From Basidiobolus meristosporus CBS 931.73 (lineage: Eukaryota > Fungi > Basidiobolomycota): a stretch of 64,000 nucleotides of DNA. A program made the translations under genes and the position numbers. This document shows, one piece after another, positions 1 through 64,000 of this stretch. The stretch covers positions 24,318 through 88,317 of the forward strand of contig MCFE01000352.1 of the NCBI GenBank assembly GCA_002104905.1. Direction: 5' to 3'. Within the stretch, counting starts at the first letter, position 1, and each line of letters begins with the position of its first letter. The notes under the pieces were generated by a model. The model searched no databases. It saw nothing but the letters and a program-made list of their open reading frames with translations, and was not told the DNA's origin.

Positions 1-3000
1 TGTGGCTCCGCAGAGGTTCTCAAGTGCCTACTTGACTGAGAGCCTGAGGAGTCTGCATTATTACCTTCAATGGGCACACTGTCCACAGGGCCTTTTTTGG
101 ATGTAGCCTTGTTTGTTGCACTGAATGTCAAAGCAAGCTGTTGTCCAACCATTCTTCTGTTGCTGTGAGTGGTGGGGTTTGGTTGAGAACCAGACAATTT
201 TGCTTTATTTTCTGGCGGCATATATATATGCAAGTGAGTCAAACCAAAGGGGAAATAGTGTTACATATATGTGTGTATGTGGTGCCACAACTTTATTTAT
301 AATGCTTACTATGGCAGGTCATCATTGAATCTTACATTCATGTAAGTGCAATGTCTCAAATACATGACTGTCTTAAGTTCAAATGAGTATTGACCAAAAA
401 GTGACATAATAGCATTACGTTGTTGAAGGTCAAACTGTTTGCCCCATGGACAAGACTACTTTGACTCAACACCATAAGAGAAGAGAAAAAAGACTATGTG
501 GCTATTGTGGCAAGCCTCTCAGCCATGAAGCACGCAGAGAGCATAGGAAGCATTACAAGGATCATGGCCAGTGTTTTGCCACACAAGTCATATTTGACCA
601 TTAATTGGTCACTACTGTACTAACATTACCTTGCCAGCCAGTTGATACTTTTATATTGGCACCTGGCCGTCTTTGTCACCTTGTGCAAACTGAGTCTGGT
701 GAGTTTGTGATGCCTTTAGGCTCACCTCAGCCTTCTGAATATGGCATGCAGAGTGATAGCTTTGATGAGGAAGGTTCACTGATGGATTTTGAGCCTATCT
801 CTCCTAACAACAGTACCACATATGAGCCCGGTCAAATCCCTATATGCAATGAGACAACACCCATTGAAACAAATGCTAAGGATACTTTATGGGTCCAAGT
901 GAGCCCAGTAATCCATCTACTGGTGAATGATGTAATGTTGTGGCTAGAGAAGCGGCATGTTTCCACTAATATCAGTAATGGGGGCTTTGAGGATTTATTA
1001 CTACTTCTTGCCAAAATCAAACCAGGCTGCAACTTACCATGTACATGGTACAAGTGGACAACCATCATGCAGCTGGCAACATATGATCCAGAGACTGACC
1101 TGATTCCAGCATGTGTTAACAGTTGCATGGCATTCACATCCAAAAATGCTACCATTGCACTGTGTCCAAATTGTCAGGAATCTGCCACCATTGAGAGAAA
1201 ACATTGCTCACACTCCAGATATATTCCAGTCATACCCTGTCTGAGGAAGCTGATGCAGTCCAACAAATATTGCAAAGCTATACAGTACCGCACTCAGTAT
1301 CAATCAAGCGCAAACATATCCAATATATTGGATGGCAAACATTACAAACAGCTAAGAAGCAAAGGCTACATTGAAGGTATGTATGACCATGCCTTTGCTT
1401 TAGCACTTGATGGATTCTCATTAAACAAGTACTCTACCAGCAAATCCTGCTGGCCACTGATTCTAATCAATCTGAATCTGCCGCCCATCTTATGGTATCA
1501 GAGCAATAATCTGACGGTAGTGTCACTGGTATCTGGGCCTAAATCACCATCCAACCTGGATAGCTACCTGTATCCATTGCTGAATGAATTTTGTATGCTT
1601 TCCAGCAGGATAATAGTAAATGGCCGTCATGTAAAAGCGCATATTACTATCTGCATTGGAGATACCCCAGCCATCAGCAAGAGAGCAGGTTTTTCCAGGC
1701 ACAATGGATGGTATTGCTGTCAAATGTGTGAGATCCAGGGGATTTACTCCATAACTTACACACATTATTATTACCCAAGCACCAGCACTAAGAGCAGCAT
1801 CTTTCCACAGAGAGAACATACAGAAGTAAGCATGCAATTGCAGCAAAGTTGGCAAGCTATAAGCCATTGGCCAGAATATGGAATCAATCGGAAACCAGAG
1901 ATACTTAAGATAGAGGGTATCTGTTGGAGCAAAAGCTTTCCACTGGGAGCAATGCATTTGCTTTTCAACAATATCCCTATACTGATGACCAAGTTGTACA
2001 TGGGGCATTTCAAGCTAAATGAGCCCTTTGAGATACCGGAGAAATTTGAAAAAATTGGCAAGATATTACAGAGTATCCACTATCCTAAGTACTTCTCATG
2101 GGATCCAATTAATATTCATACCCTTATGCAACAATACAAATGCAAAGACTGGATGAACTGGATATATATTTATTCAAGTGGTATTCTGAAGCCATTCCTA
2201 CCAAGAGTACATTGGAAGCATTGGGAGTCATATGTGGACATTGTAGGAGTATTTATCCAGAAGTGGATCACCAATGCCAACTTGACGCATCTACAGCTGT
2301 TGTGTGAGGAGTTTGTGACAGGATTTGAGCGGCTGTACTACAAGCATAAAGCTGAACATGTAGATCTCTGCCGCTACTGTATTCATTCTCTACTCCATCT
2401 TGCACAGTGTGTGGAGAATATTGGGCCTTGCTTCACCTTTTGGGAGTTTCCTATGGAGCAGATGTGTTGGGAGATAGGAAGACAAGTAAAGTTGCAGGTA
2501 CTACCAAATCCCAATCTCATCAAGAATATAACCCTCAAGTCTGTCATGGATGTGATGAGTTGGCACATGGAGGACAGCTAGAAAGAGTTGGAAAATACTG
2601 AGAACAAATGTGCACATGGAGACACCTATGCCTATGGCATTAAGAAGCTAAGCAGCCCCAATGCATGGGTAATCAGTTAAGTAATGCAAAGTTGGGTTGG
2701 GTGCAACAAGCAACTAATTTTTATCAGGAAAACTCCACCTAAATATGCTGGATTTCTTGTGGTCACAAGCCAACTTCTACACCATTCAATATGGAATTCA
2801 CACAAACAAAAGCTAAAGCTCACCTATAAGGGGACTAGAACCCAGCAGGAAGAAGGAATATATTGGCTAAATACCAAGAAGTTCTTTGCCAATATTTAGG
2901 AGGTATTATGGCAGAAGTGGCAACAACCAAGCATATGTTTGCAAGATGTATATGCTACCAGCAGTACAAGGTATATGGCAACTTTGCAAGTATCACACTA

Positions 3001-3189
3001 AAAAGCCGTAAAGTTGAGGTGATAGAAGTATGTCAATTGCGGCAGGTGTGCGCATTTGTAGAGGTTAGTAAGCAGGAGGCCATAGTTTTTTTTGATTCAA
3101 ACTATATGTGGAATACCCAAGGTAGTAGTGGGTAAGCAAATAAAGAAAGGTGATTCTACAGTGGAATATATGAATTGCACAAGGGGAGG
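1..3189 (+). mobile_element. CACTA/EnSpm DNA transposon, copy 1 (left end outside window; interrupted at 3190 by a Gypsy solo LTR)
   Basis: Carries the Tnp2-type transposase ORF. Bases 1-~1290 align as the reverse complement of ~4585-6198 (copy 2, ignoring its LTR insertion). CpG-depleted. Termini not identified. Confidence 0.8.
446..2581 (+). pseudogene. CACTA (Transposase_21/Tnp2 + DUF4218-like) transposase with a premature stop
   Basis: Motifs LALDGF..SCWPLILINLNLPP, GPKSP.NLDSYLYPL, GDTPA.SK..GF..HNG.Y.C..C, MHLLFNNI, HSLLHL..C....GP....WEFPMEQ. ATG at 446 (MDKTT..CGYC..H..H) is in frame with ORF 605-2581 but broken by TAA at 602-604, where copy 2 has TCA. A degenerate continuation follows 2581. 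Confidence 0.85.
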
Positions 3190-3516
3190 TGTGGTAATGG
3201 AAAGTATTCCATTACTACAATATCTCTAAACCAATATTGCACTCATTTCTTTATTTTGCTTTTTGCTATCGTAACACACAAGAAAAGATCAAGAATTTCC
3301 AACTTTGAAGAGCAAATGCTCCAGACCCTGAGAAGCAATCCACCCAAGAATATTATGTCATACAGAACACGTAGTAGCCAACACATGTTTCAAATTACAG
3401 CTCATTTGAAGCAGTACTTAAGGAGCTATGACCAAAAGAGTCCAACTATTATATATACTATGCCTTATTGCTAGGATTACTATGGTGACTTTGATTGCGT
3501 GTAACTTTTGAACCAG

Positions 3517-3677
3517 CCAATCAAATCACGTGAAATTTTCACAGGTGCTGCGCCTATGTCCGATCTGCGCCACTGCAAAATTTTAGCGTTGTATCACGTG
3601 TATTGCTTGCGCAATTGCCCAAAAACTTTGATCCTTCAAAATTTTCATATATATAACTTCCCCAGCTGAAAAATAAA
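3517..3677 (+). promoter_or_regulatory. Gypsy LTR promoter-like segment (CCAAT, two CACGTG boxes, TATA, AATAAA)
   Basis: CCAAT 3517-3521, CACGTG 3527-3532 and 3595-3600, TATATATAA ~3648-3656, AATAAA ~3672-3677. The CCAAT and both CACGTG boxes are intact in the second LTR copy. Function inferred from motif arrangement. Confidence 0.5.
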
Positions 3678-3865
3678 GAGAGAGCCTCTCTTTCCAGAAT
3701 CTCCACACTACGATTACAAGTTTAAAGGTTATAAGACTTCCCCTGCATCACTTGCACTGTTGAGTATTCTGACTTTGATCAGTACTACATCAGTAAAGAG
3801 ACTGCAAAGCTCACAAGAATCCAATCTAAGTTCTACAAGAAACTACCACTTTTCTGTCGGAAAAG

Positions 3866-3992
3866 TCCCCTCTAAGAAACCCCTTTACTCTAAAGACACC
3901 TTTAGAGACCCCTTTAAGAAACCCCTTTACTCTAAAGAAGCCCCTTTAGGTCTAAAGACCCCTTTAGAGACTTCTACAACACACCCCTTTAG
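3866..3992. repeat. Degenerate tandem array (CCCCTTTA/CTAAAG units) inside the Gypsy LTR
   Basis: Repeated cccctttactctaaaga / cccctttag units. The longer array at ~60520-60770 accounts for most of the 117-bp length difference between the two LTRs. Confidence 0.8.
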
Positions 3993-4584
3993 GTTAAAGG
4001 GGAGTTCAGAATTTCCATATTAGGAAATATTTTCTCAGAAAGGAAAGTGACTTCCAAATAAGGAAAAGTTACTATAAAAGTAAATAAGCCCATTAGTCAA
4101 CAGAAGGTCAGAACACTGCTGTAGAAGTGATAAACACTGCCTACAGTATATTTTGAGCCCAAGATTGAGGAAATTAGTGAAAGTTATATCTTCTATCAGT
4201 ATATCAAACTCCCAATAAACTATTTCAGTATTAGCATACTGGAAGTTGTTGTATATTGTTGATTAGCCTCTACATTGTAGAACAAGCCCCAAACTAATCA
4301 TAATACAACACAACAGAGGTAGAAAAAGGAAATACCATTTGGTAAATTGGTACAGTAGCATTATACAGAACCAGTGGCTGGCTGTCATACTGCCAAGAAA
4401 AAGCCATCAGAGTCTTGCTGTGAGGCCGTCAAAATACCGTCAAGTTTCTTGCCATATATGGCAATTGGAAGTCCTGGCCAACTGGATCCACTTAAAATAG
4501 TAATAGAGTGCTGAAAGACTGCAACAATGCCATGCAAATATTGTCACAGCACCAATCAAAAATTGTCAAGCTTTATCCCTTTAT

Positions 4585-5763
4585 TTGGCTGTAAAATTTG
4601 CAAAACACCGTCATGATCTTGTATTGCTGGAATATATCCAGAGTGTGAACAATGTTTTCCCCCAATAGTGGTGGATTCCTGACAAGTTGGACACCTTCCA
4701 ATGGTGGCATTTTCCAATATGAATGCCATGCAACTGTTAACATATTCTGGTGGCAGGATGGACTCTGGTTCATATGTTGCTGGCTGAATGATGGTTGTCC
4801 ATTTATGCCATATACATGGTAGGTTGCATCCTAGTATAATATTGGCAAGAAGCAGTAGTAGATCCTCAAAGCCCCTGTTACTGATATTAGTGGAAATGTG
4901 CCACTTTCCTAGCCCTAACATCACATCATTCACCAGTTGATGGATTACTGAGCTCATTTGACTCCATAAAATAGCCTTGGCATTTTTTTCCACAGGTGCT
5001 GTCTCATTGCATAAAGGAATTTTGCCAGGCTCATGCAGGGTACTGTTGTTAGGGAAGCTAGGCTCACAATCCATCAGTTGTCCTACATCTTCAGAGCAAT
5101 CTCTCAGTGTGCCATATTCAGAAGGCTGGGGTGAGCCTAAAGGCATCACAAACTCACCTGACTCAGCTTGAATAAGGTGACAAGTAAGGCTAGGTGCTAT
5201 TATAACTGTATCAAGCCACTGGCAAGATATTGCTGGCACAGTAGTGATTGGTGAATGGTCAAATACTGTTGTAAGAGTCTTGGAGATATTGGAAGTGATT
5301 TGGAGAACAAGTAGATAATGTGGTTTTCACTTAATGATTTATTGAATGTAAAAGTAGTAATTATACTTTTACCTGGTCTTGGCATTACAAACATGTAGAA
5401 TAGGTTAAGGAAGGTCCCAAGAATATGTGTGCAAAGTTTGGGGCTGTTTGGACAACTTTGAGAATTTTCATGTTCTGGGTACCTGGTATTTTGGTAAAAA
5501 TATTCTAAGTAAATCCCAACAAGGAATTTGGTCAGTATCCTCTAGGATTTGAGGGTAATGATCTAAGTGACTAAGATAGGTGAATATTTAGGTGGAATTA
5601 CAAAGTTTTACAACAAATACAACTTGTGTTGCAAAACACTGGCCATGATCCTTCTAATTCTTCCTATGCTGTCTGTGTGCTTTGTGGCTGAGAGGTTGGC
5701 TACAATAGCCACATGGTCTTTTTTCTCTTCACTTATGGCATTAAATCAAAGAGTCTTATCCAT
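4585..5763 (-). pseudogene. CACTA transposase copy 2, 5' part, interrupted by a Copia solo LTR and truncated
   Basis: ORF 4556-5239 is clearly homologous to the N-terminal part of 605-2581 (GEFVMPLGSPQPSEYG, GFEDLLLLLA, CVNSCMAF). ATG GAT AAG ACT start at 5763 matches copy 1. Confidence 0.85.
5267..5615 (-). mobile_element. Copia solo LTR (349 bp)
   Basis: Reverse complement of LTR 57905-58253. AATAC on both sides (5262-5266, 5616-5620) is a 5-bp TSD. The empty site is visible in CACTA copy 1 at ~585-600. Confidence 0.93.
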
Positions 5764-5977
5764 GGGACAAACAGTTTGACACTCAGCAATGTAATGCCAT
5801 TACATCACTCTTTGATCAATATGTTTACAACAGTCTAGTATTTGAGATATTGCACCTACATGAGTGTAAGATTCAATGATGACCTGCCATAATAAGTATC
5901 AGTAATAAAGTTGTGGCACCACATACACATTTATATGTAACACCCTTTGCCCTTTGGTTTGACTCACTTGCATATAT

Positions 5978-7830
5978 ATGCCACCAAAAAATAAAGCAGA
6001 GTTGTCTAGCCCCCAACTAAACCCCACCACTGACAGCAGCAGAAGAACAGTTGGACAACAGCTTGCTTTGAAATTTGGTGCAACAAGAAGGGCTACAATC
6101 AAAAAAGGCCTTGTGAACAGTGTGCCTACTGGAGAAAATGATGTAAACTCCTCAGGCTCTCAGTCAAGTAGGCAATTGGGAATCTCTTTGGAGCCACAAG
6201 CAGACCATATTGCTGAAGCAGATAAGAATGTAGCACAAGTAGCACCTTCAGTTGAAGACCAGCAAATGGTGGTTGTAACATCACCATCACCTGTATTGGC
6301 AAGTATGTTGTCAGCTCATACCAAAGCATTAATGAGGCAATTAGGTGCAGTGACTGATAAGATAGATGCAATGACCCAGAGAAATTAGGAAATAGCCCAG
6401 AAACAGGATGATCAAGTAATAGGTGTAAAGCAATGAATATATCATGTAGAAAAAGCAGTATCTTTGCTGTAAAGAAGGTACGCAAGTAGCTCAATGTCAC
6501 AGCCAAGAATTGAGCCATTTCCCAATGTAACAGCAGAGGAACACCATACACTCTTTGAAGTACACCAACAGTGCCCAAAAATAAAGCCCAGAGAGAAACC
6601 TATCACAGCCTTGGAGGGAGAAAATGTAGTATTTATACCAAGGCCTAAAAATCAAAGGACATTGAAGATCTGTGAAGCCTCTGAGTACAATGATGAAGAG
6701 TGGGCTAATATTCAAGAGGCCATCAGAAGTCTAACACACCAACACCTTAAGGCTAGCATACCATGGGACCATCAAGATCTCAATGCCAAGCAGAATGTGC
6801 CTGACTTGCTCTATGAGCATTATCCTAGATTCAAACAAGCAAATGGTTTTTGGGCCAGCATTGGTATGCTAAGAAAGTATCTCAACAATAGCAGAAACTA
6901 TCAGAGGCAGAAGGACTAGGGTACAATGGCTAAAAACCAGCAGCTTCCTCAAGAGCCTGTTACAAGCAGGGCCAAAAGCTCTAAACAATTGTCAAAGAGA
7001 CATCAGGTAGCTGGAAGAGTGCCAATAAGGGAAAAGCAGGCAGACACAGATGCACCAGCACAACATTCACCAAGGTAAAAGTGTGGTACTTCTCAAGAAG
7101 CATTCAGTCAAAGTAGCATTGAAGGACCTGGTAGTGATAAAAATAAGCAGCTACCTCAGGAGCCCATGACAGCATGGGCTGAGAGCTCAAAACAAGCAGA
7201 AAAGAAGCATCATGTTGCCTGCAGACTGCCAGCAAGAGACAAGCAGGCCAAAACAGATGCATCAGAGTAGCATTTATCAAGCAGAAAACATAGTTCAATA
7301 CAAGAAGCACTCAGACAAAGTAGCAGTGAAAGACCTGGCAGTGATAAAGGAAAAGGTAAAGGGAAAAAGTCTACCCAAGTCAGAGACAGGGATGCATAAG
7401 GAAAAAGCTGCAATTCTTGCCAATTAATGCCATAAGCCTGGACCAGACAGAATCCCATCATAGCCAAGAAGAATTAATAACAAGAAAACCGCTGTTTTCA
7501 CAAGAGCTGAAAGTGCAGCCAGTTAAGCTACACTCCAGTGAGGCCAATGAGTTTGCAGAGAAAGGCAATTTGTCTACCACAGCCTCCACATCTTCCATTG
7601 CTGACAGAGTGGAGATTCCACTGACAGACAACACAACAATGTCAAGAGCTCAGAAGGTTACCACAATGCCTTCAGTGGAATTTTGAACATTAATAGACAC
7701 ACCAAGAGGTTGCAGCACTTCTTTAAGAGCAGTGCTCAAGAAAATGCACTTGAATATTATAAGGATTTATTGCAAAGACTGGCAGATGAGGTGCTAGACC
7801 TTGCAGTGCTGGCTGAAGACCAGGACATGT
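5978..7830 (+). pseudogene. Degenerate second ORF of the CACTA element, divergent from the transposase
   Basis: ORF fragments 5978-6388, 6494-6919, 7212-7427 and 7417-7686 in CpG-depleted DNA. The 5' part is shared with copy 1 (1-~220, minus). The 6494-6919 fragment has a helical IRSL..QHL...IPW..Q...YP.F..A...WA...ML..YLNNSR segment. Right boundary approximate. Confidence 0.5.
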
Positions 7831-8394
7831 AGAAATCAGTGAATGAACAGTGGCTTAGAGCTGTAGGGTTCCCACCAAAGTCATGGAAACTGAGCATTAC
7901 AGCAGAAATACTAAATGTGTGGTGGATTTTAATGGAGTTACTTGTTGAGTGTGGGGTTGGGCTTAATGTTAGTGTAGGGTAAAGGGACCTGTGTAGGTTA
8001 ATACGATTGGCAATTAAGGTACAAGCAAAGTTTCAATGGATATAAAACAATTTGTATGCACAAAAAGTAAGAGAAATGGTTGAGTCAGGAAGTAAGGAGT
8101 CTGAAAAAGTGGCAATAGCCAATCAATGCACACAAATGTAGGAGGTGATAGAGTGTCTGGGATCAGAAAGTGTGAAAATTGGTTGAGAACCAATCAAAAG
8201 CCACTTTTGTTTTGTTGTGATGAAAATTTTGACCAAGTTTCTTGTGAAATCTGGGGTGCAATTAGTTTTTGAAGGTCTTTGCACAGTGTCCTGATGAGAT
8301 CAATACCTCTTAGTCATGGGAATTAGAATTGGCAATGGCCTTTTGACAGGATCATCACAATGATTTTCATAGGGAAACAACATCTACTTTTAGA

Positions 8395-8760
8395 TTATTG
8401 TAAGCATTGGGAAACATATGCATACACTGGAGGGGTGTTTGTCAAAAAGTGGAACACTAATATCAATTTGGCATAACTATGGCTTTTATGCACAGAGTTT
8501 GTGACAGGATTGTAGTGCCCACATTGCTAGCATAAAGCTGAGCTCATTTATCTCTGCTACTGTATCTATTCTTGACTCCCTCTTGCTCAATATGTAGAGA
8601 ACAACAGGGCATGCTTCACTTTCTAGGGGTTTCCCACAGAGCAGATGTGTGGGGAGATGGGAAGAGAAGTTAAGTTATAAGTACAGTCATATCCCTCTCT
8701 CATCCAGCATATTACCTTCAAGCATTTGATGGCTATCACAAAGCCCAAAAACCTGTGTGT
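8395..8760 (+). pseudogene. CACTA transposase fragment 3 (C-terminal region)
   Basis: Nucleotide similarity to ~2215-2550 (aagcattggga..catatg, gagtttgtgacaggatt, cataaagctga, tgcttcac, gagcagatgtgt) with multiple stops. Confidence 0.8.
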
Positions 8761-9029
8761 CAGGCTATTATGGGGGGTAAATACCACCTCCTCATTAGCA
8801 GTGTGCACTTCCACAAATACCATCTTAATAACCAACATGGTTTTTATGTTTATTGAATGTTTTATTTCTTCTCCTGGTAACATTTGGAAATAAAAAAAGT
8901 TTGTCTTGGATGCATCTTTCTAACAAAGAGCATGAAGGATGGGTGCTTTCTAGTGCTTTCAAGGCATTCTTTGCTGTTTTAGCTACTGAGCATCACATTG
9001 TCTCTTTGCCTTAACATTCCCTATAAAAA

Positions 9030-9362
9030 TGCACAAAGTTGGAATTCATTGGATTCTTGCTAGCATTCTGCTGGTATTCTGATGATGTTTCACTAGTATT
9101 CTGATGGTGCTTTACTAGTACTCTGATGGTGTTTTGTGGTGTTTTGCCAATGCTTCTGCTACATATTTTCAATTGCAATTTTTGGTGGAAGTAATGAACA
9201 CCTGATTACCAAATTTGGTATGAATTCTAGATGGCCTAGTCTCCCCCTGGGAAGAATGTCCACTTGTCTGCTTTGGAGCTATTACTTGAGATCTTGGAAT
9301 TGTCACTTCTCAGAAGGTTGGAGTTCAGTCAATATTATCATGTTATTCTGCTGGCCATTCCT
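9030..9362 (+). repeat. Unclassified dispersed repeat, copy A (copy B at ~49100-49460, minus)
   Basis: Shared blocks ttggaattcat, tgctggtatt, ttgcaattttt, ctgattaccaa, tatgaat.ctag.tggcctagtc, acttgtctg, tattctgctggcc. Confidence 0.75.
9071..9136 (+). repeat. 3 x 22-bp tandem repeat
   Basis: ctggtattctgatgatgtttca / ctagtattctgatggtgcttta / ctagtactctgatggtgttttg. Confidence 0.85.
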
Positions 9363-9369
9363 TTGATTT

Positions 9370-9945
9370 TCTTCTTAGAGATTACAGTATATGTAGTTCA
9401 AGAACTTTGTTCTTTCTTTCAGTATATTGAGGCTTCTATCCTATATTTTTACGAGGACATTCTTTGCCAATGAGAGCATCCCACCAGCCTCATTCCTGTA
9501 GCATCATATTGATCTTCACCTTGCAGACTTGCCAGTTACATCCATCCAGCTTTTGAGTAAATAGAAAATTGCAGAGAGTGACAGCTTAGGGCTCATAAGC
9601 ATCTGTAAGAGTCTTGGAGATATCTGAAGCAACTGGGCAAAAAAGCAGATTTTGTGAATTTCACAAAGTAGTGTATTACAGTTTTAAGTGGTATTTATAC
9701 TGTCCATCATCTTGCCAACTAACAAATGTAAAATATGTCATGAGAGGCCCCAAGGGCATGTGTGCAATGCTTAGGGCTGCTGGGATAGCCTTTGAGCTCT
9801 TCATGTTTTGTGTATTTGATGTTTTGGTGAGAATATATCAAGCAAGTCCCAACAAGGAATTTGGGCTGAACTCTGAGATATTAGACCATGAGCAAGGTAG
9901 CAAAGATAGGCAAGTATCTAGATATAGTTACAAAATTACAAAACA
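9370..9945 (-). mobile_element. Degenerate Copia 5' end (LTR ~9601-9945, PBS, gag N-terminus)
   Basis: On the minus strand a diverged LTR is followed by gcttatgagccctaagctgtcactctctgc and KLDGCNWQVCKVKINMMLQE*GWWDALIGKEC, matching gag at 58285. Confidence 0.85.
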
Positions 9946-10189
9946 CAGGATGCCTCTTTCTTTACTGTAATGGAGCAATCTCATGAAACTTGAGAAAGTA
10001 ACCAACCATCAAGCTTTCTACCATAGAAACAGAGTATTTAAGATTTATGTCTATCCAAAGTGTGCATTACTACTATATTTCAGGTTACTTAAAGGTGTAT
10101 GAGATTAGGTGAAGATCCAACATTTCTTACTAGAACTAGGTAAAGAGGTAATAGTCAGCATCTCATCTCAGAAGGTATAGTGTATGACT

Positions 10190-10702
10190 TAGTTAGGTTA
10201 GTTTACTGTCCCACAGATGGAATGATTGCCAATACACTCACAAGACCATTAGCTATAGACAGATCTGAATATCTTGGATCACAATGGTGCTAGTTAACAT
10301 GTATATTTAGTTGAGTGGGAGTGTTGTAAGTTCTGCAATTATACCTGGGTATTTGCCTTAGTCACTTAGATCACAGTCTACAGAATTTAGAGAAATTTGG
10401 CTAAACTCCTTGTCAGAATTTGCTTAGAATATTTCCCCACAATTGCTGGTACCCAGGACATGAAAAGAATCTCCAAGATGTCCAAACAGCCCCAAGCTTT
10501 GCACACATGCTCCTGGGACCTTCTTGAGCATTTTTACATATTTTTCTGGCCAAAGTCATGGAAAAGTGTAAATACTACTTTTGTATTCAATAAATCATTG
10601 AATGGAAATGTGATCTATTTGTTCTCCCAAACACTTCCAATATCTCCAAAACTCTTACAGTAGGTGAAGAGCCCAAAGCTGTCACTCTCTGCAATGTCTA
10701 TG
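10190..10702 (+). mobile_element. Degenerate Copia segment: RNase H end, PPT, LTR (10322-10662), PBS, gag start
   Basis: VYCPTDGMIANTLTRPL (Copia RNase H C-terminus) at ~10200-10250, then ttgagtgggag PPT, TGTTGTAAG LTR, and ggtgaagagcccaaagctgtcactctctgcaatgtcta. Confidence 0.8.
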
Positions 10703-11310
10703 ACCTATTTATGTTATGCCAAAACTTTGCAAAATAATAAACAACACTCCTTGATATCATGAAAATTACGTAACCAAGTTGTTCCATCAACTGGCTTCAA
10801 TCACTTAGAAATCCTCACAGCACATTCTACTCAAAGTGTAATCTGTTTGATTATGGATTTGTACCCATCCAATGAGTCAGAAGCTAACTGGGTGAGCATT
10901 ATTGGCCACCAAATTCGTGGGCAGGCTTTTTAATATGGCGATCACAGCTTTGGCTAGAGCAATCTGGGGGAAATCCCCAGTTTGTTCCATGTTGCGGAGG
11001 AGGTGGTCGTAGGCTAGCCACTCTGATAGTTGGGCAGTGGAATTAGCCCCCTCAAGCATAGAACAGGGATCTACACAGCATTGGATGCTTTAGGGGTGAA
11101 ACAAGATAGGAAAACGTATGATCACTCGGTGGTGCGCAAACCAAAGCATCAACCAAGCCAGGAGGCATCTCCTGAACCACCCACTGTACAGATCGGGCAG
11201 AGGCAGCCAGGAAACGTACGCAGAAGGAAGTATTCAGGGCGATGCATGGAGGGTGGTTGGATATAAATGAGGATGATCAGGTCACTTCCGACTCAGTATC
11301 TCCTCCAACC

Positions 11311-11763
11311 ATGAAATACACCTACATCGCTCTTTTGCTCACCTTGGTCTTGATGGCAGTTCAGGACGTGAAGGCCGCCTGCAATGCCCAGGTCACCTTC
11401 GACGCTTGTATTGAGCGTGGCAAACAGTATTTCTCCCTGTGCTCGGAGACCGACTGGGCTTGCAAGTGCCAACGACAGAAGGACATCATGAACTGCTACA
11501 ACCTCTGCCTGGAGGATGCTGTGGTCCAAGCCCAAGCCGAGATTCAGAAAACGGTCGTCAACGCCAACTGCATCCAGGCCACCACGTCCACCAGCACTAG
11601 ACTGCCAACGGTCACTTCCGCCCTCTCCAGTCAGCCGGCCTCGGCCGGTACCCCAAGTGCCACCAATGCCCCCGCCCCCAACAGTGCCAACCAGAAAACC
11701 ACCTTCCCAGCAGGGATTTGGATCGCCGCAATCGCCAGCGTCTTCCTAGGAAATAGAAACTAG
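11311..11763 (+). CDS. Small secreted Cys-rich, Ser/Thr-rich, probably GPI-anchored protein
   Basis: Signal peptide MKYTYIALLLTLVLMAVQDVKA, 8-Cys domain (CNAQVTFDAC..C..CKC..CYNLC..C), S/T/P/A stalk, hydrophobic C-terminal tail. No introns. Confidence 0.85.
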   Translation: MKYTYIALLLTLVLMAVQDVKAACNAQVTFDACIERGKQYFSLCSETDWACKCQRQKDIMNCYNLCLEDAVVQAQAEIQKTVVNANCIQATTSTSTRLPTVTSALSSQPASAGTPSATNAPAPNSANQKTTFPAGIWIAAIASVFLGNRN

Positions 11764-11949
11764 ACCAACATAGATATAGTGTGTAGTGAATCAGTCGGAT
11801 TACTTGGATGTTCCATATCACCACCTAATAAACAACCACATCAAAATCAACGGGGGTCATCATTGATCCATTGGACGAAGGGGATTTCTCCTTTTTAGCT
11901 CGGATTTGGTTGCCATGGTTGGTTTGAGGTTGGATACAGCGAGTTTACA

Positions 11950-14007
11950 ATGAACTCCACCGTCAACACCCTAATCCAGGACAAGATAGTCCAACTCGAG
12001 AGCGGCCTTTCGGTCGATGAGGAACAGGAGAGACTTCTAGGTAGGTGGCCTCCCGTTGGTTAGAGTTAGGTGCGGCGAAACGGTTACTGACACTCCGTAG
12101 CCAAGGAATTGGACCAAGTGAGGAATGAGTTGGAGGGACTGGTACCCCAGGGAAGCCAGGAGGGCTCCTCGTTCTCTGCACTCAAAGACAAGTATCTGAC
12201 TTTGGTATGAATCGCGTTGGAACCGATTTTCCTGGAAAGTGGTCGCTTCTCCGGCTTGTAACTCACCAGCCTGTTTTCGACTCGTAGTTTCAGGCGAAGT
12301 TCCGTTTGGAGCAGGACCAGGCTAAGATCCACCGTAAAGCTGACCTGATCGGTCGTGAGCGGGACTCAGGTAAGCCTCCTTCCGCCCCAACCAACCACTC
12401 GACCCACCCTTTGCTCACACCCCGGATCGCCGGGCACCCCCCGAATCCCCCAGTCAAGGCCGACCTATCGAAAGTCTCCGAACTCAAAGGGAAACTTGAA
12501 AACCTATGCCGGGAGCTTCAACGAGAGAACAAGCGGATCAAGGTAAGGGGTCAGCAGAGGAGCGCAATCAGTCGGACCAAGGCCGCTCATCCCGCACGTT
12601 TAGGAGGAGAGCTTGCGCATCGCCCAGGAGGAACAATCGAAGCGGATGGAAATCTCGGGTAAGTTCGAATCGGCCATCCAGGAAATTCGAGTCAAGATGG
12701 ACCAAGACTCCGAGGAGAACCGAAAGCGTGCGGAGGAAAATGCTGCGTAAGACTGCTTGATCGCACTCTTCCTGTGATCCTTGCTGATGTCGGTTTGGAC
12801 GATCCATCCAGGTTGAAGGAGAAGTTCCAGAGCTTCCTGGCGCAGTTCGACCTTAGCGAGCAGCACCACAACTCCATCATCAAATCGAAGAACCTCGAGA
12901 TCCAACTCCTGGAGGCCAAGATCAACCAACATGTGGAATCCACGGCGCAGGAAATGGCCAAGGTACACTTGAGGTTTCTTCGAACTTGGGAGCAATTCGA
13001 ACCTAACTGGACGGAGCCTTTGTAGGCGCAAGCGATCACGATCGAGCTCAGCGAGTCCATCCAACGAGAAACGGAGCTGCGAGAGCAGCTGACCGTGTAC
13101 GTGGAGAAATTCAAGCAGGTAGAAGGGACGCTCAGTCAAAGCAACGAGATCTTCACCACATTCCGCCAGGAGATGGAGCAGGTATTGGTTTTCGTAGGAA
13201 ATCATTGTCGCTGCGGACGCGACTGACTTTTGGAGCTAGCTAAGGAAGAGGACCAAGAAATACGAGAAAGAAAACCTCCTGATCAAGCAGAAATGCGAGC
13301 AAATGAATCGAGTTATCCTGGAGATGGTGGAGGAGGTTGGGCCCTGACGCTAATGAACCACGGATATCTGCTAACCTATGCCCCCTATTCCAGCGAGCCA
13401 GGAACCAGAGCGACCTCGCGGCAAGCAAGAAGAAGATAGGTCAGCTAGAGAATCTCTGCAGAGCTTTACAGGTCCGGTGGTCCCTAATATCCCCTCATCC
13501 TACTCGCGTGCGACTCACCGAACCCTCTCCCCTCATGGATACAGACCGAGCGGAACGACTTCCAAAAGAAATGCGAGCTACTGGAGACCCGTCAAGGCGA
13601 GAAGCCGGACGAAGCGTCGGACGAGGTAAGGTCGCCGCTGGTGGGTCCACGGAACTTTCGGACTGACGAGTGCGCCTCTTCTGTAGGGCAAGCAGGCGGT
13701 GGACACCCTGAAGGGCCTGCTGCAGAAAAAAGCGGAATTCTTGCGGTTGTCGCAGGCGCTGGCGGTAATTAACGCTCACTGGCGGGGATGCGAAAACCGG
13801 TGATAATTAACCACTGACTCTTAGGATGAACGGGAAGCCCTGAAAACCCAACTGAACCCCCACCCATCCACTCCGGATACCCCTAGCGGAGAGGTCGCCG
13901 ATGGTACTGTGCACAAACAGCCAACGCTAGATGTCGGGCCAGCCTACACTGATGCCCAAGAGGCGCTGAAAGGCCTGTGTAATATGATCGAGGAGATCTC
14001 GCTGTAA
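11950..14007 (+). CDS. Taxilin-family coiled-coil protein (multi-exon)
   Basis: KLENLCRELQRENK, ELREQLTVYVEKFKQVEGTLSQSNEIFTTFRQEMEQ, KTKKYEKEN, KIGQLENLCRALQ reconstructed across GT-AG introns. Ends EISL*. Confidence 0.88.
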
Positions 14008-14277
14008 GCCACGGCACCACGATGTGTGAATGGGAAACTGTAGCCTTATAGAAACACAATCCACAGACATATATAAACTCAGTTCGATTTTAATGAAGGA
14101 TACAGGGTTGATAAGGTACAATTCTAAGTTACAGAGAGAGCTTCCCTGTTGAAGGGAACCACTCCTCGGGGTTGGGGGAAGTGAGGGTGGTCGCGATCGG
14201 TCGGGCTACTTGAGCCCGGCAACGGAGTCAGGGCAGAAAAGATGGAAATGCAAAATGGGATGAAGTGTCTTGATGGC

Positions 14278-16061
14278 CTATTTCCATTGTTGTGAAGCAC
14301 CATCTCGCAGTGCCTCCTGGTAGGAGGGTGGCAGCTCCTCGACGGTGGGGTGCGAGGATGATGCCTCGCTTTCTTCAATCATGTAGCCTAGATCAAAGGC
14401 GGATGGCGCCGACGGAGAAACACCCTGGGCCGTCGATGTGCTAGGCCCCGAACTGACCTCCTCCAGATTCTCCACGGGTGGCTTCTCGATTAAGCGGATG
14501 TGAGGTGCCGATGGCTCAGGGTTTGAGGTGCTTGGTGAGCGCATGCTGTGGAACGAGCTACTCCGGCTGTGATTGTTGGCGTTGACTGTGTTGTCTAGGG
14601 AACTAGACCTACTGCTTATCCTGGGAGGGCCGTTCCGAACTGGACTAGAGTGTTCGAGGGAACGAGACGCTTCGTTGGTGATATCATAGATCGCTTGATT
14701 CTCCGCTAGATGGGGGAGAACAACGGTCCAATCCCCCTCCTCCTCGGTTGGGGTCGAATGTGGATCCGTATCCACGATACTCTCGCTATCTTCAGGAGTC
14801 ATCCCAATGATAGGGTATGTGCCGATGATCAGGGGAAACACAAACTCCAGCCGCTTCTTGTAGAAGGTGCTGGGGACGAGGTCAATTTTGACATGGAGCT
14901 CGTAGGAGAAAGAGATCAACGGGGCAGTGATGGTGGTCGGGGGGAGTGAGCGTGGCACCCTGACTTTGGTCTCCACGTGGCAGGACAATGAGGTTGCATC
15001 AATATTTAGTGGGAGCTCCTGGACGAAGACCGCGGTGACTTGCTTCTGCTCATACCTACATTGGGGAGGTTGGGGGGTTAGCCCAATCGCGACAAACACC
15101 ATGAAAGCCACTTACCCGTTGGCCGCGAACTTGGAGAGCTGGTAGAGTTTCAGGTGAATACCTGCAACATCCCGGATCGGCTGGATATGGTTGACGCTGA
15201 TCTTGACCGGAAATGTCTCCCCTAGACAACGCTTAGAAATCAGCGGGAAATTCCCTTGTTTGTCGTCAACCTACGTTACCTTTGGCAAACGCTCTTTTCG
15301 GTATGAACACCTTGCACTCCACCACACCCTTGCTCTTGCGGAAGGTCCCCAGGGTAATGGAAGCTTCCTTGATTTGGTCAAAAGGGCTGAGGTAGATGGA
15401 ATCTTGGGTGTCGATCAGGTCGGAAACAAGCACTGGACAAATCGATCGCGGCGAGAGTGTCAATGGAACCCACGGTTTGTGATGGATGGCACGAAGCGAG
15501 TACTGAATCGACCCTTTGTTTCCCTGAGTGTGAAAAGGAGGGGGGTTAATTCGGGAACTCCTGGAAAGAGATGCAAGGACGTTACGTACAAGATACGATG
15601 TGGGCAAGGTGAAAGAGGCAGAAGTCCCGGGCAGGAGAAATTCAAAGGGGAATTTATGCTCTCCCACGGTCAAAACCGGAGAAGCCTCCGAGTTCCGTGC
15701 CCCGTAAAGCACCAACTCCGTGTTGAACAAAGTCAGGGACTGGGTTTCGTTGAACTTGCTGGAAACATGGTTAGTAAGCAGTGACCAAAGCCGAACCAGT
15801 CAAGTCAGGGAAATACCGCTCTGTCAACGACATCAAGGAGGTGGTGATCTCGCCCACGAATTGAAGCACGATGCATTTGGTCGGGGTGCTGCGAGTCATC
15901 TTAAGGACCACGTTGCCTGAAGAACAAAAAGATGAGCAATGGGAGTTGGGAGGCGGCCCTCAGTAGAAGAGCGTACCACGGACGGCATCTCCAGGGAAGT
16001 AGGTTTTCTCATGATCAACTAGCTCAATGTTCAAACTAGAGCTACCTAGCGTTGACAGCAT
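14278..16061 (-). CDS. Alpha-arrestin (Arrestin_N/Arrestin_C) with a C-terminal PY motif (multi-exon)
   Basis: YFPGDAVRG, GEHKFPFEFLLP, GSIQYSLRA, VFIPKRAF..G, ISFSYELHVKI, FPLIIGT, C-terminal LPPSY. Confidence 0.88.
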
Positions 16062-16319
16062 ATCTTCGATAACAAGCAGTTGACTAGTATATATAACAAG
16101 GAGGGCCTTCGGATGGTTTGTATGAAGGTGGTTTTGGTAGTGAACACTGGATTCGCCGGCATGATCAACATTACGATCAGTCTTATTATCCGTATATCCA
16201 ATGAACAAATCATCCACCAGTGATGAGGTTTATTTCAAACAATGTACAAATGCGATCAATAATATATCATGAATGAAACAGGCAATACACATATACACAA
16301 CGAAGGGCATGGATGAGGC

Positions 16320-18203
16320 TCAGATTATATGGATAACAAAGATATACCAGCAGACGGCCAGGAGGATAGCGAGAACGCCTCCGTAGATGCGGCTCCAGTT
16401 AGAGGTAGCGTTCTTCTTGGCCTGGATATCCTCTTTGACCGAGCCTTGGACGCATTGCGAGCGCTTCTGGTCGCTCATATCCAGAATAGAGTGCCAAGTA
16501 GTCTTGTTGATCACAAAGATGACCACGCTCAGGATGCAGGCGACAACCCCGAGGGCAACGTAAAACTTCATCACATTGCCATATCGGTCGGCACCTCTGT
16601 CCTGAAGACGGCCCACGAAGATATCAAAGATCGTATTGCTAATGTTGTTGGCACTCTTGTACACGCCAAATGCAGTCCCGACTGCGTCTTTGTTTAAGAT
16701 CAGCGGGATGCCAGAGATTACGCACACAGGGCCGATACTCAGCGAAATCGAAAACACAAGCATCCCAACGATTGGATGGACCATGGTAAAGCCGAGGATG
16801 TACATCGAACAGAGAAACGTGACGGAGGACAGCATTACTGGCAAAAATGTTAGTGGAGCTGAGACCAAAGGCCGGATTGCTTGTCGATGGCTTACCAGAT
16901 ATCGTTCTCTTGCCAAACCCATCCAGAACGTAGCCCATGAAAGGGGCGACGAAGATCGGAAGAAACTGAGCGAAGCTGGCGTAATAACTGGCCTGCAGCT
17001 CGTTGACATTGAAGCGGCTCATTACCAGCTCGCTGATTCTTTGGTTAGTAGCTGGTCCACTGATGATTCCAATTGGGGAGCTTGCCTGTTGATGTGGAGG
17101 AATGTGGTCCACCCACTCCCGATGATGAAGTTCAGCCAGATCATGATCCACACTAGACCCGGGAAGTATAGAAGGCGGGAGAACTTGAATTCTTTCTTGC
17201 TACGAAGTTTTCTGAGCTCCTCCGGATTGGTGGTCTCGTTCGAGGCTCGCACCACCGCCACATACAGGATATTGATCAGCAACGAGAGAATGCATAGAAC
17301 AGCCGACAACTAAAGGAGTGGATGTCGTTGGCAACGGCAAGTCAGATGGCGTGGAAAACAGAACCTACCCAGAATGCTGCGCCGTAGAACCCCACAGCTT
17401 TGTTCAGTGGTACAGCGGTTATAAAGGCCAGATAGGATGCCTATTCAAAAGAGTCATCGTTAATTCTAGCTCTTCCCAAATGCGCCACATGATTTTCCCC
17501 ACCAATCTCGAGGTGGCAATCTGGAGTCCAAGTGTGATAGCGAGACCTTTTCCACGAAACCAATGACTAATGATTGTCTCTTGGATAATCACGATAGCGC
17601 CCGACCCAATGCTACAATATTCACCAGTTGACTTGAGTATTCCAAGGCACAGGAAGAACACCACTTACCCATACAGCACGCGCCCCACAATCATCATAGG
17701 GAAGGAAGCGTACGATGCGGAGAAGGCCACAAAGATATTTCCAGCCGCAATAAGACTGGTGGATAGAATCGACCCCATATTGGTACCAAAGGTGTCGATG
17801 AATACGCCACCAAGCACGGGCAGGATGGTGTTGACTAGGGAGACTGAGGATTGCAGCACTCCATAGTCCGAATTGGAGATTCCTAGCTCCTTTGATCCGG
17901 CTTTAGTACAGATTGTGAGAACTGAATTCAGGGCAGAAAGGCCTCCCTACCTCCTTGATGGTATTTTTCAAAGCGCCGAGTGTATGAGCGGCGTAGTGGC
18001 TACCAACTTTGAGGTTATGAGCAAAGTGTGATGTCTAGGGGGGTGTTTGCCCTGTTACCTGAGAGGAGCAAAGCACAAAGCAGAGCTATAGCTTTGTACT
18101 TCCAGGGCTTGTTTTCGAATTCCGTCGGCTCTTCCGTCCGCCGGTCAACTTGTGGGATAAGAGGCTGGGTCTCGGGGTCTTGTTGGCCAACTGCTTTGGA
18201 CAT
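16320..18203 (-). CDS. MFS transporter, MFSD1-like (multi-exon)
   Basis: LQSSVSLVNTILPVLGGVFIDTFG, ETIISHWFRGKGLAITLGLQIATSRL, FVAPFMGYVLDGFGKR, GTAFGVYKSANNI; multiple hydrophobic segments. Confidence 0.85.
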
Positions 18204-18647
18204 AATCGATTGTCGCTAGGAGCGGGGTAAGTTGCAAACCACCGGAGAAGGATTCAACATTATATATCATCCGATCTGGACTATCATGGCATATGAGGCC
18301 AGTCTACTGTTCACTTTATCGAGTAGAAAATTTCTTGATCGGCACGTATGTCCAATCTGAACACCCATATATACAAATGTGTCGTCTGAATCTCATTTTA
18401 GTTTAAGCGCCTTGATATGGAATGAATTAATATTTAGCGTTGGTGTCATATATAGTTACCCAAAATCCCTTTTTTGCGCACGAGAAGATGTTCACCATGT
18501 CTTATCGGGCTTTGGCCAATCACCCCCTAATGTTCGTTTGAGGTATGGGATCGAAGGCCTTGAGAAGGAAGTGAAAAGCATAGTGATGACGAAGAATTGG
18601 GTTTATTATTTTGCATTATTTGGTGTTGGCCATCTTCACCATGATAT

Positions 18648-19514
18648 TTACAAATACATCATTGACGATCCAGCCTCCGAGCTCTTCATCTCTAACGAAT
18701 CGAGCCTCTCACGAATAACCGTGAATCCAAAGATTTGGGTTAATTGCTCAGAAAGGTAAGTCAGCAACTAGGGTGGGTTGGGTTAGTGAACTGCATTCTG
18801 CAAGCCTGATAATGCCACCTAAGTACCTGGACGTCGTCTTTGGTTCCCGTTTTGAACTTCTTGGAGGGATATAGCAGGAATTGGGTGGAGATGTTCTCCA
18901 ATTGCAACAACGTGATCAAAGTGTTGAGGAATAGGTTATTCAGAGGTGCTGCGGTATTGAGCGTAGGGTATTGTAGCTGAGCATCTACCGATTTAAAATT
19001 CAGGAACTGATCCACTTGCATAAGTATCGAAGATCTGTGCAAACCTGTGTTCAAACTGGCAATGTGTAGGGACTCTTTTGAGGCGGTGAAGTCGAACGCT
19101 CCTAGCACATAGAGAGTCTGAATCTCACTTGAGGATATGAAATTCACTAAAGCATCAGCTAACGCAAGGAGCTTCTTGTCAGAAGGCAATACGTTGATCA
19201 CAATTACGCTAGTCTATGGTAAGCAGTGAGTCAGTTTGAGCTCGATCCCTCGCATCGATAATGTCGTTAAAAGATAAGCAGACCTCAAGGCTATCGAAAT
19301 TCTTTACTACAATCCTCTCTTCGCCATCCAAATCGGCAATGAGTGGCTCCTCAGCCTCATATCCATCAAAGTTTAGCTTTGCGTCCGTGCTGTTTTGGAG
19401 CGAGTTCAGTAAGCGGGTTCCCGCTATGCAGTTATCAGGGAAACCCAGGATCACTTTCGGGTGAAGGTGAACATTCTGCTCATTATTGAGAGTAAACGTA
19501 GCTGTGGTTTCCAT
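18648..19514 (-). CDS. Putative proteasome assembly chaperone (PAC1/PAC2-like) ending in an HbYX motif (4 exons)
   Basis: Spliced model METTATF...VILGFP...|TSVIVINVLP..LALADALVNFISSSEIQTLYVLGAF...|...|LLTYLSEQLTQIFGF...GSSMMYL*. GT-AG introns with in-phase junctions. Family call is inference. Confidence 0.5.
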
Positions 19515-19795
19515 TGAAAGAAGTTTGTCAGGTAAGCTATTATGTTGGCAAGGTGTGTTTGGCATTTCTACCTCAGAATAAGTGCTATTGGGCATGTCAC
19601 GTGATAAATCTATGCTGGGTAATGACGTGGGTAAACGCAATGCGAAAGATGGCATAAAAACGGCAAACTCGCAGGTAGCATGGCTAATTTCGAGAGCAAG
19701 TCGAGTGTAAATTTAATGATGCTTCAGGAAGTCTACTCTGGGTAGAGGATGGAATGCAGTGAATCTCTAATTGAAAACAACAAAAGTGATGGGCA

Positions 19796-21282
19796 TTATA
19801 CAGTAGAGGCTGTGAGAGAAGCAAAGGCCTCCTCAGGCTCTGTCTTGGCCGTATGGGACTTGGCATATCTGTGAGCCTCACATTGCAAACAAGTTTGATT
19901 TTTGCGACAACATTGTTTACAGGAATGGAATGAGCATTTTAGAGAGGCGATGTTTTTGCAGTGGATACAAAGGCCTTCCCGGATCTTCTTGGGCCGCTTA
20001 GGGGTTTTGGTAGCCGGGGAACGGCCGTCCTGTAGATCACTCACGCTGGCGCCAACATCGATTTTCTTACTAATGATCTCAGATAGCGGTGCTCTGAGGT
20101 AGGGCTGGCATAGCCAATGTGGAATAACGCGTCCACCGCTCGCATCCAGTGCTATTTCGTCAGAAGCATTGTTGGCAGCCTCCTCCAACCGGTGTCTCAG
20201 TATTTGAACAATCTCTTCGAAATGGACCATGCTCTTGGCTCTGGCCAATTGGTCACGCATGTCGGTGTGCATATGAAGACAGGGACGAAACAGCTTAAAC
20301 AGATGAGGTCGAATCATGTGAAATCTCGTAGGAATTGTTCTACAAATCTCGAGATACTCCTGAGCCACCTTCCAGGCGGGAGGGAATTGGCCGGAGAAAA
20401 TGGCGGGATTGTGTAAATTCCCTTCCGCCGACATAACCCCCTCCACGCCGGTGTAGTCTAAACATCGCTGCACATCCTCATGGTAGAGAATATTCCCGTT
20501 GGCAAAAACTGGAACGGATACGGCTTCACGAACTCTTCTGATTTGCTCCCAATCAGCCAGTCCGGTATTGTGGCCTTTTTGCTCACGGATACGCCCGTGC
20601 ACGGTCAGTAGCTGAGCACCAGCATCTTCCAGCATCTGGGCGTATTCGATGGTTTTATCAGTGTCCGGGAAAATCCGGATTTTGCAAGTAACGGGAATCT
20701 TGAGTTGGTTGTGCAGCACATTTACTATGCAGAAGAAGTGAGTATATCTAGTGGGCACGTGTCGTAGGGGATGCTTCTTACCCATCTCTTTCAACAGACC
20801 CCAATCCTCCATCAGGTAGGATCCATAACGTCCTTTTTTGGCAATTTGTTGCGGACAGCCAATGTTCAAGTCGACGGCGTCGCATTTGTCCTCGACTAAG
20901 AGGGCAGCTTTTAATAAAGTCTCCGCATCGTTAGCACAGAATTGGGTGATGAGTGGTCGATCTTCCGGGTTCGTAGTGAATTGTTCTTCGCGGTAGTATT
21001 GGTTTTCAATAAATAGCCGGGCGTGGAACATCGGTGTATAGCAAAGCTGAGCTCCATAACGACGGCTCAACATACGCCACGCCTGATTGTTGAAGTGCGA
21101 AAATGAGTACACGAATTGGCGCTGATACTCCATCATAGAACTACCTCTTCTGATTGATCCACCATGGGCGCGACCACATGTCTGGCACCTTTTAAGGATT
21201 TCAGCCAAAATTCGAATCCAGTGGGCTTGTTCAAGGGGGTTTTGGGCGCCAGAACACTGCCCAAGGGAAGCCGGGGAATCAT
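19796..21282 (-). CDS. DUS1: tRNA-dihydrouridine(16/17) synthase Dus1 with a C-terminal Cys-rich extension
   Basis: [85 protein letters not shown]. Confidence 0.93.
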
Positions 21283-21634
21283 AGCTAGTCTGGCAGGCTG
21301 GGCAAGAACAGGAAGCGAATCACATAGAAATTTAAGGATGAAATGTAAAAATTCTCCAAATAAGATAACTGCCGAACCCTAATTGGGATTAGTTCATTCA
21401 ATCCAATCCTGCTTGCAAATGGGAAATTGAGCCAATTTATCGGAAACGGCCATTTTATTCGTCGGCCGCATGAGAACCCTATATGAAAAAAGTCACAGCA
21501 TTTCCGTTAGGAAGCAGCCATGGAGATATACCCTCTCCAACACGATTCGTTTTTTTCCTTGAACGCGCATATGCCCACCGATTTTTGTCCGCTATCCGGA
21601 TGAAACGCTCTCTGCGTCCAACCTTACCTTTGCT

Positions 21635-22255
21635 ATGGTCAACATACTTCGAGGCTATCCCATCCCAATCATAGTGATTCTTCTACAGTGCATTCTTTAC
21701 GGCTATATATCGTATGTTTACCAGGGCAAATTGCCAGACCCTGTGCCTATACGTTTCCAGGGCCAACAGGCTGTCCACTTTCAATCGAAACATAAATACT
21801 TCTCTATACATCTGGCCATCTTCTATCTAACTACCATATTCCTTTTTCTCACTGGACTATTGGTGGCCACTCGGTTGCCAGCCAGGTATCTTAGTATTCC
21901 AGGAAAAGAGAATTGGCTTGGGATCCAGACCAAAGAAAAAATCGTGAAGGTTCTTAGTTCGAAGTACTGTTTATGGGTGACGGTGTTCACAGCCCAGTTC
22001 TTACTAGAGCTCAACACTCTTCTGTACGAGGTAAAGAATCCCCTCCATTGTCTACACATTGTATGTGCCTAAAGGATCTCCAACTTGCAATAGCTGTCGC
22101 TTAGGAAAAGTTTCCAGTTGTTCTGGTTCTTCTGGATCTTCCTTGGTGTATACCTGATCGAACTGGCGGCAAGCACCTTGATCGGGTATTTCAAAATCCG
22201 CTCTGTAGGGACCCTGCAAGGAATAGAGGATTTCCAGCCATCTTTCTTTATTTAA
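21635..22255 (+). CDS. Small multi-pass membrane protein with a DUF1648-like motif (1 intron, 22031-22093)
   Basis: TM - YQGKLPDPVPIRFQGQQAVHFQSK - TM - LPARYLSIPGKENWL - TM - TM. Resembles the LP..VP.HF...G....K signature of DUF1648/SdpI-type proteins. Confidence 0.6.
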
Positions 22256-22507
22256 TTGATTTCCCCTGTTGCATTACCCTGTACATTCAGCACGCGTATT
22301 TTTATTGCCTTCTACAGAGGCCATTAATCTCGACATGTTTGGGAGTTACTTTAGATCATCCTGTATATCCAAAACTCCTCTATAAACTATACACTCTACA
22401 TCATTGTGGGTAATGTTTATTCGGTTGTTTACAGCGACGTCGACTACCCGGGGATAAAGTGGTTTATCATATACTACACACATAAATATATCTAATTGAT
22501 ATTCAGG

Positions 22508-23531
22508 TCATTTCAGGTAAAGTCCCAGTAGCAATAGATAACAAATGCTCCCACCAGGGGAGTTCTTCTCACTGGAGCTCATCAGATGGTTGCTTCCAGA
22601 CGGTATGTCGGATTTCGATGGTTTGGCAGGCTTGGCATCGGCGGTTAGGCCTGGCAACATCTCAGCCTCGGCTAGCTCACCTTCAGCCTCGCTCTCACTG
22701 TCATCATCGCCACGGATCTCGAATATTCGAGAGTAGCTATAATCGTGTTGCTTCGTACCGATGCGAAGATAATAGTGCTTGTTGGTTTTCAAGGTTCTTG
22801 GGACCAGCCAGACAAACTGGCTTTCATGCATGTCCACGGCTTCTGCCAGGGTACTGACCACCTTCTCCTTGAGAAGTAGCTGGAGCCGGGCTTTCTTGGG
22901 ACCCTGTCGACTTCCCATTGTATGAAGGGTCTCCCAGCGAATAACCACTTGTGTTCCTACCTGCCATTGTGTATTCTCCGAAGGAGTGGTGATGGTAAAA
23001 TCAAATGGAAAATCTATCAACGAGCGATAATTAGCCAAGAGATCACCGGATTTGCTCTCTCCTTAACTTACCATTGATGAATGAGGATTTATGCTTCGCG
23101 GACAAAGCCTGTGGTGGAGGATGAAGTGCTTGGTTGGATGTTATTGTAAGCGATGGTGAAGGTGAAGGTGAAGGTAAGGGCGAGTGGGATTGCGATAATG
23201 AAAATAATGGCGATGAAGAGGATGATGAAGGGGTTGGTCGCGACGGAGAGGGGGATGTTGAGGATGGCGGTGGTGTTGGTGTTGGCAGGACTGGCGGCGG
23301 AACCACCCCTGTCTCAATAATGTGTGGGGTTGAAGAGTGAGCTAGCAATGTGTCCTTGACGACGGACGCCCGAGGAAGGGCCGGTATGGGCCGCTTTTGG
23401 GTCATTGGTCGCATCGAAGAGAGGGATCCAGAGGCGTCAAGGGAATGTCTATGGTTCACCTGCACAAGAGAGGAGTAGCAAGATTGGCTCACTAACAGGG
23501 AGCAGACAAAGGAGCTAACAGTCCCTTTCAT
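22508..23531 (-). CDS. Secreted Ser/Pro-rich protein with a Kre9/Knh1-like GPI-anchored domain (intron ~23015-23072)
   Basis: Signal-like MKGTVSSFVCSLLVSQSCYS, S/P-rich stalk, ITTPSENTQWQVGTQVVIRW..L.L..V.TLAEAV...F.W.VP..L...Y...YSYSRIFEI, hydrophobic C-terminus. Confidence 0.72.
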
Positions 23532-23693
23532 ACGGAGACGAGAAATGAATTGGTGTTTTCCATACATTGAAAACTATATATACTTCCACGTTTCACTCTT
23601 GAAAACGTTCATCTCGGAGATTGCGAATATTTCCCGTTTCAGGGATTTTCTCCTACTCGAGGGTTACCGGGTTTCACCAAGATAATGCAAACT

Positions 23694-24724
23694 TTATTTC
23701 TCCAATTTTTCCAGAACGTTGACAAACATGTATCTCGAGAAAATGATGTACAGCTGGCGGAACCAAACCAACTGACTTCTGTGGCAGGTCATTGCCTTGC
23801 GGGATGTCATGACCTCCTTGGGGCTGCTTACAAATGCCAATGTCTGCGGAATCCCGTCTGTCTCTTGGAAGAGAGAGCTGATGGAGAAAAGAATGTCGAT
23901 AAAAGTGATGTATTTTCTGACCAGCGGGACTGTGGTCAAAGTGTAGGTGGGGAGGTTATCGAAGTTGTACTTGGCCGAGCTAGCGAGCATATGTCTACAA
24001 TTGAGCCAAGGTGAGTCCAATAGGCGCAGCTACATCAATGGCGTTACAATATTACCTGATGCCGAAATAAGTGGCAATATGGTTGGTGTGCCCCGAGATG
24101 CCGTAGGTGTCGAAAGTCAAAAGCTACAACAGTACGAGTTCATATACGAGTCATGACAGGTGAGGTGAGATAAAGGCGAGATACCATATTGATGTTGTTT
24201 TTTGTGACATAATCTTCAACAGTCTTGGCCACAACAGCAGCGTGCCATATTTTAGTAGGGTGATCAGGCAGCTCCCTAAAGGGGTGAAGCTTAATAACTA
24301 GTGCATGAAGTTTCCGGCTAGCCAGAACACTTACGGGTGGTCTAAAGAATGGACATTCTCTGGCTTAACTCCCAACGCCACACAGCTCTTTACCAGTTCC
24401 TTTTCCCGAATCTCTCCCAATTTGTCGTGGTTACCTTACATTTTTGGTTAGCGTGAGACGGAAAGACCGATAAACACAAAGTTCACGTGTGTATATACCC
24501 TTTGACAAGCACAAAACGTGCACTTCGGTGGATGCTTGTAGTTTCAGAAGGGCAGGGCCAAAAAACATGCACTCGTCGTCGGGATGGGCTGTAACAAGTA
24601 AGACCTTCTTGATCCCATTTTCGGCTAGGGCCTTTGGAGCAGTTGGGGGACGCACTATACAAAACACGTAGACAAAGAAAGCAGGTATCGCCAAGGATAT
24701 CAAGAGTGGTAGAAAGTACTGCAT
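23694..24724 (-). CDS. GPI12: N-acetylglucosaminyl-phosphatidylinositol de-N-acetylase PIG-L/Gpi12 (multi-exon)
   Basis: N-terminal TM, VLLVTAHPDDECMFFGP, LTFDTYGISGHTNH, AMTCHRSQLVWFRQLYIIFSRYM. Confidence 0.93.
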
Positions 24725-24869
24725 CGCTATCGATTATGGCGTAGCGAAAATGACCCTCATAAATGGGAGGAATTATATCGTATTAGATCACATAAATAAA
24801 AAATTCTTGCTCTGGTTGGAGTGTCATAAAATAGTAGAATGCTGGCCCTGCTTGTTACTTGAACCAAAA

Positions 24870-25680
24870 ATGAACCGTCTCGTCGCCAGCTCCAGATTGT
24901 TGAAGCGTATTGCTCCTCTTACTCTCCGTTCCCTCAGGGGTAACCTTTCATAAACAAAGAGTATTGTAATTATTTCCGTAACTTAATATGTGCATATTTA
25001 GTTCAACAGGCCTATGTCAAGCCCTGTGTCTTGCCCTTCACCCAGCAATACTTTGCTCGCCAAGGTAGGCTTGGCTTCTATTGTCAGTACTTTGCGTACA
25101 ATATATTGACCATTTCTCACGAACGGATATAGCTCACTTCGTGGCAACCCCTCCTCTATACAACAATGCCAATGGTGGAGGCTTCAGTGACGCTGAGCAA
25201 CAAGCCCAACAGTATCTTGAAGAGGGTACCGAAGCCTTAAACAATGGTAAACTCGAGGAAGCTATTGTCCAATACACCAAATCAGTAGAGGTCAAGCCCA
25301 CTGCTACCGGTTACTACAATCTCGGCGTTTGCTACTACCAACTCGGACAACCCCAAGAGGCTGTTGACGCCTGGAAGCTTTCATTGAACTTGTCTCCCTC
25401 CCACTCCGACTTGCATCTCAACCTCGCCAGTGTTTACTACATGCACTTGAAAGATTCCGAGAAGGCTCTTGAGCATATTGAGCAGGCATCCAACTTAGCA
25501 CCCTACGATGGAGAGATTTTCTACAATTACGGGGTAATGCTCGATGCTTCGGGTAAACTGGAGCAAGCCATTGAGAAATACAAAATAGCCAAGGAGCTTG
25601 GTATCGAGCGAGCTGAAACCAACCTTAGAAACGCAATGGCTCGAATCTTGAAAGACAAAGTTACCCCCTCACCTCAATAG
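24870..25680 (+). CDS. TPR-repeat protein with a predicted mitochondrial presequence (3 exons)
   Basis: Arg-rich, acid-free N-terminus MNRLVASSRLLKRIAPLTLRSLR; TPR motifs GYYNLGVCYYQLG..EAV..W..SL.L.P, IFYNYGVML..SGKLEQAIEKY. Confidence 0.8.
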
Positions 25681-26164
25681 AATCGGGAAAATCAATGCAT
25701 TATATTCATACATCAACATATAGCTATGATGACTATCAATAAACAATCCGCACCGCCATTTGCACTACAATTACCTTGTCTTGACCCAATGGGGAGTTTT
25801 GGACCAAACAACGCCTCAAGCGCCTTGGACGCACAGCGATTTACAGTTTGGTTGTCGATCAGGGAGGGAATTGGGGATTGTGAGCAAGAGGTGCATAAAT
25901 GACATGTGGCGAGCTCTGGCTTAAATCATCCATTGTACTGAGAAGAATGGTCAGCTTTTCTCCGATATTGTTTGTTTGTTTGTTAACTTTTGTTTATAGG
26001 CAAGCTAGGTGCTAGTTCACCTGGACGAACTAAAACTCATTTGAGACTCCTTCGCAGCCAATATTAGCTTTCAAGCCTGGTCTTAGTATTGGTCGGAAGA
26101 CTTTTGGAAATAGAGAATAGAACTTGAACTTCTTGAAGGAGTTCTGTATTGACCTTACCCTCAA

Positions 26165-27496
26165 ATGCCGGCCCAAATCAATCATTTGTTTTTGAACACC
26201 ATGAATACCACCCTTTCACACGGCGTACCCGAAGAACGCCTGAACTCCCCCACCATATCGATGACAACCAGAAGCCCAACCCTAATCAGCGACAATAGCT
26301 CATCATGCTGTGACTCCGACATTGACTCCATCGAGTTGAGTATCCATTCCCCGGTCACGCCATCCTTCGACATCAAAGATGAGCTGGAATACCCGTTTGA
26401 TACTCACTTGCAGAAGAAAGCCGCCTCAATACCTCAGCCTCACCATACCTCCGATTTCCTATCTGACTCTGAATTCTGGGAGTATCTGATCGACCACTAC
26501 CCATTGATGCTGGCCCACAACCGGGAACGAGTGGCCAAGAAGATTTATCAGGGGATCCCCGAGAATTACCGAGGCAGAGTGTGGCAGGCGATGTCGCAGT
26601 CAAAGACCACCTATCTTGATACGCTATACTCCCAACTGCTGACGGAGAGCTCGCCCTTCGAGGCTGATATACTTCTGGATTTGCCCAGGACTTTCCCCCG
26701 GATGGAGATGTTCAGAAAGAAGGGAGGCGAAGGCCAAGCACGTTTGTTTAATGTACTCAAGGCCTATTCGGTGTATGACCCAGAAATCGGCTACGCCCAG
26801 GGATTTGGCTACATCGTGGCGACCCTTTTACTTCACGTAAGGAGCTAACCAACCCACCCGCTAAACATTCGTTCATTAACCCTAACTTCCATTGGCAACA
26901 GATGTCAGAAAGTGAGGCTTTTTGCGTATTCGTGAGGTGAGTGACCTAATCAATGCCCTTGAACCACGACACACACTTAGCCAATACTCGCAACATATAG
27001 ACTCATGCAGTCCCACAATCTCCGGGAAATGTTTGGCTCTGACCTTCACCGTTTAGAATGTGGTGTGTACCAGTTTCGCTGCCTCTTGGCTGGCCATTTC
27101 CCCAAATTGGTGCATCATCTCGATGCACATAATGTTCGCACCGCAATGTACACGACCTCATGGTTCTTAACCCTCTTCACCAACGTTCTTCCTCAGTCCA
27201 TAGTACTCCGTTTGCTCGATGTGATGCTGCTGGAGGGCTTAACGGTGACGGTGATTCGAATGGGGCTCGCGCTAATGCATCAATGTTTGCCTGACCTGCT
27301 GAACGCAACAGACTACGGAGAGCTGATGAAAATAGTGACAGGAACGATATTTGAGATATCCCCAAGCAAAGAGGAAGAGCTCATCCAGTCCATCTGCTTA
27401 TTTACGGATGTTAATGAGCAGGAACTACGAGCGCTGAGGAACCGCCATAGATTATTAAGGGAGGTTTTTACCAGAAAACGAAACACGTTCGATTGA
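26165..27496 (+). CDS. Rab-GAP TBC-domain protein (EVI5/Gyp5-like, 3 exons)
   Basis: GIPENYRGRVWQAM, ILLDLPRTFP, LFNVLKAYSVYDPEIGYAQG, YTTSWFLTLF...LP...VLRLLD. Confidence 0.9.
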
Positions 27497-27512
27497 TCCA
27501 ACTAGACCATGA

Positions 27513-27951
27513 AAACGCGATCCATTAATCCGATTAGGCTATTATTTTACCTCTTTATTTTCAAATTAATTATGTGATTTCATACTATAGACATTCAATA
27601 TATTAAATCCTATCAATGCATTTCCTGTTGTGTCGGCTTTCCCAGGATCTAAAAGCTTGTGCAATGTTGAGTGCCGATCACATATATACACCTTGATGGT
27701 TGGTTGAAGTCCCCTTGAGCAGAGATGACTCTATCTTTGGGATGTTTGTTCATGACCAAAGGTAAGACCACTGGATCTGCATTTCCTACCTGTGAAGCAT
27801 TATTGCTACTGTTTGCCGATCTGGGTTATTTTCATCTTTAATGCCCCAGTAATCTTGTACGCATGAATTCAGGTTCGAAACTCAAGTATCGCCTACGTCA
27901 ATGGATTTGGTGTGGTCAGGAAGAGAAACGCGCTCGATTAATCCGATTAGG
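27513..27951 (+). repeat. Pair of 26-bp direct repeats (27513-27538, 27926-27951)
   Basis: aaacgcgatccattaatccgattagg vs aaacgcgctcgattaatccgattagg (24/26 identical). Confidence 0.8.
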
Positions 27952-28140
27952 GAATTATATCCTGTGTCACTTTGCTCCAAGTCCGATCTATAGGCTATAT
28001 CAGCATTTATTATATGGAGATTGAATTGAAAAATTACATTCGGCTGTAAGAGGTGTAATCTAATGGTTCGTTTCTGGTTGCTCTAGTCAAGCGGCGCTCT
28101 TGCGCGAGCGAATGAAGCGTGTGATTAAGAGCGCGAAATC

Positions 28141-28622
28141 TTAGCATAGCGCGTCGAAGCAGCAGCAGAGACAGGTACCAAGAGCACTAGATATCGACCA
28201 ACATTAGCATGTTGTTATCTTGCATGAAGTATAGGCGATCTACTTACCATCCCAAGCATAAACCATCATCCTTATCTTGTGGCTGTTGTTGGACAATAAT
28301 GGTTTGCGGTTGCTGCTGTTGTTGTGGTTGTTGTTGTTGTGGGGGATAGTAACCTGGAAACGGAAGGTTTAGTTACAGTTGAGAGCAACGAAGATCATGC
28401 TACTTAATCACCTTGTGGTGGAGGATTGTAAGCGCCAGCAGAGCCTTGGTAGTTGGCAGCCTGTCCGCCATCACCATAATAACCTTGAGCAGGTGGTTGA
28501 GGATAAGGGCTGTACTGAGGCTGTTGTTGTTGACCATATTGGGGCTGTTGGCCATATTGTGGTTGACCATAGGGAGCACCACCTTGAGCAGGGTAGCCTT
28601 TATCTTGAGGATATTCACTCAT
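28141..28622 (-). CDS. CYSTM-type tail-anchored protein (Pro/Gln/Tyr-rich, Cys-rich TM; 3 exons)
   Basis: MSEYPQDKGYP...QQQPQTIIVQQQPQDKDDGLCLGCALGTCLCCCFDALC* from in-phase GT-AG splicing. Confidence 0.85.
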
Positions 28623-29151
28623 CACTGGAGGTTATTGACAATAGACTAGGAGTAAGAGTAAGAGCTGTCAAAGGGATGACGGGAACGACTTGATTTAAAA
28701 ACTAAACCGAGATCGGGTAGTGTAAGACTATTGGCTGTTGGAAAAGCGACTGAGAAATTTTATGGATCAGGATGACTTTACGGCCTTATATACTGTGGAT
28801 TCCGGGTTCGGGCTCAACACGAAATTCCTCGATGAAATATCTAGAAAATCCATCATACAATTTCTACATTCTACACAGAAGTATCGCCAAAGGATGGAAT
28901 GCCAAGCCAAAATGAGCGATCGATAAATCCGATTCCGGCTAATCTTATTAAGCATGATTCTTAACATTCAACGCACTTGTCGAGGGCGAAGTGGTTTTGG
29001 AATGATGTTGATTTTTTATTTATGCACGAAACAAGACAACAATTCCAGGTCACGTGGGGATGAGATCTTTGTGGCTCACGGGCGGAATGCTCATTTGAAT
29101 GCAAACAAGCAACCAGTTCAAGGAGCAGCCGAATCTTCAGTCTATTGTGAA

Positions 29152-32100
29152 ATGAACTTCGGCAACCCGCCATACTTTCCTGAGCAAAGTATGCCACAAA
29201 AGACAGTTGAGAGCTCTAGTTTCTATCCTGATTTGGCAAGTTTTCTGTCTGAACTTGAGGTGCCTACTCCTGCTGCTGTCAATGCTCTTCACAGCCTACA
29301 GAAGGAGCCCAGTGGTTGGCAGTTAGCTTCTGCCCTCTTGGAAACGAACGTAGGTCCTTCCATATATCGCCAAGCCTGTTGAAGGCACCGCTAACCGCTT
29401 GGCTTTACAGTCTTCACAAAACCAATTCTTTGGGGCACACACATACCAAATTAAGATATCGAGAGATTGGTAAGTAGATTCAAAGAATCAAAACATGGAT
29501 TCACTTATCTGATGTCTTTGGGATGTAGGGATACATTACCGGAGGATCAGGTTCACCGGCTACGCGAAGAACTTCTAAAATGGATAGTGGAATTCAGCAA
29601 CGGACCCAACCTAGTATTGACAAAACTCTGCCAAGCGGTGGGTAGTTCTCCTACCCAAGCCAGAAACCCACTTTCTCTAATCTTTGTATTTTCCCTGACC
29701 TCCAGTTGACCACGTATGCTTTACGAACCGTCCCCGATCAATGGACCAATTTCATCCCGGCCACTTTGCAGGCTTTAGAATCGGAATCGAAAAACCCTCA
29801 CGGCAGACCTGTGAATAATGAGAACGCTTTCCTGGAGATTTTGACGCTTATTCCAGAGGAGCTCAACCGAGCCGATTTAGTCGGCTCCAAAAAGTAGGGC
29901 CAGAATTTTCACTCCCTCCCTCACTCGCCCATCATAGGTATTCATGCTTTTTGCAGGAGCCAATTCAACCAAGAACTCCTAAACTCGATCCCCTTGGTGC
30001 TTAATACAGTCGGGGCATTTTTATCTGACGACACTCGGACAGACCCCGCCTACGACTTTTTACGCCAAAAGTCTCTCCGATGCTTGCAAAGCTGGATTCA
30101 GTACGGAATCCCTCCAGAGTAGGTGTTGCCAGTTACTTGCTTGCATGGATGAAAAAATTCATGAATGTCTAGCTCTCTAGCCCCCATATTCAACCGAGCA
30201 TTAGATCTTCTAAGGAGGGAATCCACCTTCGAAGCATCTATCGAGGTACTTATCGAGCTATTGACCCGCCAAGGAAGCTCGCAGTATGGCAACACTCTGA
30301 GTGAAAGCTTCTTCCGGTGTATTGCCAGCCCGTGGATGAAAAGCACAACCGAGGCATCTATTAGTGGTAAGTAACGGATCTCCCAGCAATCCTTACCTGA
30401 CTTGGCTTATTGAAAAAAGTTATCTAGAGAGTAATGACGACGTTGCAGCATATCTAGCCCGGCTTCTTACCACCTACGGGGAGGAGTTTACCGAGTACAT
30501 AGTTCAACACCTTTCAAACCCTGACGTGGGAGTTTATCTCGAGATGATGATCGGATTTATAGGCTTTCCAGGATATTTTGCAGCCGACCAGGAGATATCC
30601 TTTCAACAATGTTGAGGAGACGCCATTCGTTTCCACCATTTTTGTGCCTTGACTCCTTGATACATTAGTGAAATCCCGTTGAATTTTTGGTACTTGCTGC
30701 AAGAGAGCATTCTCGATTTGACGATAGAATGCGAAGATCAAGCCATCATTCAGAGGACCAAGACCATCGCTTCAATGGTCTTTTCAAAGCTGGTTCAAGT
30801 CTTGAGGCAAAAGATTGAGTATCCCAGTGAAGAGGAATGGTCATCGTGGAGCAAAGGTGCCTTACCCAATATAGATTCATGCAGTGCTATGTCTAAACCA
30901 TATCAGATGTTAGAGAGCGGTTTAAAATCTATCGGCGCGACGTCGGCGACACTTTGATTAATTCGTACCTCGTATTGCACGGCGAGATGCTGGAGTATCT
31001 ACTGGATCTAGCCGCCACTCAGTTAAGCAGCGATCGTGCCGTGTCTCACTGGCAGGTAAGCCATCCCCTTGCATGGATTGTTGATTTCGATCGGCCTAAC
31101 ACCTGGCAATTAGGACTTGGAGTCAACCTTGTTCTGTTTACGTTCTATATCAGAGGCGGTATCCAGTGAAGATCCACATATCGCCAGATTGTTTGGTGAT
31201 GAGATCCTTGGGCGGCTCCCCGTTCAGGGCCACAACAAGATCCGGTTGACGACACTTCAGATTCTAGGTATCAGTCGTGCGTTGCTAGCCTCCTTGCTGC
31301 ACCTTTTTAAAACACCATAACAGGTTCTTATGCTGACTGGCTCAAGAGACATCCACAGCATTTATTACCCTCCTTGAACTTCATCATCCCTACTCTTTCT
31401 GATCCCGAACTAGCCTTCATTGCCGCCAGCTCATTCAAGGATATCTGTGATACTTGCCGAGCTGAACTGGTGGATGGGGTCGAGTCTTTGGTTACCATGT
31501 ACACGCACATCAGCAGCTCCATTGAGGTATGTCATCATGATTCACGAGGGATCCGGCCTTGGTCCGGTAACTGATGACTTGGGTACCAGGAAAGAGAGAA
31601 GCAAAAGGTTCTGGAATCCATCTCCGCAGTGATTCAAGCTTTACCACCTCGAAAAACTCTCGAGCCACTTTCGGTGAGTGATTGCTGGGCTTCTGCATGG
31701 TGAAAGCGATTCTCATGGAAATATGCGATGTATTGATTAGGTGCTTATCGGGGATATTCTTCAAACCATAACCAAAGCATTCGACGTAGGAAAACAGGCA
31801 GGTCTTTTGGATCCCCCATTCTCGCGTACACCATCTAACCCTTTACCACAGACGGGGAATTTCCTCGAATGTCGACCAGTCGTCCTGAGCCACATTCTTT
31901 ATCTTGTTGCCTGCTGTCGTGGTATCCAGCCACCTGATGACGAACCTACAAACGCCGCAGAACCAGACGAGACCAACGCTGTGCTGAATCTACCCGAAGC
32001 CCAACGGGTCTCGGTTGCCATATGGGGATTGGTTGAGGAGATCTCTAAAGCCTACTGCCAAGACGAAGAGATCATGGAGGTATGCCGGTTTCTCTTCCGC

Positions 32101-33298
32101 CCGCGCCTTATGTCCAAACGAATGACATCTCGATCAATCTAGGCCATATGCTCGCTGTTGAATACAAGCATCATGTCGTCTTCACATGTCTTCACCATGG
32201 GTTTCTCCAATATGGCCAGCTTTTTGCACCAGACTTACCAGAGATACCAACACCCTTACATCCTAGACACCGTTTGCCAGTTGGTTACCGTATATGGCAG
32301 TGAAGAGCAGAACGTCATGATCCTGAGCGAGCTATTGGCTACCCTGACTGGCATTACCTTGGGAAATATTCGAAATCTTCAGGGTACGCTTAAGCAGTTA
32401 TCAACAATTGAGATCGCACAACGATTCTAATCATCGCACACAGGCATGGAGGAGAATCCGCATTTGACCAGCTCCTACTTCGGAATGCTCTCCCGAGTAA
32501 GTCGTCTATATCGGGCATTCTTGGATAACCAGAGTAATTGACCGCATCCACCAGTATGTCCGCAAATGCCCAGTAGCCTTGTTCACCACGCCACCGGACG
32601 TATTCAACAACATCATCCTATTCGCAGTATCAGGGCTTGGGCTGCAAGAACGTTTGGCCCTTCGATCGGGAATCGGCTTTATGGTAAAACCATAGGAATT
32701 GGTTGAGGATCGAGCACCCACGACTAAACCCCCAATTAGGTTGATTTGATTGGCTTGAACACCGGGAACCAGGCCATATTGGATAGCATCGACCACGTGG
32801 TTAATACATTCGGCCAGCAAATCATGCAAGAACTCTTGATGGTAAGAAACAGCCTTTCGTATCTGACGGCCTATCGACTAACAGCAACCTCCATGTGTAG
32901 GGAATTGGAGGAAGATTGCCTCGCTCCTTTGTCACCTTGCTTACGGATCTTCTGTACAAGCTCACGGGAAAATATATCCAGAACTGTCGCCAATGGTTGG
33001 CCATTCTGTTGGCCCAGGTAAGCGGGCTTTTCCTCGAGGTTGCGGCGCCATCCTCCCATCGACTAACCCCTTCCTGTAGGAGAATTTCCCCTCCTCGCAC
33101 ATCGACAAACCCTCCAAAGAGGCGTTCGCCAAGAGCATCATGACGTGAGAGAACCATGGGATTACTATTTGACGGGACATTTCGACTGACATCTCCTCTC
33201 TGTATAGGACACGCGGAGTGAAACGCTTCAAGGAAATCGTGACGGAATTCTCCTTGCGTTGCCGAAGAATGGAGAATAGCGCGTACGGATCCACCTAG
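29152..33298 (+). CDS. IPO13: Importin-13 / transportin-SR-family karyopherin (about 18 introns, one U12-type)
   Basis: LQKEPSGWQLASALL, FWGAHT...KI, VLTKLCQA, FLEILTLIPEE, LRCLQSWIQYG, LNFWYLLQE, ESTLFCLRSISE, KRFKEIVTEFSLRCR. Start codon uncertain. Confidence 0.85.
30595..30663 (+). other. U12-type (minor spliceosome) AT-AC intron, 69 nt
   Basis: Donor ATATCCTTT, branch TGCCTTGAC ~11 nt from the end, terminal AC. Removal gives ...GYFAADQE|ISEIPLNFWY in frame; retention hits TGA at 30613. Confidence 0.88.
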
Positions 33299-33635
33299 AG
33301 ATAAAACACCCGGATATCTCGACCCAACCCTACCCCACCCCCAGTTCAGAAAGCAGCAGCAATAAAGGCCCAACATTCACATTCGGTGGCTTAGTTGTCT
33401 AGTGTGAAGTTCAAGAACATCACCGGTTTATTTCGTATTTTATCCCAACACAACAATCGTTGGTAAAGAAAGAGAAAGGATCAGGTATAAATCGGACTTT
33501 TAAGGGTCGAACGAGATCATCAATATTCTGGGTAAGCTAGATGGTTGGAAATTTCTATTCGCGATATCCACTCGAGTGTATGTAGCGTTGCTTTGGGTGA
33601 CGAAAAAAATCCTATACCTTTCGGTTACGGCGCGC

Positions 33636-34075
33636 TCACCCAAACCTCGATGTTAGAATCGGATAGATCGGGTTGCAGTCTGGGCTGGTTGGGGATCGGT
33701 AGAAGGCTTGGTCCGACGAACTCGTCCCTTTGTAGAGTGGGAAGGGGTGTAGGACAGGCGGGACCTGGGGAGAAGTCTTGCTTGCCCGGATAGGGCTCAA
33801 AACCGGGGTCATTGGTGGGGAGGGGTATGTAGTTACGTTCACTAAGATGGGTTTTGATGCGATCTTGGCGATCTTTCTCGTATCATGGGTTAACTGAGGA
33901 ACGTTGCGGGAGACAGCAACACTCTTGGCATCTTCTAGTCGACACATCTCGCTGCAATACAATGAATCCTATATCACGAAAGGCGTGAGTCGGCCGGTGT
34001 CCCAGCAAAATGACCACGGTGACTTACATCAAGATCAACATGTTTATCGCAAATGATACACCAGTTCATGTCCAT
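33636..34075 (-). CDS. Ecl1-family (extender of chronological lifespan) zinc-binding small protein (intron 33969-34027)
   Basis: MDMNWCIICDKHVDLD|DSLYCSEMCRLED fits the WC..CD...YCS..CR..D pattern, followed by an S/P-rich tail. Confidence 0.8.
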
Positions 34076-34361
34076 GGTTCGAATGTTGGGAGGGGGATAA
34101 AGAGAGATCTTAATAACAACCATGGATGATCTTAGCCACCCACGTTTTATATTGACCGGCTGGTGAGCATATACTCCGCATATACATATGTGACGTTCCG
34201 AGAAGTTTATTAATTCGGGGAGTCCGTTACATGAATCAGAAAATGCGCGGTAGGTGAGTCTATGGTTTTTAGTTTAGCGGTGTTGACTGGTTTCAGCTGG
34301 AAATAACACGGAGATATTCCTGAAACCCGGTGAAAATCCGCGCTAAGGTGGGTGCGGGAGG

Positions 34362-35060
34362 TTAGAGTAGTTGATTAACCAACAGTGCCTTCACCACATT
34401 GTAGGCCCAGGTGGCACCGTAGTCTGATTGGTCGGAGAGGGTAACTGAGTCGTAGGTGTCGGAGGGGGAATCTGGATTGTAGTTGTTGGCAGGAAACATG
34501 TGGCTGGTGTATGTTGGTATGGGTGCAGTGGTTTTATCAGCAGTAAGCTGTGTTTCGCGGGGGATACGAGCAACAATTGTGGCAGTTGGTGCAGTGACAT
34601 TGTGGATAATGATGGTGCGCATGTTGTCCAATGTGATTCGGCCTTGGCTGTTGATTTGGTCGTATTCAGACTTCATAACCAACAGGAATTGGTCGCTCAG
34701 GGTTACCCGAGATTTCATCTCCATGGGGATTGTCCAGTTTTTAATGTGGGTGGACACATTTGGGCTAGAGTCGTTGAGTAACTGTGGTCCAAAAATGTCG
34801 ACCAGTGGGGGGTTCTGCAAGTCGTCGTAGAGTTGGATGGTCACGTTAGGTGACCCAATTAATTGGGCATCTCTGGTAAAATATACGCTAATATCGACCG
34901 TCTCGCCGGCTTGGTAGGATGGGCGCAGTGACGCATAATCGAACTCAACGCCAGCTAAGATGGAATGTTAGAGGCACCACAATTACGCTCAATTTGTGAT
35001 GGACTGCTTACCGAACACGCTACAGACAAAGAGCAAAACGAGATAGGCTACGCTTGGCAT
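34362..35060 (-). CDS. Secreted hypothetical protein with a Thr/Pro-rich tail (1 intron)
   Basis: Signal MPSVAYLVLLFVCSVF|AG, beta-rich domain (YQAGETVDISVYF..TIQLY..IKNWTIP), T/P/S-rich C-terminal region. Confidence 0.65.
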
Positions 35061-35569
35061 TATTTCATGAAACAACCGAAGAAAATGAAAGAATCCCCTC
35101 GCCCGCCTTATATGCGGCAGGGGAAGCCATATTTGTAAAAGTCCAGACCCCGGCCAGCCACTTTTACCGAGGTCGAAAAGAATCGAGAGTGATCAAATGT
35201 AGTAAGATTCTGTCGAAAGGAAGCATTCACCGTGGCCAGCATCTAGGAAGACGGGTCATACCATTTCAACCCTTATACTTGGGTGAGCGTACAAATAAAT
35301 AGATTAGGAAGCGCTGTAACAATTCATGATTACTACCCAGCAGCATGTCAACCATTACCATCGGCCTTACTAATCATATGATAATAATAGGTTTGCTATC
35401 CAGATTTGGTGACTTATCAAATGGTCGAAAGAGGCAATCATTTCTTGGGATCGCTCACAGTAACCAATAACCTCAATATACATGTCGTGATGCAGTGCTA
35501 ATCACGATATGCACTCTTCGTATTAAAACCTTCCATCCTTCTGTGGTAAGAATACGCTAATAACACATC

Positions 35570-36110
35570 ATGGCCAAGACGGTAATCATCGTTATGGGTG
35601 TTTCCGGTTGCGGTAAAAGCACCGTCGGCGAAAACCTCTCGAAAAACCTGGGTTACGAGTTTCTGGATGGAGACCACTACCATCCAAAAACCAACCTGAA
35701 AAAGATGGCCGATGGGATCCCCTTGGTGGACGATGACCGTTGGCCTTGGCTTACCACCTTGAGGGAGGTTTATGTTCACAAAATGCAAGCAGCCGACCGG
35801 CCCAAGGGCTTGGTGGTAGCCTGTTCTGCCCTGAAGCGAAAATATCGCGAGCTTCTCTCGGACTGTCCCCTCCGATATCAGGGTTGTATATGTCTTCCTC
35901 TCTGGAGACGAGAAGGTTTTGTCAGAGAGAATGAAGCATCGAAAGAACCATTTCATGAAAGAGGATATGCTCAAAAGCCAGCTCGCCGATTTAGAGGAGC
36001 CTCAACCCGAACAGGAGGACGTCGTGAAAGTGGATATCGACAATCCTTTGGAGCTAATGCTTCAGGAGCTCCAAAGCAAGCTTGGACAATGGAAATTGAT
36101 GTGCAAATAG
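35570..36110 (+). CDS. Gluconokinase (GntK/IdnK family) with an apparent +1 frameshift at CCCC 35867-35870
   Basis: IVMGVSGCGKST P-loop, LDGDHYHP..N..KM..GIPL.DDDRWPWL, VVACSALKRKYR. The C-terminal half (VYVFLSG...RM..RK.HFMKEDMLKSQLADLEEP) is in another frame with no intron signals. Confidence 0.85.
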
Positions 36111-36139
36111 GCTTAGAATTGATGTGCGAATAGGCTTAG
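36094..36139 (+). repeat. 2 x 23-bp tandem duplication covering the gluconokinase stop codon
   Basis: aattgatgtgcaaataggcttag / aattgatgtgcgaataggcttag. Confidence 0.9.
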
Positions 36140-36614
36140 AAACCCACATAATTTTAACCACATTATTTGCCGTTCTACAATGAGAGCCATCTGCAATCGC
36201 ACATGCACAGCCCCTAAGAATTTATGGCTCGTCACGCCCAGGAGAATAAAGTTTGCATTGAATATAGTATATAAAAGAAATTGGTTCTTGATTATTTATC
36301 AACCATCAACCACAGATTGCCAATAAAATCGGACCAATGAAAGAGAAAAAAAGCGAAAAGGTGGGGAGAAAAACCTGACCATGGTATCTATCACCGTCCT
36401 TCTACCAATTGCAGCCACGAAATGGTGTCATTAGGGTTGAATTAAATCTCAATTTAGCAAGACTTCTATTGCAACTAACTACTTCTCCCCAATAGATATT
36501 GAATGCCCCAATGGATTTCTGTCCGCCTTACTGAATAAATATGAAGGCCCCTCCGACGAAGAAGATTGCCTGCATCTTTGCCTATCGCCTTTCCTTCTTA
36601 ATATTCTAAACAAA

Positions 36615-37571
36615 ATGTCTGCTACTGCTAAGTTTGTTGCTGCTTCTGCTAACGAAGCTGCTGATAAGCCCACTGGCGCTAACTTGTACGCTCGTTTCGC
36701 CTTCGCTGGTGCTGTCTGCTGTGGTGTTACCCACGGTGCTCTTACTCCAGTTGATGTCGTCAAGACTAGAATCCAACTTGAGCCCACCGTCTACAACAAG
36801 GGTATGGTCAGTGGCTTCCGTCAAATTATTAAGAACGAAGGTGCTGGTGCTCTTTTGACCGGTTTCGGTCCTACCTTCTCTGGATACTTCCTCCAAGGTG
36901 CTTTGAAGTTCGGAGGTTATGAATTCTGGAAGAAGACCTTCATTGATGTCCTTGGTCTCGAGACTGCCTCCAACAACCGCACCGCCATCTACCTTGCCTC
37001 CTCTGCTATCGCCGAGTTCTTCGCCGATATCGCCCTCTGCCCCTTGGAAGCTACTCGTATTCGTCTCGTCTCCCAACCTTCCTTCGCCAGTGGCCTTATC
37101 TCTGGCTTCTCCAGATTGTTGAAGGAGGAGGGTGTTGCCCGTGGTTTCTACTCCGGCTTCGGACCCATTTGCTTCAAGCAAATCCCTTACACCATGGCTA
37201 AGTTCGTTGTTTACGAGCGTGCCGCTGAGGCCATCTACAAGAACCTTGCCACTCCTAAGGACCAATTGAGCTCTGGCTCCCACACCGCCGTCAACCTTAC
37301 CTCTGGTTTGATCGCCGGTATCTGCGCTGCCATCGTCTCCCAACCCGCCGATACCCTCCTCTCCAAGATCAACAAGCAAAAGGGTGCTGAAGGATCTGTC
37401 ACCAGCCGCTTGATCGGTCTCTCCAAGGAGCTCGGTGTTAAGGGACTCTTCATTGGTCTTGGTCCTCGTATTGTCATGGTCGGTGCCTTGACCTCCCTCC
37501 AATTCGCCATCTACGGTGATATCAAGAGAGCCCTCGGAGCCACCGGTGGTGTCGAAATCACCAAGAACTAA
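36615..37571 (+). CDS. MIR1: Mitochondrial phosphate carrier (SLC25A3 family)
   Basis: [68 protein letters not shown]; intronless with strong codon bias. Confidence 0.95.
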
Positions 37572-38025
37572 ATGATTTCACGTGCATATACAGCATATAT
37601 CCATTCACTGTCCCCTTGTCCTACCCATAGTAACATCAAAGAAAGATTACATAGACCGCGTCTTTTTTTGTAGAACACTCACATCACTCTAACATCCACA
37701 ATAAACCGCTAAATCCATTTTAGAAGGAATCTACTCTGCTCTTCCGATTCATCCCGTATGTTGAGGTATACGTGTCTGTGGGGAGCATACCATAGGACCA
37801 GGTTGTGTGTTCGAGAAAAGGGATTGTTTCCAAGTATGTGTATACCCCGCAGCCACCTCCCTGGCTATTGGGCCGGGTATTGAAACATGCCCGAATCCCT
37901 CAGATTAATCCCCATTAGTCGTTCCTTGTGACCATTCACTTTTTTATTACTACGAATCAATTGAGGCAAGCCGGAAGAATGGGCCAATCCGTATGTTTTT
38001 CCACGCAAGGGCGATTTGCATCTGG

Positions 38026-41000
38026 CTACTCGATTACTTTCCACTAATGTAGGGTACAACGGTTCGTCCATCATTTAGCAACAAGTCCACGATAACATGA
38101 CGTGATAGAACAAACCTGAATTACACAGCCGTCCATGCCGCCGGTAGAGAGCACGTACTCGCCATCGCAAGAGAATGCCACGTTGGTGACGAAGGACGAG
38201 TGTCCTTTGTAAGATTTGGCGGGCGCCTACAATGAGCATTGTCGTTAGGGAGGATTGAGGTTGTGCAGAAGAGCCCAGGGGTTCTTACGTTTTCTCTGTA
38301 TGCTGGGTAGCTGTATAGTTTGACTTGGGAACGGGTATTTCCGCTCACCAGAACATTTCCTCTGGGGCTCCTGGAAACGGCATAGATCTAAGGTGCGTGG
38401 GGTCCGAGTTACACACGATCGGATAGATTTAAATGAGCATCACTTACCTCCCGGCCAGTCATCCAGGATTCTTGGGTGCCTAGAGTTGGCCAGCCAATAG
38501 GGCATTCGTAGGTATTCCAGTCAACATCAGAGAGCTTGGAAGGGTGTTTTTGTTGTTCACACGATGGTATTTGCCCTGCGTATGGATGGTCCAAGATGAG
38601 TTCAGACATTTGTGGTTGAATCATTTGCCAAGGAGCGCTTACAAAACAACAGTTCAGAGTCGATGCTATTTGATTGTAGATGTTGTGAGTCATTTGACCA
38701 GTCCATTCGTGTCACCCTGCTCGAATGTCCCTATTGTGAAACGGCGGAGGTCTGAACAAACAGTCCACTTGAAAGCCCATGGGAAATACATACATGACAG
38801 GTCCCAATGTGTTTCCATCCTTTTGTTGCGTATATATCGATACCGGTGTCCGCTGAGAATGCCCCGATAGCGAGATATTCCCCATTTGGGGAGTATTTCA
38901 CAACATGTTGCCAACTATCTATGGTTTGGGCTTTCTTCGGCTCAATTTCGTGGATTTTGGTGAGCCCTTGTAGCTCCAAGATGATCAACTACGTGGATGG
39001 TTGTGTTATCCAAACATGCACGGACATTTATGCCGATGCATATGCGAATAGATCTACCTTGTCTGTTACTGCTGTGACAGCTATCTGTTGCTCCCTCGGA
39101 TGAATTGCCACTGAACGCAACGGAATGCCCAAATTTACCTTGTGAATCTGTTTCCAAGCGAATGGTTAGCACATTCAAATTGTTCGGTGCGTTATGCACT
39201 AACCAATTTCTTTTGGTGCATATCCCAGTGCGCTACCACTTGATCATCACCACAGGTAACAAATTCTGGCGCGTCCGGATGTGTAGCAAGCCCCCATACT
39301 TCGCTCATCTTAAAGCTGTCGTGAGCCTTGGGGATTTGGTTAGCGGTGTGGGTTCCGTCTGATCTATTTCAATCCACACGTACCATCACAAGTACTTTTG
39401 GTTTTGCTGGATCCTTCAAGTCCAAATGATATATTACCGAATCCTCAGTGCCCACCACCAGGGTGTTTTCGTCACATTTCTCCAAAGCACGAATGCTTTT
39501 CCCAACCCCATTCCAAACCATGCGCGGGGCACTTTTGGACGAGGGTTGATGCTCCATAATTTTACCGTCTTTACCTCCACTGTAGAAATGGCCTGCACTC
39601 TTGTCGAAATGCATAGCGAAGATCGGTCCCTGCGAAATCAAACGATCAATACGAAGTTGACAAGCAGAGAATATCTCTACGAGCCTACTTGATGAGCATT
39701 CTCAATAACTCCGCTGACTTGTCGCTTCGCAATGTCCCACATGTAGATTGAGCCGTCCATACAGCCAGTAGCTATTGTACCCTTATCAATATACGTGGCG
39801 CTCAATATGGTCTATTAAGGAGCCGTTGGTGCGTTAATGCAACAATTCACCCTACATATGTGAGAATGAGTATGGTTACCTGGATCTTTCCGAGCGGTCC
39901 AAATACACCTTTCTTGCTGTTCAGTGATTGTGGGCTTCCATCAAATCGCCAAAATTTGACATGCTTCACTCCGAAGGCCACAAACTCGGATTCGTCAAGT
40001 GGATTGAACACTATGTCAAGTACCTAGATATACAGCATAAGATGCTTGTCCACGCCGAAGCTCAGTTGTGTGATACGATGCTCACCAAATCCGAATGGCC
40101 GCTAGTGGAGATGACCGGCTCGCTGCTCGCTTTCCAATCGAACATCTCAATCTAAGCAAACGGATGAGCTAAGAAAGATCGATGCAGTAGTGGGATCCTT
40201 GTTTACCGTATGATCTTTGTCTTTGCAAACAGCGACCAGGTACTTGCCATTGGGTGAAAAGGTGACCGAGACAACTCCTTTAAACACGGTTCCTTGTCCA
40301 CATTTCAGAGTTGCAACCGGAGAGTCCTCCGGTTTTTTGGATTTCCAGATATGCACCTTTACTCCTCCCTCAGGGTCGTTGACCGATGCGACGTCCCCAG
40401 TAGCTACGTATTCGCCAGAAGGGTGTACGGCTATGCTAATGACATCGTCGTTGTGGCCTGTGAAAAATCGCTGGGTGTCGGATTTCAGGTCATGAACTAT
40501 TCCTAAAGATCCAGCGAAGTAGACAATGCGTGGTGATTCGCCAGTTGCGTTGGGTAGGGTGAATATGTTATTGCGACAATCGCGGGTACGATATCCGTAC
40601 ACACGGTCTATTTGAAGCGATTCATTAGGTGTGTTGTTGGCTGATGGGATGAATTGGCTAGGCGGATATATAGCACCAGCCCATGGTTGGCTCCCCTAAG
40701 TAAGGATGTTAAATTACTGCCTGGACGTGAAGAAAAAGAACCAACTACTGTAGTGTTGCTTCTAGCATCGGAACTAGCGTTGCCTAAATTGAGATCAACA
40801 GTGTAAGCTTAAGCCTGTATCGATGGTTCTAAACAACCTACTATTTTCTTGTACTACTCGAAGGCCAAAGCGTAGTTGTCCCTACAAAAACCATTGTGTC
40901 AATAAAACGATGGGCCATATGCATCCCCAAACCCCATTCTCCTGGGTACCTGACTCTCAGCTATTGGTAAAGTTTTTTCGACTAGAGAGTTCAGAGAAAG

Positions 41001-41437
41001 CTCCGAGAAATCGTATTCAACCTCCCCCAAAGGGTCGTCGTTGGAGAGGAAATCACGGTCGAACAGAGTGAATTTTATCTGTTTTAACAAAGGTGAGTCT
41101 TTCGGAAATCCACAGACGCGAGTACAGTGTAATTACCTTGGAATCTCCCTCGGCCACATATAACTTGAAAACTAGAGTTCCACACGGGATTCAGATTTTC
41201 GTGGACGGTCTTGGATTGCGCACGCTGACTACCTTTACCGGTCCCTACAGTCATCACCACGTAGGGGTCAGAAGAATCTAGTTTTGGGAGGAGCAGATTT
41301 GAACAGCTATTACTATAAGGGGCGTTTGCCAGGATAACTGCACGGTACTTACTGGTCTCCTTATCCATCGCAGTTAGGCCTTTCGCTTCGTGCAACTGCA
41401 CCTCAATGTAGGTTACTTTTTCGCTTTGGACAACCAT
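38026..41437 (-). CDS. C2 domain + EML (HELP + WD40 TAPE domain) fusion protein (multi-exon; apparent +1 homopolymer frameshift at 41168-41171)
   Basis: C2: IEVQLHEAKGLTAMD..SDPYVVMTVG...SKTVHENLNPVWN, IKFTLFDRDFLSNDDPLGEV. HELP: RVYGYRTRDCRNN..IVYFAGSLGIVHD...QRFFTGHNDDVISIAVHP. EML C-terminus: YKGHSSFVTNVAF...LSTGGMDGCVIQWKVIE*. Confidence 0.88.
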
Positions 41438-41792
41438 GATTCTGTTCGAGCTTCTGACAAGGATTTACTGGGTATAGCCTTTCTGAATTCGAAGTTTAAG
41501 ATCGAAGCTGGTGGCTGATGTGACTGCCGACGAGGTACGTAAAGGAGATAGGGCTCATCGATTGGTTTCTCCATTATATTAGGTCTAACAATCATCAGCC
41601 TTCTAATATATCGTGCATGTCAGAGTGAAAGTAACTAACGCTTCTTACTGCTGAGCATTCCGGAACACATTAATCATGATGATAGAGTCGGGTAATATGG
41701 GTGGGTAAGTATTACATTCCCAAGTACATGTGTTCTGCCTTGATCGGCAAGTGGGCACTGAAGGAGAATATTACAATTTAGGAACCATCAGC

Positions 41793-41900
41793 TGTCCAGT
41801 GTTACATCGCACTGTCTCTGGATATATGTTGTCCAGTGTTACATCGCACTGTCTCTGGATATATGTTGTCCAGTGTTACATTGCACTGACTGTAGATATA
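41793..41900. repeat. ~2.9 x 37-bp tandem repeat upstream of the C2-EML gene
   Basis: Unit tgtccagtgttacatcgcactgtctctggatatatgt at 41793 and 41830, plus a diverged third copy at 41867. Confidence 0.92.
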
Positions 41901-42128
41901 CTATATTGGACACCGCTAGCCCGTACATGATGTCGGGGAAAAGCTTAAGACCCAGCATGCATATGTTCAAAGGGTGAAATGAATATTTATGTAGGTGTCA
42001 TATATTATAGGTGCTATATATTATTAAAATTAATGCAAGTGATATTACAGGGCTCGGTTGGATTCGGCTGATTTAATAGAGCCATTGTTATGCTACATGT
42101 CAAGTGGCGGTGAGTCAGAAAATGCAGA

Positions 42129-43226
42129 CTAGCAAGAGGCCAGCACTTGTGCAACAGACACTTTGCTTAGGTAGCCCTCATCCTCCTGGTCGTCCTTAGT
42201 AATGATCGGACTGCTGTCCGTGGGGAAGAAGCTCTCGTCGTTGGAGCTGGGGTGCTTTGACATCTCAAAGGAATCATGCCACCCCTCCTTATCGTCGGTG
42301 ATTTCAGGGTTCCCCATCCACTGCCGATATAGCTTGTATAGAATCGGATCCATCAAAAAGGCAACAAAGTTGAATACGCCGGGTGATGAGGAGGTCACCA
42401 CCCTAATCAGGTCAATGGCGTAATTATGCTTGGCCGGCGTAAACGAATAGAGCGTCTTTACGATGGTGAAAGTGTAGGTTAGAATCGGAACCAGCGGATA
42501 ACCAATAATCCGCTGCACTGCTCGGTGAACCTTTCTGGACGTTTCATGTGCCCTGCGCTCCATCGTGTCTTTGGTGTGCTTTGGAAGGTTGTCGTTGAGC
42601 TCGTGCGTCAGTGATCTCTTGAGCCGGCTACTTTCCCGGAAGAGTTTCCGGGCAACAATAATCACGACAGCTAAGCAAAAGATGATACCAACAATCATCC
42701 AAAAGAACATCGTCGCATATTCCCACAACAGCTCCTGAACCGAACCTCGGTCGTAGAACCAGCAGGCATCTGTCGGAACGTCGTAACCGTATTTGTTGAG
42801 AATCAGCGGGATCGCAGCACAGGCGACGGATAAAATTAATGAGGCAGAGATATAATATTTTTGTAGGTTTCGAGTGATGCGATTGAAGACAAATACTAGT
42901 AGCAAATTCAAGGCGATGCATGTTGCAAATGCCACCAGCATGATCGAGGCGAATATGTAAACGAACATGGTAAGCTTACAACCCAAGTCCAAGTGCTGGT
43001 TTTTTGGTAGATTGGCGCTGATCAACACAGCTATGACCAGAAATAAATCCGCGTAGCACATACCTAGCTGTAGCTTGAAAGAGATTCTGTTTGTGTCTTT
43101 GGGGTATTTTCGACTCAAATACATAACAACCAGAATCACTGTCAGTGAGCAGATGGCCGATAAAGGGCAGAATATTTTGATCAAAGTAGCCAACACTTCA
43201 TGCTGTGAGGGGGTTAATTCTGGCAT
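42129..43226 (-). CDS. 7-TM GPCR, cAMP-receptor-like/Git3-like class (intronless)
   Basis: Seven hydrophobic segments; RISFKLQ...ADL, GCKL in ECL1/TM3, CIALNL, YGYD...ACWF in ECL2, RIIGYPLVPIL, GVFNFVAFLMDP. Confidence 0.82.
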   Translation of the reverse strand: MPELTPSQHEVLATLIKIFCPLSAICSLTVILVVMYLSRKYPKDTNRISFKLQLGMCYADLFLVIAVLISANLPKNQHLDLGCKLTMFVYIFASIMLVAFATCIALNLLLVFVFNRITRNLQKYYISASLILSVACAAIPLILNKYGYDVPTDACWFYDRGSVQELLWEYATMFFWMIVGIIFCLAVVIIVARKLFRESSRLKRSLTHELNDNLPKHTKDTMERRAHETSRKVHRAVQRIIGYPLVPILTYTFTIVKTLYSFTPAKHNYAIDLIRVVTSSSPGVFNFVAFLMDPILYKLYRQWMGNPEITDDKEGWHDSFEMSKHPSSNDESFFPTDSSPIITKDDQEDEGYLSKVSVAQVLASC

Positions 43227-45733
43227 CTAAGTTGGCCCGTATCTAACAGGTATTTTTGCAAGTAAAATGCTTATTCAGACGGGTATATTTGTTGATAAGA
43301 GGTGGTGACAAAGGGGCTGATTTCAAGGCTGCAGCCCGAATCAGCCCTCTTTTATAAGGCTGTCGGTCGAATTTAGATTAATGAGCCACCATCACCCTTG
43401 GTGTGACAGAAACTCTGGTCAATTGGACATGAGCAACATGGGTAAACTATTATTGTGAATATCCCTCTGGTTATCATTTGGAGTTGTATATCTTTAGCAA
43501 TACAGTTTGTGAAGATTGTATAAGTGTATCTTCGATAATATAGTTTATGGAGATTGTATCAAGTATATCTTCGACAATCCGGTTTGCTCAACCTCGCTTG
43601 TGCGCCTTTCTCACCAGTGTACCCCAATCGAGGTATATGCATCATGAACAATCATGAAACCTTCACATCAGAATTAATATAACCAATTTCACCGAATCCT
43701 GCCCGTTTATATTCTGGTGCTACACAAACTGGTGAGATTCCATGTTCGTAGAGTTTTTCCATCCTTGAGTGGCTGAGCCTAATAATCGGTAGGAGCGTTG
43801 GTCACTGTACTCACTTTCAGTTACAACGAAGTTACTGTAGTCCCTCGCAGTTAAAATCGCCCCCAAATCACCTTTGTAGTATCATCCTTATGGGGAAGTC
43901 CGCTCAGTTCCCGAGGCGATTGTGTTGCAACCTCAACCAAGTTAGATTATTATGTCATCTTGTTACCTCTCCCCCCCCATGTACTTTGAGTGTTTGTGGT
44001 CAACAGAGATACTCGCCACACTGTCCTCTATACGATTTTCTCATTTCCGGATATATGAGATTTCTCATCACGGACATTCATTTATATTTTAGATGATGGT
44101 GTTTACCATGGCATTGATCCTGAGTGCTTGCTGACGTTCCCCTATCAAACCACTACCGAGAATCCACTCCCCACATATCGATAACACTAGCACCTACACT
44201 GGTACAACTACAATGTGACATTCTTCAGCTGATAACACTGGTAAGACAATCGATAGCCCTAGTAAGACCAATTGCGAAATGTACTCCCCCAAACCAATCT
44301 ATATCTCGTTCAGCATTAACCCAGAGATAGGTCAGGCTAGAATGTTTGTAATGCCAGTCGGAGTATTTAGTTATTAACCACCGCTTGAAAATGCTACACC
44401 GCTTTACTTAGTTTGGTAGTATTCCTCGAGGTTTGTGAGCGTCTCGACAGTTTGAAAAAGGTACATATTGGGGAAATATTTAGACTCGGTCGGAACATTT
44501 AAACCAAGTTCTATGAGAGTATTTCGCAGAGCATTCTATACGTGTTGGATGGTGGAGTAAAATCCAAGTAGGAATATTTTTTAACTAAATATAGGATTAT
44601 GCTGTAGGAACGGTGCGCGCCACTTTTCAATATTACCACAATTTTGAGGAATTGGGATGGTAACTGACGAAATTAATTAGCTCAAATTAATGGTGGAGCT
44701 GCTTTATAATGGTGGCTAGATGGACATGAATTTTAGAATTCTGAAAAATGGGATTGATTTTCAAGACTGGCCAATAAGTTAAACTTTTTGCAAATATAAT
44801 CCACGTTTCGCTACTTCGTCAGTTATTCAGCCAATGAGATAAACCTTGTACAAAATTTCATCCATGTTTCGCTGTTTTGTAGTTAATAATTGTAAAATCA
44901 GGGAAACACAAGTGATAGAAAAACCACCCATTTTCCATAACCTTCAATCTCCTATCTTTACTTTTTTTGCTTCCATTCTCCCAATTCAACTTCAAAAACT
45001 CTTTGAAATGGTGGGTTTTGTACATCAATACTCTTATCCTGTTTATTGTTTAGCAGCAATATTGAATCGAAATATACCAAGCCCATCTTCAATTAGCCTG
45101 GTCCGTTTTAGCAATCTCATATCTACCCACTGTCTGCTGCTCCTCCTACCACTTGTCAAAGGAAATGGCTGGAAAAGATAGGCTCTAAATCTGATAAATA
45201 CCGCGTTTTATTCACCATTTCTATGCAGACTTATATTCTGTATCTGCGATGCGTGACACAGTCAATAGTTGAAGAAGTAGTGTGAGGTCTAGAGTCATGA
45301 GGGCTTATGGTTTTCTTTCACAAGGTGATCAGCAACTAATAAGAGAGCCAGCGCTTTATGCCAAGTGGTTGAATTGGGGGATTCCAGGTTCTAAAACAGC
45401 TGTCGGGCGTCTTCGATATGCATATGGTCAATCACCAGTAGTGACACAACCTTAATACATCCGTCACTTGTTGACGTCACTTTCGGACCTATTTCGGCCT
45501 TTTGCTCCACACGTCAATTTTCACCAGACAAGAAAGCCGAAGCACGGTCGCCGATCAATGTAGCCAATTAATCACGGAGGGGAAGGTGTAACCCTGGGCT
45601 ATAGCCCAACTTGATTTAGTATGTTGCTGTCACGCTGGTGGATTTTATGGATATTTATTCTTGGCAATTATGCATCCCGCCTCTGGTTCAACAATTTAAA
45701 AGCGCTCGAGAGAACTGGCCTATCTAACTTGCA

Positions 45734-46351
45734 ATGAGCGATCCCGTATTTCTTCAGCCTCAAAACCCACCCATTATTGCCACAGAGCCTCGTTTCTGTC
45801 TCCCATATGAAATATCGCTTCACTTACGCGAGAAATTCTTCTCCTTTTCCGGAGATGACTTCAGCATCAAAGATGCCAGCAACACTGTAGAGTATTTCAA
45901 ATGCTCGGGAAGAACCTTCTCGCTAAGAGAGAAAAAAGTCCTTCTCGATAATACTGGTGCGCCGGTTCTCAACATCAGGGACCAATTCTTCGCATTGGTG
46001 CCTAACTACAAAATCTATCAAGGCTCCGATAGAAACAAGCTTCTTTTCGAAATTCGAGCCAAGTTTACCTTATTCAAGCCCAAGTTTACCCTACACTTCA
46101 CAAACTTGGCCGACGGAAACCCGATCACCTTGGAGTTGAAAGGAGACTGGCTCGCCAGAAGAACAGTTATTCGCGCTATCAATCATTTGGGAGTGACCAC
46201 TACCATTGCTCGAGTTCACTCACCCATTGGTACTGGAAGAAACTTGTTCCTCAATAAGCAGGATTACTACGTGACCATTGCTCCTGGAGTTGACATTGCT
46301 ATGATTGTTGCCATCTGCATTTGTCTGGATGAAAATGCGAAGGATGATTAG
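45734..46351 (+). CDS. LURP-one-related (LOR / Tubby C-like) protein
   Basis: LREKFFSFSGDDFSIKD..YFKCSG..FSLREKKVLLDNTGAPVLNI, LELKGDW, YYVTIAPGVDIAMIVAICICLDE. Confidence 0.88.
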   Translation: MSDPVFLQPQNPPIIATEPRFCLPYEISLHLREKFFSFSGDDFSIKDASNTVEYFKCSGRTFSLREKKVLLDNTGAPVLNIRDQFFALVPNYKIYQGSDRNKLLFEIRAKFTLFKPKFTLHFTNLADGNPITLELKGDWLARRTVIRAINHLGVTTTIARVHSPIGTGRNLFLNKQDYYVTIAPGVDIAMIVAICICLDENAKDD

Positions 46352-47031
46352 GGCAGCCGCGTTGTAGTTTTAATTTACAGAAAACCCACACTGTATTCAT
46401 AGCCATTCTTGGAAGGATAATATAGATCATTCAAATAAATCGCTAATGTTTAATGTAACAACGAGTTGTTTGTGGCTATATCTTTTATCCTGAGATTTAT
46501 CCCGACAAGATTAAGATGCTAGCGTGTATCTTTCCGAAAACGCTGCTCGTCAGGGCAGCAACTATAATGACTTTAAGCAATAAGCTTCTTGGCCCATTTC
46601 AAGTTCAAGGACTTTGATTGCTACAGTACCAACATCAAGCAATGCACCAAGATGTGCTTGGTCAACTAGCCCTCTATTTTGGAGCGAGTACTGACTGTCA
46701 AAAATACCCTCCCTCCAACTAGTCATGACAACATGAATTTGGTTAATCGGGCACATTTCCCTCGACTCTTCCCGGGAATGTTGTGAATACGATGGGGTTT
46801 ACCAAAACTAGTAAACCAAACAAGCCGCTTTCTTCCGAATAAAGAGATCGTGGTTGCTGTTTGGATCTTTAGCCAGCTAAGAATGTGGATTTAAAAATAA
46901 CTTTTGGGATCTAGTTCGAGCAAGATCAGTTCCATATTTGTGTCCTCTTCTATGCTGGAACTTCAAGATTTTTAGATATAAGTCAAGAGATTGGTCCGTG
47001 ATTTGTGAAATACTCTTCACTTCTATTCACT

Positions 47032-48386
47032 ATGGTCTTCAAGAAGGTAAGGAGGATAGAAACTGCCGGCGAATTCTCTTGGCTAATCCATTCGTACTGT
47101 AGATTTGTTTGTTGACCTTGTTGACTTACTTCAGTAGTCAGGTCAGTGCCATTTGCGAGCATTATAACGCTACATGCTCCGAGTTCGCTCCTTGTTGTTA
47201 TGAAGGCTGGTGCAACACTGGCCAGAACTGCCTTGCCATCAACTGTGATGCTGCCAACAGTTACCCAGGTAGTTGTTACCCCAAGCCATTGTGCGTGAGT
47301 TTTACCGATACTTTCGATAAGAACGATCTCATTGAAATATCGAAGTTCAATGGTGATCCAAACATTGGCTACGAATGGATGAGCCAGTTTCTTCCAAATA
47401 ACGCGGCCATTGAAGATGGCCAGCTTGTCTTGAGCATGCCACTTGCAACCGAGAAGAATCAGTATGGCCACCCTGCTGGATTCGGTGCCACCGTAGCTTC
47501 CGTAAGATGGATTCAGTATGGTACTGTCACTGCTAGAGTCAAGACCGCCTCTATCTCTCCTGGTGTCGTGACTTCCTTCATCATCCACAATCCCGAAGGT
47601 GACGAGATCGATTTCGAGTGGGTTGGTGGAAAACCTGACGAGGTTCAAACCAATTACTATTACAATGGCGAGTTTACAACCAAGAATCAGGCTTCGTTCT
47701 CTGTTGGAGGTGATAGCGCATCTGAATTCCACGAGTATATGTTCCAATGGGAAGAGGAGTTCATTAAGTTCTACGTCAACAAGAAGGTTGTCAGAACTGT
47801 CTACAAGAAGGATACCTGGGATGACAAGGCAAAGGTCTATAAATATCCCGCCAGAATGGCCCTCGTCCATCTTGGCATTTGGGATGGTGGTGTGGGTGTT
47901 CCCGGAACCACTAAGTGGGCAGGAGGTTTGACTAACTGGAGCAATCCAAAAACCGTCTACAAGGCCTACTTTGACTACGTTGATATTCAATGCAAATACA
48001 ATGGCAACCAGACGGTTCCATGGGTCACACCTACTCTCCCCAAACCATCTACCTACACATCCTCAAGCACCTCGACCACCTCCTCCACAAGCTCCTCCAC
48101 CAAGTCGACTGCGGCCACCAGCTCTGCCTCTTCCACCACCGCCTCCTCTTCGGCCTCTAGCTCATCTACCTCAACCTCCAGCACATCTACCTCCTCATCT
48201 GCATCCAACAGTGTTTCATCGAACACGGATTCCTCAAGCTCGGAGGGTCCCCAGCCAGAGCCTAGTCATCAGGGAGATTCGAAGACAGACTCTACCAAAT
48301 CGGATCATACAAACTCAGCTTCAAAGGTCTTTGGCTCCGCCCTTATGGGGGCCGTGTTCTTATTCACTAGCTACATTATGAATTAA
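47032..48386 (+). CDS. GH16 Crh/Utr2-type chitin transglycosylase, Cys-rich N-terminus, S/T stalk, GPI signal (intron 47047-47102)
   Basis: C..FAPCCYEGWCNTGQNC..CDAANSY..C..KPLC; YGTVTARVK..GVVTSFI..EGDEIDFEWVG; FHEY..W; GIWDGG..GT..WAGG..W; hydrophobic tail. Confidence 0.92.
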
Positions 48387-49099
48387 TAATTTCCACAAGT
48401 GCCAAGATCTCCTGAATCTCATTCTTTACACTACACTATCCTTATTTACCTCTTTACCTCAGAATAGAACCCTGATAAATGTATTGCCTGACGATTAAAC
48501 AAATACGGTTGTTCAGCATTTCGGTTCTTGTGTATCACAATAGATTAGCGGTATGTACCAACAATCCGTATCGTGATTGATCTTCTTGATTAGGAAATGG
48601 CTATCTTGGATGAATTCTAACCTTCCAGAAGCTCTCTTTCCAACGAACATTTAAAAGCACAGTTGAACCATGGAACATTCTTTCCAAATACGACAATGGA
48701 CGTGAGTGACCGCGTGAAATTCAATTTAGTGCAGCTTCTAGTTTGGCTAATCTCCAAGTTAAACTCTAATCGAGATTCTGGAATAATGATGATTGAAACT
48801 CAAAATTGGCGAAGTATTGTAAGTAGGTTAAACCGTTTCTGACAACAACTTTGGGGAGATAGGGGGCTCTGGCTCTATGCAATATGGCGAAAGTATATTA
48901 CTGTCCGCTGTATCAGTGATTTTGTTTCAACATAGCTGATATGGCTACTAGATGTTATTATTCCCTTCTTTCGGCATGAACTGCCTACGTTTTCTTTTAC
49001 AGAACAGGCTATATGCTCTGTAGCAAATTCAGAATCTGAAAATTATTTGGAATGTCAGCAAAAGTGTGATTTCACATATTGGTTTATATCAAGCATAAC

Positions 49100-49460
49100 T
49101 ACCCCTTAAGAAAAGGCCAGCAGAATACCATCGTAATATCAGCTGGATTCCAAGTTTCTCAAAACTGACAGCTCTCAATATCTCAGTTACTAGCTGTTGT
49201 ACAGACAAGTAGCCAAATTTTCCAAGAGGTGACTAGGCCAACTAGCATTCATAGCATTATTGGTAATCAGCTGCTCCCTACTTTCATCAAAAATTGCAAC
49301 TGAATATTTGAAGGAAAAACACCGGCTGAATACCAGCAAAATACCAGCTGAAATCAGATGAATTCCAAATTTGAGATTTTTCAATGGGTACCTTGGTAAC
49401 CTTGCCCTAATGTTATGAATGTGTTGCCCCTGAATGATGTAGACAAACTCTGCTTGAAAA
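49100..49460 (-). repeat. Unclassified dispersed repeat, copy B
   Basis: Reverse complement aligns with ~8960-9362; interrupted or bounded by the Copia solo LTR at 49461. Confidence 0.7.
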
Positions 49461-49800
49461 TGTTGCAAATTTCATAATTACACCTGAGTATTCCGTTAAC
49501 TTTGTCACTTTGATTGTAGTCTATGAGTCCTAGAATACCTTGCCCAAATTCTTTGATGGGATTTACCTGTAATATTTTGCCAAAGCATCAGGTACCCTGG
49601 ACACAAAAATTTGATAAGCTGCCCAAAGGTCCCCAAGCTTTGCACACTTGTTGTTGAGTCCTTCCTAAGCATATTGTAAGTGTTTGTTTTGCCAAGACTA
49701 AATAAAATTATAAATATCGCTTTTACATTCAGTCAAGTGCAAACCAAATAGTCTACTTATTCTGCCAATCACTTCCATTTTCTCCAAAACTGTTACAACA
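49461..49800 (+). mobile_element. Copia solo LTR, diverged (340 bp)
   Basis: TGTTGC...TTACAACA homologous to 57905-58253; GAAAA on both sides (49456-49460, 49801-49805) is a 5-bp TSD. Confidence 0.88.
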
Positions 49801-50736
49801 GAAAACTCACCATCTTGCAAACTGCTTAGTAACTACCAAGATATTCTTTAAGAATTATTCTAGGTCAAGAATTGATAGACTAATGTGCGATTAGGCGCTG
49901 AATTAGATATTTACGATCTGCTCAAGGACAGAAAACTCCAAGATTTGTATACTATGATCCAAGTGACTAAATCACGTGAATATTTAGGTGTAGTTACGAA
50001 ATTTGTAACAGAAACTTGCGAGCTGTCCTTGATAGGATGCATATTTGCTTCCAAATAACAAATCGCAGAGGACATAGTATTCATCAGGAGCATATAGAAG
50101 CAAATTATTAGTTTATGCAACATATATGTATATAGCCCAGAGTATTCTCACCAAGCTTGTCAATAATCCAATACGTATGTTAGCTCAATGTAGTTATTCA
50201 ATGCAATTTTATTAGTATTGACGAAGTTTGATCATCAATCTTCAACTTAACAGGCCACATTGCACATCATTATCTCTGTAAATCACTTCATTCCACCAAC
50301 ACTCAACTCTAGTAACCCGAAGTCTCACTCCACCGGGAAGAAACTATACTGATCTTCTAGTATAAACAACCGATACAAAATATAACCTATCAATTAAGAC
50401 CAGTTTACAGCCTTTTAATATTCGACGGTGTTGGAGAGAGTACTCCGGAGAAAAATGGGGCATGTAGCCCAACGTTTTGGCTAAAACGAATTTCTTTATG
50501 TATGAGAAACCGCATAAATATTAGCGGCATTATAGTTGAGAACTAGTATTGGCGGTACGGGTAGGAATTTCCCAATATGGGAGTTGAGGGGCGTAACACA
50601 TACTCTGACACTAAGATCGAGATATGAAAATGCATGCACAAAATCGTTTGCATGATGAGTGTTAAGGATATGCCGTTTCAAATAACATGTGAAACTGCGT
50701 GTGGGAATTAAATTTGTATCTCTATACAGGTTGATT

Positions 50737-53700
50737 TTAGGCAGATCCCTTGTTTTTCTTGCCCTTAGGAACTCGGGCCAGCCAGTAGATGAAGACCGCT
50801 GCGAAAATATTGAAGATGATATACACCCACATGAGGCCAAAGTTGCGCCACGCATCTTTGTAGTAGCTAGACACTGAGGCAAGGAAGGTATCCGTCGAGG
50901 AAATGGTGCAGAAGGAGCAGCTATCAGTGGCATTGGGGTCCAACAGGTAGCCGCCAGCAAAGCTCGTGTAGGTGGACATGTATTGACCGCAAGTCATGTT
51001 ACTCGGGGGCTTGAAATGTAGGTACTCAACAGCTTCGCAGACGGCACGGGTGCCGGAGACACCTGTCGAGAGCATTGCTGAGACCAGATACGTGAACGGC
51101 GACACTCGGTACATGAAAATCCAGAATCCAGGTAGGGCATCAGGAGAGGCGAGGACACCGCAGAAGATCAAGCATAAAGAGAAGAGCAAGTTGGCGATAT
51201 TACCGCCAGTTTCGGCCAGCTCGATGCCTGCGATGATCATATGTGCGAAGGTAGAGGTGAAGAGAAGGAAGGTCAGGATAAGCAGGAACATAAGGGCTCC
51301 GCGCTCACTCACAGCATTAGTGGGCTCGGCATTGCGGTACAGGCCAATGGGGTAGTACCAACAGACAAAAATGAGGACAGCCATGAGAGTATTCCAGGGC
51401 AGCTCGACAATAATATTGGCGGACATAAATGCTTGCCAGGAGTAGGTCTTGGAAGGTCTTTCACGGACCTCGTACAGAGAGCGTTGAGTACAGAAGTGAG
51501 GCATAATTTGCTGAACAAGGTTACCGAAGATGGTCATAAGCATGAAAATACTGAACATCTGATTCTGAAGTCCTTGGAGACTGTTCTGTGCATGGAAGAA
51601 GGAAAATCCAATGAACAAGGCGGTAAGGACAGAAAGAGCTGCCTTGGAGTAGATATACACAGGGGTACGCCAATATTGCGCGAAAATTCTGACCAGGCAT
51701 TCATACAGTTGAGTAGAGAAAGGAGCAGCGAATTCCTTGAAACTGTCAGGATCAGAGGCAGAGTTATCAACAGCCTTTTGGGGCAGCGTTGATTTCAGTT
51801 CGGCTAAGTGGTCTAGCACTGCTTTGTGTTCAGGGCTATCACGCCAGACAGCAGGCCAATCAATATCACTATGAGACCCAGGAGCAGCACCAATAACATC
51901 CAACATCCACTCGGCGGGGTTCGCATCAGCGGAGAGTTTAGGAGCACCGTTTCTCTCGAAGTAGCTAGCAAGGACACAGGACTTGTCTCCAATCTCTCCA
52001 AAATAGACAGTTCTTCCACCCTTGGCGAGGAAAAGTAAGCGGTCGAACCGTTGGAACAACATGGCAGATGGCTGGTGAATGGTACAGAGAATAGCCTGAC
52101 CATGCTTGGTGAGAGTATCAATCAGATCAAGAATAGACCAAGAAGTCTGACTATCAAGACCAGAGGTAGGCTCATCCAGGAAGAGGAGTAGTTGAGGCTT
52201 GGCAGCAAGTTCAACACCGATCGTCAAACGTTTACGTTGTTCAACGTTGAGACCTTCACCAGGAACTCCTACTACAGCATCTGCATACGATTCCATTCCC
52301 AAAAGCTTGATAACCTCCTCAACGTAGTCAAGTTTCTCTTGGCGAGAAAAGTGCGCAGGCTGGCGAAGGATGGCACTGAATCGAAGAGCCTCTCTGACGG
52401 TGGTAGTATAGAGATGAAGATCTTGTTGCTGCACATAACCGGTTTTTCGCTGGAAGGACTGATCGCGGAGCTTGCCATCTACCAACATCTCACCAGTTAC
52501 AACACCCATTGTAACACGTGTGGCCAAGACATCGAGGAGTGTTGTTTTACCAGCACCGGAGACACCCTGTAGAAGTTAGTAAAATATTCGAATATGATTG
52601 AAGATAAAGGAGCTCACCATAAGAGCGGTGCAGGTACCGGGCTTGACCCAACCATCAACATGGTCTAGAATGCGGCGGGGCTCATTCTTGATTTTAATAT
52701 CGTAACACACATCCTGCCAATGGAAGATTGCAGTTTGTTTCTGGATACCAGTCGAGTTTTCACCGCTATTGGGATTGCTTGGCTTCTCAACAGAAGCTTG
52801 ATGTGTGTTGGCTTCAATGTCATCAGCATCCTTCACAGCAGGCTGGTGGCCACGACGGAAGAGCAAGACTTCACCCTTGGATTTCGCCTCGGAGATGTAT
52901 TCTGAAGCAAGTAGATAGGTGCACATGAAGAACACCATAAAAGCGAACATGATGCCCAAGTTTCTCCATTTGTGGCTGTTGTAGTAACGGAAACTTTGCT
53001 CCAAATAATCGGTACCCATAACCAGATTGGAGCCGGCAACAGCGCCAACTGTAGAGCAGACCTTATTTTCAGGTAAGACACTATCGTAATTACCTCCCGA
53101 AGGAATGAAAACGGAGCACGGGAACGTCCGACCATGGAACTCGTTGACCATGAAGCTCTCGAAAGCATACGCAATAGGGTCGATATAGTTCATCCAGCGC
53201 GACCAGCCAAGCATGTTGCGGGTTGGGATAGTGAAGCCAGTGTATATGATCAGTCCCAAGATAAGGATTGCTGCTGGTACCAAAGCCTGAGACAGGGTGC
53301 GAGAGGTGGCAGCGATCGTACGGAAGATCATGGACATGGTCAATGTAGTCACAATGGAAAACAGCAAGAACACGAAGAATGCGCCTGGTTCACGTCGAAG
53401 GTTGGTCATGAAGTAAAGTGTGATGTTGAATATGATGGCATTAAGCAGCTTATACGGCATATCACAGATCATGGACGCGATGGCTTCAGCAAACGGATGA
53501 TAAAGAGCGTAGCGTGTATGTTTTTCAACGATAGGACGTTGTGCGTACAGGGTCAATATCTCGAGGGCACTGGCAAATGCGTTAAGAAGTACCGCGAAGA
53601 AAAGTAAGGCACCACGGGGATAGAAACTAGAAGTGTCGTTAGGCAAATTATAGAAAACACTTCCAATAATCAGCGCCATAATGAAGTTGCCGATCAACTG

Positions 53701-55367
53701 TGAGAGAGTTAAGCTGGCATCGCCTCTCAGACGCTGGAATCCACGTGTAACACAGAGTTTGATTTGATCCCCGACAGAAATGGTGTAAGGCGACTTGACT
53801 CGCTGGCTCTTTGCCTGCATCGCCTTACGTGATTCGATGAACTTTCCAACAGATTCCCCACCGATCGGATACGCTTGCTCGTATTCCTCGATTTCCCTCA
53901 TCAACTTGGCGTAAGCTTTACTCTTTTTCCAGGCAGCGGCAAACTCATCAGGTGTGTTGGGGACTTGACCCTCGAATCCGGGCTTGATGATACGCTCCGA
54001 GGGACTGGTAAGCGAGGTCAGGAAATCGGCAGTCGTCTGACGTTCGGGGCACTCGAATCCCATGGTTGTGAAGAATTCCCTGGCTTCATCGGTACGCCCA
54101 AAATAGATCTGACGCCCTTCGTATAAGACTGTGACTTTATCGAAGACGTCGTAGGCACTCTGTGAGGCCTGGTAGATGGCCACAGCGACTGTGGCGCCTG
54201 CATACTTAGACATCAAGCTCAACGTCTTACAAAACTCCAAGGCATTGGCACTATCCAAACCTCTGGTACTGTTATCCCAGCACTGGATGGGGCTACCACT
54301 CAGAGTGGCCTCGGCAATACTGACACGCTTCCGCTCACCACCACTGACACCACGGACAAAATCGTTACCGACTCTGGTATTGATGGTGTGTGAAAGACCC
54401 AGCATGGCCATGACGACGTCTCTCATGTGCTCTGCATACTGTTGCCTAGTGACGCCAGGAAGTCGATTACGAGGGGCTCGGGCAAGAGCCGCAAATGTGA
54501 GAGTATCTCCAACGGTTAATTGAGGAAAATGGACATCGGTCTCTGCTGTGTAGATAGCTTCACCACGAAATTGGCCTTGCATCTGCTTGACAGAGATACC
54601 TGGGTTCTATTAGTCACGAGTGGCTTCAAGTTGCTCACAAATTAGTTCTACCTTGATAGTTCAAGTGGGATTTCTCATCCAGGTGAATACCGTTCATCTC
54701 ACCGGCAATGGTCTTAAGGAAGGTTGAGCAACCACTGTGAAGAGTTAGTATTGTCAGACTCAGAATATAGACCATTGGTTACATACCTGCCAGGTCGACC
54801 GAGGACAACGAGCATCTCTCCGCTCTTGACGAGGCCGTCAAAGTTACGAAGAATCTGAATCTTCTGCTTGCCAGTGCCAGTAATTGAACGGAAAATACTG
54901 CCGATCTCAAGAACAGTATTGGCGACATCCTTCTGGTAGTCCGTGGGACTGCCATAGCCATGAATGCTGAGATTCTTGAAGGATACGCCTGCAGTTCGTT
55001 TTGGATATCTTTCTGGGTCCCGTGACTGAACAGACAGCAAGTTCTTCATCCAATTTTTGGGCTTGAAGTTAGGATCGTTGGGGTTCAATGTAGAATCATC
55101 ATTTGGTCCGATGAATGGATTTTCGACTTGATTGTCGATAGAATATCTGGTTGACTGGCGAGTCAAGTGGCGTGCAAGACGAGTAACCTCCTCTAGAATG
55201 ATCGCTTCGTTGCCTACTTTTTCTGAATTCCCAAAGACGGTATCGGCGGTGCTCGCATTGGAACCCACTTCATCTGCGAGTTGTTGTAATCCGCCACCTT
55301 CCACAGGCTCGTGGGGATTGCGTTGCTCTACGCTCAAATTAGGATTAATCGTCCCTAACAGAGACAT
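50737..55367 (-). CDS. cdr1B: Full-size PDR/ABCG multidrug transporter, Aspergillus Cdr1B/AbcG1-like (introns 54735-54786, 54600-54651, 52567-52617)
   Basis: NBD1-TMD1-NBD2-TMD2. VLGRPG|[33 protein letters not shown]|[40 protein letters not shown]-terminus [46 protein letters not shown] matches my recollection of A. fumigatus Cdr1B. The symbol means 'like'; orthology is untested. Confidence 0.9.
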
Positions 55368-56317
55368 TGTGAAGAAGAAAAAACGTTAAATTGTAGAGTG
55401 GATGAAGTACGATGCTCTCCAGGTATATCTATATATAATATATTCATCAGATCCCACTAAATGACGAAAGGCGATATCAGGGGAACGGAGAAACTAATAA
55501 TCTAATGAATGAACCAGATGGAATAATTGGGTTATGTAGATAACAAGTTGGGTCATGATACGGCGAATCGGATTGGCTGAAGTAGGAAAAAAGGGTTTTC
55601 TGTTGCGGGGGAAAACTGGAAAAATGGATTATTATAGCGGATTTCGACCGGAATTGCTTCAAATGAATCTAAATATTTGTTAAGTTACACGCGCTTTCCA
55701 CACCCGAAATGAATACCATCATTGCTTCCGAGTGCTGCCAAGAGTTCATCAAGTGCTACAGATAGTCAATTCCTAGAGTCTGATGGAAGAGAACAATGCC
55801 ATGTGGAGGGTGATGGGTGATGGGCGATGGGCGATGCGTTGTTGGTAGGTGATCAGTAATTGCCATATTGGTGTCATATCCGCAATTTTATCCCGGGTCA
55901 CGTACGACTTATTTTCCGATTATCCTTACTGCCAGCATGTGATATTCATTCGCTAAAGGAAACATCGTAGATAATGATGGGATGTCTTAAACAACACAGG
56001 TGCGTAGTTTAGCTGAAAGACCTGTTTCGTTCTCTATGTAAGCGGTGTACTATACTTTAGCTCTACAACTGACAGAGGAGGTGTGTAGAACAGACTAAAT
56101 TAGCATAGCAAATAAGATTCTCGTAATGATTACACAAATCACTCTTTATTTTTGATCGGAAACTATTTTAGTAATTCAGATCATTATAAGAGTAAAGTTT
56201 AAAGCTATTCATATTGGCCCAGGAATGGCTAAACTTTGTGTAAACATTCCAACTGTGCGGTTTATAGATAGTGTATATATTTTTGTGGTAAAAGAAATAG
56301 CCATAAGGAGTCTTGGA

Positions 56318-56335
56318 ATATATATATATATATAT
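56318..56335. repeat. (AT)9 microsatellite
   Basis: atatatatatatatatat. Confidence 0.8.
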
Positions 56336-57308
56336 GCCTCTAGGTGATCAAATGCGAGCCACATTGAATTAACCTTTTGTCAATTACTCTACCAATCTGG
56401 CTTAAAATCACCCAAGAGGGATATCTTTTGATTAAGACTATTGCGTGTTTCATTGACGGTTGAGGGGGCGTTTGTATTCGTATCAGTATTTGATATAGAA
56501 AAGATAATATATGTAGCATGAAAGTATGTGAAATACAACGTCTGAGAAGGCGAGGTGTATTCTGATGCCAGCATTGATCACTGGTTGATCGTTTTGCATG
56601 CCAAACGAATTTCCCTATATCAAATTTGATTAACCATCCCACGACACTGCCTAGAAGTATATCGAGTAGTTATGACGAATGTTCAGGCAGTAGATACTCA
56701 GGTAGACTAATGTTATTGTAGCCTCCAGTTTAATTTCAAAACCCTGAATCTCCAAGGCTGCAACAAGTCTTGGTTCATGGTGCATGATTAGCTAACCGAG
56801 GGAAGAGAAAATCTCATTCATCAATGGATTATTTGTTGTACTATGGCGTTGCAGCATACTACAATGGAAAGTATACATTCTTACCAAAACATTCTATACA
56901 AGGGTACGCATATGAAAAATGTGGGGGAATAAGGTCTTGTTCATTCAATCAAATAGGTGGGTACTTGAGGTAGCTCCAGCTGTCCATTTTAAGTTACGCC
57001 TCCTTGATTCTGATATCTAACCTTCAGATGTAACATCGAAAACTGAGACATAGTCGGGGAGGAGAAGGAGAGCAGGTATATATGCGGAGTACCCCAGACT
57101 TTACAAATCAATTTGGTAAAATTTCAAAATGCTACTAAGAGGCTCCCTCAGGTAACTGAAGAAAATGATCCACGCTTTCTATTTAACTATGGTCAATTCA
57201 TACTCAATACTTCAATACCTGCTAACCATTTTAGGGACAACAGCAAGCCAGCCCAAGAACAAAAGTTTTGTAGATCTTATTAAGGCAATGGAGTAAAGCG
57301 GGATTTGC

Positions 57309-57904
57309 TGTTGTAAGAGTCTAGGAGATATTGGAAGTGATTTGGAGAACAAGTATATTATGTGGTTTTCACTTGATGATTTATTAAATGTAGAAGTAGT
57401 ATTTATACTTTCACATGGTCTTGACATAATGAGCACGTAGAGTAGGTTTAGGAAAGTCCCAAGAGCATGTATGCAGAGTTTGGGGCTCTTTGGATAACTT
57501 ATCAAATTTTCATGTTCTAGGTACCTGATGTTTTGGTGAAAATATTGTAAGTCCCAACAAGGAATTTGGTTAGTATTCTCTAAGATCTGTAAGTGACAAT
57601 CTAAGTGACTAAGTTAGGTGAATATTCAGGTGGAATTTGAATTTTACAACACTCCCACTAAACTAAATGCTCATACCAACCAGTCCTAATCTTGACTTAA
57701 GATATTCAAATTTGTCTCTAAGTAATGGATTGGTAAATGTCTGCAAAGAGTTCATCTGTAGGACAGTAAACTAAGTTAACTAAGTTATTCTATATAGCTT
57801 CACACATGTAATGAAGTCTAAGTTATATATATGCTTAGTTCTGGCATGAAAAGTTGGATTTCCACCTAATTGTATACATTCTTGATTTTCTTGAAGTAAA
57901 GTAG
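57309..57904 (-). mobile_element. Copia 3' end remnant (RNase H end, PPT, 3' LTR 57309-57651)
   Basis: Minus strand LVYCPTDELFADI, then tttagtgggag PPT, then TGTTGTAA...TTACAACA LTR. Cut at 57905 by an oppositely oriented copy. Confidence 0.82.
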
Positions 57905-59141
57905 TGTTGTAAAAATTTGTAATTCCACCTAAATATTCACCTAACTTAGTCACTTAGATCATCACCTTCAAATCCTAGAGAATACTGACCAAATTCCTTG
58001 TCGGGATTTACTTAGAATATTTTCACCAAAATACCAGGTACCCAGAGCATGAAAATATGATAAGTTGTCCAAACAGCCCCAAACTTTGCACACATGTTCT
58101 TGGGACCTTCCTTAACCTATTCTACGTGTTTGTAATGCCAAGACCAGGTAAGAGTATAAATACTACTTTTACATTCAATAAATCATTAAGTGAAAACCAC
58201 ATAATCTACTTGTTCTCCCAATCACTTCCAATATCTCCAAGACTCTTACAACAGGTTATGAGCCCCAAGCTGTCACTCTCTGCAATGTCTACTACTGCCA
58301 TTACTGGAGTTTTTCCCTCTGCCAAAAAGTTGGATGGATCTAACTACCAAGTGTGGAAGGTGAAGATGAAGATGCTACTACAAGAAAGAGGCCTTTGGGA
58401 TATTCTCATGGGAGAAGAATGCCCTCCTAAAAATGTGGGAGTGGAAGCCTTAAAGTACCAGCAGAAAGAACAAAGTGCCTTTAACTGCATTTGCCTTAAT
58501 GTTAAGGACAAATTGCTAATTCAATGCTCAAGAGCAAAAACAGCAAAGAATGCCTGGAAAGCATTAGAAGACACCTACCAGTCATGTTCAGCTGCCAAGA
58601 AGATGTATCTGAGACAAAAATTCTTTACTACAAAGATGCTGCCAGGAGAAGAAATGAAAAATCTAATTAACAGAATTACCCTGCTGGTAGATGAGATGGA
58701 ATCTGTGGGCGTACCAACTACTGATGAGTATGTGATAGTTACCATCCTGAATAGCCTGACAGACAAGTCTCAGGGCCTTGTATCAGCCCTAGAGTCCAGA
58801 ACTGAAGATTGACCTTAAATTACGTATATGGAAGGCTCCTGGATGAAGAATTAAGAAAATCAAGCACCAATAAGAAGGAAGAAGAAAATGCTTTAATAAG
58901 CAATGATAACCAACAAAGGAGGTACCCAAGACCAAACAAAGGCAACAGCAACCTATTTTGCAACTACTGCAAAAGCAAAGGACACACATCAGACCGGTGT
59001 CTCAAAAAGAAAGATAATCAGCAAAAGAAGCCTGAATATGGAAATGCTGCAACAACTGAAGATAGACTATTCATATCTGCACTAAATATGACCACAAACA
59101 AGGATTCTCAGACGTGGTATATTGACTCTGGAGCATCTCAA
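57905..59141 (+). mobile_element. Copia element B: 5' LTR (57905-58253), PBS, gag and start of protease, truncated
   Basis: TGTTG...CAACA then GGTTATGAGCCC. Gag from ATG 58285 (KLDGSNYQVWKVKMKMLL, AKNAWKALE, CNYCKSKGHTSDRC) and WYIDSGASQH. 1-nt deletion at ~58810. Homology to copy C stops at ~59141-59145. Confidence 0.93.
58254..58265 (+). promoter_or_regulatory. Primer-binding site complementary to the anticodon stem-loop of initiator tRNA-Met
   Basis: GGTTATGAGCCC immediately after the LTR; its reverse complement GGGCTCATAACC contains the CAT anticodon loop of fungal tRNAi-Met. Confidence 0.85.
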
Positions 59142-60198
59142 CACTAGACTTGTTCCATTGTACCGTGCCAGGGTGCGCGGTGCAATCCGTGGTTATAAAG
59201 AACAATTGAGTGCAATATTATAGCTACCAGAAGGCAGGATCATTCTTGGACAATTTCACACCATGCGGGATGATCTTGCACACTATGGCACAATCTGACA
59301 CGATGAGGTTAGCACGGATGATTGTGCCAACTTGGAATGTTTGCATCATGTGCGCAATCGGATACCGCTATTATGGCAGGTAAAATCTGGTATTTGGATA
59401 TGTTTCTTTAAAGTAAATGGAAATAAATGTGTATCACACTATAAACTACACTGATACTTACCATTTTGGTACCCTCACTCCAATTGGACGGTATCTCAGT
59501 GGTTAATTGGTCCAAAAGTATCCTGAAGCTGGCAGCCCCCAATTGGCTCATTGACAACTGAAAAAGCTACCTGATTTGCCATCAAATATCCCATTTTGCC
59601 CATTGAGCAAGTAAATCCCTGATCCTAGTGATTGGACAAGGTGTCATAGCTAGCACGCAAGCAATTGTGTAGGTGCAAAACAGATCCAATAGCTGCACTG
59701 GTATTACAGATGACGTATATATATGCAGGGTGTTTATTTATAGGGGTTCTGTCTCAAATGTGAGACAACCTTGATATTACTTATATCAAAAATTTGATGA
59801 TCACTGATTTGCAATGGCTCAATTTGGATCGCAAAAAAAAGGGCTGTTGGGATCATTACAAATGTGAGCAATTCAAAGCGATCGCATCATCTTCTCCTGG
59901 GTTTTTTTCTCACAGGGATTACTACTGAAGCATTTGGTAGTGGCTCACTTTGCACACCTATACTACTTCCTGGCTGATTATCATCTTGGCTACTTGTGTA
60001 TTTGTACTCAGTATGTTGCCTCCTAGTTGATGAGTGCAATGCTGCAGGTTGACCCCACTGAATTGTTCCAACTGAACCAACTGCACAGGCCTGTAGTGCC
60101 ATGCGCTGACGCGTTCTTTTACTTGCTAAGGGCTCCGGTGGTTGAGGCACTTCATGTTGGTCATCATCAGTCAGTTCACCAGAAGTAACTTGCTGATG
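59142..60198. mobile_element. Putative CACTA-type element end inserted into Copia B
   Basis: Sequence switches from Copia protease to CACTAGACTTGTTCCATTG... The opposite terminus is not seen. Confidence 0.35.
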
Positions 60199-62297
60199 TG
60201 TTGTGTTGTATTATGATTAGTTTGGGGCTTGTTCTACAATGTAGAGGCTAATCAACAATATACAACAACTTCCAGTATGCTAATACTGAAATAGTTTATT
60301 GGGAGTTTGATATACCGATAGAAGATATAACTTTCACTAGTTTCCTCAATCTTGGGCTCAAAATATACTGTAGGCAGTGTTTATCACTTCTACAGCAGTG
60401 TTCTGACCTTCTGTTGACTAATGGGCTTATTTACTTTTATAGTAACTTTTCCTTATTTGGAAGTCACTTTTCTTTCTGAGAAAATATTTCCTAATATGGA
60501 AATTCTGAACTCCCCTTTAACCTAAAGGGGTGTGTTGTAGAAGTCTCTAAAGGGGTCTTTAGACCTAAAGGGGTGTCTAAAGGGGTGTCTTTAGAGTAAA
60601 GGGGCTTCTTGCAGTGGTCTCTAAAGTGGACTTTACACTAAAGGGGTGCCTAAAGGGGCTTTTTTAGAGTAAAGGGGTTTCTTAAAGGGGTCTCTAAAGG
60701 GGTCTTTAGACTAAAGGGGTGTCTAAAGGGGTGTCTTTAGAGTAAAGGGGCTTCTTAGAGGGGACTTTTCCGACAGAAAAGTGGTAGTTTCTTGTAGAAC
60801 TTAGATTGGATTCTTGTGAGCTTTGCAGTCTCTTTACTGATGTAGTACTGATCAAAGTCAGAATACTCAACAGTGCAAGTGATGCAGGGGAAGTCTTATA
60901 ACCTTTAAACTTGTAATTGTAGTGTGGAGATTCTGGAAAGAGAGGCTCTCCCTTTATTTTTCAGCTGGGGAAGTCATATATATGAAAATTTTGAAGGATC
61001 AAAGTTTTTGGGTGATTGCGCAAGCAATACACGTGATACGAAGCTAAAATTTTGCAGTGGCGCAGATCGGACATAGGCGCAGCACCTGTGAAAATTTCAC
61101 GTGATTTGATTGGCTGGTTCAAAAGTTACACGCGATCAAAGTCACCATAGTAATCCTAGCAATAAGGCATAGTATATATAATAGTTGGACTCTTTTGGTC
61201 ATAACTCCTTAAGTACTGCTTCAAATGAGCTGTAATTTGAAACATGTGTTGGCTACTACGTGTTCTGTATGACATAATATTCTTGGGTGGATTGCTTGTC
61301 AGGGTCTGGAGCATTTGCTCTTCAAAGTTGGAAATTCTTGATCTTTCTCTTATGTGTTACAATAGCAAAAAGCAAAATAAAGAAATGAGTGCAATATTGG
61401 TTTAGAGATATTGTGGTAATGGAATACTTTCCATTACCACAAGTCTCCCCTAACTTTGAGAAATAATGCCCTCATTATTACTTCTGATATGGAACTTCTT
61501 CAATCTGTTACCAGGTTGTGTCAGTGCAAGTGGTGTACCGTCAAGTTCTGCTAGTTTGTAAGATCCATTTTTGTTTGCATGTATGATCTTGTAGGGACCT
61601 TGCCATTGCATATCCAGCTTGGATGCCTTGTTTCTTTGGCTTTTTGTGTTGTGAAGTAGTATCAACTCACCTACTTCTAACAATGTTTTTCTTAGGCATT
61701 TTTGAGCGTCAAAGTACTCCTTGCCAGCCATTCTGGATTTCTTCAGGTTTTCTATTGCATTCTGTTGCAGAGTGTGTGCTTGTTGAATCTGTTGTACTCT
61801 TGCTAGCAATAGCTCTGATGTTGTCATTGTTGGTTTCCATGGGAGGGTAAGCCAATTCTCAAAAGATATGTCTATTGGCAAAACAGCTTCATGTCCATAT
61901 ATTAAAAAAAATGGTGTATACCCTGTACTTCTTTTAACTGTGACTCTATCAGAACAAATTGCTGCATGAAAGTTATTTGCCCATTTGTTGGGTTCTTCAT
62001 AGCTAAGCTTTGCTAATGTGTTTGCAAAAGCAGAATGTCCACGTTCAACTGGTGAGTTTGCTTGTGGGTGATATGGCGTAGTATGTATAAGCTTGGTTCC
62101 ATGCTTTGTCGCTAGTGCTTGTATTTCATAAGATCCACATTCTCCATTGTCTGCAATAAGGGTGCCAGCTGAACCATGTCTGAGATATACATCTTCTTTG
62201 AGAAATCTTGCTACTGCTTTTGCATTGGCTTGTTTTAGCATTCTAGCCTCTATCCAACCAGTAAAGTTATCACAACAGTCCACCACATACTTATACC
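60199..62297 (-). mobile_element. Gypsy element 3' part: integrase C-terminal portion, PPT, 3' LTR (60199-61441)
   Basis: Integrase D(CDNFTGW)..IADNG..YHPQANSPVERGH core; TGYTPFFLIYG; WQGPYKI (GPY/F) tail. Stop TAG runs into AGGGGAGACT PPT, then TGTGGTAATGG LTR. Confidence 0.92.
61450..62297 (-). pseudogene. Gypsy integrase, 5'-truncated by Copia insertion
   Basis: The first residues of the listed ORF (MENTNFYN) come from the Copia LTR. Integrase homology begins at RYKYVVDCCDNFTGWIEAR. Confidence 0.88.
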
Positions 62298-64000
62298 TGT
62301 TGTAAAAATTCGTATTTTCCACCTAAATATTCACCTAACTTAGTCACTTAGATCATCACCTTCAAATCCTAGAGAATACTGACCAAATTCCTTGTCGGGA
62401 TTTACTTAGAATATTTTCACCAAAATACCAGGTACCCAGAACATGAAAATTCTCAAAGTTGTCCAAACAGCCCCAAACTTTGCACACATGTTCTTGGGAC
62501 CTTCCTTAACCTATTCTACGTGTTTGTAATGCCAAGACCATGTAAAAGTATAAATACCACTTTTACATTCAATAAATCATTAAGTGAAAACCACATAATC
62601 TACTTGTTCTCCAAATCACTTCCAATATCTCCAAGACTCTTACAATAGGTTATGAGCCCCGAGCTGTCACTCTCTGCAATGTCTACTACTGCTATTACTG
62701 GAATTTTTCCCTCTGCTGAAAAGTTGGATGGATCTAACTACCAAGTGTGGAAGGTGAAGATGAAGATGCTGCTGCAAGAAAGAGGCCTTTGGGATATTGT
62801 CATGGGAGAAGAATGCCCTCCTAAAAACGTGGGAGAGGAAGCCTTAAAGTACCAGAAGAAAGAACAAAGTGCCTTTAACTGCATTTGCCTTAATGTCAAG
62901 GACAAATTGCTAATTCAATGCTCAAGAGCAAAAACGGCAAAGAATGCCTGGAAGGCATTAGAAGACACCTACCAGTCATGTTCAGCTGCCAAGAAAATGT
63001 ATCTGAGAAGAAAATTCTTTACTACAAAGATGCTGCCAGGAGAAGAAATGAAAAATCTAATTAACAGAATTACCCTGCTGGTAGATGAGATGGAATCTGT
63101 GGGCGTACCAACTACTGATGAGGATGTGATAGTTACCATCCTGAATAGCCTGACAGACGAGTTTCAGGGCCTTGTATCAGCCCTAGAGTCCAGAACTGAA
63201 GATTTGACCTTAAATTACGTATATGGAAGGCTCCTGGATGAAGAATTAAGAAAATCAAGCGCCAATAAGAAGGAAGAAGAAAATGCTTTAATAAGCAATG
63301 ATAACCAACAAAGGAGGTACCCAAGACCCTACAAAGGCAACAGCAACCTATTTTGCAACTACTGCAAAAGGAAAGGACACACATCAGACCGGTGTTTCAA
63401 AAAGAGAGATTATCAGCAAAAGAAGCCTGAATATGGAAATGCTGCAACAACTGAAGATAGACTATTCATATCTGCACTAAATATGACCACAAACAAGGAT
63501 TCTCAGACGTGGTATATTGACTCTGGAGCTTCTCAACACTTTACACACCAAAAAGAACTTTTTACCCAATATCAAGAAATTCCAATTAAGAAGGTTTTCA
63601 TGGGTGACGATAGAACACTTGATGCAGTGGGAGAAGGAACTATCCAAGTAAACCTTAGAAGCAGTGAAGGAAGCCATACACTGACCTTTAAAGAGTACTC
63701 TATGTACCAGAAATAGCCAAGAACCTACTCTCTGTAAGCAAGGCCACAGCAGAAGGACTCAGTTTCAGTTTTGACAATTCTGGATGCAGGATCACTGATC
63801 AAAATGGTGCTCATATTGCTTCAGGCATCAGAGATCAGAACCTATACAAGTTGACTTATATTCCATCATATCTGGAAGCCAATATAAGTAACTTAAATGA
63901 AGAAACACCAATGCTTTGGCACAGGAGATTTGGACACATCAATTTTGATTATTTGTGCAAAATGATCAAAGATCAGCTAATTTCTGGAGTGAAAATTGAT
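62298..64000 (+). mobile_element. Copia element C: 5' LTR (62298-62647), PBS (62648-62659), gag-protease-pre-integrase, runs off window
   Basis: Gag ATG 62679, CCHC CNYCKRKGHTSDRC, WYIDSGASQHF. After a 1-nt deletion at ~63693: VLYVPEIAKNLLSVSK ... LYKL ... LWHRRFGHINF. Confidence 0.95.

Follow-up and report, generated by a model that had tools for sequence, protein, structure and literature searches.

A very probable U12-type AT-AC intron in an importin-13/transportin-3 family gene of Basidiobolus meristosporus

The stretch of Basidiobolus meristosporus DNA analysed here (64,000 nucleotides, referred to below as the window) carries at 29152-33298 of the forward strand a karyopherin gene of the importin-13/transportin-3 family, and between exons 7 and 8 of this gene lies what is, judging from its sequence, very probably a genuine U12-type AT-AC intron of 69 nt in phase 0 (30595-30663, + strand). 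The identification draws on the splicing signals of the segment, on the reading frame that its removal restores, and on a counterpart in Basidiobolus ranarum, and it bears out the reading proposed in the initial annotation of this DNA. With it, one more member is added to the many minor introns for which this species is already known.

The assignment of the gene to the importin-13 family, also made in the initial annotation, is upheld by domain and structure matches, among which human IPO13 is the best. Precomputed Pfam matches to the public 980-aa product comprise Xpo1, Importin_rep, TPR_TNPO3_IPO13_3rd/4th and Importin_rep_3, in agreement with the domain set of the family (IBN_N, Xpo1 and TNPO3/IPO13 TPR repeats); when the exons were searched singly, weak matches to Xpo1, Importin_rep and TPR_TNPO3_IPO13_4th only were returned. 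Exon 8 (30664-30856, + strand, starting ISEIPLNFWYLLQE) is supported by its alignment to IPO13 and by comparison with B. ranarum. Its residues 2-63 align with residues 357-413 of human IPO13 (E 6e-7, PDB match), and in the PDB search it matched IPO13 and the fly orthologue Cadmus only, whereas exon 11, likewise searched on its own, matched IPO13 and TNPO3 about equally. Exon 7 (30428-30594, + strand, ending ...GFIGFPGYFAADQE), delimited by its open frame, its splice sites and the B. ranarum comparison, gave no significant IPO13 match against solved structures, either as a single sequence or as a two-species profile, and consequently the ungapped join of exons 7 and 8 is not seen against distant homologues. 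Owing to the poor conservation of exon 13, a large protein search with this exon yielded nothing beyond a spurious repeat protein and a fragment of 86 aa, and a protein atlas comparison recovered a general karyopherin resemblance only.

A model of 20 exons was built for the gene from open frames, splice-site quality and the comparison with B. ranarum, with the start and stop of the public model retained. It is free of stops, encodes 998 aa, and contains 18 GT-AG introns of 47-68 nt in addition to the single AT-AC intron, so that all 18 of the remaining introns conform to the earlier statement that the other introns of the gene are GT-AG. Its longest exon encodes 113 aa, and for intron 10 either 31268 or 31277 may serve as the donor. 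Just upstream of the gene, at 28141-28622 on the minus strand, the window holds a gene call of 120 aa that belongs to no Pfam family; it overlaps an open frame in which Q, P, G and Y abound (QPQYGQQ-type repeats). Another neighbour is an intronless gene at 36615-37568, by which the window was matched to contig MCFE01000352.1 of assembly GCA_002104905.1; 20,957 bases of this contig proved identical to the window. On the contig the importin gene occupies 53469-57615 and the AT-AC intron 54912-54980.

Each of the sequence features by which U12-type introns are recognized is found at 30595-30663, namely the donor, the branch site with its spacing, the AT-AC termini and the conservation of these signals across species. 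The 5′ splice site, ATATCCTTT (30595-30603, + strand), was compared with the pattern /RTATCCTTT and matches the U12-type AT-AC consensus at 9 of 9 positions. The branch-site motif CCTTGAC (30647-30653, + strand) places a putative branch-point A at 30652. From there to the final base of the intron is 11 nt, inside the interval of roughly 10-15 nt ahead of the 3′ splice site in which a TCCTTRAC-like sequence was sought; as GCCTTGAC the motif matches TCCTTRAC at seven of eight positions. The 3′ end, read directly from the sequence, is AC (30662-30663, + strand), within TAC. Upstream of the intron the codons GGA TAT TTT GCA GCC GAC CAG GAG specify GYFAADQE, and downstream of it ATT AGT GAA ATC CCG specify ISEIP, so that excision joins ...GYFAADQE to ISEIPLNFWYLLQE..., while retention would add six codons and then meet an in-frame TGA (30613-30615, + strand). 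The coordinates and sequence details of the initial annotation (the 69-nt length, CCTTGAC about 11 nt from the end, the terminal AC and the restored frame) are exact, and the stop that it expected upon retention is the TGA just mentioned.

Motifs of this kind also arise by chance. The donor core RTATCCTT occurs 8 times in the window where 5 occurrences are expected, and chance would produce about 0.1 composites of a donor, a branch site and an AC or AG end spanning 150 nt or less in each 64 kb, both strands included. Since the motif pair is not very rare by itself, the case rests on where it sits, exactly at the point where the reading frame breaks, and on the fact that B. ranarum has kept it. 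Other RTATCCTT sites, at 24700, 50671, 47815, 14103 and 31444 on the minus strand, were rejected as candidates, as they have no fitting branch site or coding context and look like chance occurrences. Three minus-strand ATATCCTT words, at 24693-24700, 31437-31444 and 50664-50671, have no fitting branch site plus AC end within 150 nt and are probably chance matches; one of them sits antisense within the importin gene. No clear coding context surrounds a composite on the minus strand running from 14103 down to 13581 (GTATCCTTC...CCTTGAC...AG), which likewise gives the impression of a chance occurrence. The G+C fraction of the window is 0.53-0.55 at 12001-16000, compared with 0.36-0.49 elsewhere.

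When the open frame that covers exon 8 was used for a word search, a single relative came back, the partial B. ranarum protein K7432_008069, and no transcript-derived fragment. The protein is encoded on contig JASJQH010007306.1 of assembly GCA_040143965.1 (L002 in the coordinates below), and this contig ends within the gene. Metagenome scans for relatives from other lineages found none. In the B. ranarum orthologue the boundary between the codons GAG and ATT is likewise interrupted by an intron (L002 9864-9940), with a length of 77 nt compared with 69 nt in B. meristosporus. This intron starts with ATATCCTTT and closes with TAC, and the A of its TTCTTGAC is again 11 nt away from the end, so that the first 9 nt, the sequence CTTGACT, the 11-nt spacing from branch site to end and the terminal TAC are identical in the two species. 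The interior between donor and branch site matches at 28 of 51 positions, with several gaps, while the DNA of exons 7 and 8 is about 76-78% identical and the protein 84-85% (85% for exon 7, 84% for exon 8). In exon 7 the identity continues to the last codon, and of the codon changes 25 are synonymous and 8 non-synonymous; ISEIPLNFWYLLQE at the start of exon 8 is identical in B. ranarum. The mostly synonymous exon changes, taken together with the diverged interior, indicate that coding constraint is lifted at the AT and returns once the AC has been passed. As far as the alignment of the two sequences tells, what the species have preserved within the intron is confined to the U12 signals and their spacing. 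Retention in B. ranarum would also shift the frame, as 77 is not a multiple of 3, and would meet a stop. At the level of the gene, all nine intron positions that can be mapped in both species are shared, and the eight apart from the AT-AC intron are GT-AG in both.

These data bear directly on the possibility that 30595-30663 is not an intron at all, and that the gene is a pseudogene or encodes a truncated protein with motifs that came together by chance. The chance expectation of about 0.1 motif pairs per 64 kb leaves some room for this, and the public annotation of B. ranarum does end a gene model at a stop inside the intron; however, the flanking exons are under purifying selection (50 synonymous and 18 non-synonymous codon changes over exons 7 and 8 together), the open frame persists through 13 more exons beyond the AT-AC intron as far as the public stop, and the motifs and their spacing are conserved where the interior is not. 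Hardly any credence can be given to this explanation.

The major spliceosome might instead remove the segment within a GT-AG or GC-AG intron of greater length (30583-30705, or 30611 to 30736 or 30742), which would yield a protein shorter by 18-21 residues around the junction. Such introns exist as in-frame, stop-free options, and the public product length of 980 aa can be reproduced with them, either by 30583-30705 or by 30611-30742 combined with the shorter intron 10. Yet their donors (GCCGAC and GTTGAG) are poor, and their sites are not conserved in B. ranarum. The shortest of these options, 30583-30705 and 30611-30736, cost 18-19 codons, and what they delete includes ISEIPLNFWYLLQE, which is aligned to human IPO13 as well as being identical in B. 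ranarum. The GT-AG pair 30611/30668, given as an example in the initial annotation, is out of frame, and the contention made there that no good GT-AG alternative exists stands up in view of the codons that the in-frame options would remove. The GT-AG options moreover differ between B. meristosporus and B. ranarum, and the AT-AC intron is the only solution common to both. A longer major-type intron is accordingly very improbable.

The argument from product length is weak. The public product is 18 aa shorter than the 998-aa model, a difference equal to 54 nt of intron, and no fewer than 46 single changes to the model yield 980 aa, of which two replace the AT-AC intron and 44 lie elsewhere in the gene. 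An attempt to deduce the public model from its length of 980 aa was rejected on these grounds.

The third alternative accepts the AT-AC intron and assigns its removal to the major (U2-type) spliceosome. U2-type AT-AC introns are an established class, but they are not known to carry a ATATCCTTT donor or, at 10-15 nt from the end, a branch site of the TCCTTRAC kind. The intron at 30595-30663 has the one as well as the other, conserved in two species, which makes splicing by the major machinery extremely unlikely.

Under the preferred reading, a U12-type AT-AC intron, a course of splicing can be proposed from what is established for the minor spliceosome. The 5′ ATATCCTTT of the intron would pair first with U11 and afterwards with U6atac, and U12 would pair with CCTTGAC, leaving the A at 30652 to bulge out as the predicted branch point. 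The short distance from branch site to end would then select the AC, with cleavage after it, 11 nt downstream, and the GAG (E) codon would be joined to ATT (I). From the literature on this species we infer that the 30594/30664 junction is used in mRNA and that the required snRNAs are present; an Rfam search of the 64-kb window itself found no snRNA. The suggestion that the intron might rate-limit a nuclear-transport factor is speculation by analogy to mammalian work.

The practical value of the finding lies in the correction of gene models. The B. ranarum annotation makes two genes out of a single karyopherin gene (L002 8404-10508 on JASJQH010007306.1), with the split exactly at the AT-AC intron. 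The upstream model (L002 8404-9929, 400 aa, with IBN_N and Xpo1) reads through the donor and stops at a TGA (9927-9929) inside the branch-site motif of the intron, and the partial model K7432_008069 sets in at L002 10001, with the first ATG that exon 8 offers. The earlier prediction that standard gene predictors would mis-model this gene thus holds for B. ranarum, where the annotation is split at the intron, but for B. meristosporus it is suggested by the difference between 980 and 998 aa; the public model of this species may lack 18 residues. If that model does mis-splice the 30595-30663 intron, surveys based on annotation would not have counted it. Minor introns frequently go without annotation (Larue and Roy 2023, PMC10639083), and the annotation-dependent minor-intron counts published for Basidiobolus are probably too low.

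That this fungus has a U12 system, as the initial annotation concluded, is correct and already published (PMC10639083, PMC11347168). Larue and Roy (2023) counted 249 minor introns in B. meristosporus, or 0.554% of its introns, the highest density in fungi (PMC10639083), and Olthof et al. (2024) reported 237 minor introns together with genes for U11, U12 and U6atac (PMC11347168); the U4atac of this species is a divergent, low-confidence candidate only (PMC11347168). The presence of the system in B. meristosporus is hence no discovery, and the picture of the fungal minor spliceosome is unchanged by the intron described here.

With respect to the origin of the intron, IPO13 and TNPO3 were not found in the mouse and human minor-intron lists within the part of the supplement text of Olthof et al. 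(2019) that was covered, so that, as far as this part goes, the mammalian orthologue is apparently not a minor-intron gene. On this ground it might be suggested, tentatively and as a rather unlikely reading, that the minor intron was gained or kept specifically in the Basidiobolus lineage, at a position that carries no minor intron in animals. A rare fungal gain of a minor intron would be conceivable on the same ground, and also because Basidiobolus exceeds the density reconstructed for the wider group. Alternatively, the intron may be ancestral, retained here and lost or converted in other lineages.

The intron at 30595-30663 closely resembles the minor introns already catalogued in B. meristosporus, with which it has in common the ATATCCTTT donor, the AC termini and, at 11 nt from the end, a branch site of the TCCTTRAC kind. 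Its setting is likewise similar, as it stands as the one minor intron of an old housekeeping gene, among numerous GT-AG introns, in the same species. A second likeness is to the minor introns of mammalian karyopherin-beta genes, which encode members of the same protein superfamily; in the part of the Olthof et al. (2019) supplement covered, the mammalian lists contain IPO4, IPO5, IPO9, IPO11, XPO4, XPO5 and XPO7. Among the entries in that part, the IPO9 intron has a ATATCCTTT donor and the branch site TTCTTGAC, and the minor introns of IPO9 and XPO4 have branch sites of the TTGAC type, as does the intron of the Basidiobolus gene.

Follow-up and report, generated by a model that had tools for sequence, protein, structure and literature searches.

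Does a single fungal gene join a C2 domain to the tubulin-binding module of the EML proteins, and what might such a protein do? Research on EMLs has been carried out almost only in animals, around neuronal migration, mitosis and EML4-ALK, and the cytoskeletal regulators of early-diverging fungi are poorly known. The question is raised by a locus of Basidiobolus meristosporus CBS 931.73, in a stretch of 64,000 nucleotides (contig MCFE01000352.1, positions 24,318 to 88,317 of the forward strand) that we call the window and whose numbering is used below. A preliminary description of this DNA had placed at 38026-41437 a C2 domain with Ca2+-type aspartates, fused to a HELP motif and WD40 repeats, in an early-diverging fungus. 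The host is indeed such a fungus, Basidiobolus, and the position was right: the gene lies on the minus strand, runs from an ATG at 41437 to a TAG at 38026, and comprises 18 exons and about 782 codons.

Between 41600 and 37950, open segments of the three frames of the minus strand were chained into exons via canonical GT..AG sites. The introns thus defined measure 53-75 nt and are all GT..AG, and the gene matches GenBank MCFE01000352.1 base for base (region 59343-68754), where its public protein model is P0152. Exon 6, in an exhaustive profile search, retrieved the 783-residue protein P0001, 83% identical over that exon, and further relatives were collected by a word search seeded with P0001. 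Two paralogues are present in Basidiobolus ranarum (P0001 and P0151) and two in CBS 931.73 (the window gene, P0152, and P0153).

The first four exons encode the C2 domain. Exon 1 (41353..41437) carries C2 strand 1 and the first Ca2+ ligand (AMD), and its GTAAGT donor opens a 75-nt in-frame intron. Exon 2 (41137..41277) provides loop 1 (SDPY) and strands 2-4, contains a frameshift and ends at a conserved AAG/GTAATT donor, while exon 3 (40950..41078) provides strands 5-7 and the loop 3 ligands (FDRDFLSNDD). The last C2 strand (GQLRFGLRVVQEN) is encoded by exon 4 (40842..40881), a conserved exon of its own in P0001, P0153 and P0151, and exon 5 (40749..40783) encodes an uncharged linker rich in Ser and Asn. 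HELP and the first EML beta-propeller follow in exons 6-10 (39384..40695), namely exon 6 at 40695-40207, exon 7 at 40151-40086, exon 8 at 40023-39880, exon 9 at 39811-39689 and exon 10 at 39629-39384. The second propeller, ending in QWKVIE and the stop codon, occupies exons 11-18 (38026..39326): exon 11 (39326-39204), exon 12 (39147-39058), exon 13 (38988-38794), exon 14 (38730-38643), exon 15 (38575-38448), exon 16 (38387-38289), exon 17 (38226-38116) and exon 18 (38043-38026). All of these features are on the minus strand, and the motifs quoted in the preliminary description (AMD, SDPY, FDRD..NDD and GHSSFVTNVAF..STGGMDG..QW) are all present in the exons.

The C2 and EML parts are a single gene. 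Against two adjoining genes wrongly merged into one stands the gap between the last C2 exon and the HELP exon, which measures just 147 nt and is taken up by a phase-compatible exon of 35 nt with its two introns. Upstream of exon 7 the EML part offers no in-frame ATG, and the six-exon 5' structure is identical in three annotated relatives. The same fusion is found in at least eight named species, including the amoebozoan Rhizamoeba saxonica, whose member of the family (P0131) is a single assembled Trinity transcript. The two-gene reading is effectively refuted and we leave it next to no probability; the single C2-HELP gene of the preliminary description stands on the short gap, the late EML start codon and the 5' structure shared by the relatives.

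Pfam searches on the exon pieces gave C2, HELP, Beta-prop_EML and Beta-prop_EML_2 in colinear order. The HELP motif (PF03451) occupies residues 23-66 of exon 6 (40498..40629, minus strand), with 49 bits against a cut-off of 27 (4.1e-13), and the EML propellers (PF23409 and PF23414) are hit in the expected order by colinear partial matches from every exon piece. In the orthologue P0001, the intact propellers reach 218 bits (cut-off 88) and 361 bits (cut-off 90). Taken by itself, exon 6 hits the sequence of the EML1 TAPE crystal structure 4ci8 at 4.4e-20. Because the Pfam domains are colinear and exon 6 matches 4ci8, the C2-EML observation is real and far beyond chance, and we are highly confident of the identity and architecture of this gene.

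Full-length AlphaFold2 prediction was performed on P0001, which is 75.6% identical to the window protein and stood in for it, using a 31-sequence family alignment. With a mean pLDDT of 88.7, the model has a sandwich (residues 8-130) that a short helix and linker of low confidence (131-150) connect to the propellers. In Foldseek, it retrieved the EML1 TAPE (4ci8) first (E 6.7e-59, TM 0.88 by target, 2.8 Å, 33% identity), and the next-best matches were axonemal microtubule-bound WD proteins. The HELP and WD40 module recognized in the preliminary description is therefore an EML module, by its Pfam HELP motif, by both EML propellers and by the predicted fold of P0001, and the structure prediction that it had asked for yields, in this orthologue, an eight-stranded C2 domain followed by a TAPE.

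One could nevertheless regard this TAPE as a generic WD40 scaffold for partners other than tubulin, targeted to membranes by Ca2+ in a process such as vesicle traffic or membrane repair and unrelated to microtubules. The identity to the EML1 TAPE is low at one third of positions, a tubulin role for the TAPE beyond animals would be an extrapolation, and the TAPE of Drosophila DCX-EMAP gave no microtubule signal and is thought to serve localisation rather than microtubule binding (PMC10471123). Against such a scaffold stand the P0001 scores of HELP and both propellers, far above their cut-offs, the close match of its predicted fold to 4ci8, and the microtubule-bound proteins that come next in the fold search. 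We consider it very unlikely, and keep to a module that would engage tubulin.

How it would do so depends on what precedes it. The coiled-coil and the basic Ser/Thr-rich linker of animal EMLs are required, and are enough, for microtubule-lattice binding, and the intact EML TAPE, in which HELP is buried between the propellers, associates with soluble tubulin (PMC4761370). With animal EML1-4 and sea-urchin EMAP, the Basidiobolus protein shares HELP and the two atypical beta-propellers, but it has neither a trimerising coiled-coil nor a basic Ser/Thr-rich linker, as the preliminary description had implied. In P0001 the C2 domain begins at residue 8, and the sole helix (residues 132-146) has a low pLDDT. 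The linker between C2 and HELP in Basidiobolus is 17 residues long, rich in Ser and Asn, with one K/R in 17, while that of the Neocallimastigomycota is Lys-rich (6 K/R of 22-27 residues). Animal-type binding to the lattice is not expected in Basidiobolus, since both the coiled-coil and the basic linker are missing.

The C2 domain spans approximately residues 8-130. On the exon pieces, its N-terminal half is recognized by Pfam at 2.2e-11 (44.3 bits) and its C-terminal half at 3.4e-4 (21.2 bits); the domain scores 76-99 bits in intact relatives. In the P0001 model it has eight strands (8-19, 33-39, 46-49, 60-68, 75-82, 90-98, 107-113 and 120-130), the last of which, predicted with high confidence, is the product of exon 4. 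A single-sequence AlphaFold2 model of the C2 domain alone was mediocre (pLDDT 69.8) and served only for fold matches, not topology; those matches were exclusively C2 domains. By sequence, the closest solved C2 is a dysferlin C2, followed by those of synaptotagmin-7 and -1, plant CAR proteins and PKC alpha/beta.

Aligned to the C2 domains of Syt7, Syt1, PKC and dysferlin, the domain has Asp at all five canonical Ca2+ ligand positions: in loop 1, a D and the D of SDPY, and in loop 3, D-x-D and a D at +8, with an extra Asp at +7. In our own reading of the motif, a hydrophobic M in loop 1 and F and L in loop 3 would sit at the positions by which synaptotagmins insert into membranes. The Ca2+-dependent C2 domains of synaptotagmins, classical PKCs and ferlins have in common with the Basidiobolus domain the Pfam C2 family, the eight-stranded sandwich and the five Asp of loops 1 and 3. 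They differ from it in context, as here there is a single N-terminal C2 without a transmembrane segment, a kinase or a tandem C2, and in loop 1, whose spacing is one residue longer in Basidiobolus (D-x6-D). The five Asp are kept in the window, in all Basidiobolus members and in those of Syncephalis, Piptocephalis and Rhizamoeba. In the Neocallimastigomycota, the ligand set reads N/D, D, D, E, L, short of five acidic residues, and loop 1 is expanded. Ca2+ dependence therefore cannot be family-wide.

These features also bear on a different division of labour, in which the C2 domain would itself be a tubulin- or microtubule-binding or regulatory module that takes the place of the coiled-coil and basic region, with Ca2+ tuning the affinity and no membrane step involved. 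For dysferlin, which has the nearest solved C2, binding of C2 domains to tubulin and microtubules has been reported (PMC2853571), and the replaced N-terminus of DCX-EMAP is a microtubule binder (PMC10471123). The Neocallimastigomycota, with their degenerate Ca2+ site, have a Lys-rich linker reminiscent of a basic microtubule-binding stretch. The linkers of Basidiobolus are not basic, however, and the five Asp together with the hydrophobic loop residues are fully conserved in four lineages, which is the signature of a Ca2+/phospholipid C2. We judge direct tubulin binding by the C2 domain distinctly unlikely and continue with a C2 that would act on membranes.

The canonical C2 claimed in the preliminary description stands in that the five Asp align with Ca2+ ligands, but it silently crossed a broken reading frame in exon 2. 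One surplus base lies at 41171-41167 on the minus strand (AGT TTT C AAG) and shifts the frame from 0 to +1, so that the C2 reading frame in the CBS 931.73 assembly is interrupted. When four Basidiobolus genes are aligned as DNA, the relatives have AAG/AAA/AGA immediately after TTT/TTC, one base fewer, and the intron positions on both sides of exon 2 are conserved. The orthologous proteins read NPVWNS(N/S/T)F(K/R)LFL(T/S)EGD(S/T)K and then (I/V)KFTL; in the window, NPVWNSSF is read in frame 0 and KLYVAEGDSK in frame +1, up to the strong AAG/GTAATT donor. Read literally, an mRNA spliced at this donor would run into a stop a few codons into exon 3. A 117-aa genomic ORF queried against the protein collection returned no independent ORF call spanning the break. 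Gene models that sidestepped the frameshift via the weak donors GTTATA (774 aa) and GTACTC (787 aa) were dropped, because the orthologue and DNA alignments gave the conserved AAG/GT donor and the surplus base. Solely for comparisons, the gene was read through the break with an X, at 782 residues.

The public model P0152, annotated 'WD40 repeat-like protein' and carrying precomputed Pfam C2 and HELP assignments, has the same residue as our 18-exon model wherever both have one. It crosses the break by a 22-nt deletion (seven codons and one base), which makes an impossible 'intron', and it skips exons 4 and 5 altogether. The public gene model thus has two defects, and the reference assembly probably holds one wrong base.

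Both halves of the protein are kept by strong purifying selection. Against P0001, pN and pS are 0.137 and 0.789 for the C2 codons and 0.125 and 0.739 for the TAPE codons, with a dN/dS of ~0.04-0.07 for these codons where dS could be estimated. Comparisons with P0153 and P0151 gave similar values.

Either the assembly is wrong at the surplus base, or the window paralogue has been freshly inactivated and the intact P0153 carries the function. If the base were real, the window copy would be a recent pseudogene with a stop soon after exon 2. The base does stand in the deposited reference, the annotators likewise needed to bridge the break, and an intact paralogue is at hand in the same genome. In addition, a Glycos_transf_3 gene adjoins the three other Basidiobolus copies but not the window copy, which may therefore be a relocated duplicate. 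Yet the 18 exons are otherwise free of stops, frameshifts and splice-site defects, the C2 codons after the break are as conserved as those before it (pN against P0001 of 0.118 and 0.156, respectively), and assembly errors typically take this form, one base inserted at a short homopolymer. Because the rest of the gene is free of defects and the C2 domain is conserved after the break as before, we favour an assembly error and regard a pseudogene as unlikely, though by no means negligible. The pseudogene reading bears on the state of the window copy and fits with whatever function is assigned to the family.

The window protein belongs to a conserved C2-EML subfamily found in Zoopagomycota (Basidiobolus, Syncephalis, Piptocephalis), in Neocallimastigomycota and in one amoebozoan. 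Beyond Basidiobolus, its named fungal members are P0154 of Syncephalis fuscata, P0159 of Piptocephalis tieghemiana and, in Neocallimastigomycota, P0164 of Piromyces finnis, P0165 of Anaeromyces robustus and P0044 of Neocallimastix lanati. Pfam searches of whole proteins or N-termini confirmed the C2 domain in all named fungal relatives and in rumen-type metagenome proteins, and about 20 proteins with C2 and TAPE were counted when all retrieved proteins were surveyed locally with HMMs. Rhizamoeba supplied the one amoebozoan member, and a search with it returned no further non-fungal C2-EML. No C2 was detectable in the chytrid EMLs of Quaeritorhiza, Blyttiomyces and Obelidium, in P0098 or in the Chytriomyces proteins.

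Among 77 TAPE domains placed in a maximum-likelihood tree, a fungal EML clade has 100% SH-aLRT support; it takes in all 12 fungal members with C2, together with 4 from chytrids that lack it. The Rhizamoeba TAPE falls outside this clade on a long branch, and joining it to the fungal clade is not rejected by an AU test (p 0.49). The C2-EML architecture may thus have arisen once, anciently, and been lost later, or may have two independent origins. No homologue from Mucoromycota or Dikarya was among the best matches to P0001, consistent with loss there and with the earlier remark that EMLs are not typical of Dikarya.

The architecture is thus not private to the CBS 931.73 genome: C2-EML proteins are present in NCBI, UniRef and EukProt for at least eight named species and, because these species carry it, it is widespread within early-diverging fungi. 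The word 'undescribed' used for it in the preliminary description holds for the literature, where we found no paper on a C2-EML or C2-EMAP, nor on an EML in Basidiobolus, chytrids or Zoopagomycota, but not for the databases, in which the proteins were already public. The family is conserved and appears to be unstudied, its sequences being available under automatic names.

Several known proteins help to place it. Drosophila DCX-EMAP, like C2-EML, has kept the TAPE and swapped the N-terminal coiled-coil for another folded module; for this replacement it was called 'unique' among EMAPs in a 2023 article in J Cell Biol (PMC10471123), a status contradicted by the C2-EML family, whose N-terminus is also replaced. 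The two replacements differ, as that of DCX-EMAP is a doublecortin tandem that binds microtubules and that of C2-EML is a C2 of the Ca2+/lipid type. Short EML2 isoforms (EML2-S) resemble C2-EML in having no coiled-coil, being presumably monomeric and having a TAPE that acts without trimerisation; unlike C2-EML they have no added targeting domain, and an R-patch of their TAPE has been reported for microtubule binding. Three metagenomic proteins (P0075, P0102 and P0099) have EF-hands, another Ca2+-sensor module, N-terminal to the TAPE, but the sensor fold is not a C2 and their TAPE clades are unrelated to the fungal one.

What would a C2-EML do? A role as a Ca2+-triggered adaptor between membrane and tubulin, as the preliminary description proposed, is plausible; the part in tip growth, septation or spindle-pole anchoring that it also suggested would be speculative. 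The protein would be a monomer whose predicted TAPE engages tubulin dimers and possibly microtubule ends, a property extrapolated from human EML1. Upon a local rise in Ca2+, the C2 domain, with its five Asp and hydrophobic M, F and L, would dock on membranes of acidic phospholipids, and the TAPE, on its flexible linker, would be free to swing out from the membrane. From C2 docking and TAPE engagement together, we infer that Ca2+ signals might be coupled to a local pool of tubulin near the membrane or to the anchoring of microtubules, which in effect would make the protein a tubulin or microtubule-end binder recruited to membranes under Ca2+ control. Taken as a whole, from identity and architecture through to this Ca2+-gated mechanism, the proposal is a tentative one to which we give slightly less than an even chance.

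A broader hypothesis would see in C2-TAPE an ancient module of fungi or of Amorphea at large, by which a tubulin-binding propeller answers Ca2+ at the membrane. It would represent an ancestral Ca2+-microtubule coupling of early fungi that was lost together with the EMLs in Mucoromycota and Dikarya, the EF-hand-EML fusions of protists being an independent parallel. We find this history doubtful and give it a low probability.

Different targeting heads have been put on the TAPE module, as the conserved fungal C2-EML subfamily shows, and in this subfamily the action of the TAPE on its own can be studied in a natural, presumably monomeric system. The subfamily is also a concrete candidate for linking Ca2+ signalling to membranes and microtubules in early-diverging fungi.

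The public GenBank/JGI model of the C2-EML gene (P0152, L002:3001-6412) carries two defects relative to the reading at window positions 38026-41437: the frameshift in C2 exon 2 is bridged by a non-canonical 22-nt "intron", and exons 4 and 5 (40881-40842 and 40783-40749) are left out. Without these two exons, the model has neither the final strand of the C2 domain nor the linker that follows it. It is 750 aa long, against about 782 for the full gene reading.

On one side of the window copy is a gene for an apparent multi-pass membrane protein, and on the other a gene for a mitochondrial carrier. The former, upstream, is an intronless ORF of 365 aa (42129-43226, minus strand) with apparently several hydrophobic segments and no Pfam family on record. 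The latter, downstream, is also intronless (318 aa, Mito_carr; 36615-37571, plus strand) and is convergent with the C2-EML gene, with about 450 nt from stop to stop. In all three other Basidiobolus copies, the gene just upstream of C2-EML is a Glycos_transf_3 gene, anthranilate phosphoribosyltransferase-like (L001:1442-2528, L003:556-1642 and L004:311-1516). This difference in neighbours suggests that the window copy results from segmental duplication plus relocation.

Other EML proteins differ at the N-terminus. The chytrid EMLs P0160, P0098, P0170, P0179 and P0276 sit inside or near the fungal clade of the TAPE tree, and their N-termini of 260-400 residues have no Pfam domain, C2 being absent; that of P0160 appears low-complexity in the alignment. 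These N-termini could reflect C2 loss, replacement or incomplete gene models. Among a further set (P0075, P0102 and P0099, from metagenomic eukaryotes, and P0281) there are proteins with EF-hand motifs N-terminal to the TAPE domain (E-values of 2e-6 to 1e-4, mostly under Pfam cut-offs), and one protein bears SH3 domains. The swapping of N-terminal heads therefore seems to be recurrent in the EML family, and to include a second type of Ca2+ sensor.

Follow-up and report, generated by a model that had tools for sequence, protein, structure and literature searches.

A multidrug transporter gene of probable Aspergillaceae origin in Basidiobolus meristosporus

The genome of Basidiobolus meristosporus CBS 931.73 encodes a full-size PDR transporter of the AbcC (Cdr1B) type. 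An ancestor of the B. meristosporus and B. ranarum clades very probably acquired its gene from a mould on the stem or at the base of the Aspergillaceae, and the gene has been conserved in Basidiobolus since. The sequence-only reading of this DNA had proposed horizontal acquisition from a Eurotiomycete, and that proposal is supported by the tree, the introns, the linkage to host DNA, the presence of the gene in a sister species and spliced cDNA-like contigs. In the proposed course of events, a single AbcC gene would have passed from the mould as genomic DNA including its introns, entered the ancestor of the two Basidiobolus clades and become inserted into transposon-rich host DNA. The gene would have gained or kept a promoter active in Basidiobolus, after which its codons would have drifted to host composition under maintenance by strong purifying selection.

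Gene model and protein features

The window, which is the whole stretch of 64,000 nucleotides that was analysed, belongs to contig MCFE01000352.1 of B. meristosporus CBS 931.73, with 100% identity over 21,285 bases. The earlier claim that the host is not an ascomycete is correct, as this species lies outside the Dikarya. The EML gene that had been reported in the window is annotated on the contig, and the reported U12 intron corresponds to positions 30595-30663, which show U12-type AT-AC features. The PDR transporter gene lies at 50737-55367 on the minus strand in a model rebuilt from the sequence (Table 1). Its 1491-aa product is free of internal stops and matches annotated protein P0496, at the same coordinates, exactly. 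The rebuilt model and this annotation agree with the earlier description of an intact transporter gene interrupted by three introns of 51-52 nt, all of which are GT-AG introns with CTAAC/CTAAT branch sites. The gene had also been described as CpG-rich, and the observed/expected CpG ratio is indeed 0.80 in the pump CDS versus 0.02-0.27 in the neighbouring transposon zones. The block directly upstream of the start codon is probably the promoter and 5' UTR of the pump gene, and it exhibits no similarity to Aspergillaceae flanks.

Table 1. Features of the transporter gene and its surroundings (positions in the window)
Feature	Position	Strand	Remarks
Solo LTR, diverged, host Copia family	49461-49805	+	73-76% identity to other copies; 0.9 kb downstream of the stop codon
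Exon 4	50737-52566	-	NBD2, TMD2, stop codon
Intron 3	52567-52617	-	51 nt, phase 0, after codon 882, directly ahead of the NBD2 Walker A
Exon 3	52618-54599	-	Remaining NBD1, TMD1, PDR_CDR loop, linker, start of NBD2
Intron 2	54600-54651	-	52 nt, phase 1, after codon 221
Exon 2	54652-54734	-	83 nt
Intron 1	54735-54786	-	52 nt, phase 2, after codon 193
Exon 1	54787-55367	-	Start codon, variable N-terminus, ABC_trans_N, first part of the NBD1 Walker A (GRPG)
Upstream block	55368-55680	-	Kept in B. ranarum; CCAAT-containing block and TATA-like block
LTR, same host Copia family	57304-57653	-	1.9 kb upstream of the start codon; Copia elements beyond it at 57.9-64 kb

Pfam domains of the protein comprise ABC_trans_N (64-150), ABC_tran in two stretches (best 174-333), ABC2_membrane in two stretches (best 500-709) and PDR_CDR (720-810). 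The resulting layout of ABC_trans_N, NBD1, TMD1, PDR_CDR, NBD2 and TMD2 is the reverse topology (NBD-TMD)x2 of full-size PDR (ABCG) transporters. The ATP sites are asymmetric. In NBD1 (GRPGSGCST at 190, VSGGE at 306, WDNSTRGLD at 329) the Walker A, with Cys in place of Lys, and the Walker B are degenerate, while NBD2 (GVSGAGKTT at 883, LNVEQ at 988 and a stretch of 12 residues at 1009) has canonical Walker A and B motifs and a signature that is degenerate, as it is in fungal full-size PDR transporters. Saccharomyces Pdr5 and Candida Cdr1 share this family architecture and the asymmetric nucleotide-binding sites.

The protein exhibits 81.6% identity over 1490 aa to A. fumigatus AbcC (Cdr1B/AbcG1, Afu1g14330; UniProt ABCC_ASPFU), which has an identical domain order and likewise combines degenerate Walker motifs in NBD1 with a canonical NBD2. 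Full-length identity to the Penicillium and Aspergillus orthologues is 79-81%, those of Penicillium being annotated as 'ABC multidrug transporter C'. Of the 815 residues invariant across the Aspergillaceae orthologues, 805 (98.8%) are retained. The match to Eurotiales Cdr1B/AbcG1 had been said to extend into the N-terminus, and this is real; the A. wentii protein starts with MSLLGTLNPN. The best basidiomycete relative, from Rhodotorula, is 57% identical, and the yeast-lineage PDR relatives that were found are much less similar, with S. pombe Bfr1 and a Saccharomycopsis protein at about 42-44%. Cdr1B has been described as orthologous to C. albicans CDR1 (PMC8131930). The native Dus gene in the window has its best non-Basidiobolus matches, at approximately 45-61% identity, in chytrids, zoopagomycetes, mucoromycetes and animals, with no Dikarya among the best 120 matches of the sequence search. 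A Protein Atlas look-up that had given the Dus ORF animal-like neighbours was misleading and was set right by this search.

Phylogeny, introns and the donor lineage

A FastTree analysis of 137 sequences places the pump inside the AbcC clade, beside Penicilliopsis. The split that unites Penicilliopsis, Basidiobolus, Aspergillus and Penicillium is recovered with an SH-aLRT of 96 in a quick PMSF tree and with 93.9/89 under LG+F+G4. The clade of the pump includes A. fumigatus ABCC_ASPFU and is separate from the Cdr4-type paralogues. Under the AU test, keeping Basidiobolus out of the Eurotiales orthologue clade is rejected (delta lnL 32.4, p = 0.0007), and the control constraint with Basidiobolus inside the Eurotiales clade equals the ML tree. 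Phylogeny and AU testing, which had been proposed as a check, thus nest the pump within the Eurotiales AbcC/Cdr1B orthologues. The trees were built without named Zoopagomycota or Mucoromycota PDRs and without native Basidiobolus PDRs; among the ten best 50%-cluster representatives, those that are named are all from Dikarya.

The exact point of attachment is less sharply defined. Attaching Basidiobolus immediately outside the Aspergillaceae crown lowers the likelihood by only 1.5 lnL and is not rejected (p = 0.49), and the putative donor can be assigned to the Aspergillaceae (Eurotiales) stem or base but to no genus. The AU comparison with an Onygenales outgroup (p = 0.052) is confounded, as the Onygenales sequences nest within Thermoascaceae, and the rejection of a constraint on Aspergillaceae, Thermoascaceae and Monascus (p = 0.001) is confounded by the other rearrangements that it also forces. 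The comparison that sets Basidiobolus and Rhodotorula against all Pezizomycotina (delta lnL 12.4, p = 0.10) is uninformative because the long Rhodotorula branch simply moves to the Basidiobolus branch. Distant outgroups leave the root of the pump tree ambiguous.

The unrooted tree is formally rootable on the Basidiobolus branch, the AU test giving p = 0.10 for a move of the outgroup there, and the pump could then be a slow-evolving ancient PDR paralogue that survived by vertical descent in Basidiobolus and Eurotiales only. Such descent is very improbable, as this root conflicts with the species tree by placing the Aspergillus and Penicillium AbcC proteins as the sister group of a set made up of Penicilliopsis, Thermoascaceae, Onygenales and the Cdr4-type paralogues. 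Vertical descent would also require losses in nearly all other fungi and approximately 80% identity across the Dikarya/Zoopagomycota split, versus 42-57% in other Dikarya relatives, and it is further opposed by three shared intron sites and by an orthogroup synteny that is conserved in Aspergillaceae only. A transfer in the reverse direction, from Basidiobolus to Eurotiales, draws on the root ambiguity alone and has next to no probability. The Basidiobolus pair is one tip lineage within a large Eurotiomycete radiation with several paralogue clades, and the AbcC orthologues hold a conserved syntenic locus across Aspergillaceae.

The intron sites also point to the Aspergillaceae as the source of the transferred gene. 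Penicilliopsis zonata has introns at 221 (phase 1) and 882 (phase 0) that match the Basidiobolus pump exactly, and the intron at 882 (phase 0) of A. udagawae abcC is likewise an exact match. In A. wentii, a homologue is interrupted at sites 193 and 222, and in A. tanneri a paralogue carries introns at 193, 222 and 882. All three Basidiobolus sites therefore recur in Aspergillaceae, in answer to the suggestion that introns be compared with Aspergillus and Penicillium homologues.

Penicilliopsis, Aspergillus and Penicillium share a conserved Pan3-UBX-abcC synteny, usually with a ferric reductase gene after it. This neighbourhood is absent at the Basidiobolus pump, where tblastx and blastn comparisons of the window flanks with the Aspergillaceae flanks gave no similarity, and no relics of donor synteny were found in the window flanks. 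The lack of this synteny makes the Basidiobolus gene a xenologue and not a positional orthologue, as one would expect if a single gene had been transferred. The region upstream of the pump contains no CGG-N12-CCG (AtrR-type) element. The Basidiobolus copy thus differs from A. fumigatus AbcC in residing in a non-Dikarya fungus, outside the Pan3-UBX-abcC block and without the upstream AtrR-type element, and also in its codon composition, which is ameliorated to Basidiobolus values. The GC3 of the pump is 0.54, that of native ORFs 0.52-0.60 and that of the Aspergillaceae orthologues 0.64-0.72.

Linkage to host DNA and distribution within Basidiobolus

The pump had been described as bracketed by host Copia LTRs of a family that also occurs at 5-10 kb, and mapping of the LTR copies bears this out. 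Besides the two flanking copies, the family, with copies of approximately 345 nt, is found at 57903-58254, 62298-62648, 5266-5615 and approximately 10069-10659, and the region at 58-63.7 kb encodes gag and integrase domains of Copia type. Short-read contigs of a dataset that is likely from the source strain (X1, k-mer depth of approximately 200) join the 3' half of the gene to the solo LTR and, on the other side, extend approximately 1.9 kb beyond the start codon. The depth of the pump contigs is at least that of other long host contigs. The proposed check for a chimeric contig thus finds the gene and the host LTR together in contigs of X1.

An Aspergillus or Penicillium fragment that was mis-joined into a Basidiobolus contig is refuted for practical purposes. 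The pump does sit between repeats, where mis-joins occur, and the X1 Logan contigs break at 52761-52802, but the contigs of that dataset link the gene to the host LTR at host-like or greater depth, and the LTR family is specific to Basidiobolus and repeated inside the window. An independent B. ranarum assembly contains a copy that has diverged to 85% DNA identity, shares the introns and has fragments of the same LTR family upstream, and two more datasets contain the gene at 88-95% identity. The best sequenced Eurotiales proteins are only about 81% identical over their full length, and the GC3 of the pump resembles that of the host.

The search in sister species, another check that had been proposed, detects the pump in B. 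ranarum and in two more Basidiobolus datasets. The B. ranarum orthologue (90.4% protein and 85.4% DNA identity) shares the three introns and the upstream block. One of the other datasets (organism D) provides a genomic contig that is 88.7% identical and still has the introns, and the second (organism C) provides contigs at 90-95% identity in which all three introns are missing. Contigs of run X3 are 100% identical to the pump with introns 1 and 2 spliced out, and contigs of run X4 also lack introns 1 and 2, intron 3 being spliced out in an X4 contig as well. These intron-less, cDNA-like contigs suggest that the pump is expressed, although the records of runs X3 and X4 do not list them as RNA. 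The features of a bona fide transfer are found here as linkage to host DNA, occurrence in several host lineages and compositional amelioration, with expression deduced from the intron-less contigs.

Between the B. meristosporus and B. ranarum loci there is nothing in common beyond the gene and approximately 310 nt upstream. As the flanking genes differ and both copies lie amid mobile elements, the two species might have acquired the gene independently, or it might have passed later between Basidiobolus species. Either course is unlikely, given that the two copies are sisters with 100% support and have in common three introns and approximately 310 nt of upstream non-coding DNA that is unmatched in Aspergillaceae flanks. 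Their divergence (90.4% protein identity, dS 0.62) is also in line with that of the native Dus orthologue pair of the two species, which is 85.4% identical. A single acquisition by their ancestor accordingly remains the preferred reading. The shared B. ranarum orthologue, the host-like GC3 and the low dN/dS of the pump pair (0.08) point to an old transfer that would predate the split of B. meristosporus and B. ranarum, and the gene appears to have been under strong purifying selection since.

Predicted function and significance

In A. fumigatus, the main non-Cyp51A azole-resistance pump is AbcC/Cdr1B. As Basidiobolus infects humans, its pump is a candidate explanation for the antifungal susceptibility profile of the genus. 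The role of A. fumigatus Cdr1B in azole efflux has been reviewed (PMC8131930). Given the complete PDR layout, the degenerate NBD1 with a canonical NBD2 and the high retention of invariant residues, the Basidiobolus pump most likely sits in the plasma membrane and uses ATP to export hydrophobic xenobiotics, among them azoles. Efflux of azoles or xenobiotics is predicted from orthology, the 81.6% identity and the 98.8% of invariant residues kept, and the membrane location, the substrates and any effect on drug tolerance are likewise predictions for this pump.

Tabima et al. 2020 (PMC7466969) reported HGT into Basidiobolus from bacteria, mostly of intron-less secondary-metabolism genes, in a screen that counted genes with fungal affinity as native and considered bacterial donors only. 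The AbcC case shares with theirs the recipient genus and an acquired gene related to small molecules, but differs in its apparent fungal donor and in the donor-type introns that are retained. No earlier report of this AbcC transfer was found in the literature searched. It is a fungus-to-fungus transfer of a known kind, well supported and not unprecedented. To our knowledge, well-documented transfers from Dikarya to early-diverging fungi are few, and the AbcC case is unusually clean with its donor-type introns, host transposon flanks, presence in both major Basidiobolus clades and purifying selection.

Tentatively, the Basidiobolus ancestor may have acquired several detoxification genes, AbcC among them, from ascomycete moulds with which it shared dung, soil or the herptile gut. 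If this were true, acquired detoxification genes could measurably increase intrinsic tolerance to azoles and mould toxins. As both the donor and the recipient branches are defined, the AbcC transfer could also act as a relative time constraint, relating the Aspergillaceae base to the crown of Basidiobolus, and with it a node in the Dikarya to an early-diverging lineage whose dating is poor.

Structure and relatives of the pump gene

The reading frame of the pump gene (50737-55367, reverse strand) is uninterrupted across four exons, and its three GT-AG introns of 52, 52 and 51 nt have CTAAC/CTAAT branch sites. The 1491-aa product is the same as the annotated B. meristosporus protein P0496 ('putative ABC transporter [Basidiobolus meristosporus CBS 931.73]') on exactly the same coordinates. 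A complete full-size PDR layout was identified with Pfam (ABC_trans_N, ABC_tran, ABC2_membrane, PDR_CDR, ABC_tran, ABC2_membrane), and the ATP-site motifs exhibit the usual PDR asymmetry between NBD1 and NBD2. The CpG observed/expected ratio of the CDS is 0.80. The sequence-only reading, which described an intact, CpG-rich PDR transporter with three short introns and a close likeness to Eurotiales Cdr1B/AbcG1, is borne out on each of these points: over its full length the pump protein is 79-81% identical to numerous proteins of Penicillium and Aspergillus and 81.6% identical to A. fumigatus ABCC_ASPFU (AbcC, the same protein as Cdr1B), a member of the 90% cluster of P0482.

The best matches to exon 4 alone (609 aa) are 83-87% identical and are named by cluster as Penicillium, Aspergillus and Monascus. 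The 50%-identity cluster of the pump protein is represented by a Rhodotorula protein (57% identical), and S. pombe Bfr1 and a Saccharomycopsis protein show approximately 42-44% identity. With a Penicillium orthologue as query, the 120 best full-length relatives included just two proteins from outside Dikarya, the pump protein and P0497, its B. ranarum orthologue.

Coordinates of pump-gene exons and LTR-family features in the window
Feature	Coordinates	Strand	Remarks
Exon 1	55367-54787	-	gene model rebuilt from sequence
Exon 2	54734-54652	-	gene model rebuilt from sequence
Exon 3	54599-52618	-	gene model rebuilt from sequence
Exon 4	52566-50737	-	gene model rebuilt from sequence
LTR copy, diverged, solo	49461-49805		73-76% identity to other copies
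LTR copy	57304-57653		same host family, about 345 nt
LTR copies	57903-58254 and 62298-62648		same host family, about 345 nt
LTR copies	5266-5615 and about 10.1-10.7 kb		same host family, about 345 nt
Copia-type gag and integrase domains	58-63.7 kb

Linkage to Basidiobolus DNA

Positions 9998-31282 match contig MCFE01000352.1 (88,317 bp) of GCA_002104905.1 at 100% over 21,285 bases, so the window corresponds to the final 64 kb of this contig, from B. meristosporus CBS 931.73. Native genes near the pump gene include Dus, importin-13, a mitochondrial carrier, a C2-HELP-EML protein, LOR and GH16. Outside Basidiobolus, the Dus ORF has its best relatives in chytrids, zoopagomycetes, mucoromycetes and animals at approximately 45-61% identity, with no Dikarya among its best 120 matches, and this relatedness pattern is what would be expected of a vertically inherited gene in this host. 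Within the importin-13 gene, the segment at 30595-30663 (+) starts ATATCCTT, contains CCTTGAC close to the 3' end and terminates in AC, the hallmarks of a predicted U12-type AT-AC intron. The features of a U12 intron and the EML gene, which had been taken to argue against an ascomycete host, are both present.

The run that best holds the pump gene, X1, is probably from the source strain, and its Logan contigs cover 49450-52760 and 52803-55449 at k-mer depths of 206 and 199. The first spans the entire solo LTR and continues past the start of the searched stretch, and the second reaches approximately 1.9 kb beyond 55449 toward the upstream LTR. Run X5 (organism D, with the same species label but from a different study) provides a 7.3-kb genomic contig with 88.7% identity across 50734-55273 and the introns in place. 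The B. ranarum orthologue, from the independent assembly GCA_040143965.1, has 90.4% protein and 85.4% DNA identity and the same three introns; the two species have approximately 310 nt of upstream sequence in common, and fragments of the same LTR family lie further upstream in B. ranarum. Among sequenced Eurotiales proteins, identity to the pump protein does not exceed about 81%. Because of the X1 contigs joining gene and LTR, the X5 and B. ranarum copies and this distance from Eurotiales, contamination and mis-assembly are excluded for practical purposes.

Two long X1 host contigs touching LTR-like sequence have a depth of about 100, compared with about 200 for the two pump-gene contigs, possibly due to collapsed versus separated haplotypes or to a second identical copy. 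X1 also differs from the assembly at full depth at the single positions 49896, 50058, 50182 (1 nt missing), 52586 (intron 3) and 53037 (exon 3), which are either assembly errors or alleles.

Contigs of X3, from the same study as X1, match the exons at 100% identity, and in one of them introns 1 and 2 are precisely missing; those of X4 (organism C, 90-95% identity) skip all three introns. Judged by sequence, these contigs represent cDNA-like molecules. Neither run is recorded as RNA, so expression of the pump gene is deduced from their spliced form.

The proposed bracketing by a host Copia LTR family was confirmed: copies flank the pump gene on both sides, and no other gene lies between the two nearest. 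The LTRs bounding 57903-62648 are 97-98% identical and approximately 4.4 kb apart, Copia-type gag is repeated at 58057-58812 and 62652-63716, and an opposite-strand integrase fragment lies at 61450-62322. This arrangement resembles tandem or nested Copia copies of more recent date than the solo LTR beside the pump gene. In the transposon zones (4000-10000 and 57300-64000; Copia, and a tnp2/CACTA-like ORF at 605-2581), CpG observed/expected is 0.13, falling to 0.02 in 2-kb windows, with TpG and CpA in excess (1.34) and TpA unchanged, against 0.81 for CpG in genic DNA. The loss is decay of the methylation/deamination type aimed at repeats, not TpA-enriching classical RIP. Directly downstream of the B. 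ranarum pump gene, a tnp2/CACTA-transposase-like sequence (L007:7346-7677, on the orthologue's locus) matches window 2111-2443, within that ORF, placing the pump gene among mobile elements in both species.

Donor placement, intron sites and age

In a FastTree analysis of 137 full-length sequences, the two Basidiobolus proteins pair and adjoin Penicilliopsis zonata within the Aspergillus/Penicillium AbcC clade, with Thermoascus, Paecilomyces and Rasamsonia, the Cdr4-type paralogues and Onygenales outside it. The grouping of Penicilliopsis, Basidiobolus, Aspergillus and Penicillium has an SH-aLRT of 96 in a PMSF LG+C20+F+G4 quick tree (45 taxa) and 93.9/89 in an LG+F+G4 tree (28 taxa). In the cleanest AU design, of 24 taxa, AbcC orthologues from Aspergillaceae and from Thermoascaceae/Trichocomaceae were set against the Cdr4-type clade as an outgroup; two further designs gave uninformative or confounded results. 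A constraint that made the Eurotiales orthologues monophyletic to the exclusion of Basidiobolus lowered lnL by 32.4 and was rejected (p-AU 0.0007), and the control constraint with Basidiobolus inside them equalled the ML tree, in line with the predicted nesting within Eurotiales PDRs. A position just outside the Aspergillaceae crown was not rejected (delta lnL 1.5, p = 0.49), so the donor is placed on the Aspergillaceae stem or at its base, with no finer resolution.

Two other placements were observed in the trees. The Rhodotorula toruloides PDR P0241 (1506 aa), the 50%-cluster representative, sits on a very long branch inside Eurotiales beside Rasamsonia, a position that reflects either long-branch attraction or some other unusual history. 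P0548 (Rutstroemia, Leotiomycetes) and P0542 (Malbranchea, Onygenales) fall with high support within the Aspergillus/Penicillium Cdr4-type paralogue clade, hinting at more PDR-gene transfers among ascomycete orders or at hidden paralogy.

Intron positions were obtained by exact exon mapping of annotated orthologues and are given as window-protein codons with phase in brackets. Both Basidiobolus species have introns at 193(2), 221(1) and 882(0), P. zonata at 221(1), 882(0) and 1351(2), A. udagawae abcC at 372(0), 486(2), 568(0), 882(0) and 986(1), and P. ochrochloron at 372(0) and 986(1). The tblastn alignments of A. wentii and an A. tanneri paralogue are interrupted at site 193, exactly between GRPG and SGCST, by a stop-containing insertion; both also break at 222, and that of A. 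tanneri at 882/883. Aspergillaceae homologues form a patchwork of at least eight intron sites, and mapping and tblastn together find all three Basidiobolus introns at sites used among them. This points to the transfer of genomic DNA rather than a processed transcript, and the shared sites independently support the donor group. The donor-group locus is alike in Penicilliopsis, A. udagawae, A. wentii, P. ochrochloron and two Logan contigs, with Pan3 and UBX upstream of abcC and usually a ferric reductase downstream. The window flanks have no similarity to these flanks, as would be expected had one gene been inserted on its own, and this speaks against a transfer running the other way.

GC3 is 0.54 in the pump gene, 0.52-0.60 in native window ORFs and 0.64-0.72 in Aspergillaceae orthologues; codon usage correlates with native ORFs at r = 0.76, with Aspergillus/Penicillium orthologues at 0.76-0.80 and with P. 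zonata at 0.60. Between B. meristosporus and B. ranarum, dN is 0.049, dS 0.62 and dN/dS 0.08, and the native Dus pair is 85.4% identical versus 90.4% for the pump. The sequences are compatible with a single acquisition before the split of the two major Basidiobolus clades (described in bioRxiv 10.1101/2025.03.31.646025). Measured on the trees, the Basidiobolus tips lie approximately 0.2 substitutions per site from the base of Aspergillaceae, a path similar to that of the Aspergillus/Penicillium orthologues, and these path lengths suggest a transfer near the onset of the Aspergillaceae radiation.

The proposed horizontal acquisition from a Eurotiomycete is thus upheld by the tree, the introns and the linkage to host DNA, and is corrected to an ancient event, common to at least the two main Basidiobolus clades, with a donor of stem or basal Aspergillaceae position. 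A full-text literature search, with most subscription journals outside its coverage, found no earlier report of this transfer. Tabima et al. 2020 screened Basidiobolus for bacterial donors only, with flanking 'fungal genes' as the criterion of nativeness (PMC7466969), and in the preprint describing 19 new Basidiobolus genomes the only HGT mentioned is bacterial (bioRxiv 10.1101/2025.03.31.646025). Inter-fungal transfer of a transporter gene is of a kind already known; this case stands out because it crosses from Dikarya to an early-diverging lineage, keeps introns at sites of the donor group and involves a clinically relevant orthogroup.

Predicted function and regulation

Of the efflux pumps in A. 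fumigatus, Cdr1B/AbcC has the most consistent association with non-Cyp51A azole resistance, and its substrate range is broad; its link to voriconazole MIC comes from expression in pdr5-deficient yeast and deletion from resistant isolates (PMC8131930). An alignment with 15 Aspergillaceae orthologues has 815 columns that do not vary among them; the B. meristosporus protein retains 805 of these residues and the B. ranarum protein 803. The Basidiobolus pump is presumed to act in drug efflux, and on orthology alone its most likely activity, held with somewhat better than even confidence, would be to export azoles and further hydrophobic xenobiotics through the plasma membrane, driven by ATP. In contrast to A. 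fumigatus Cdr1B, which is regulated by AtrR (PMC8131930), the Basidiobolus pump upstream region contains no CGG-N12-CCG element. A CCAAT-containing block and a TATA-like block are conserved there between B. meristosporus and B. ranarum.
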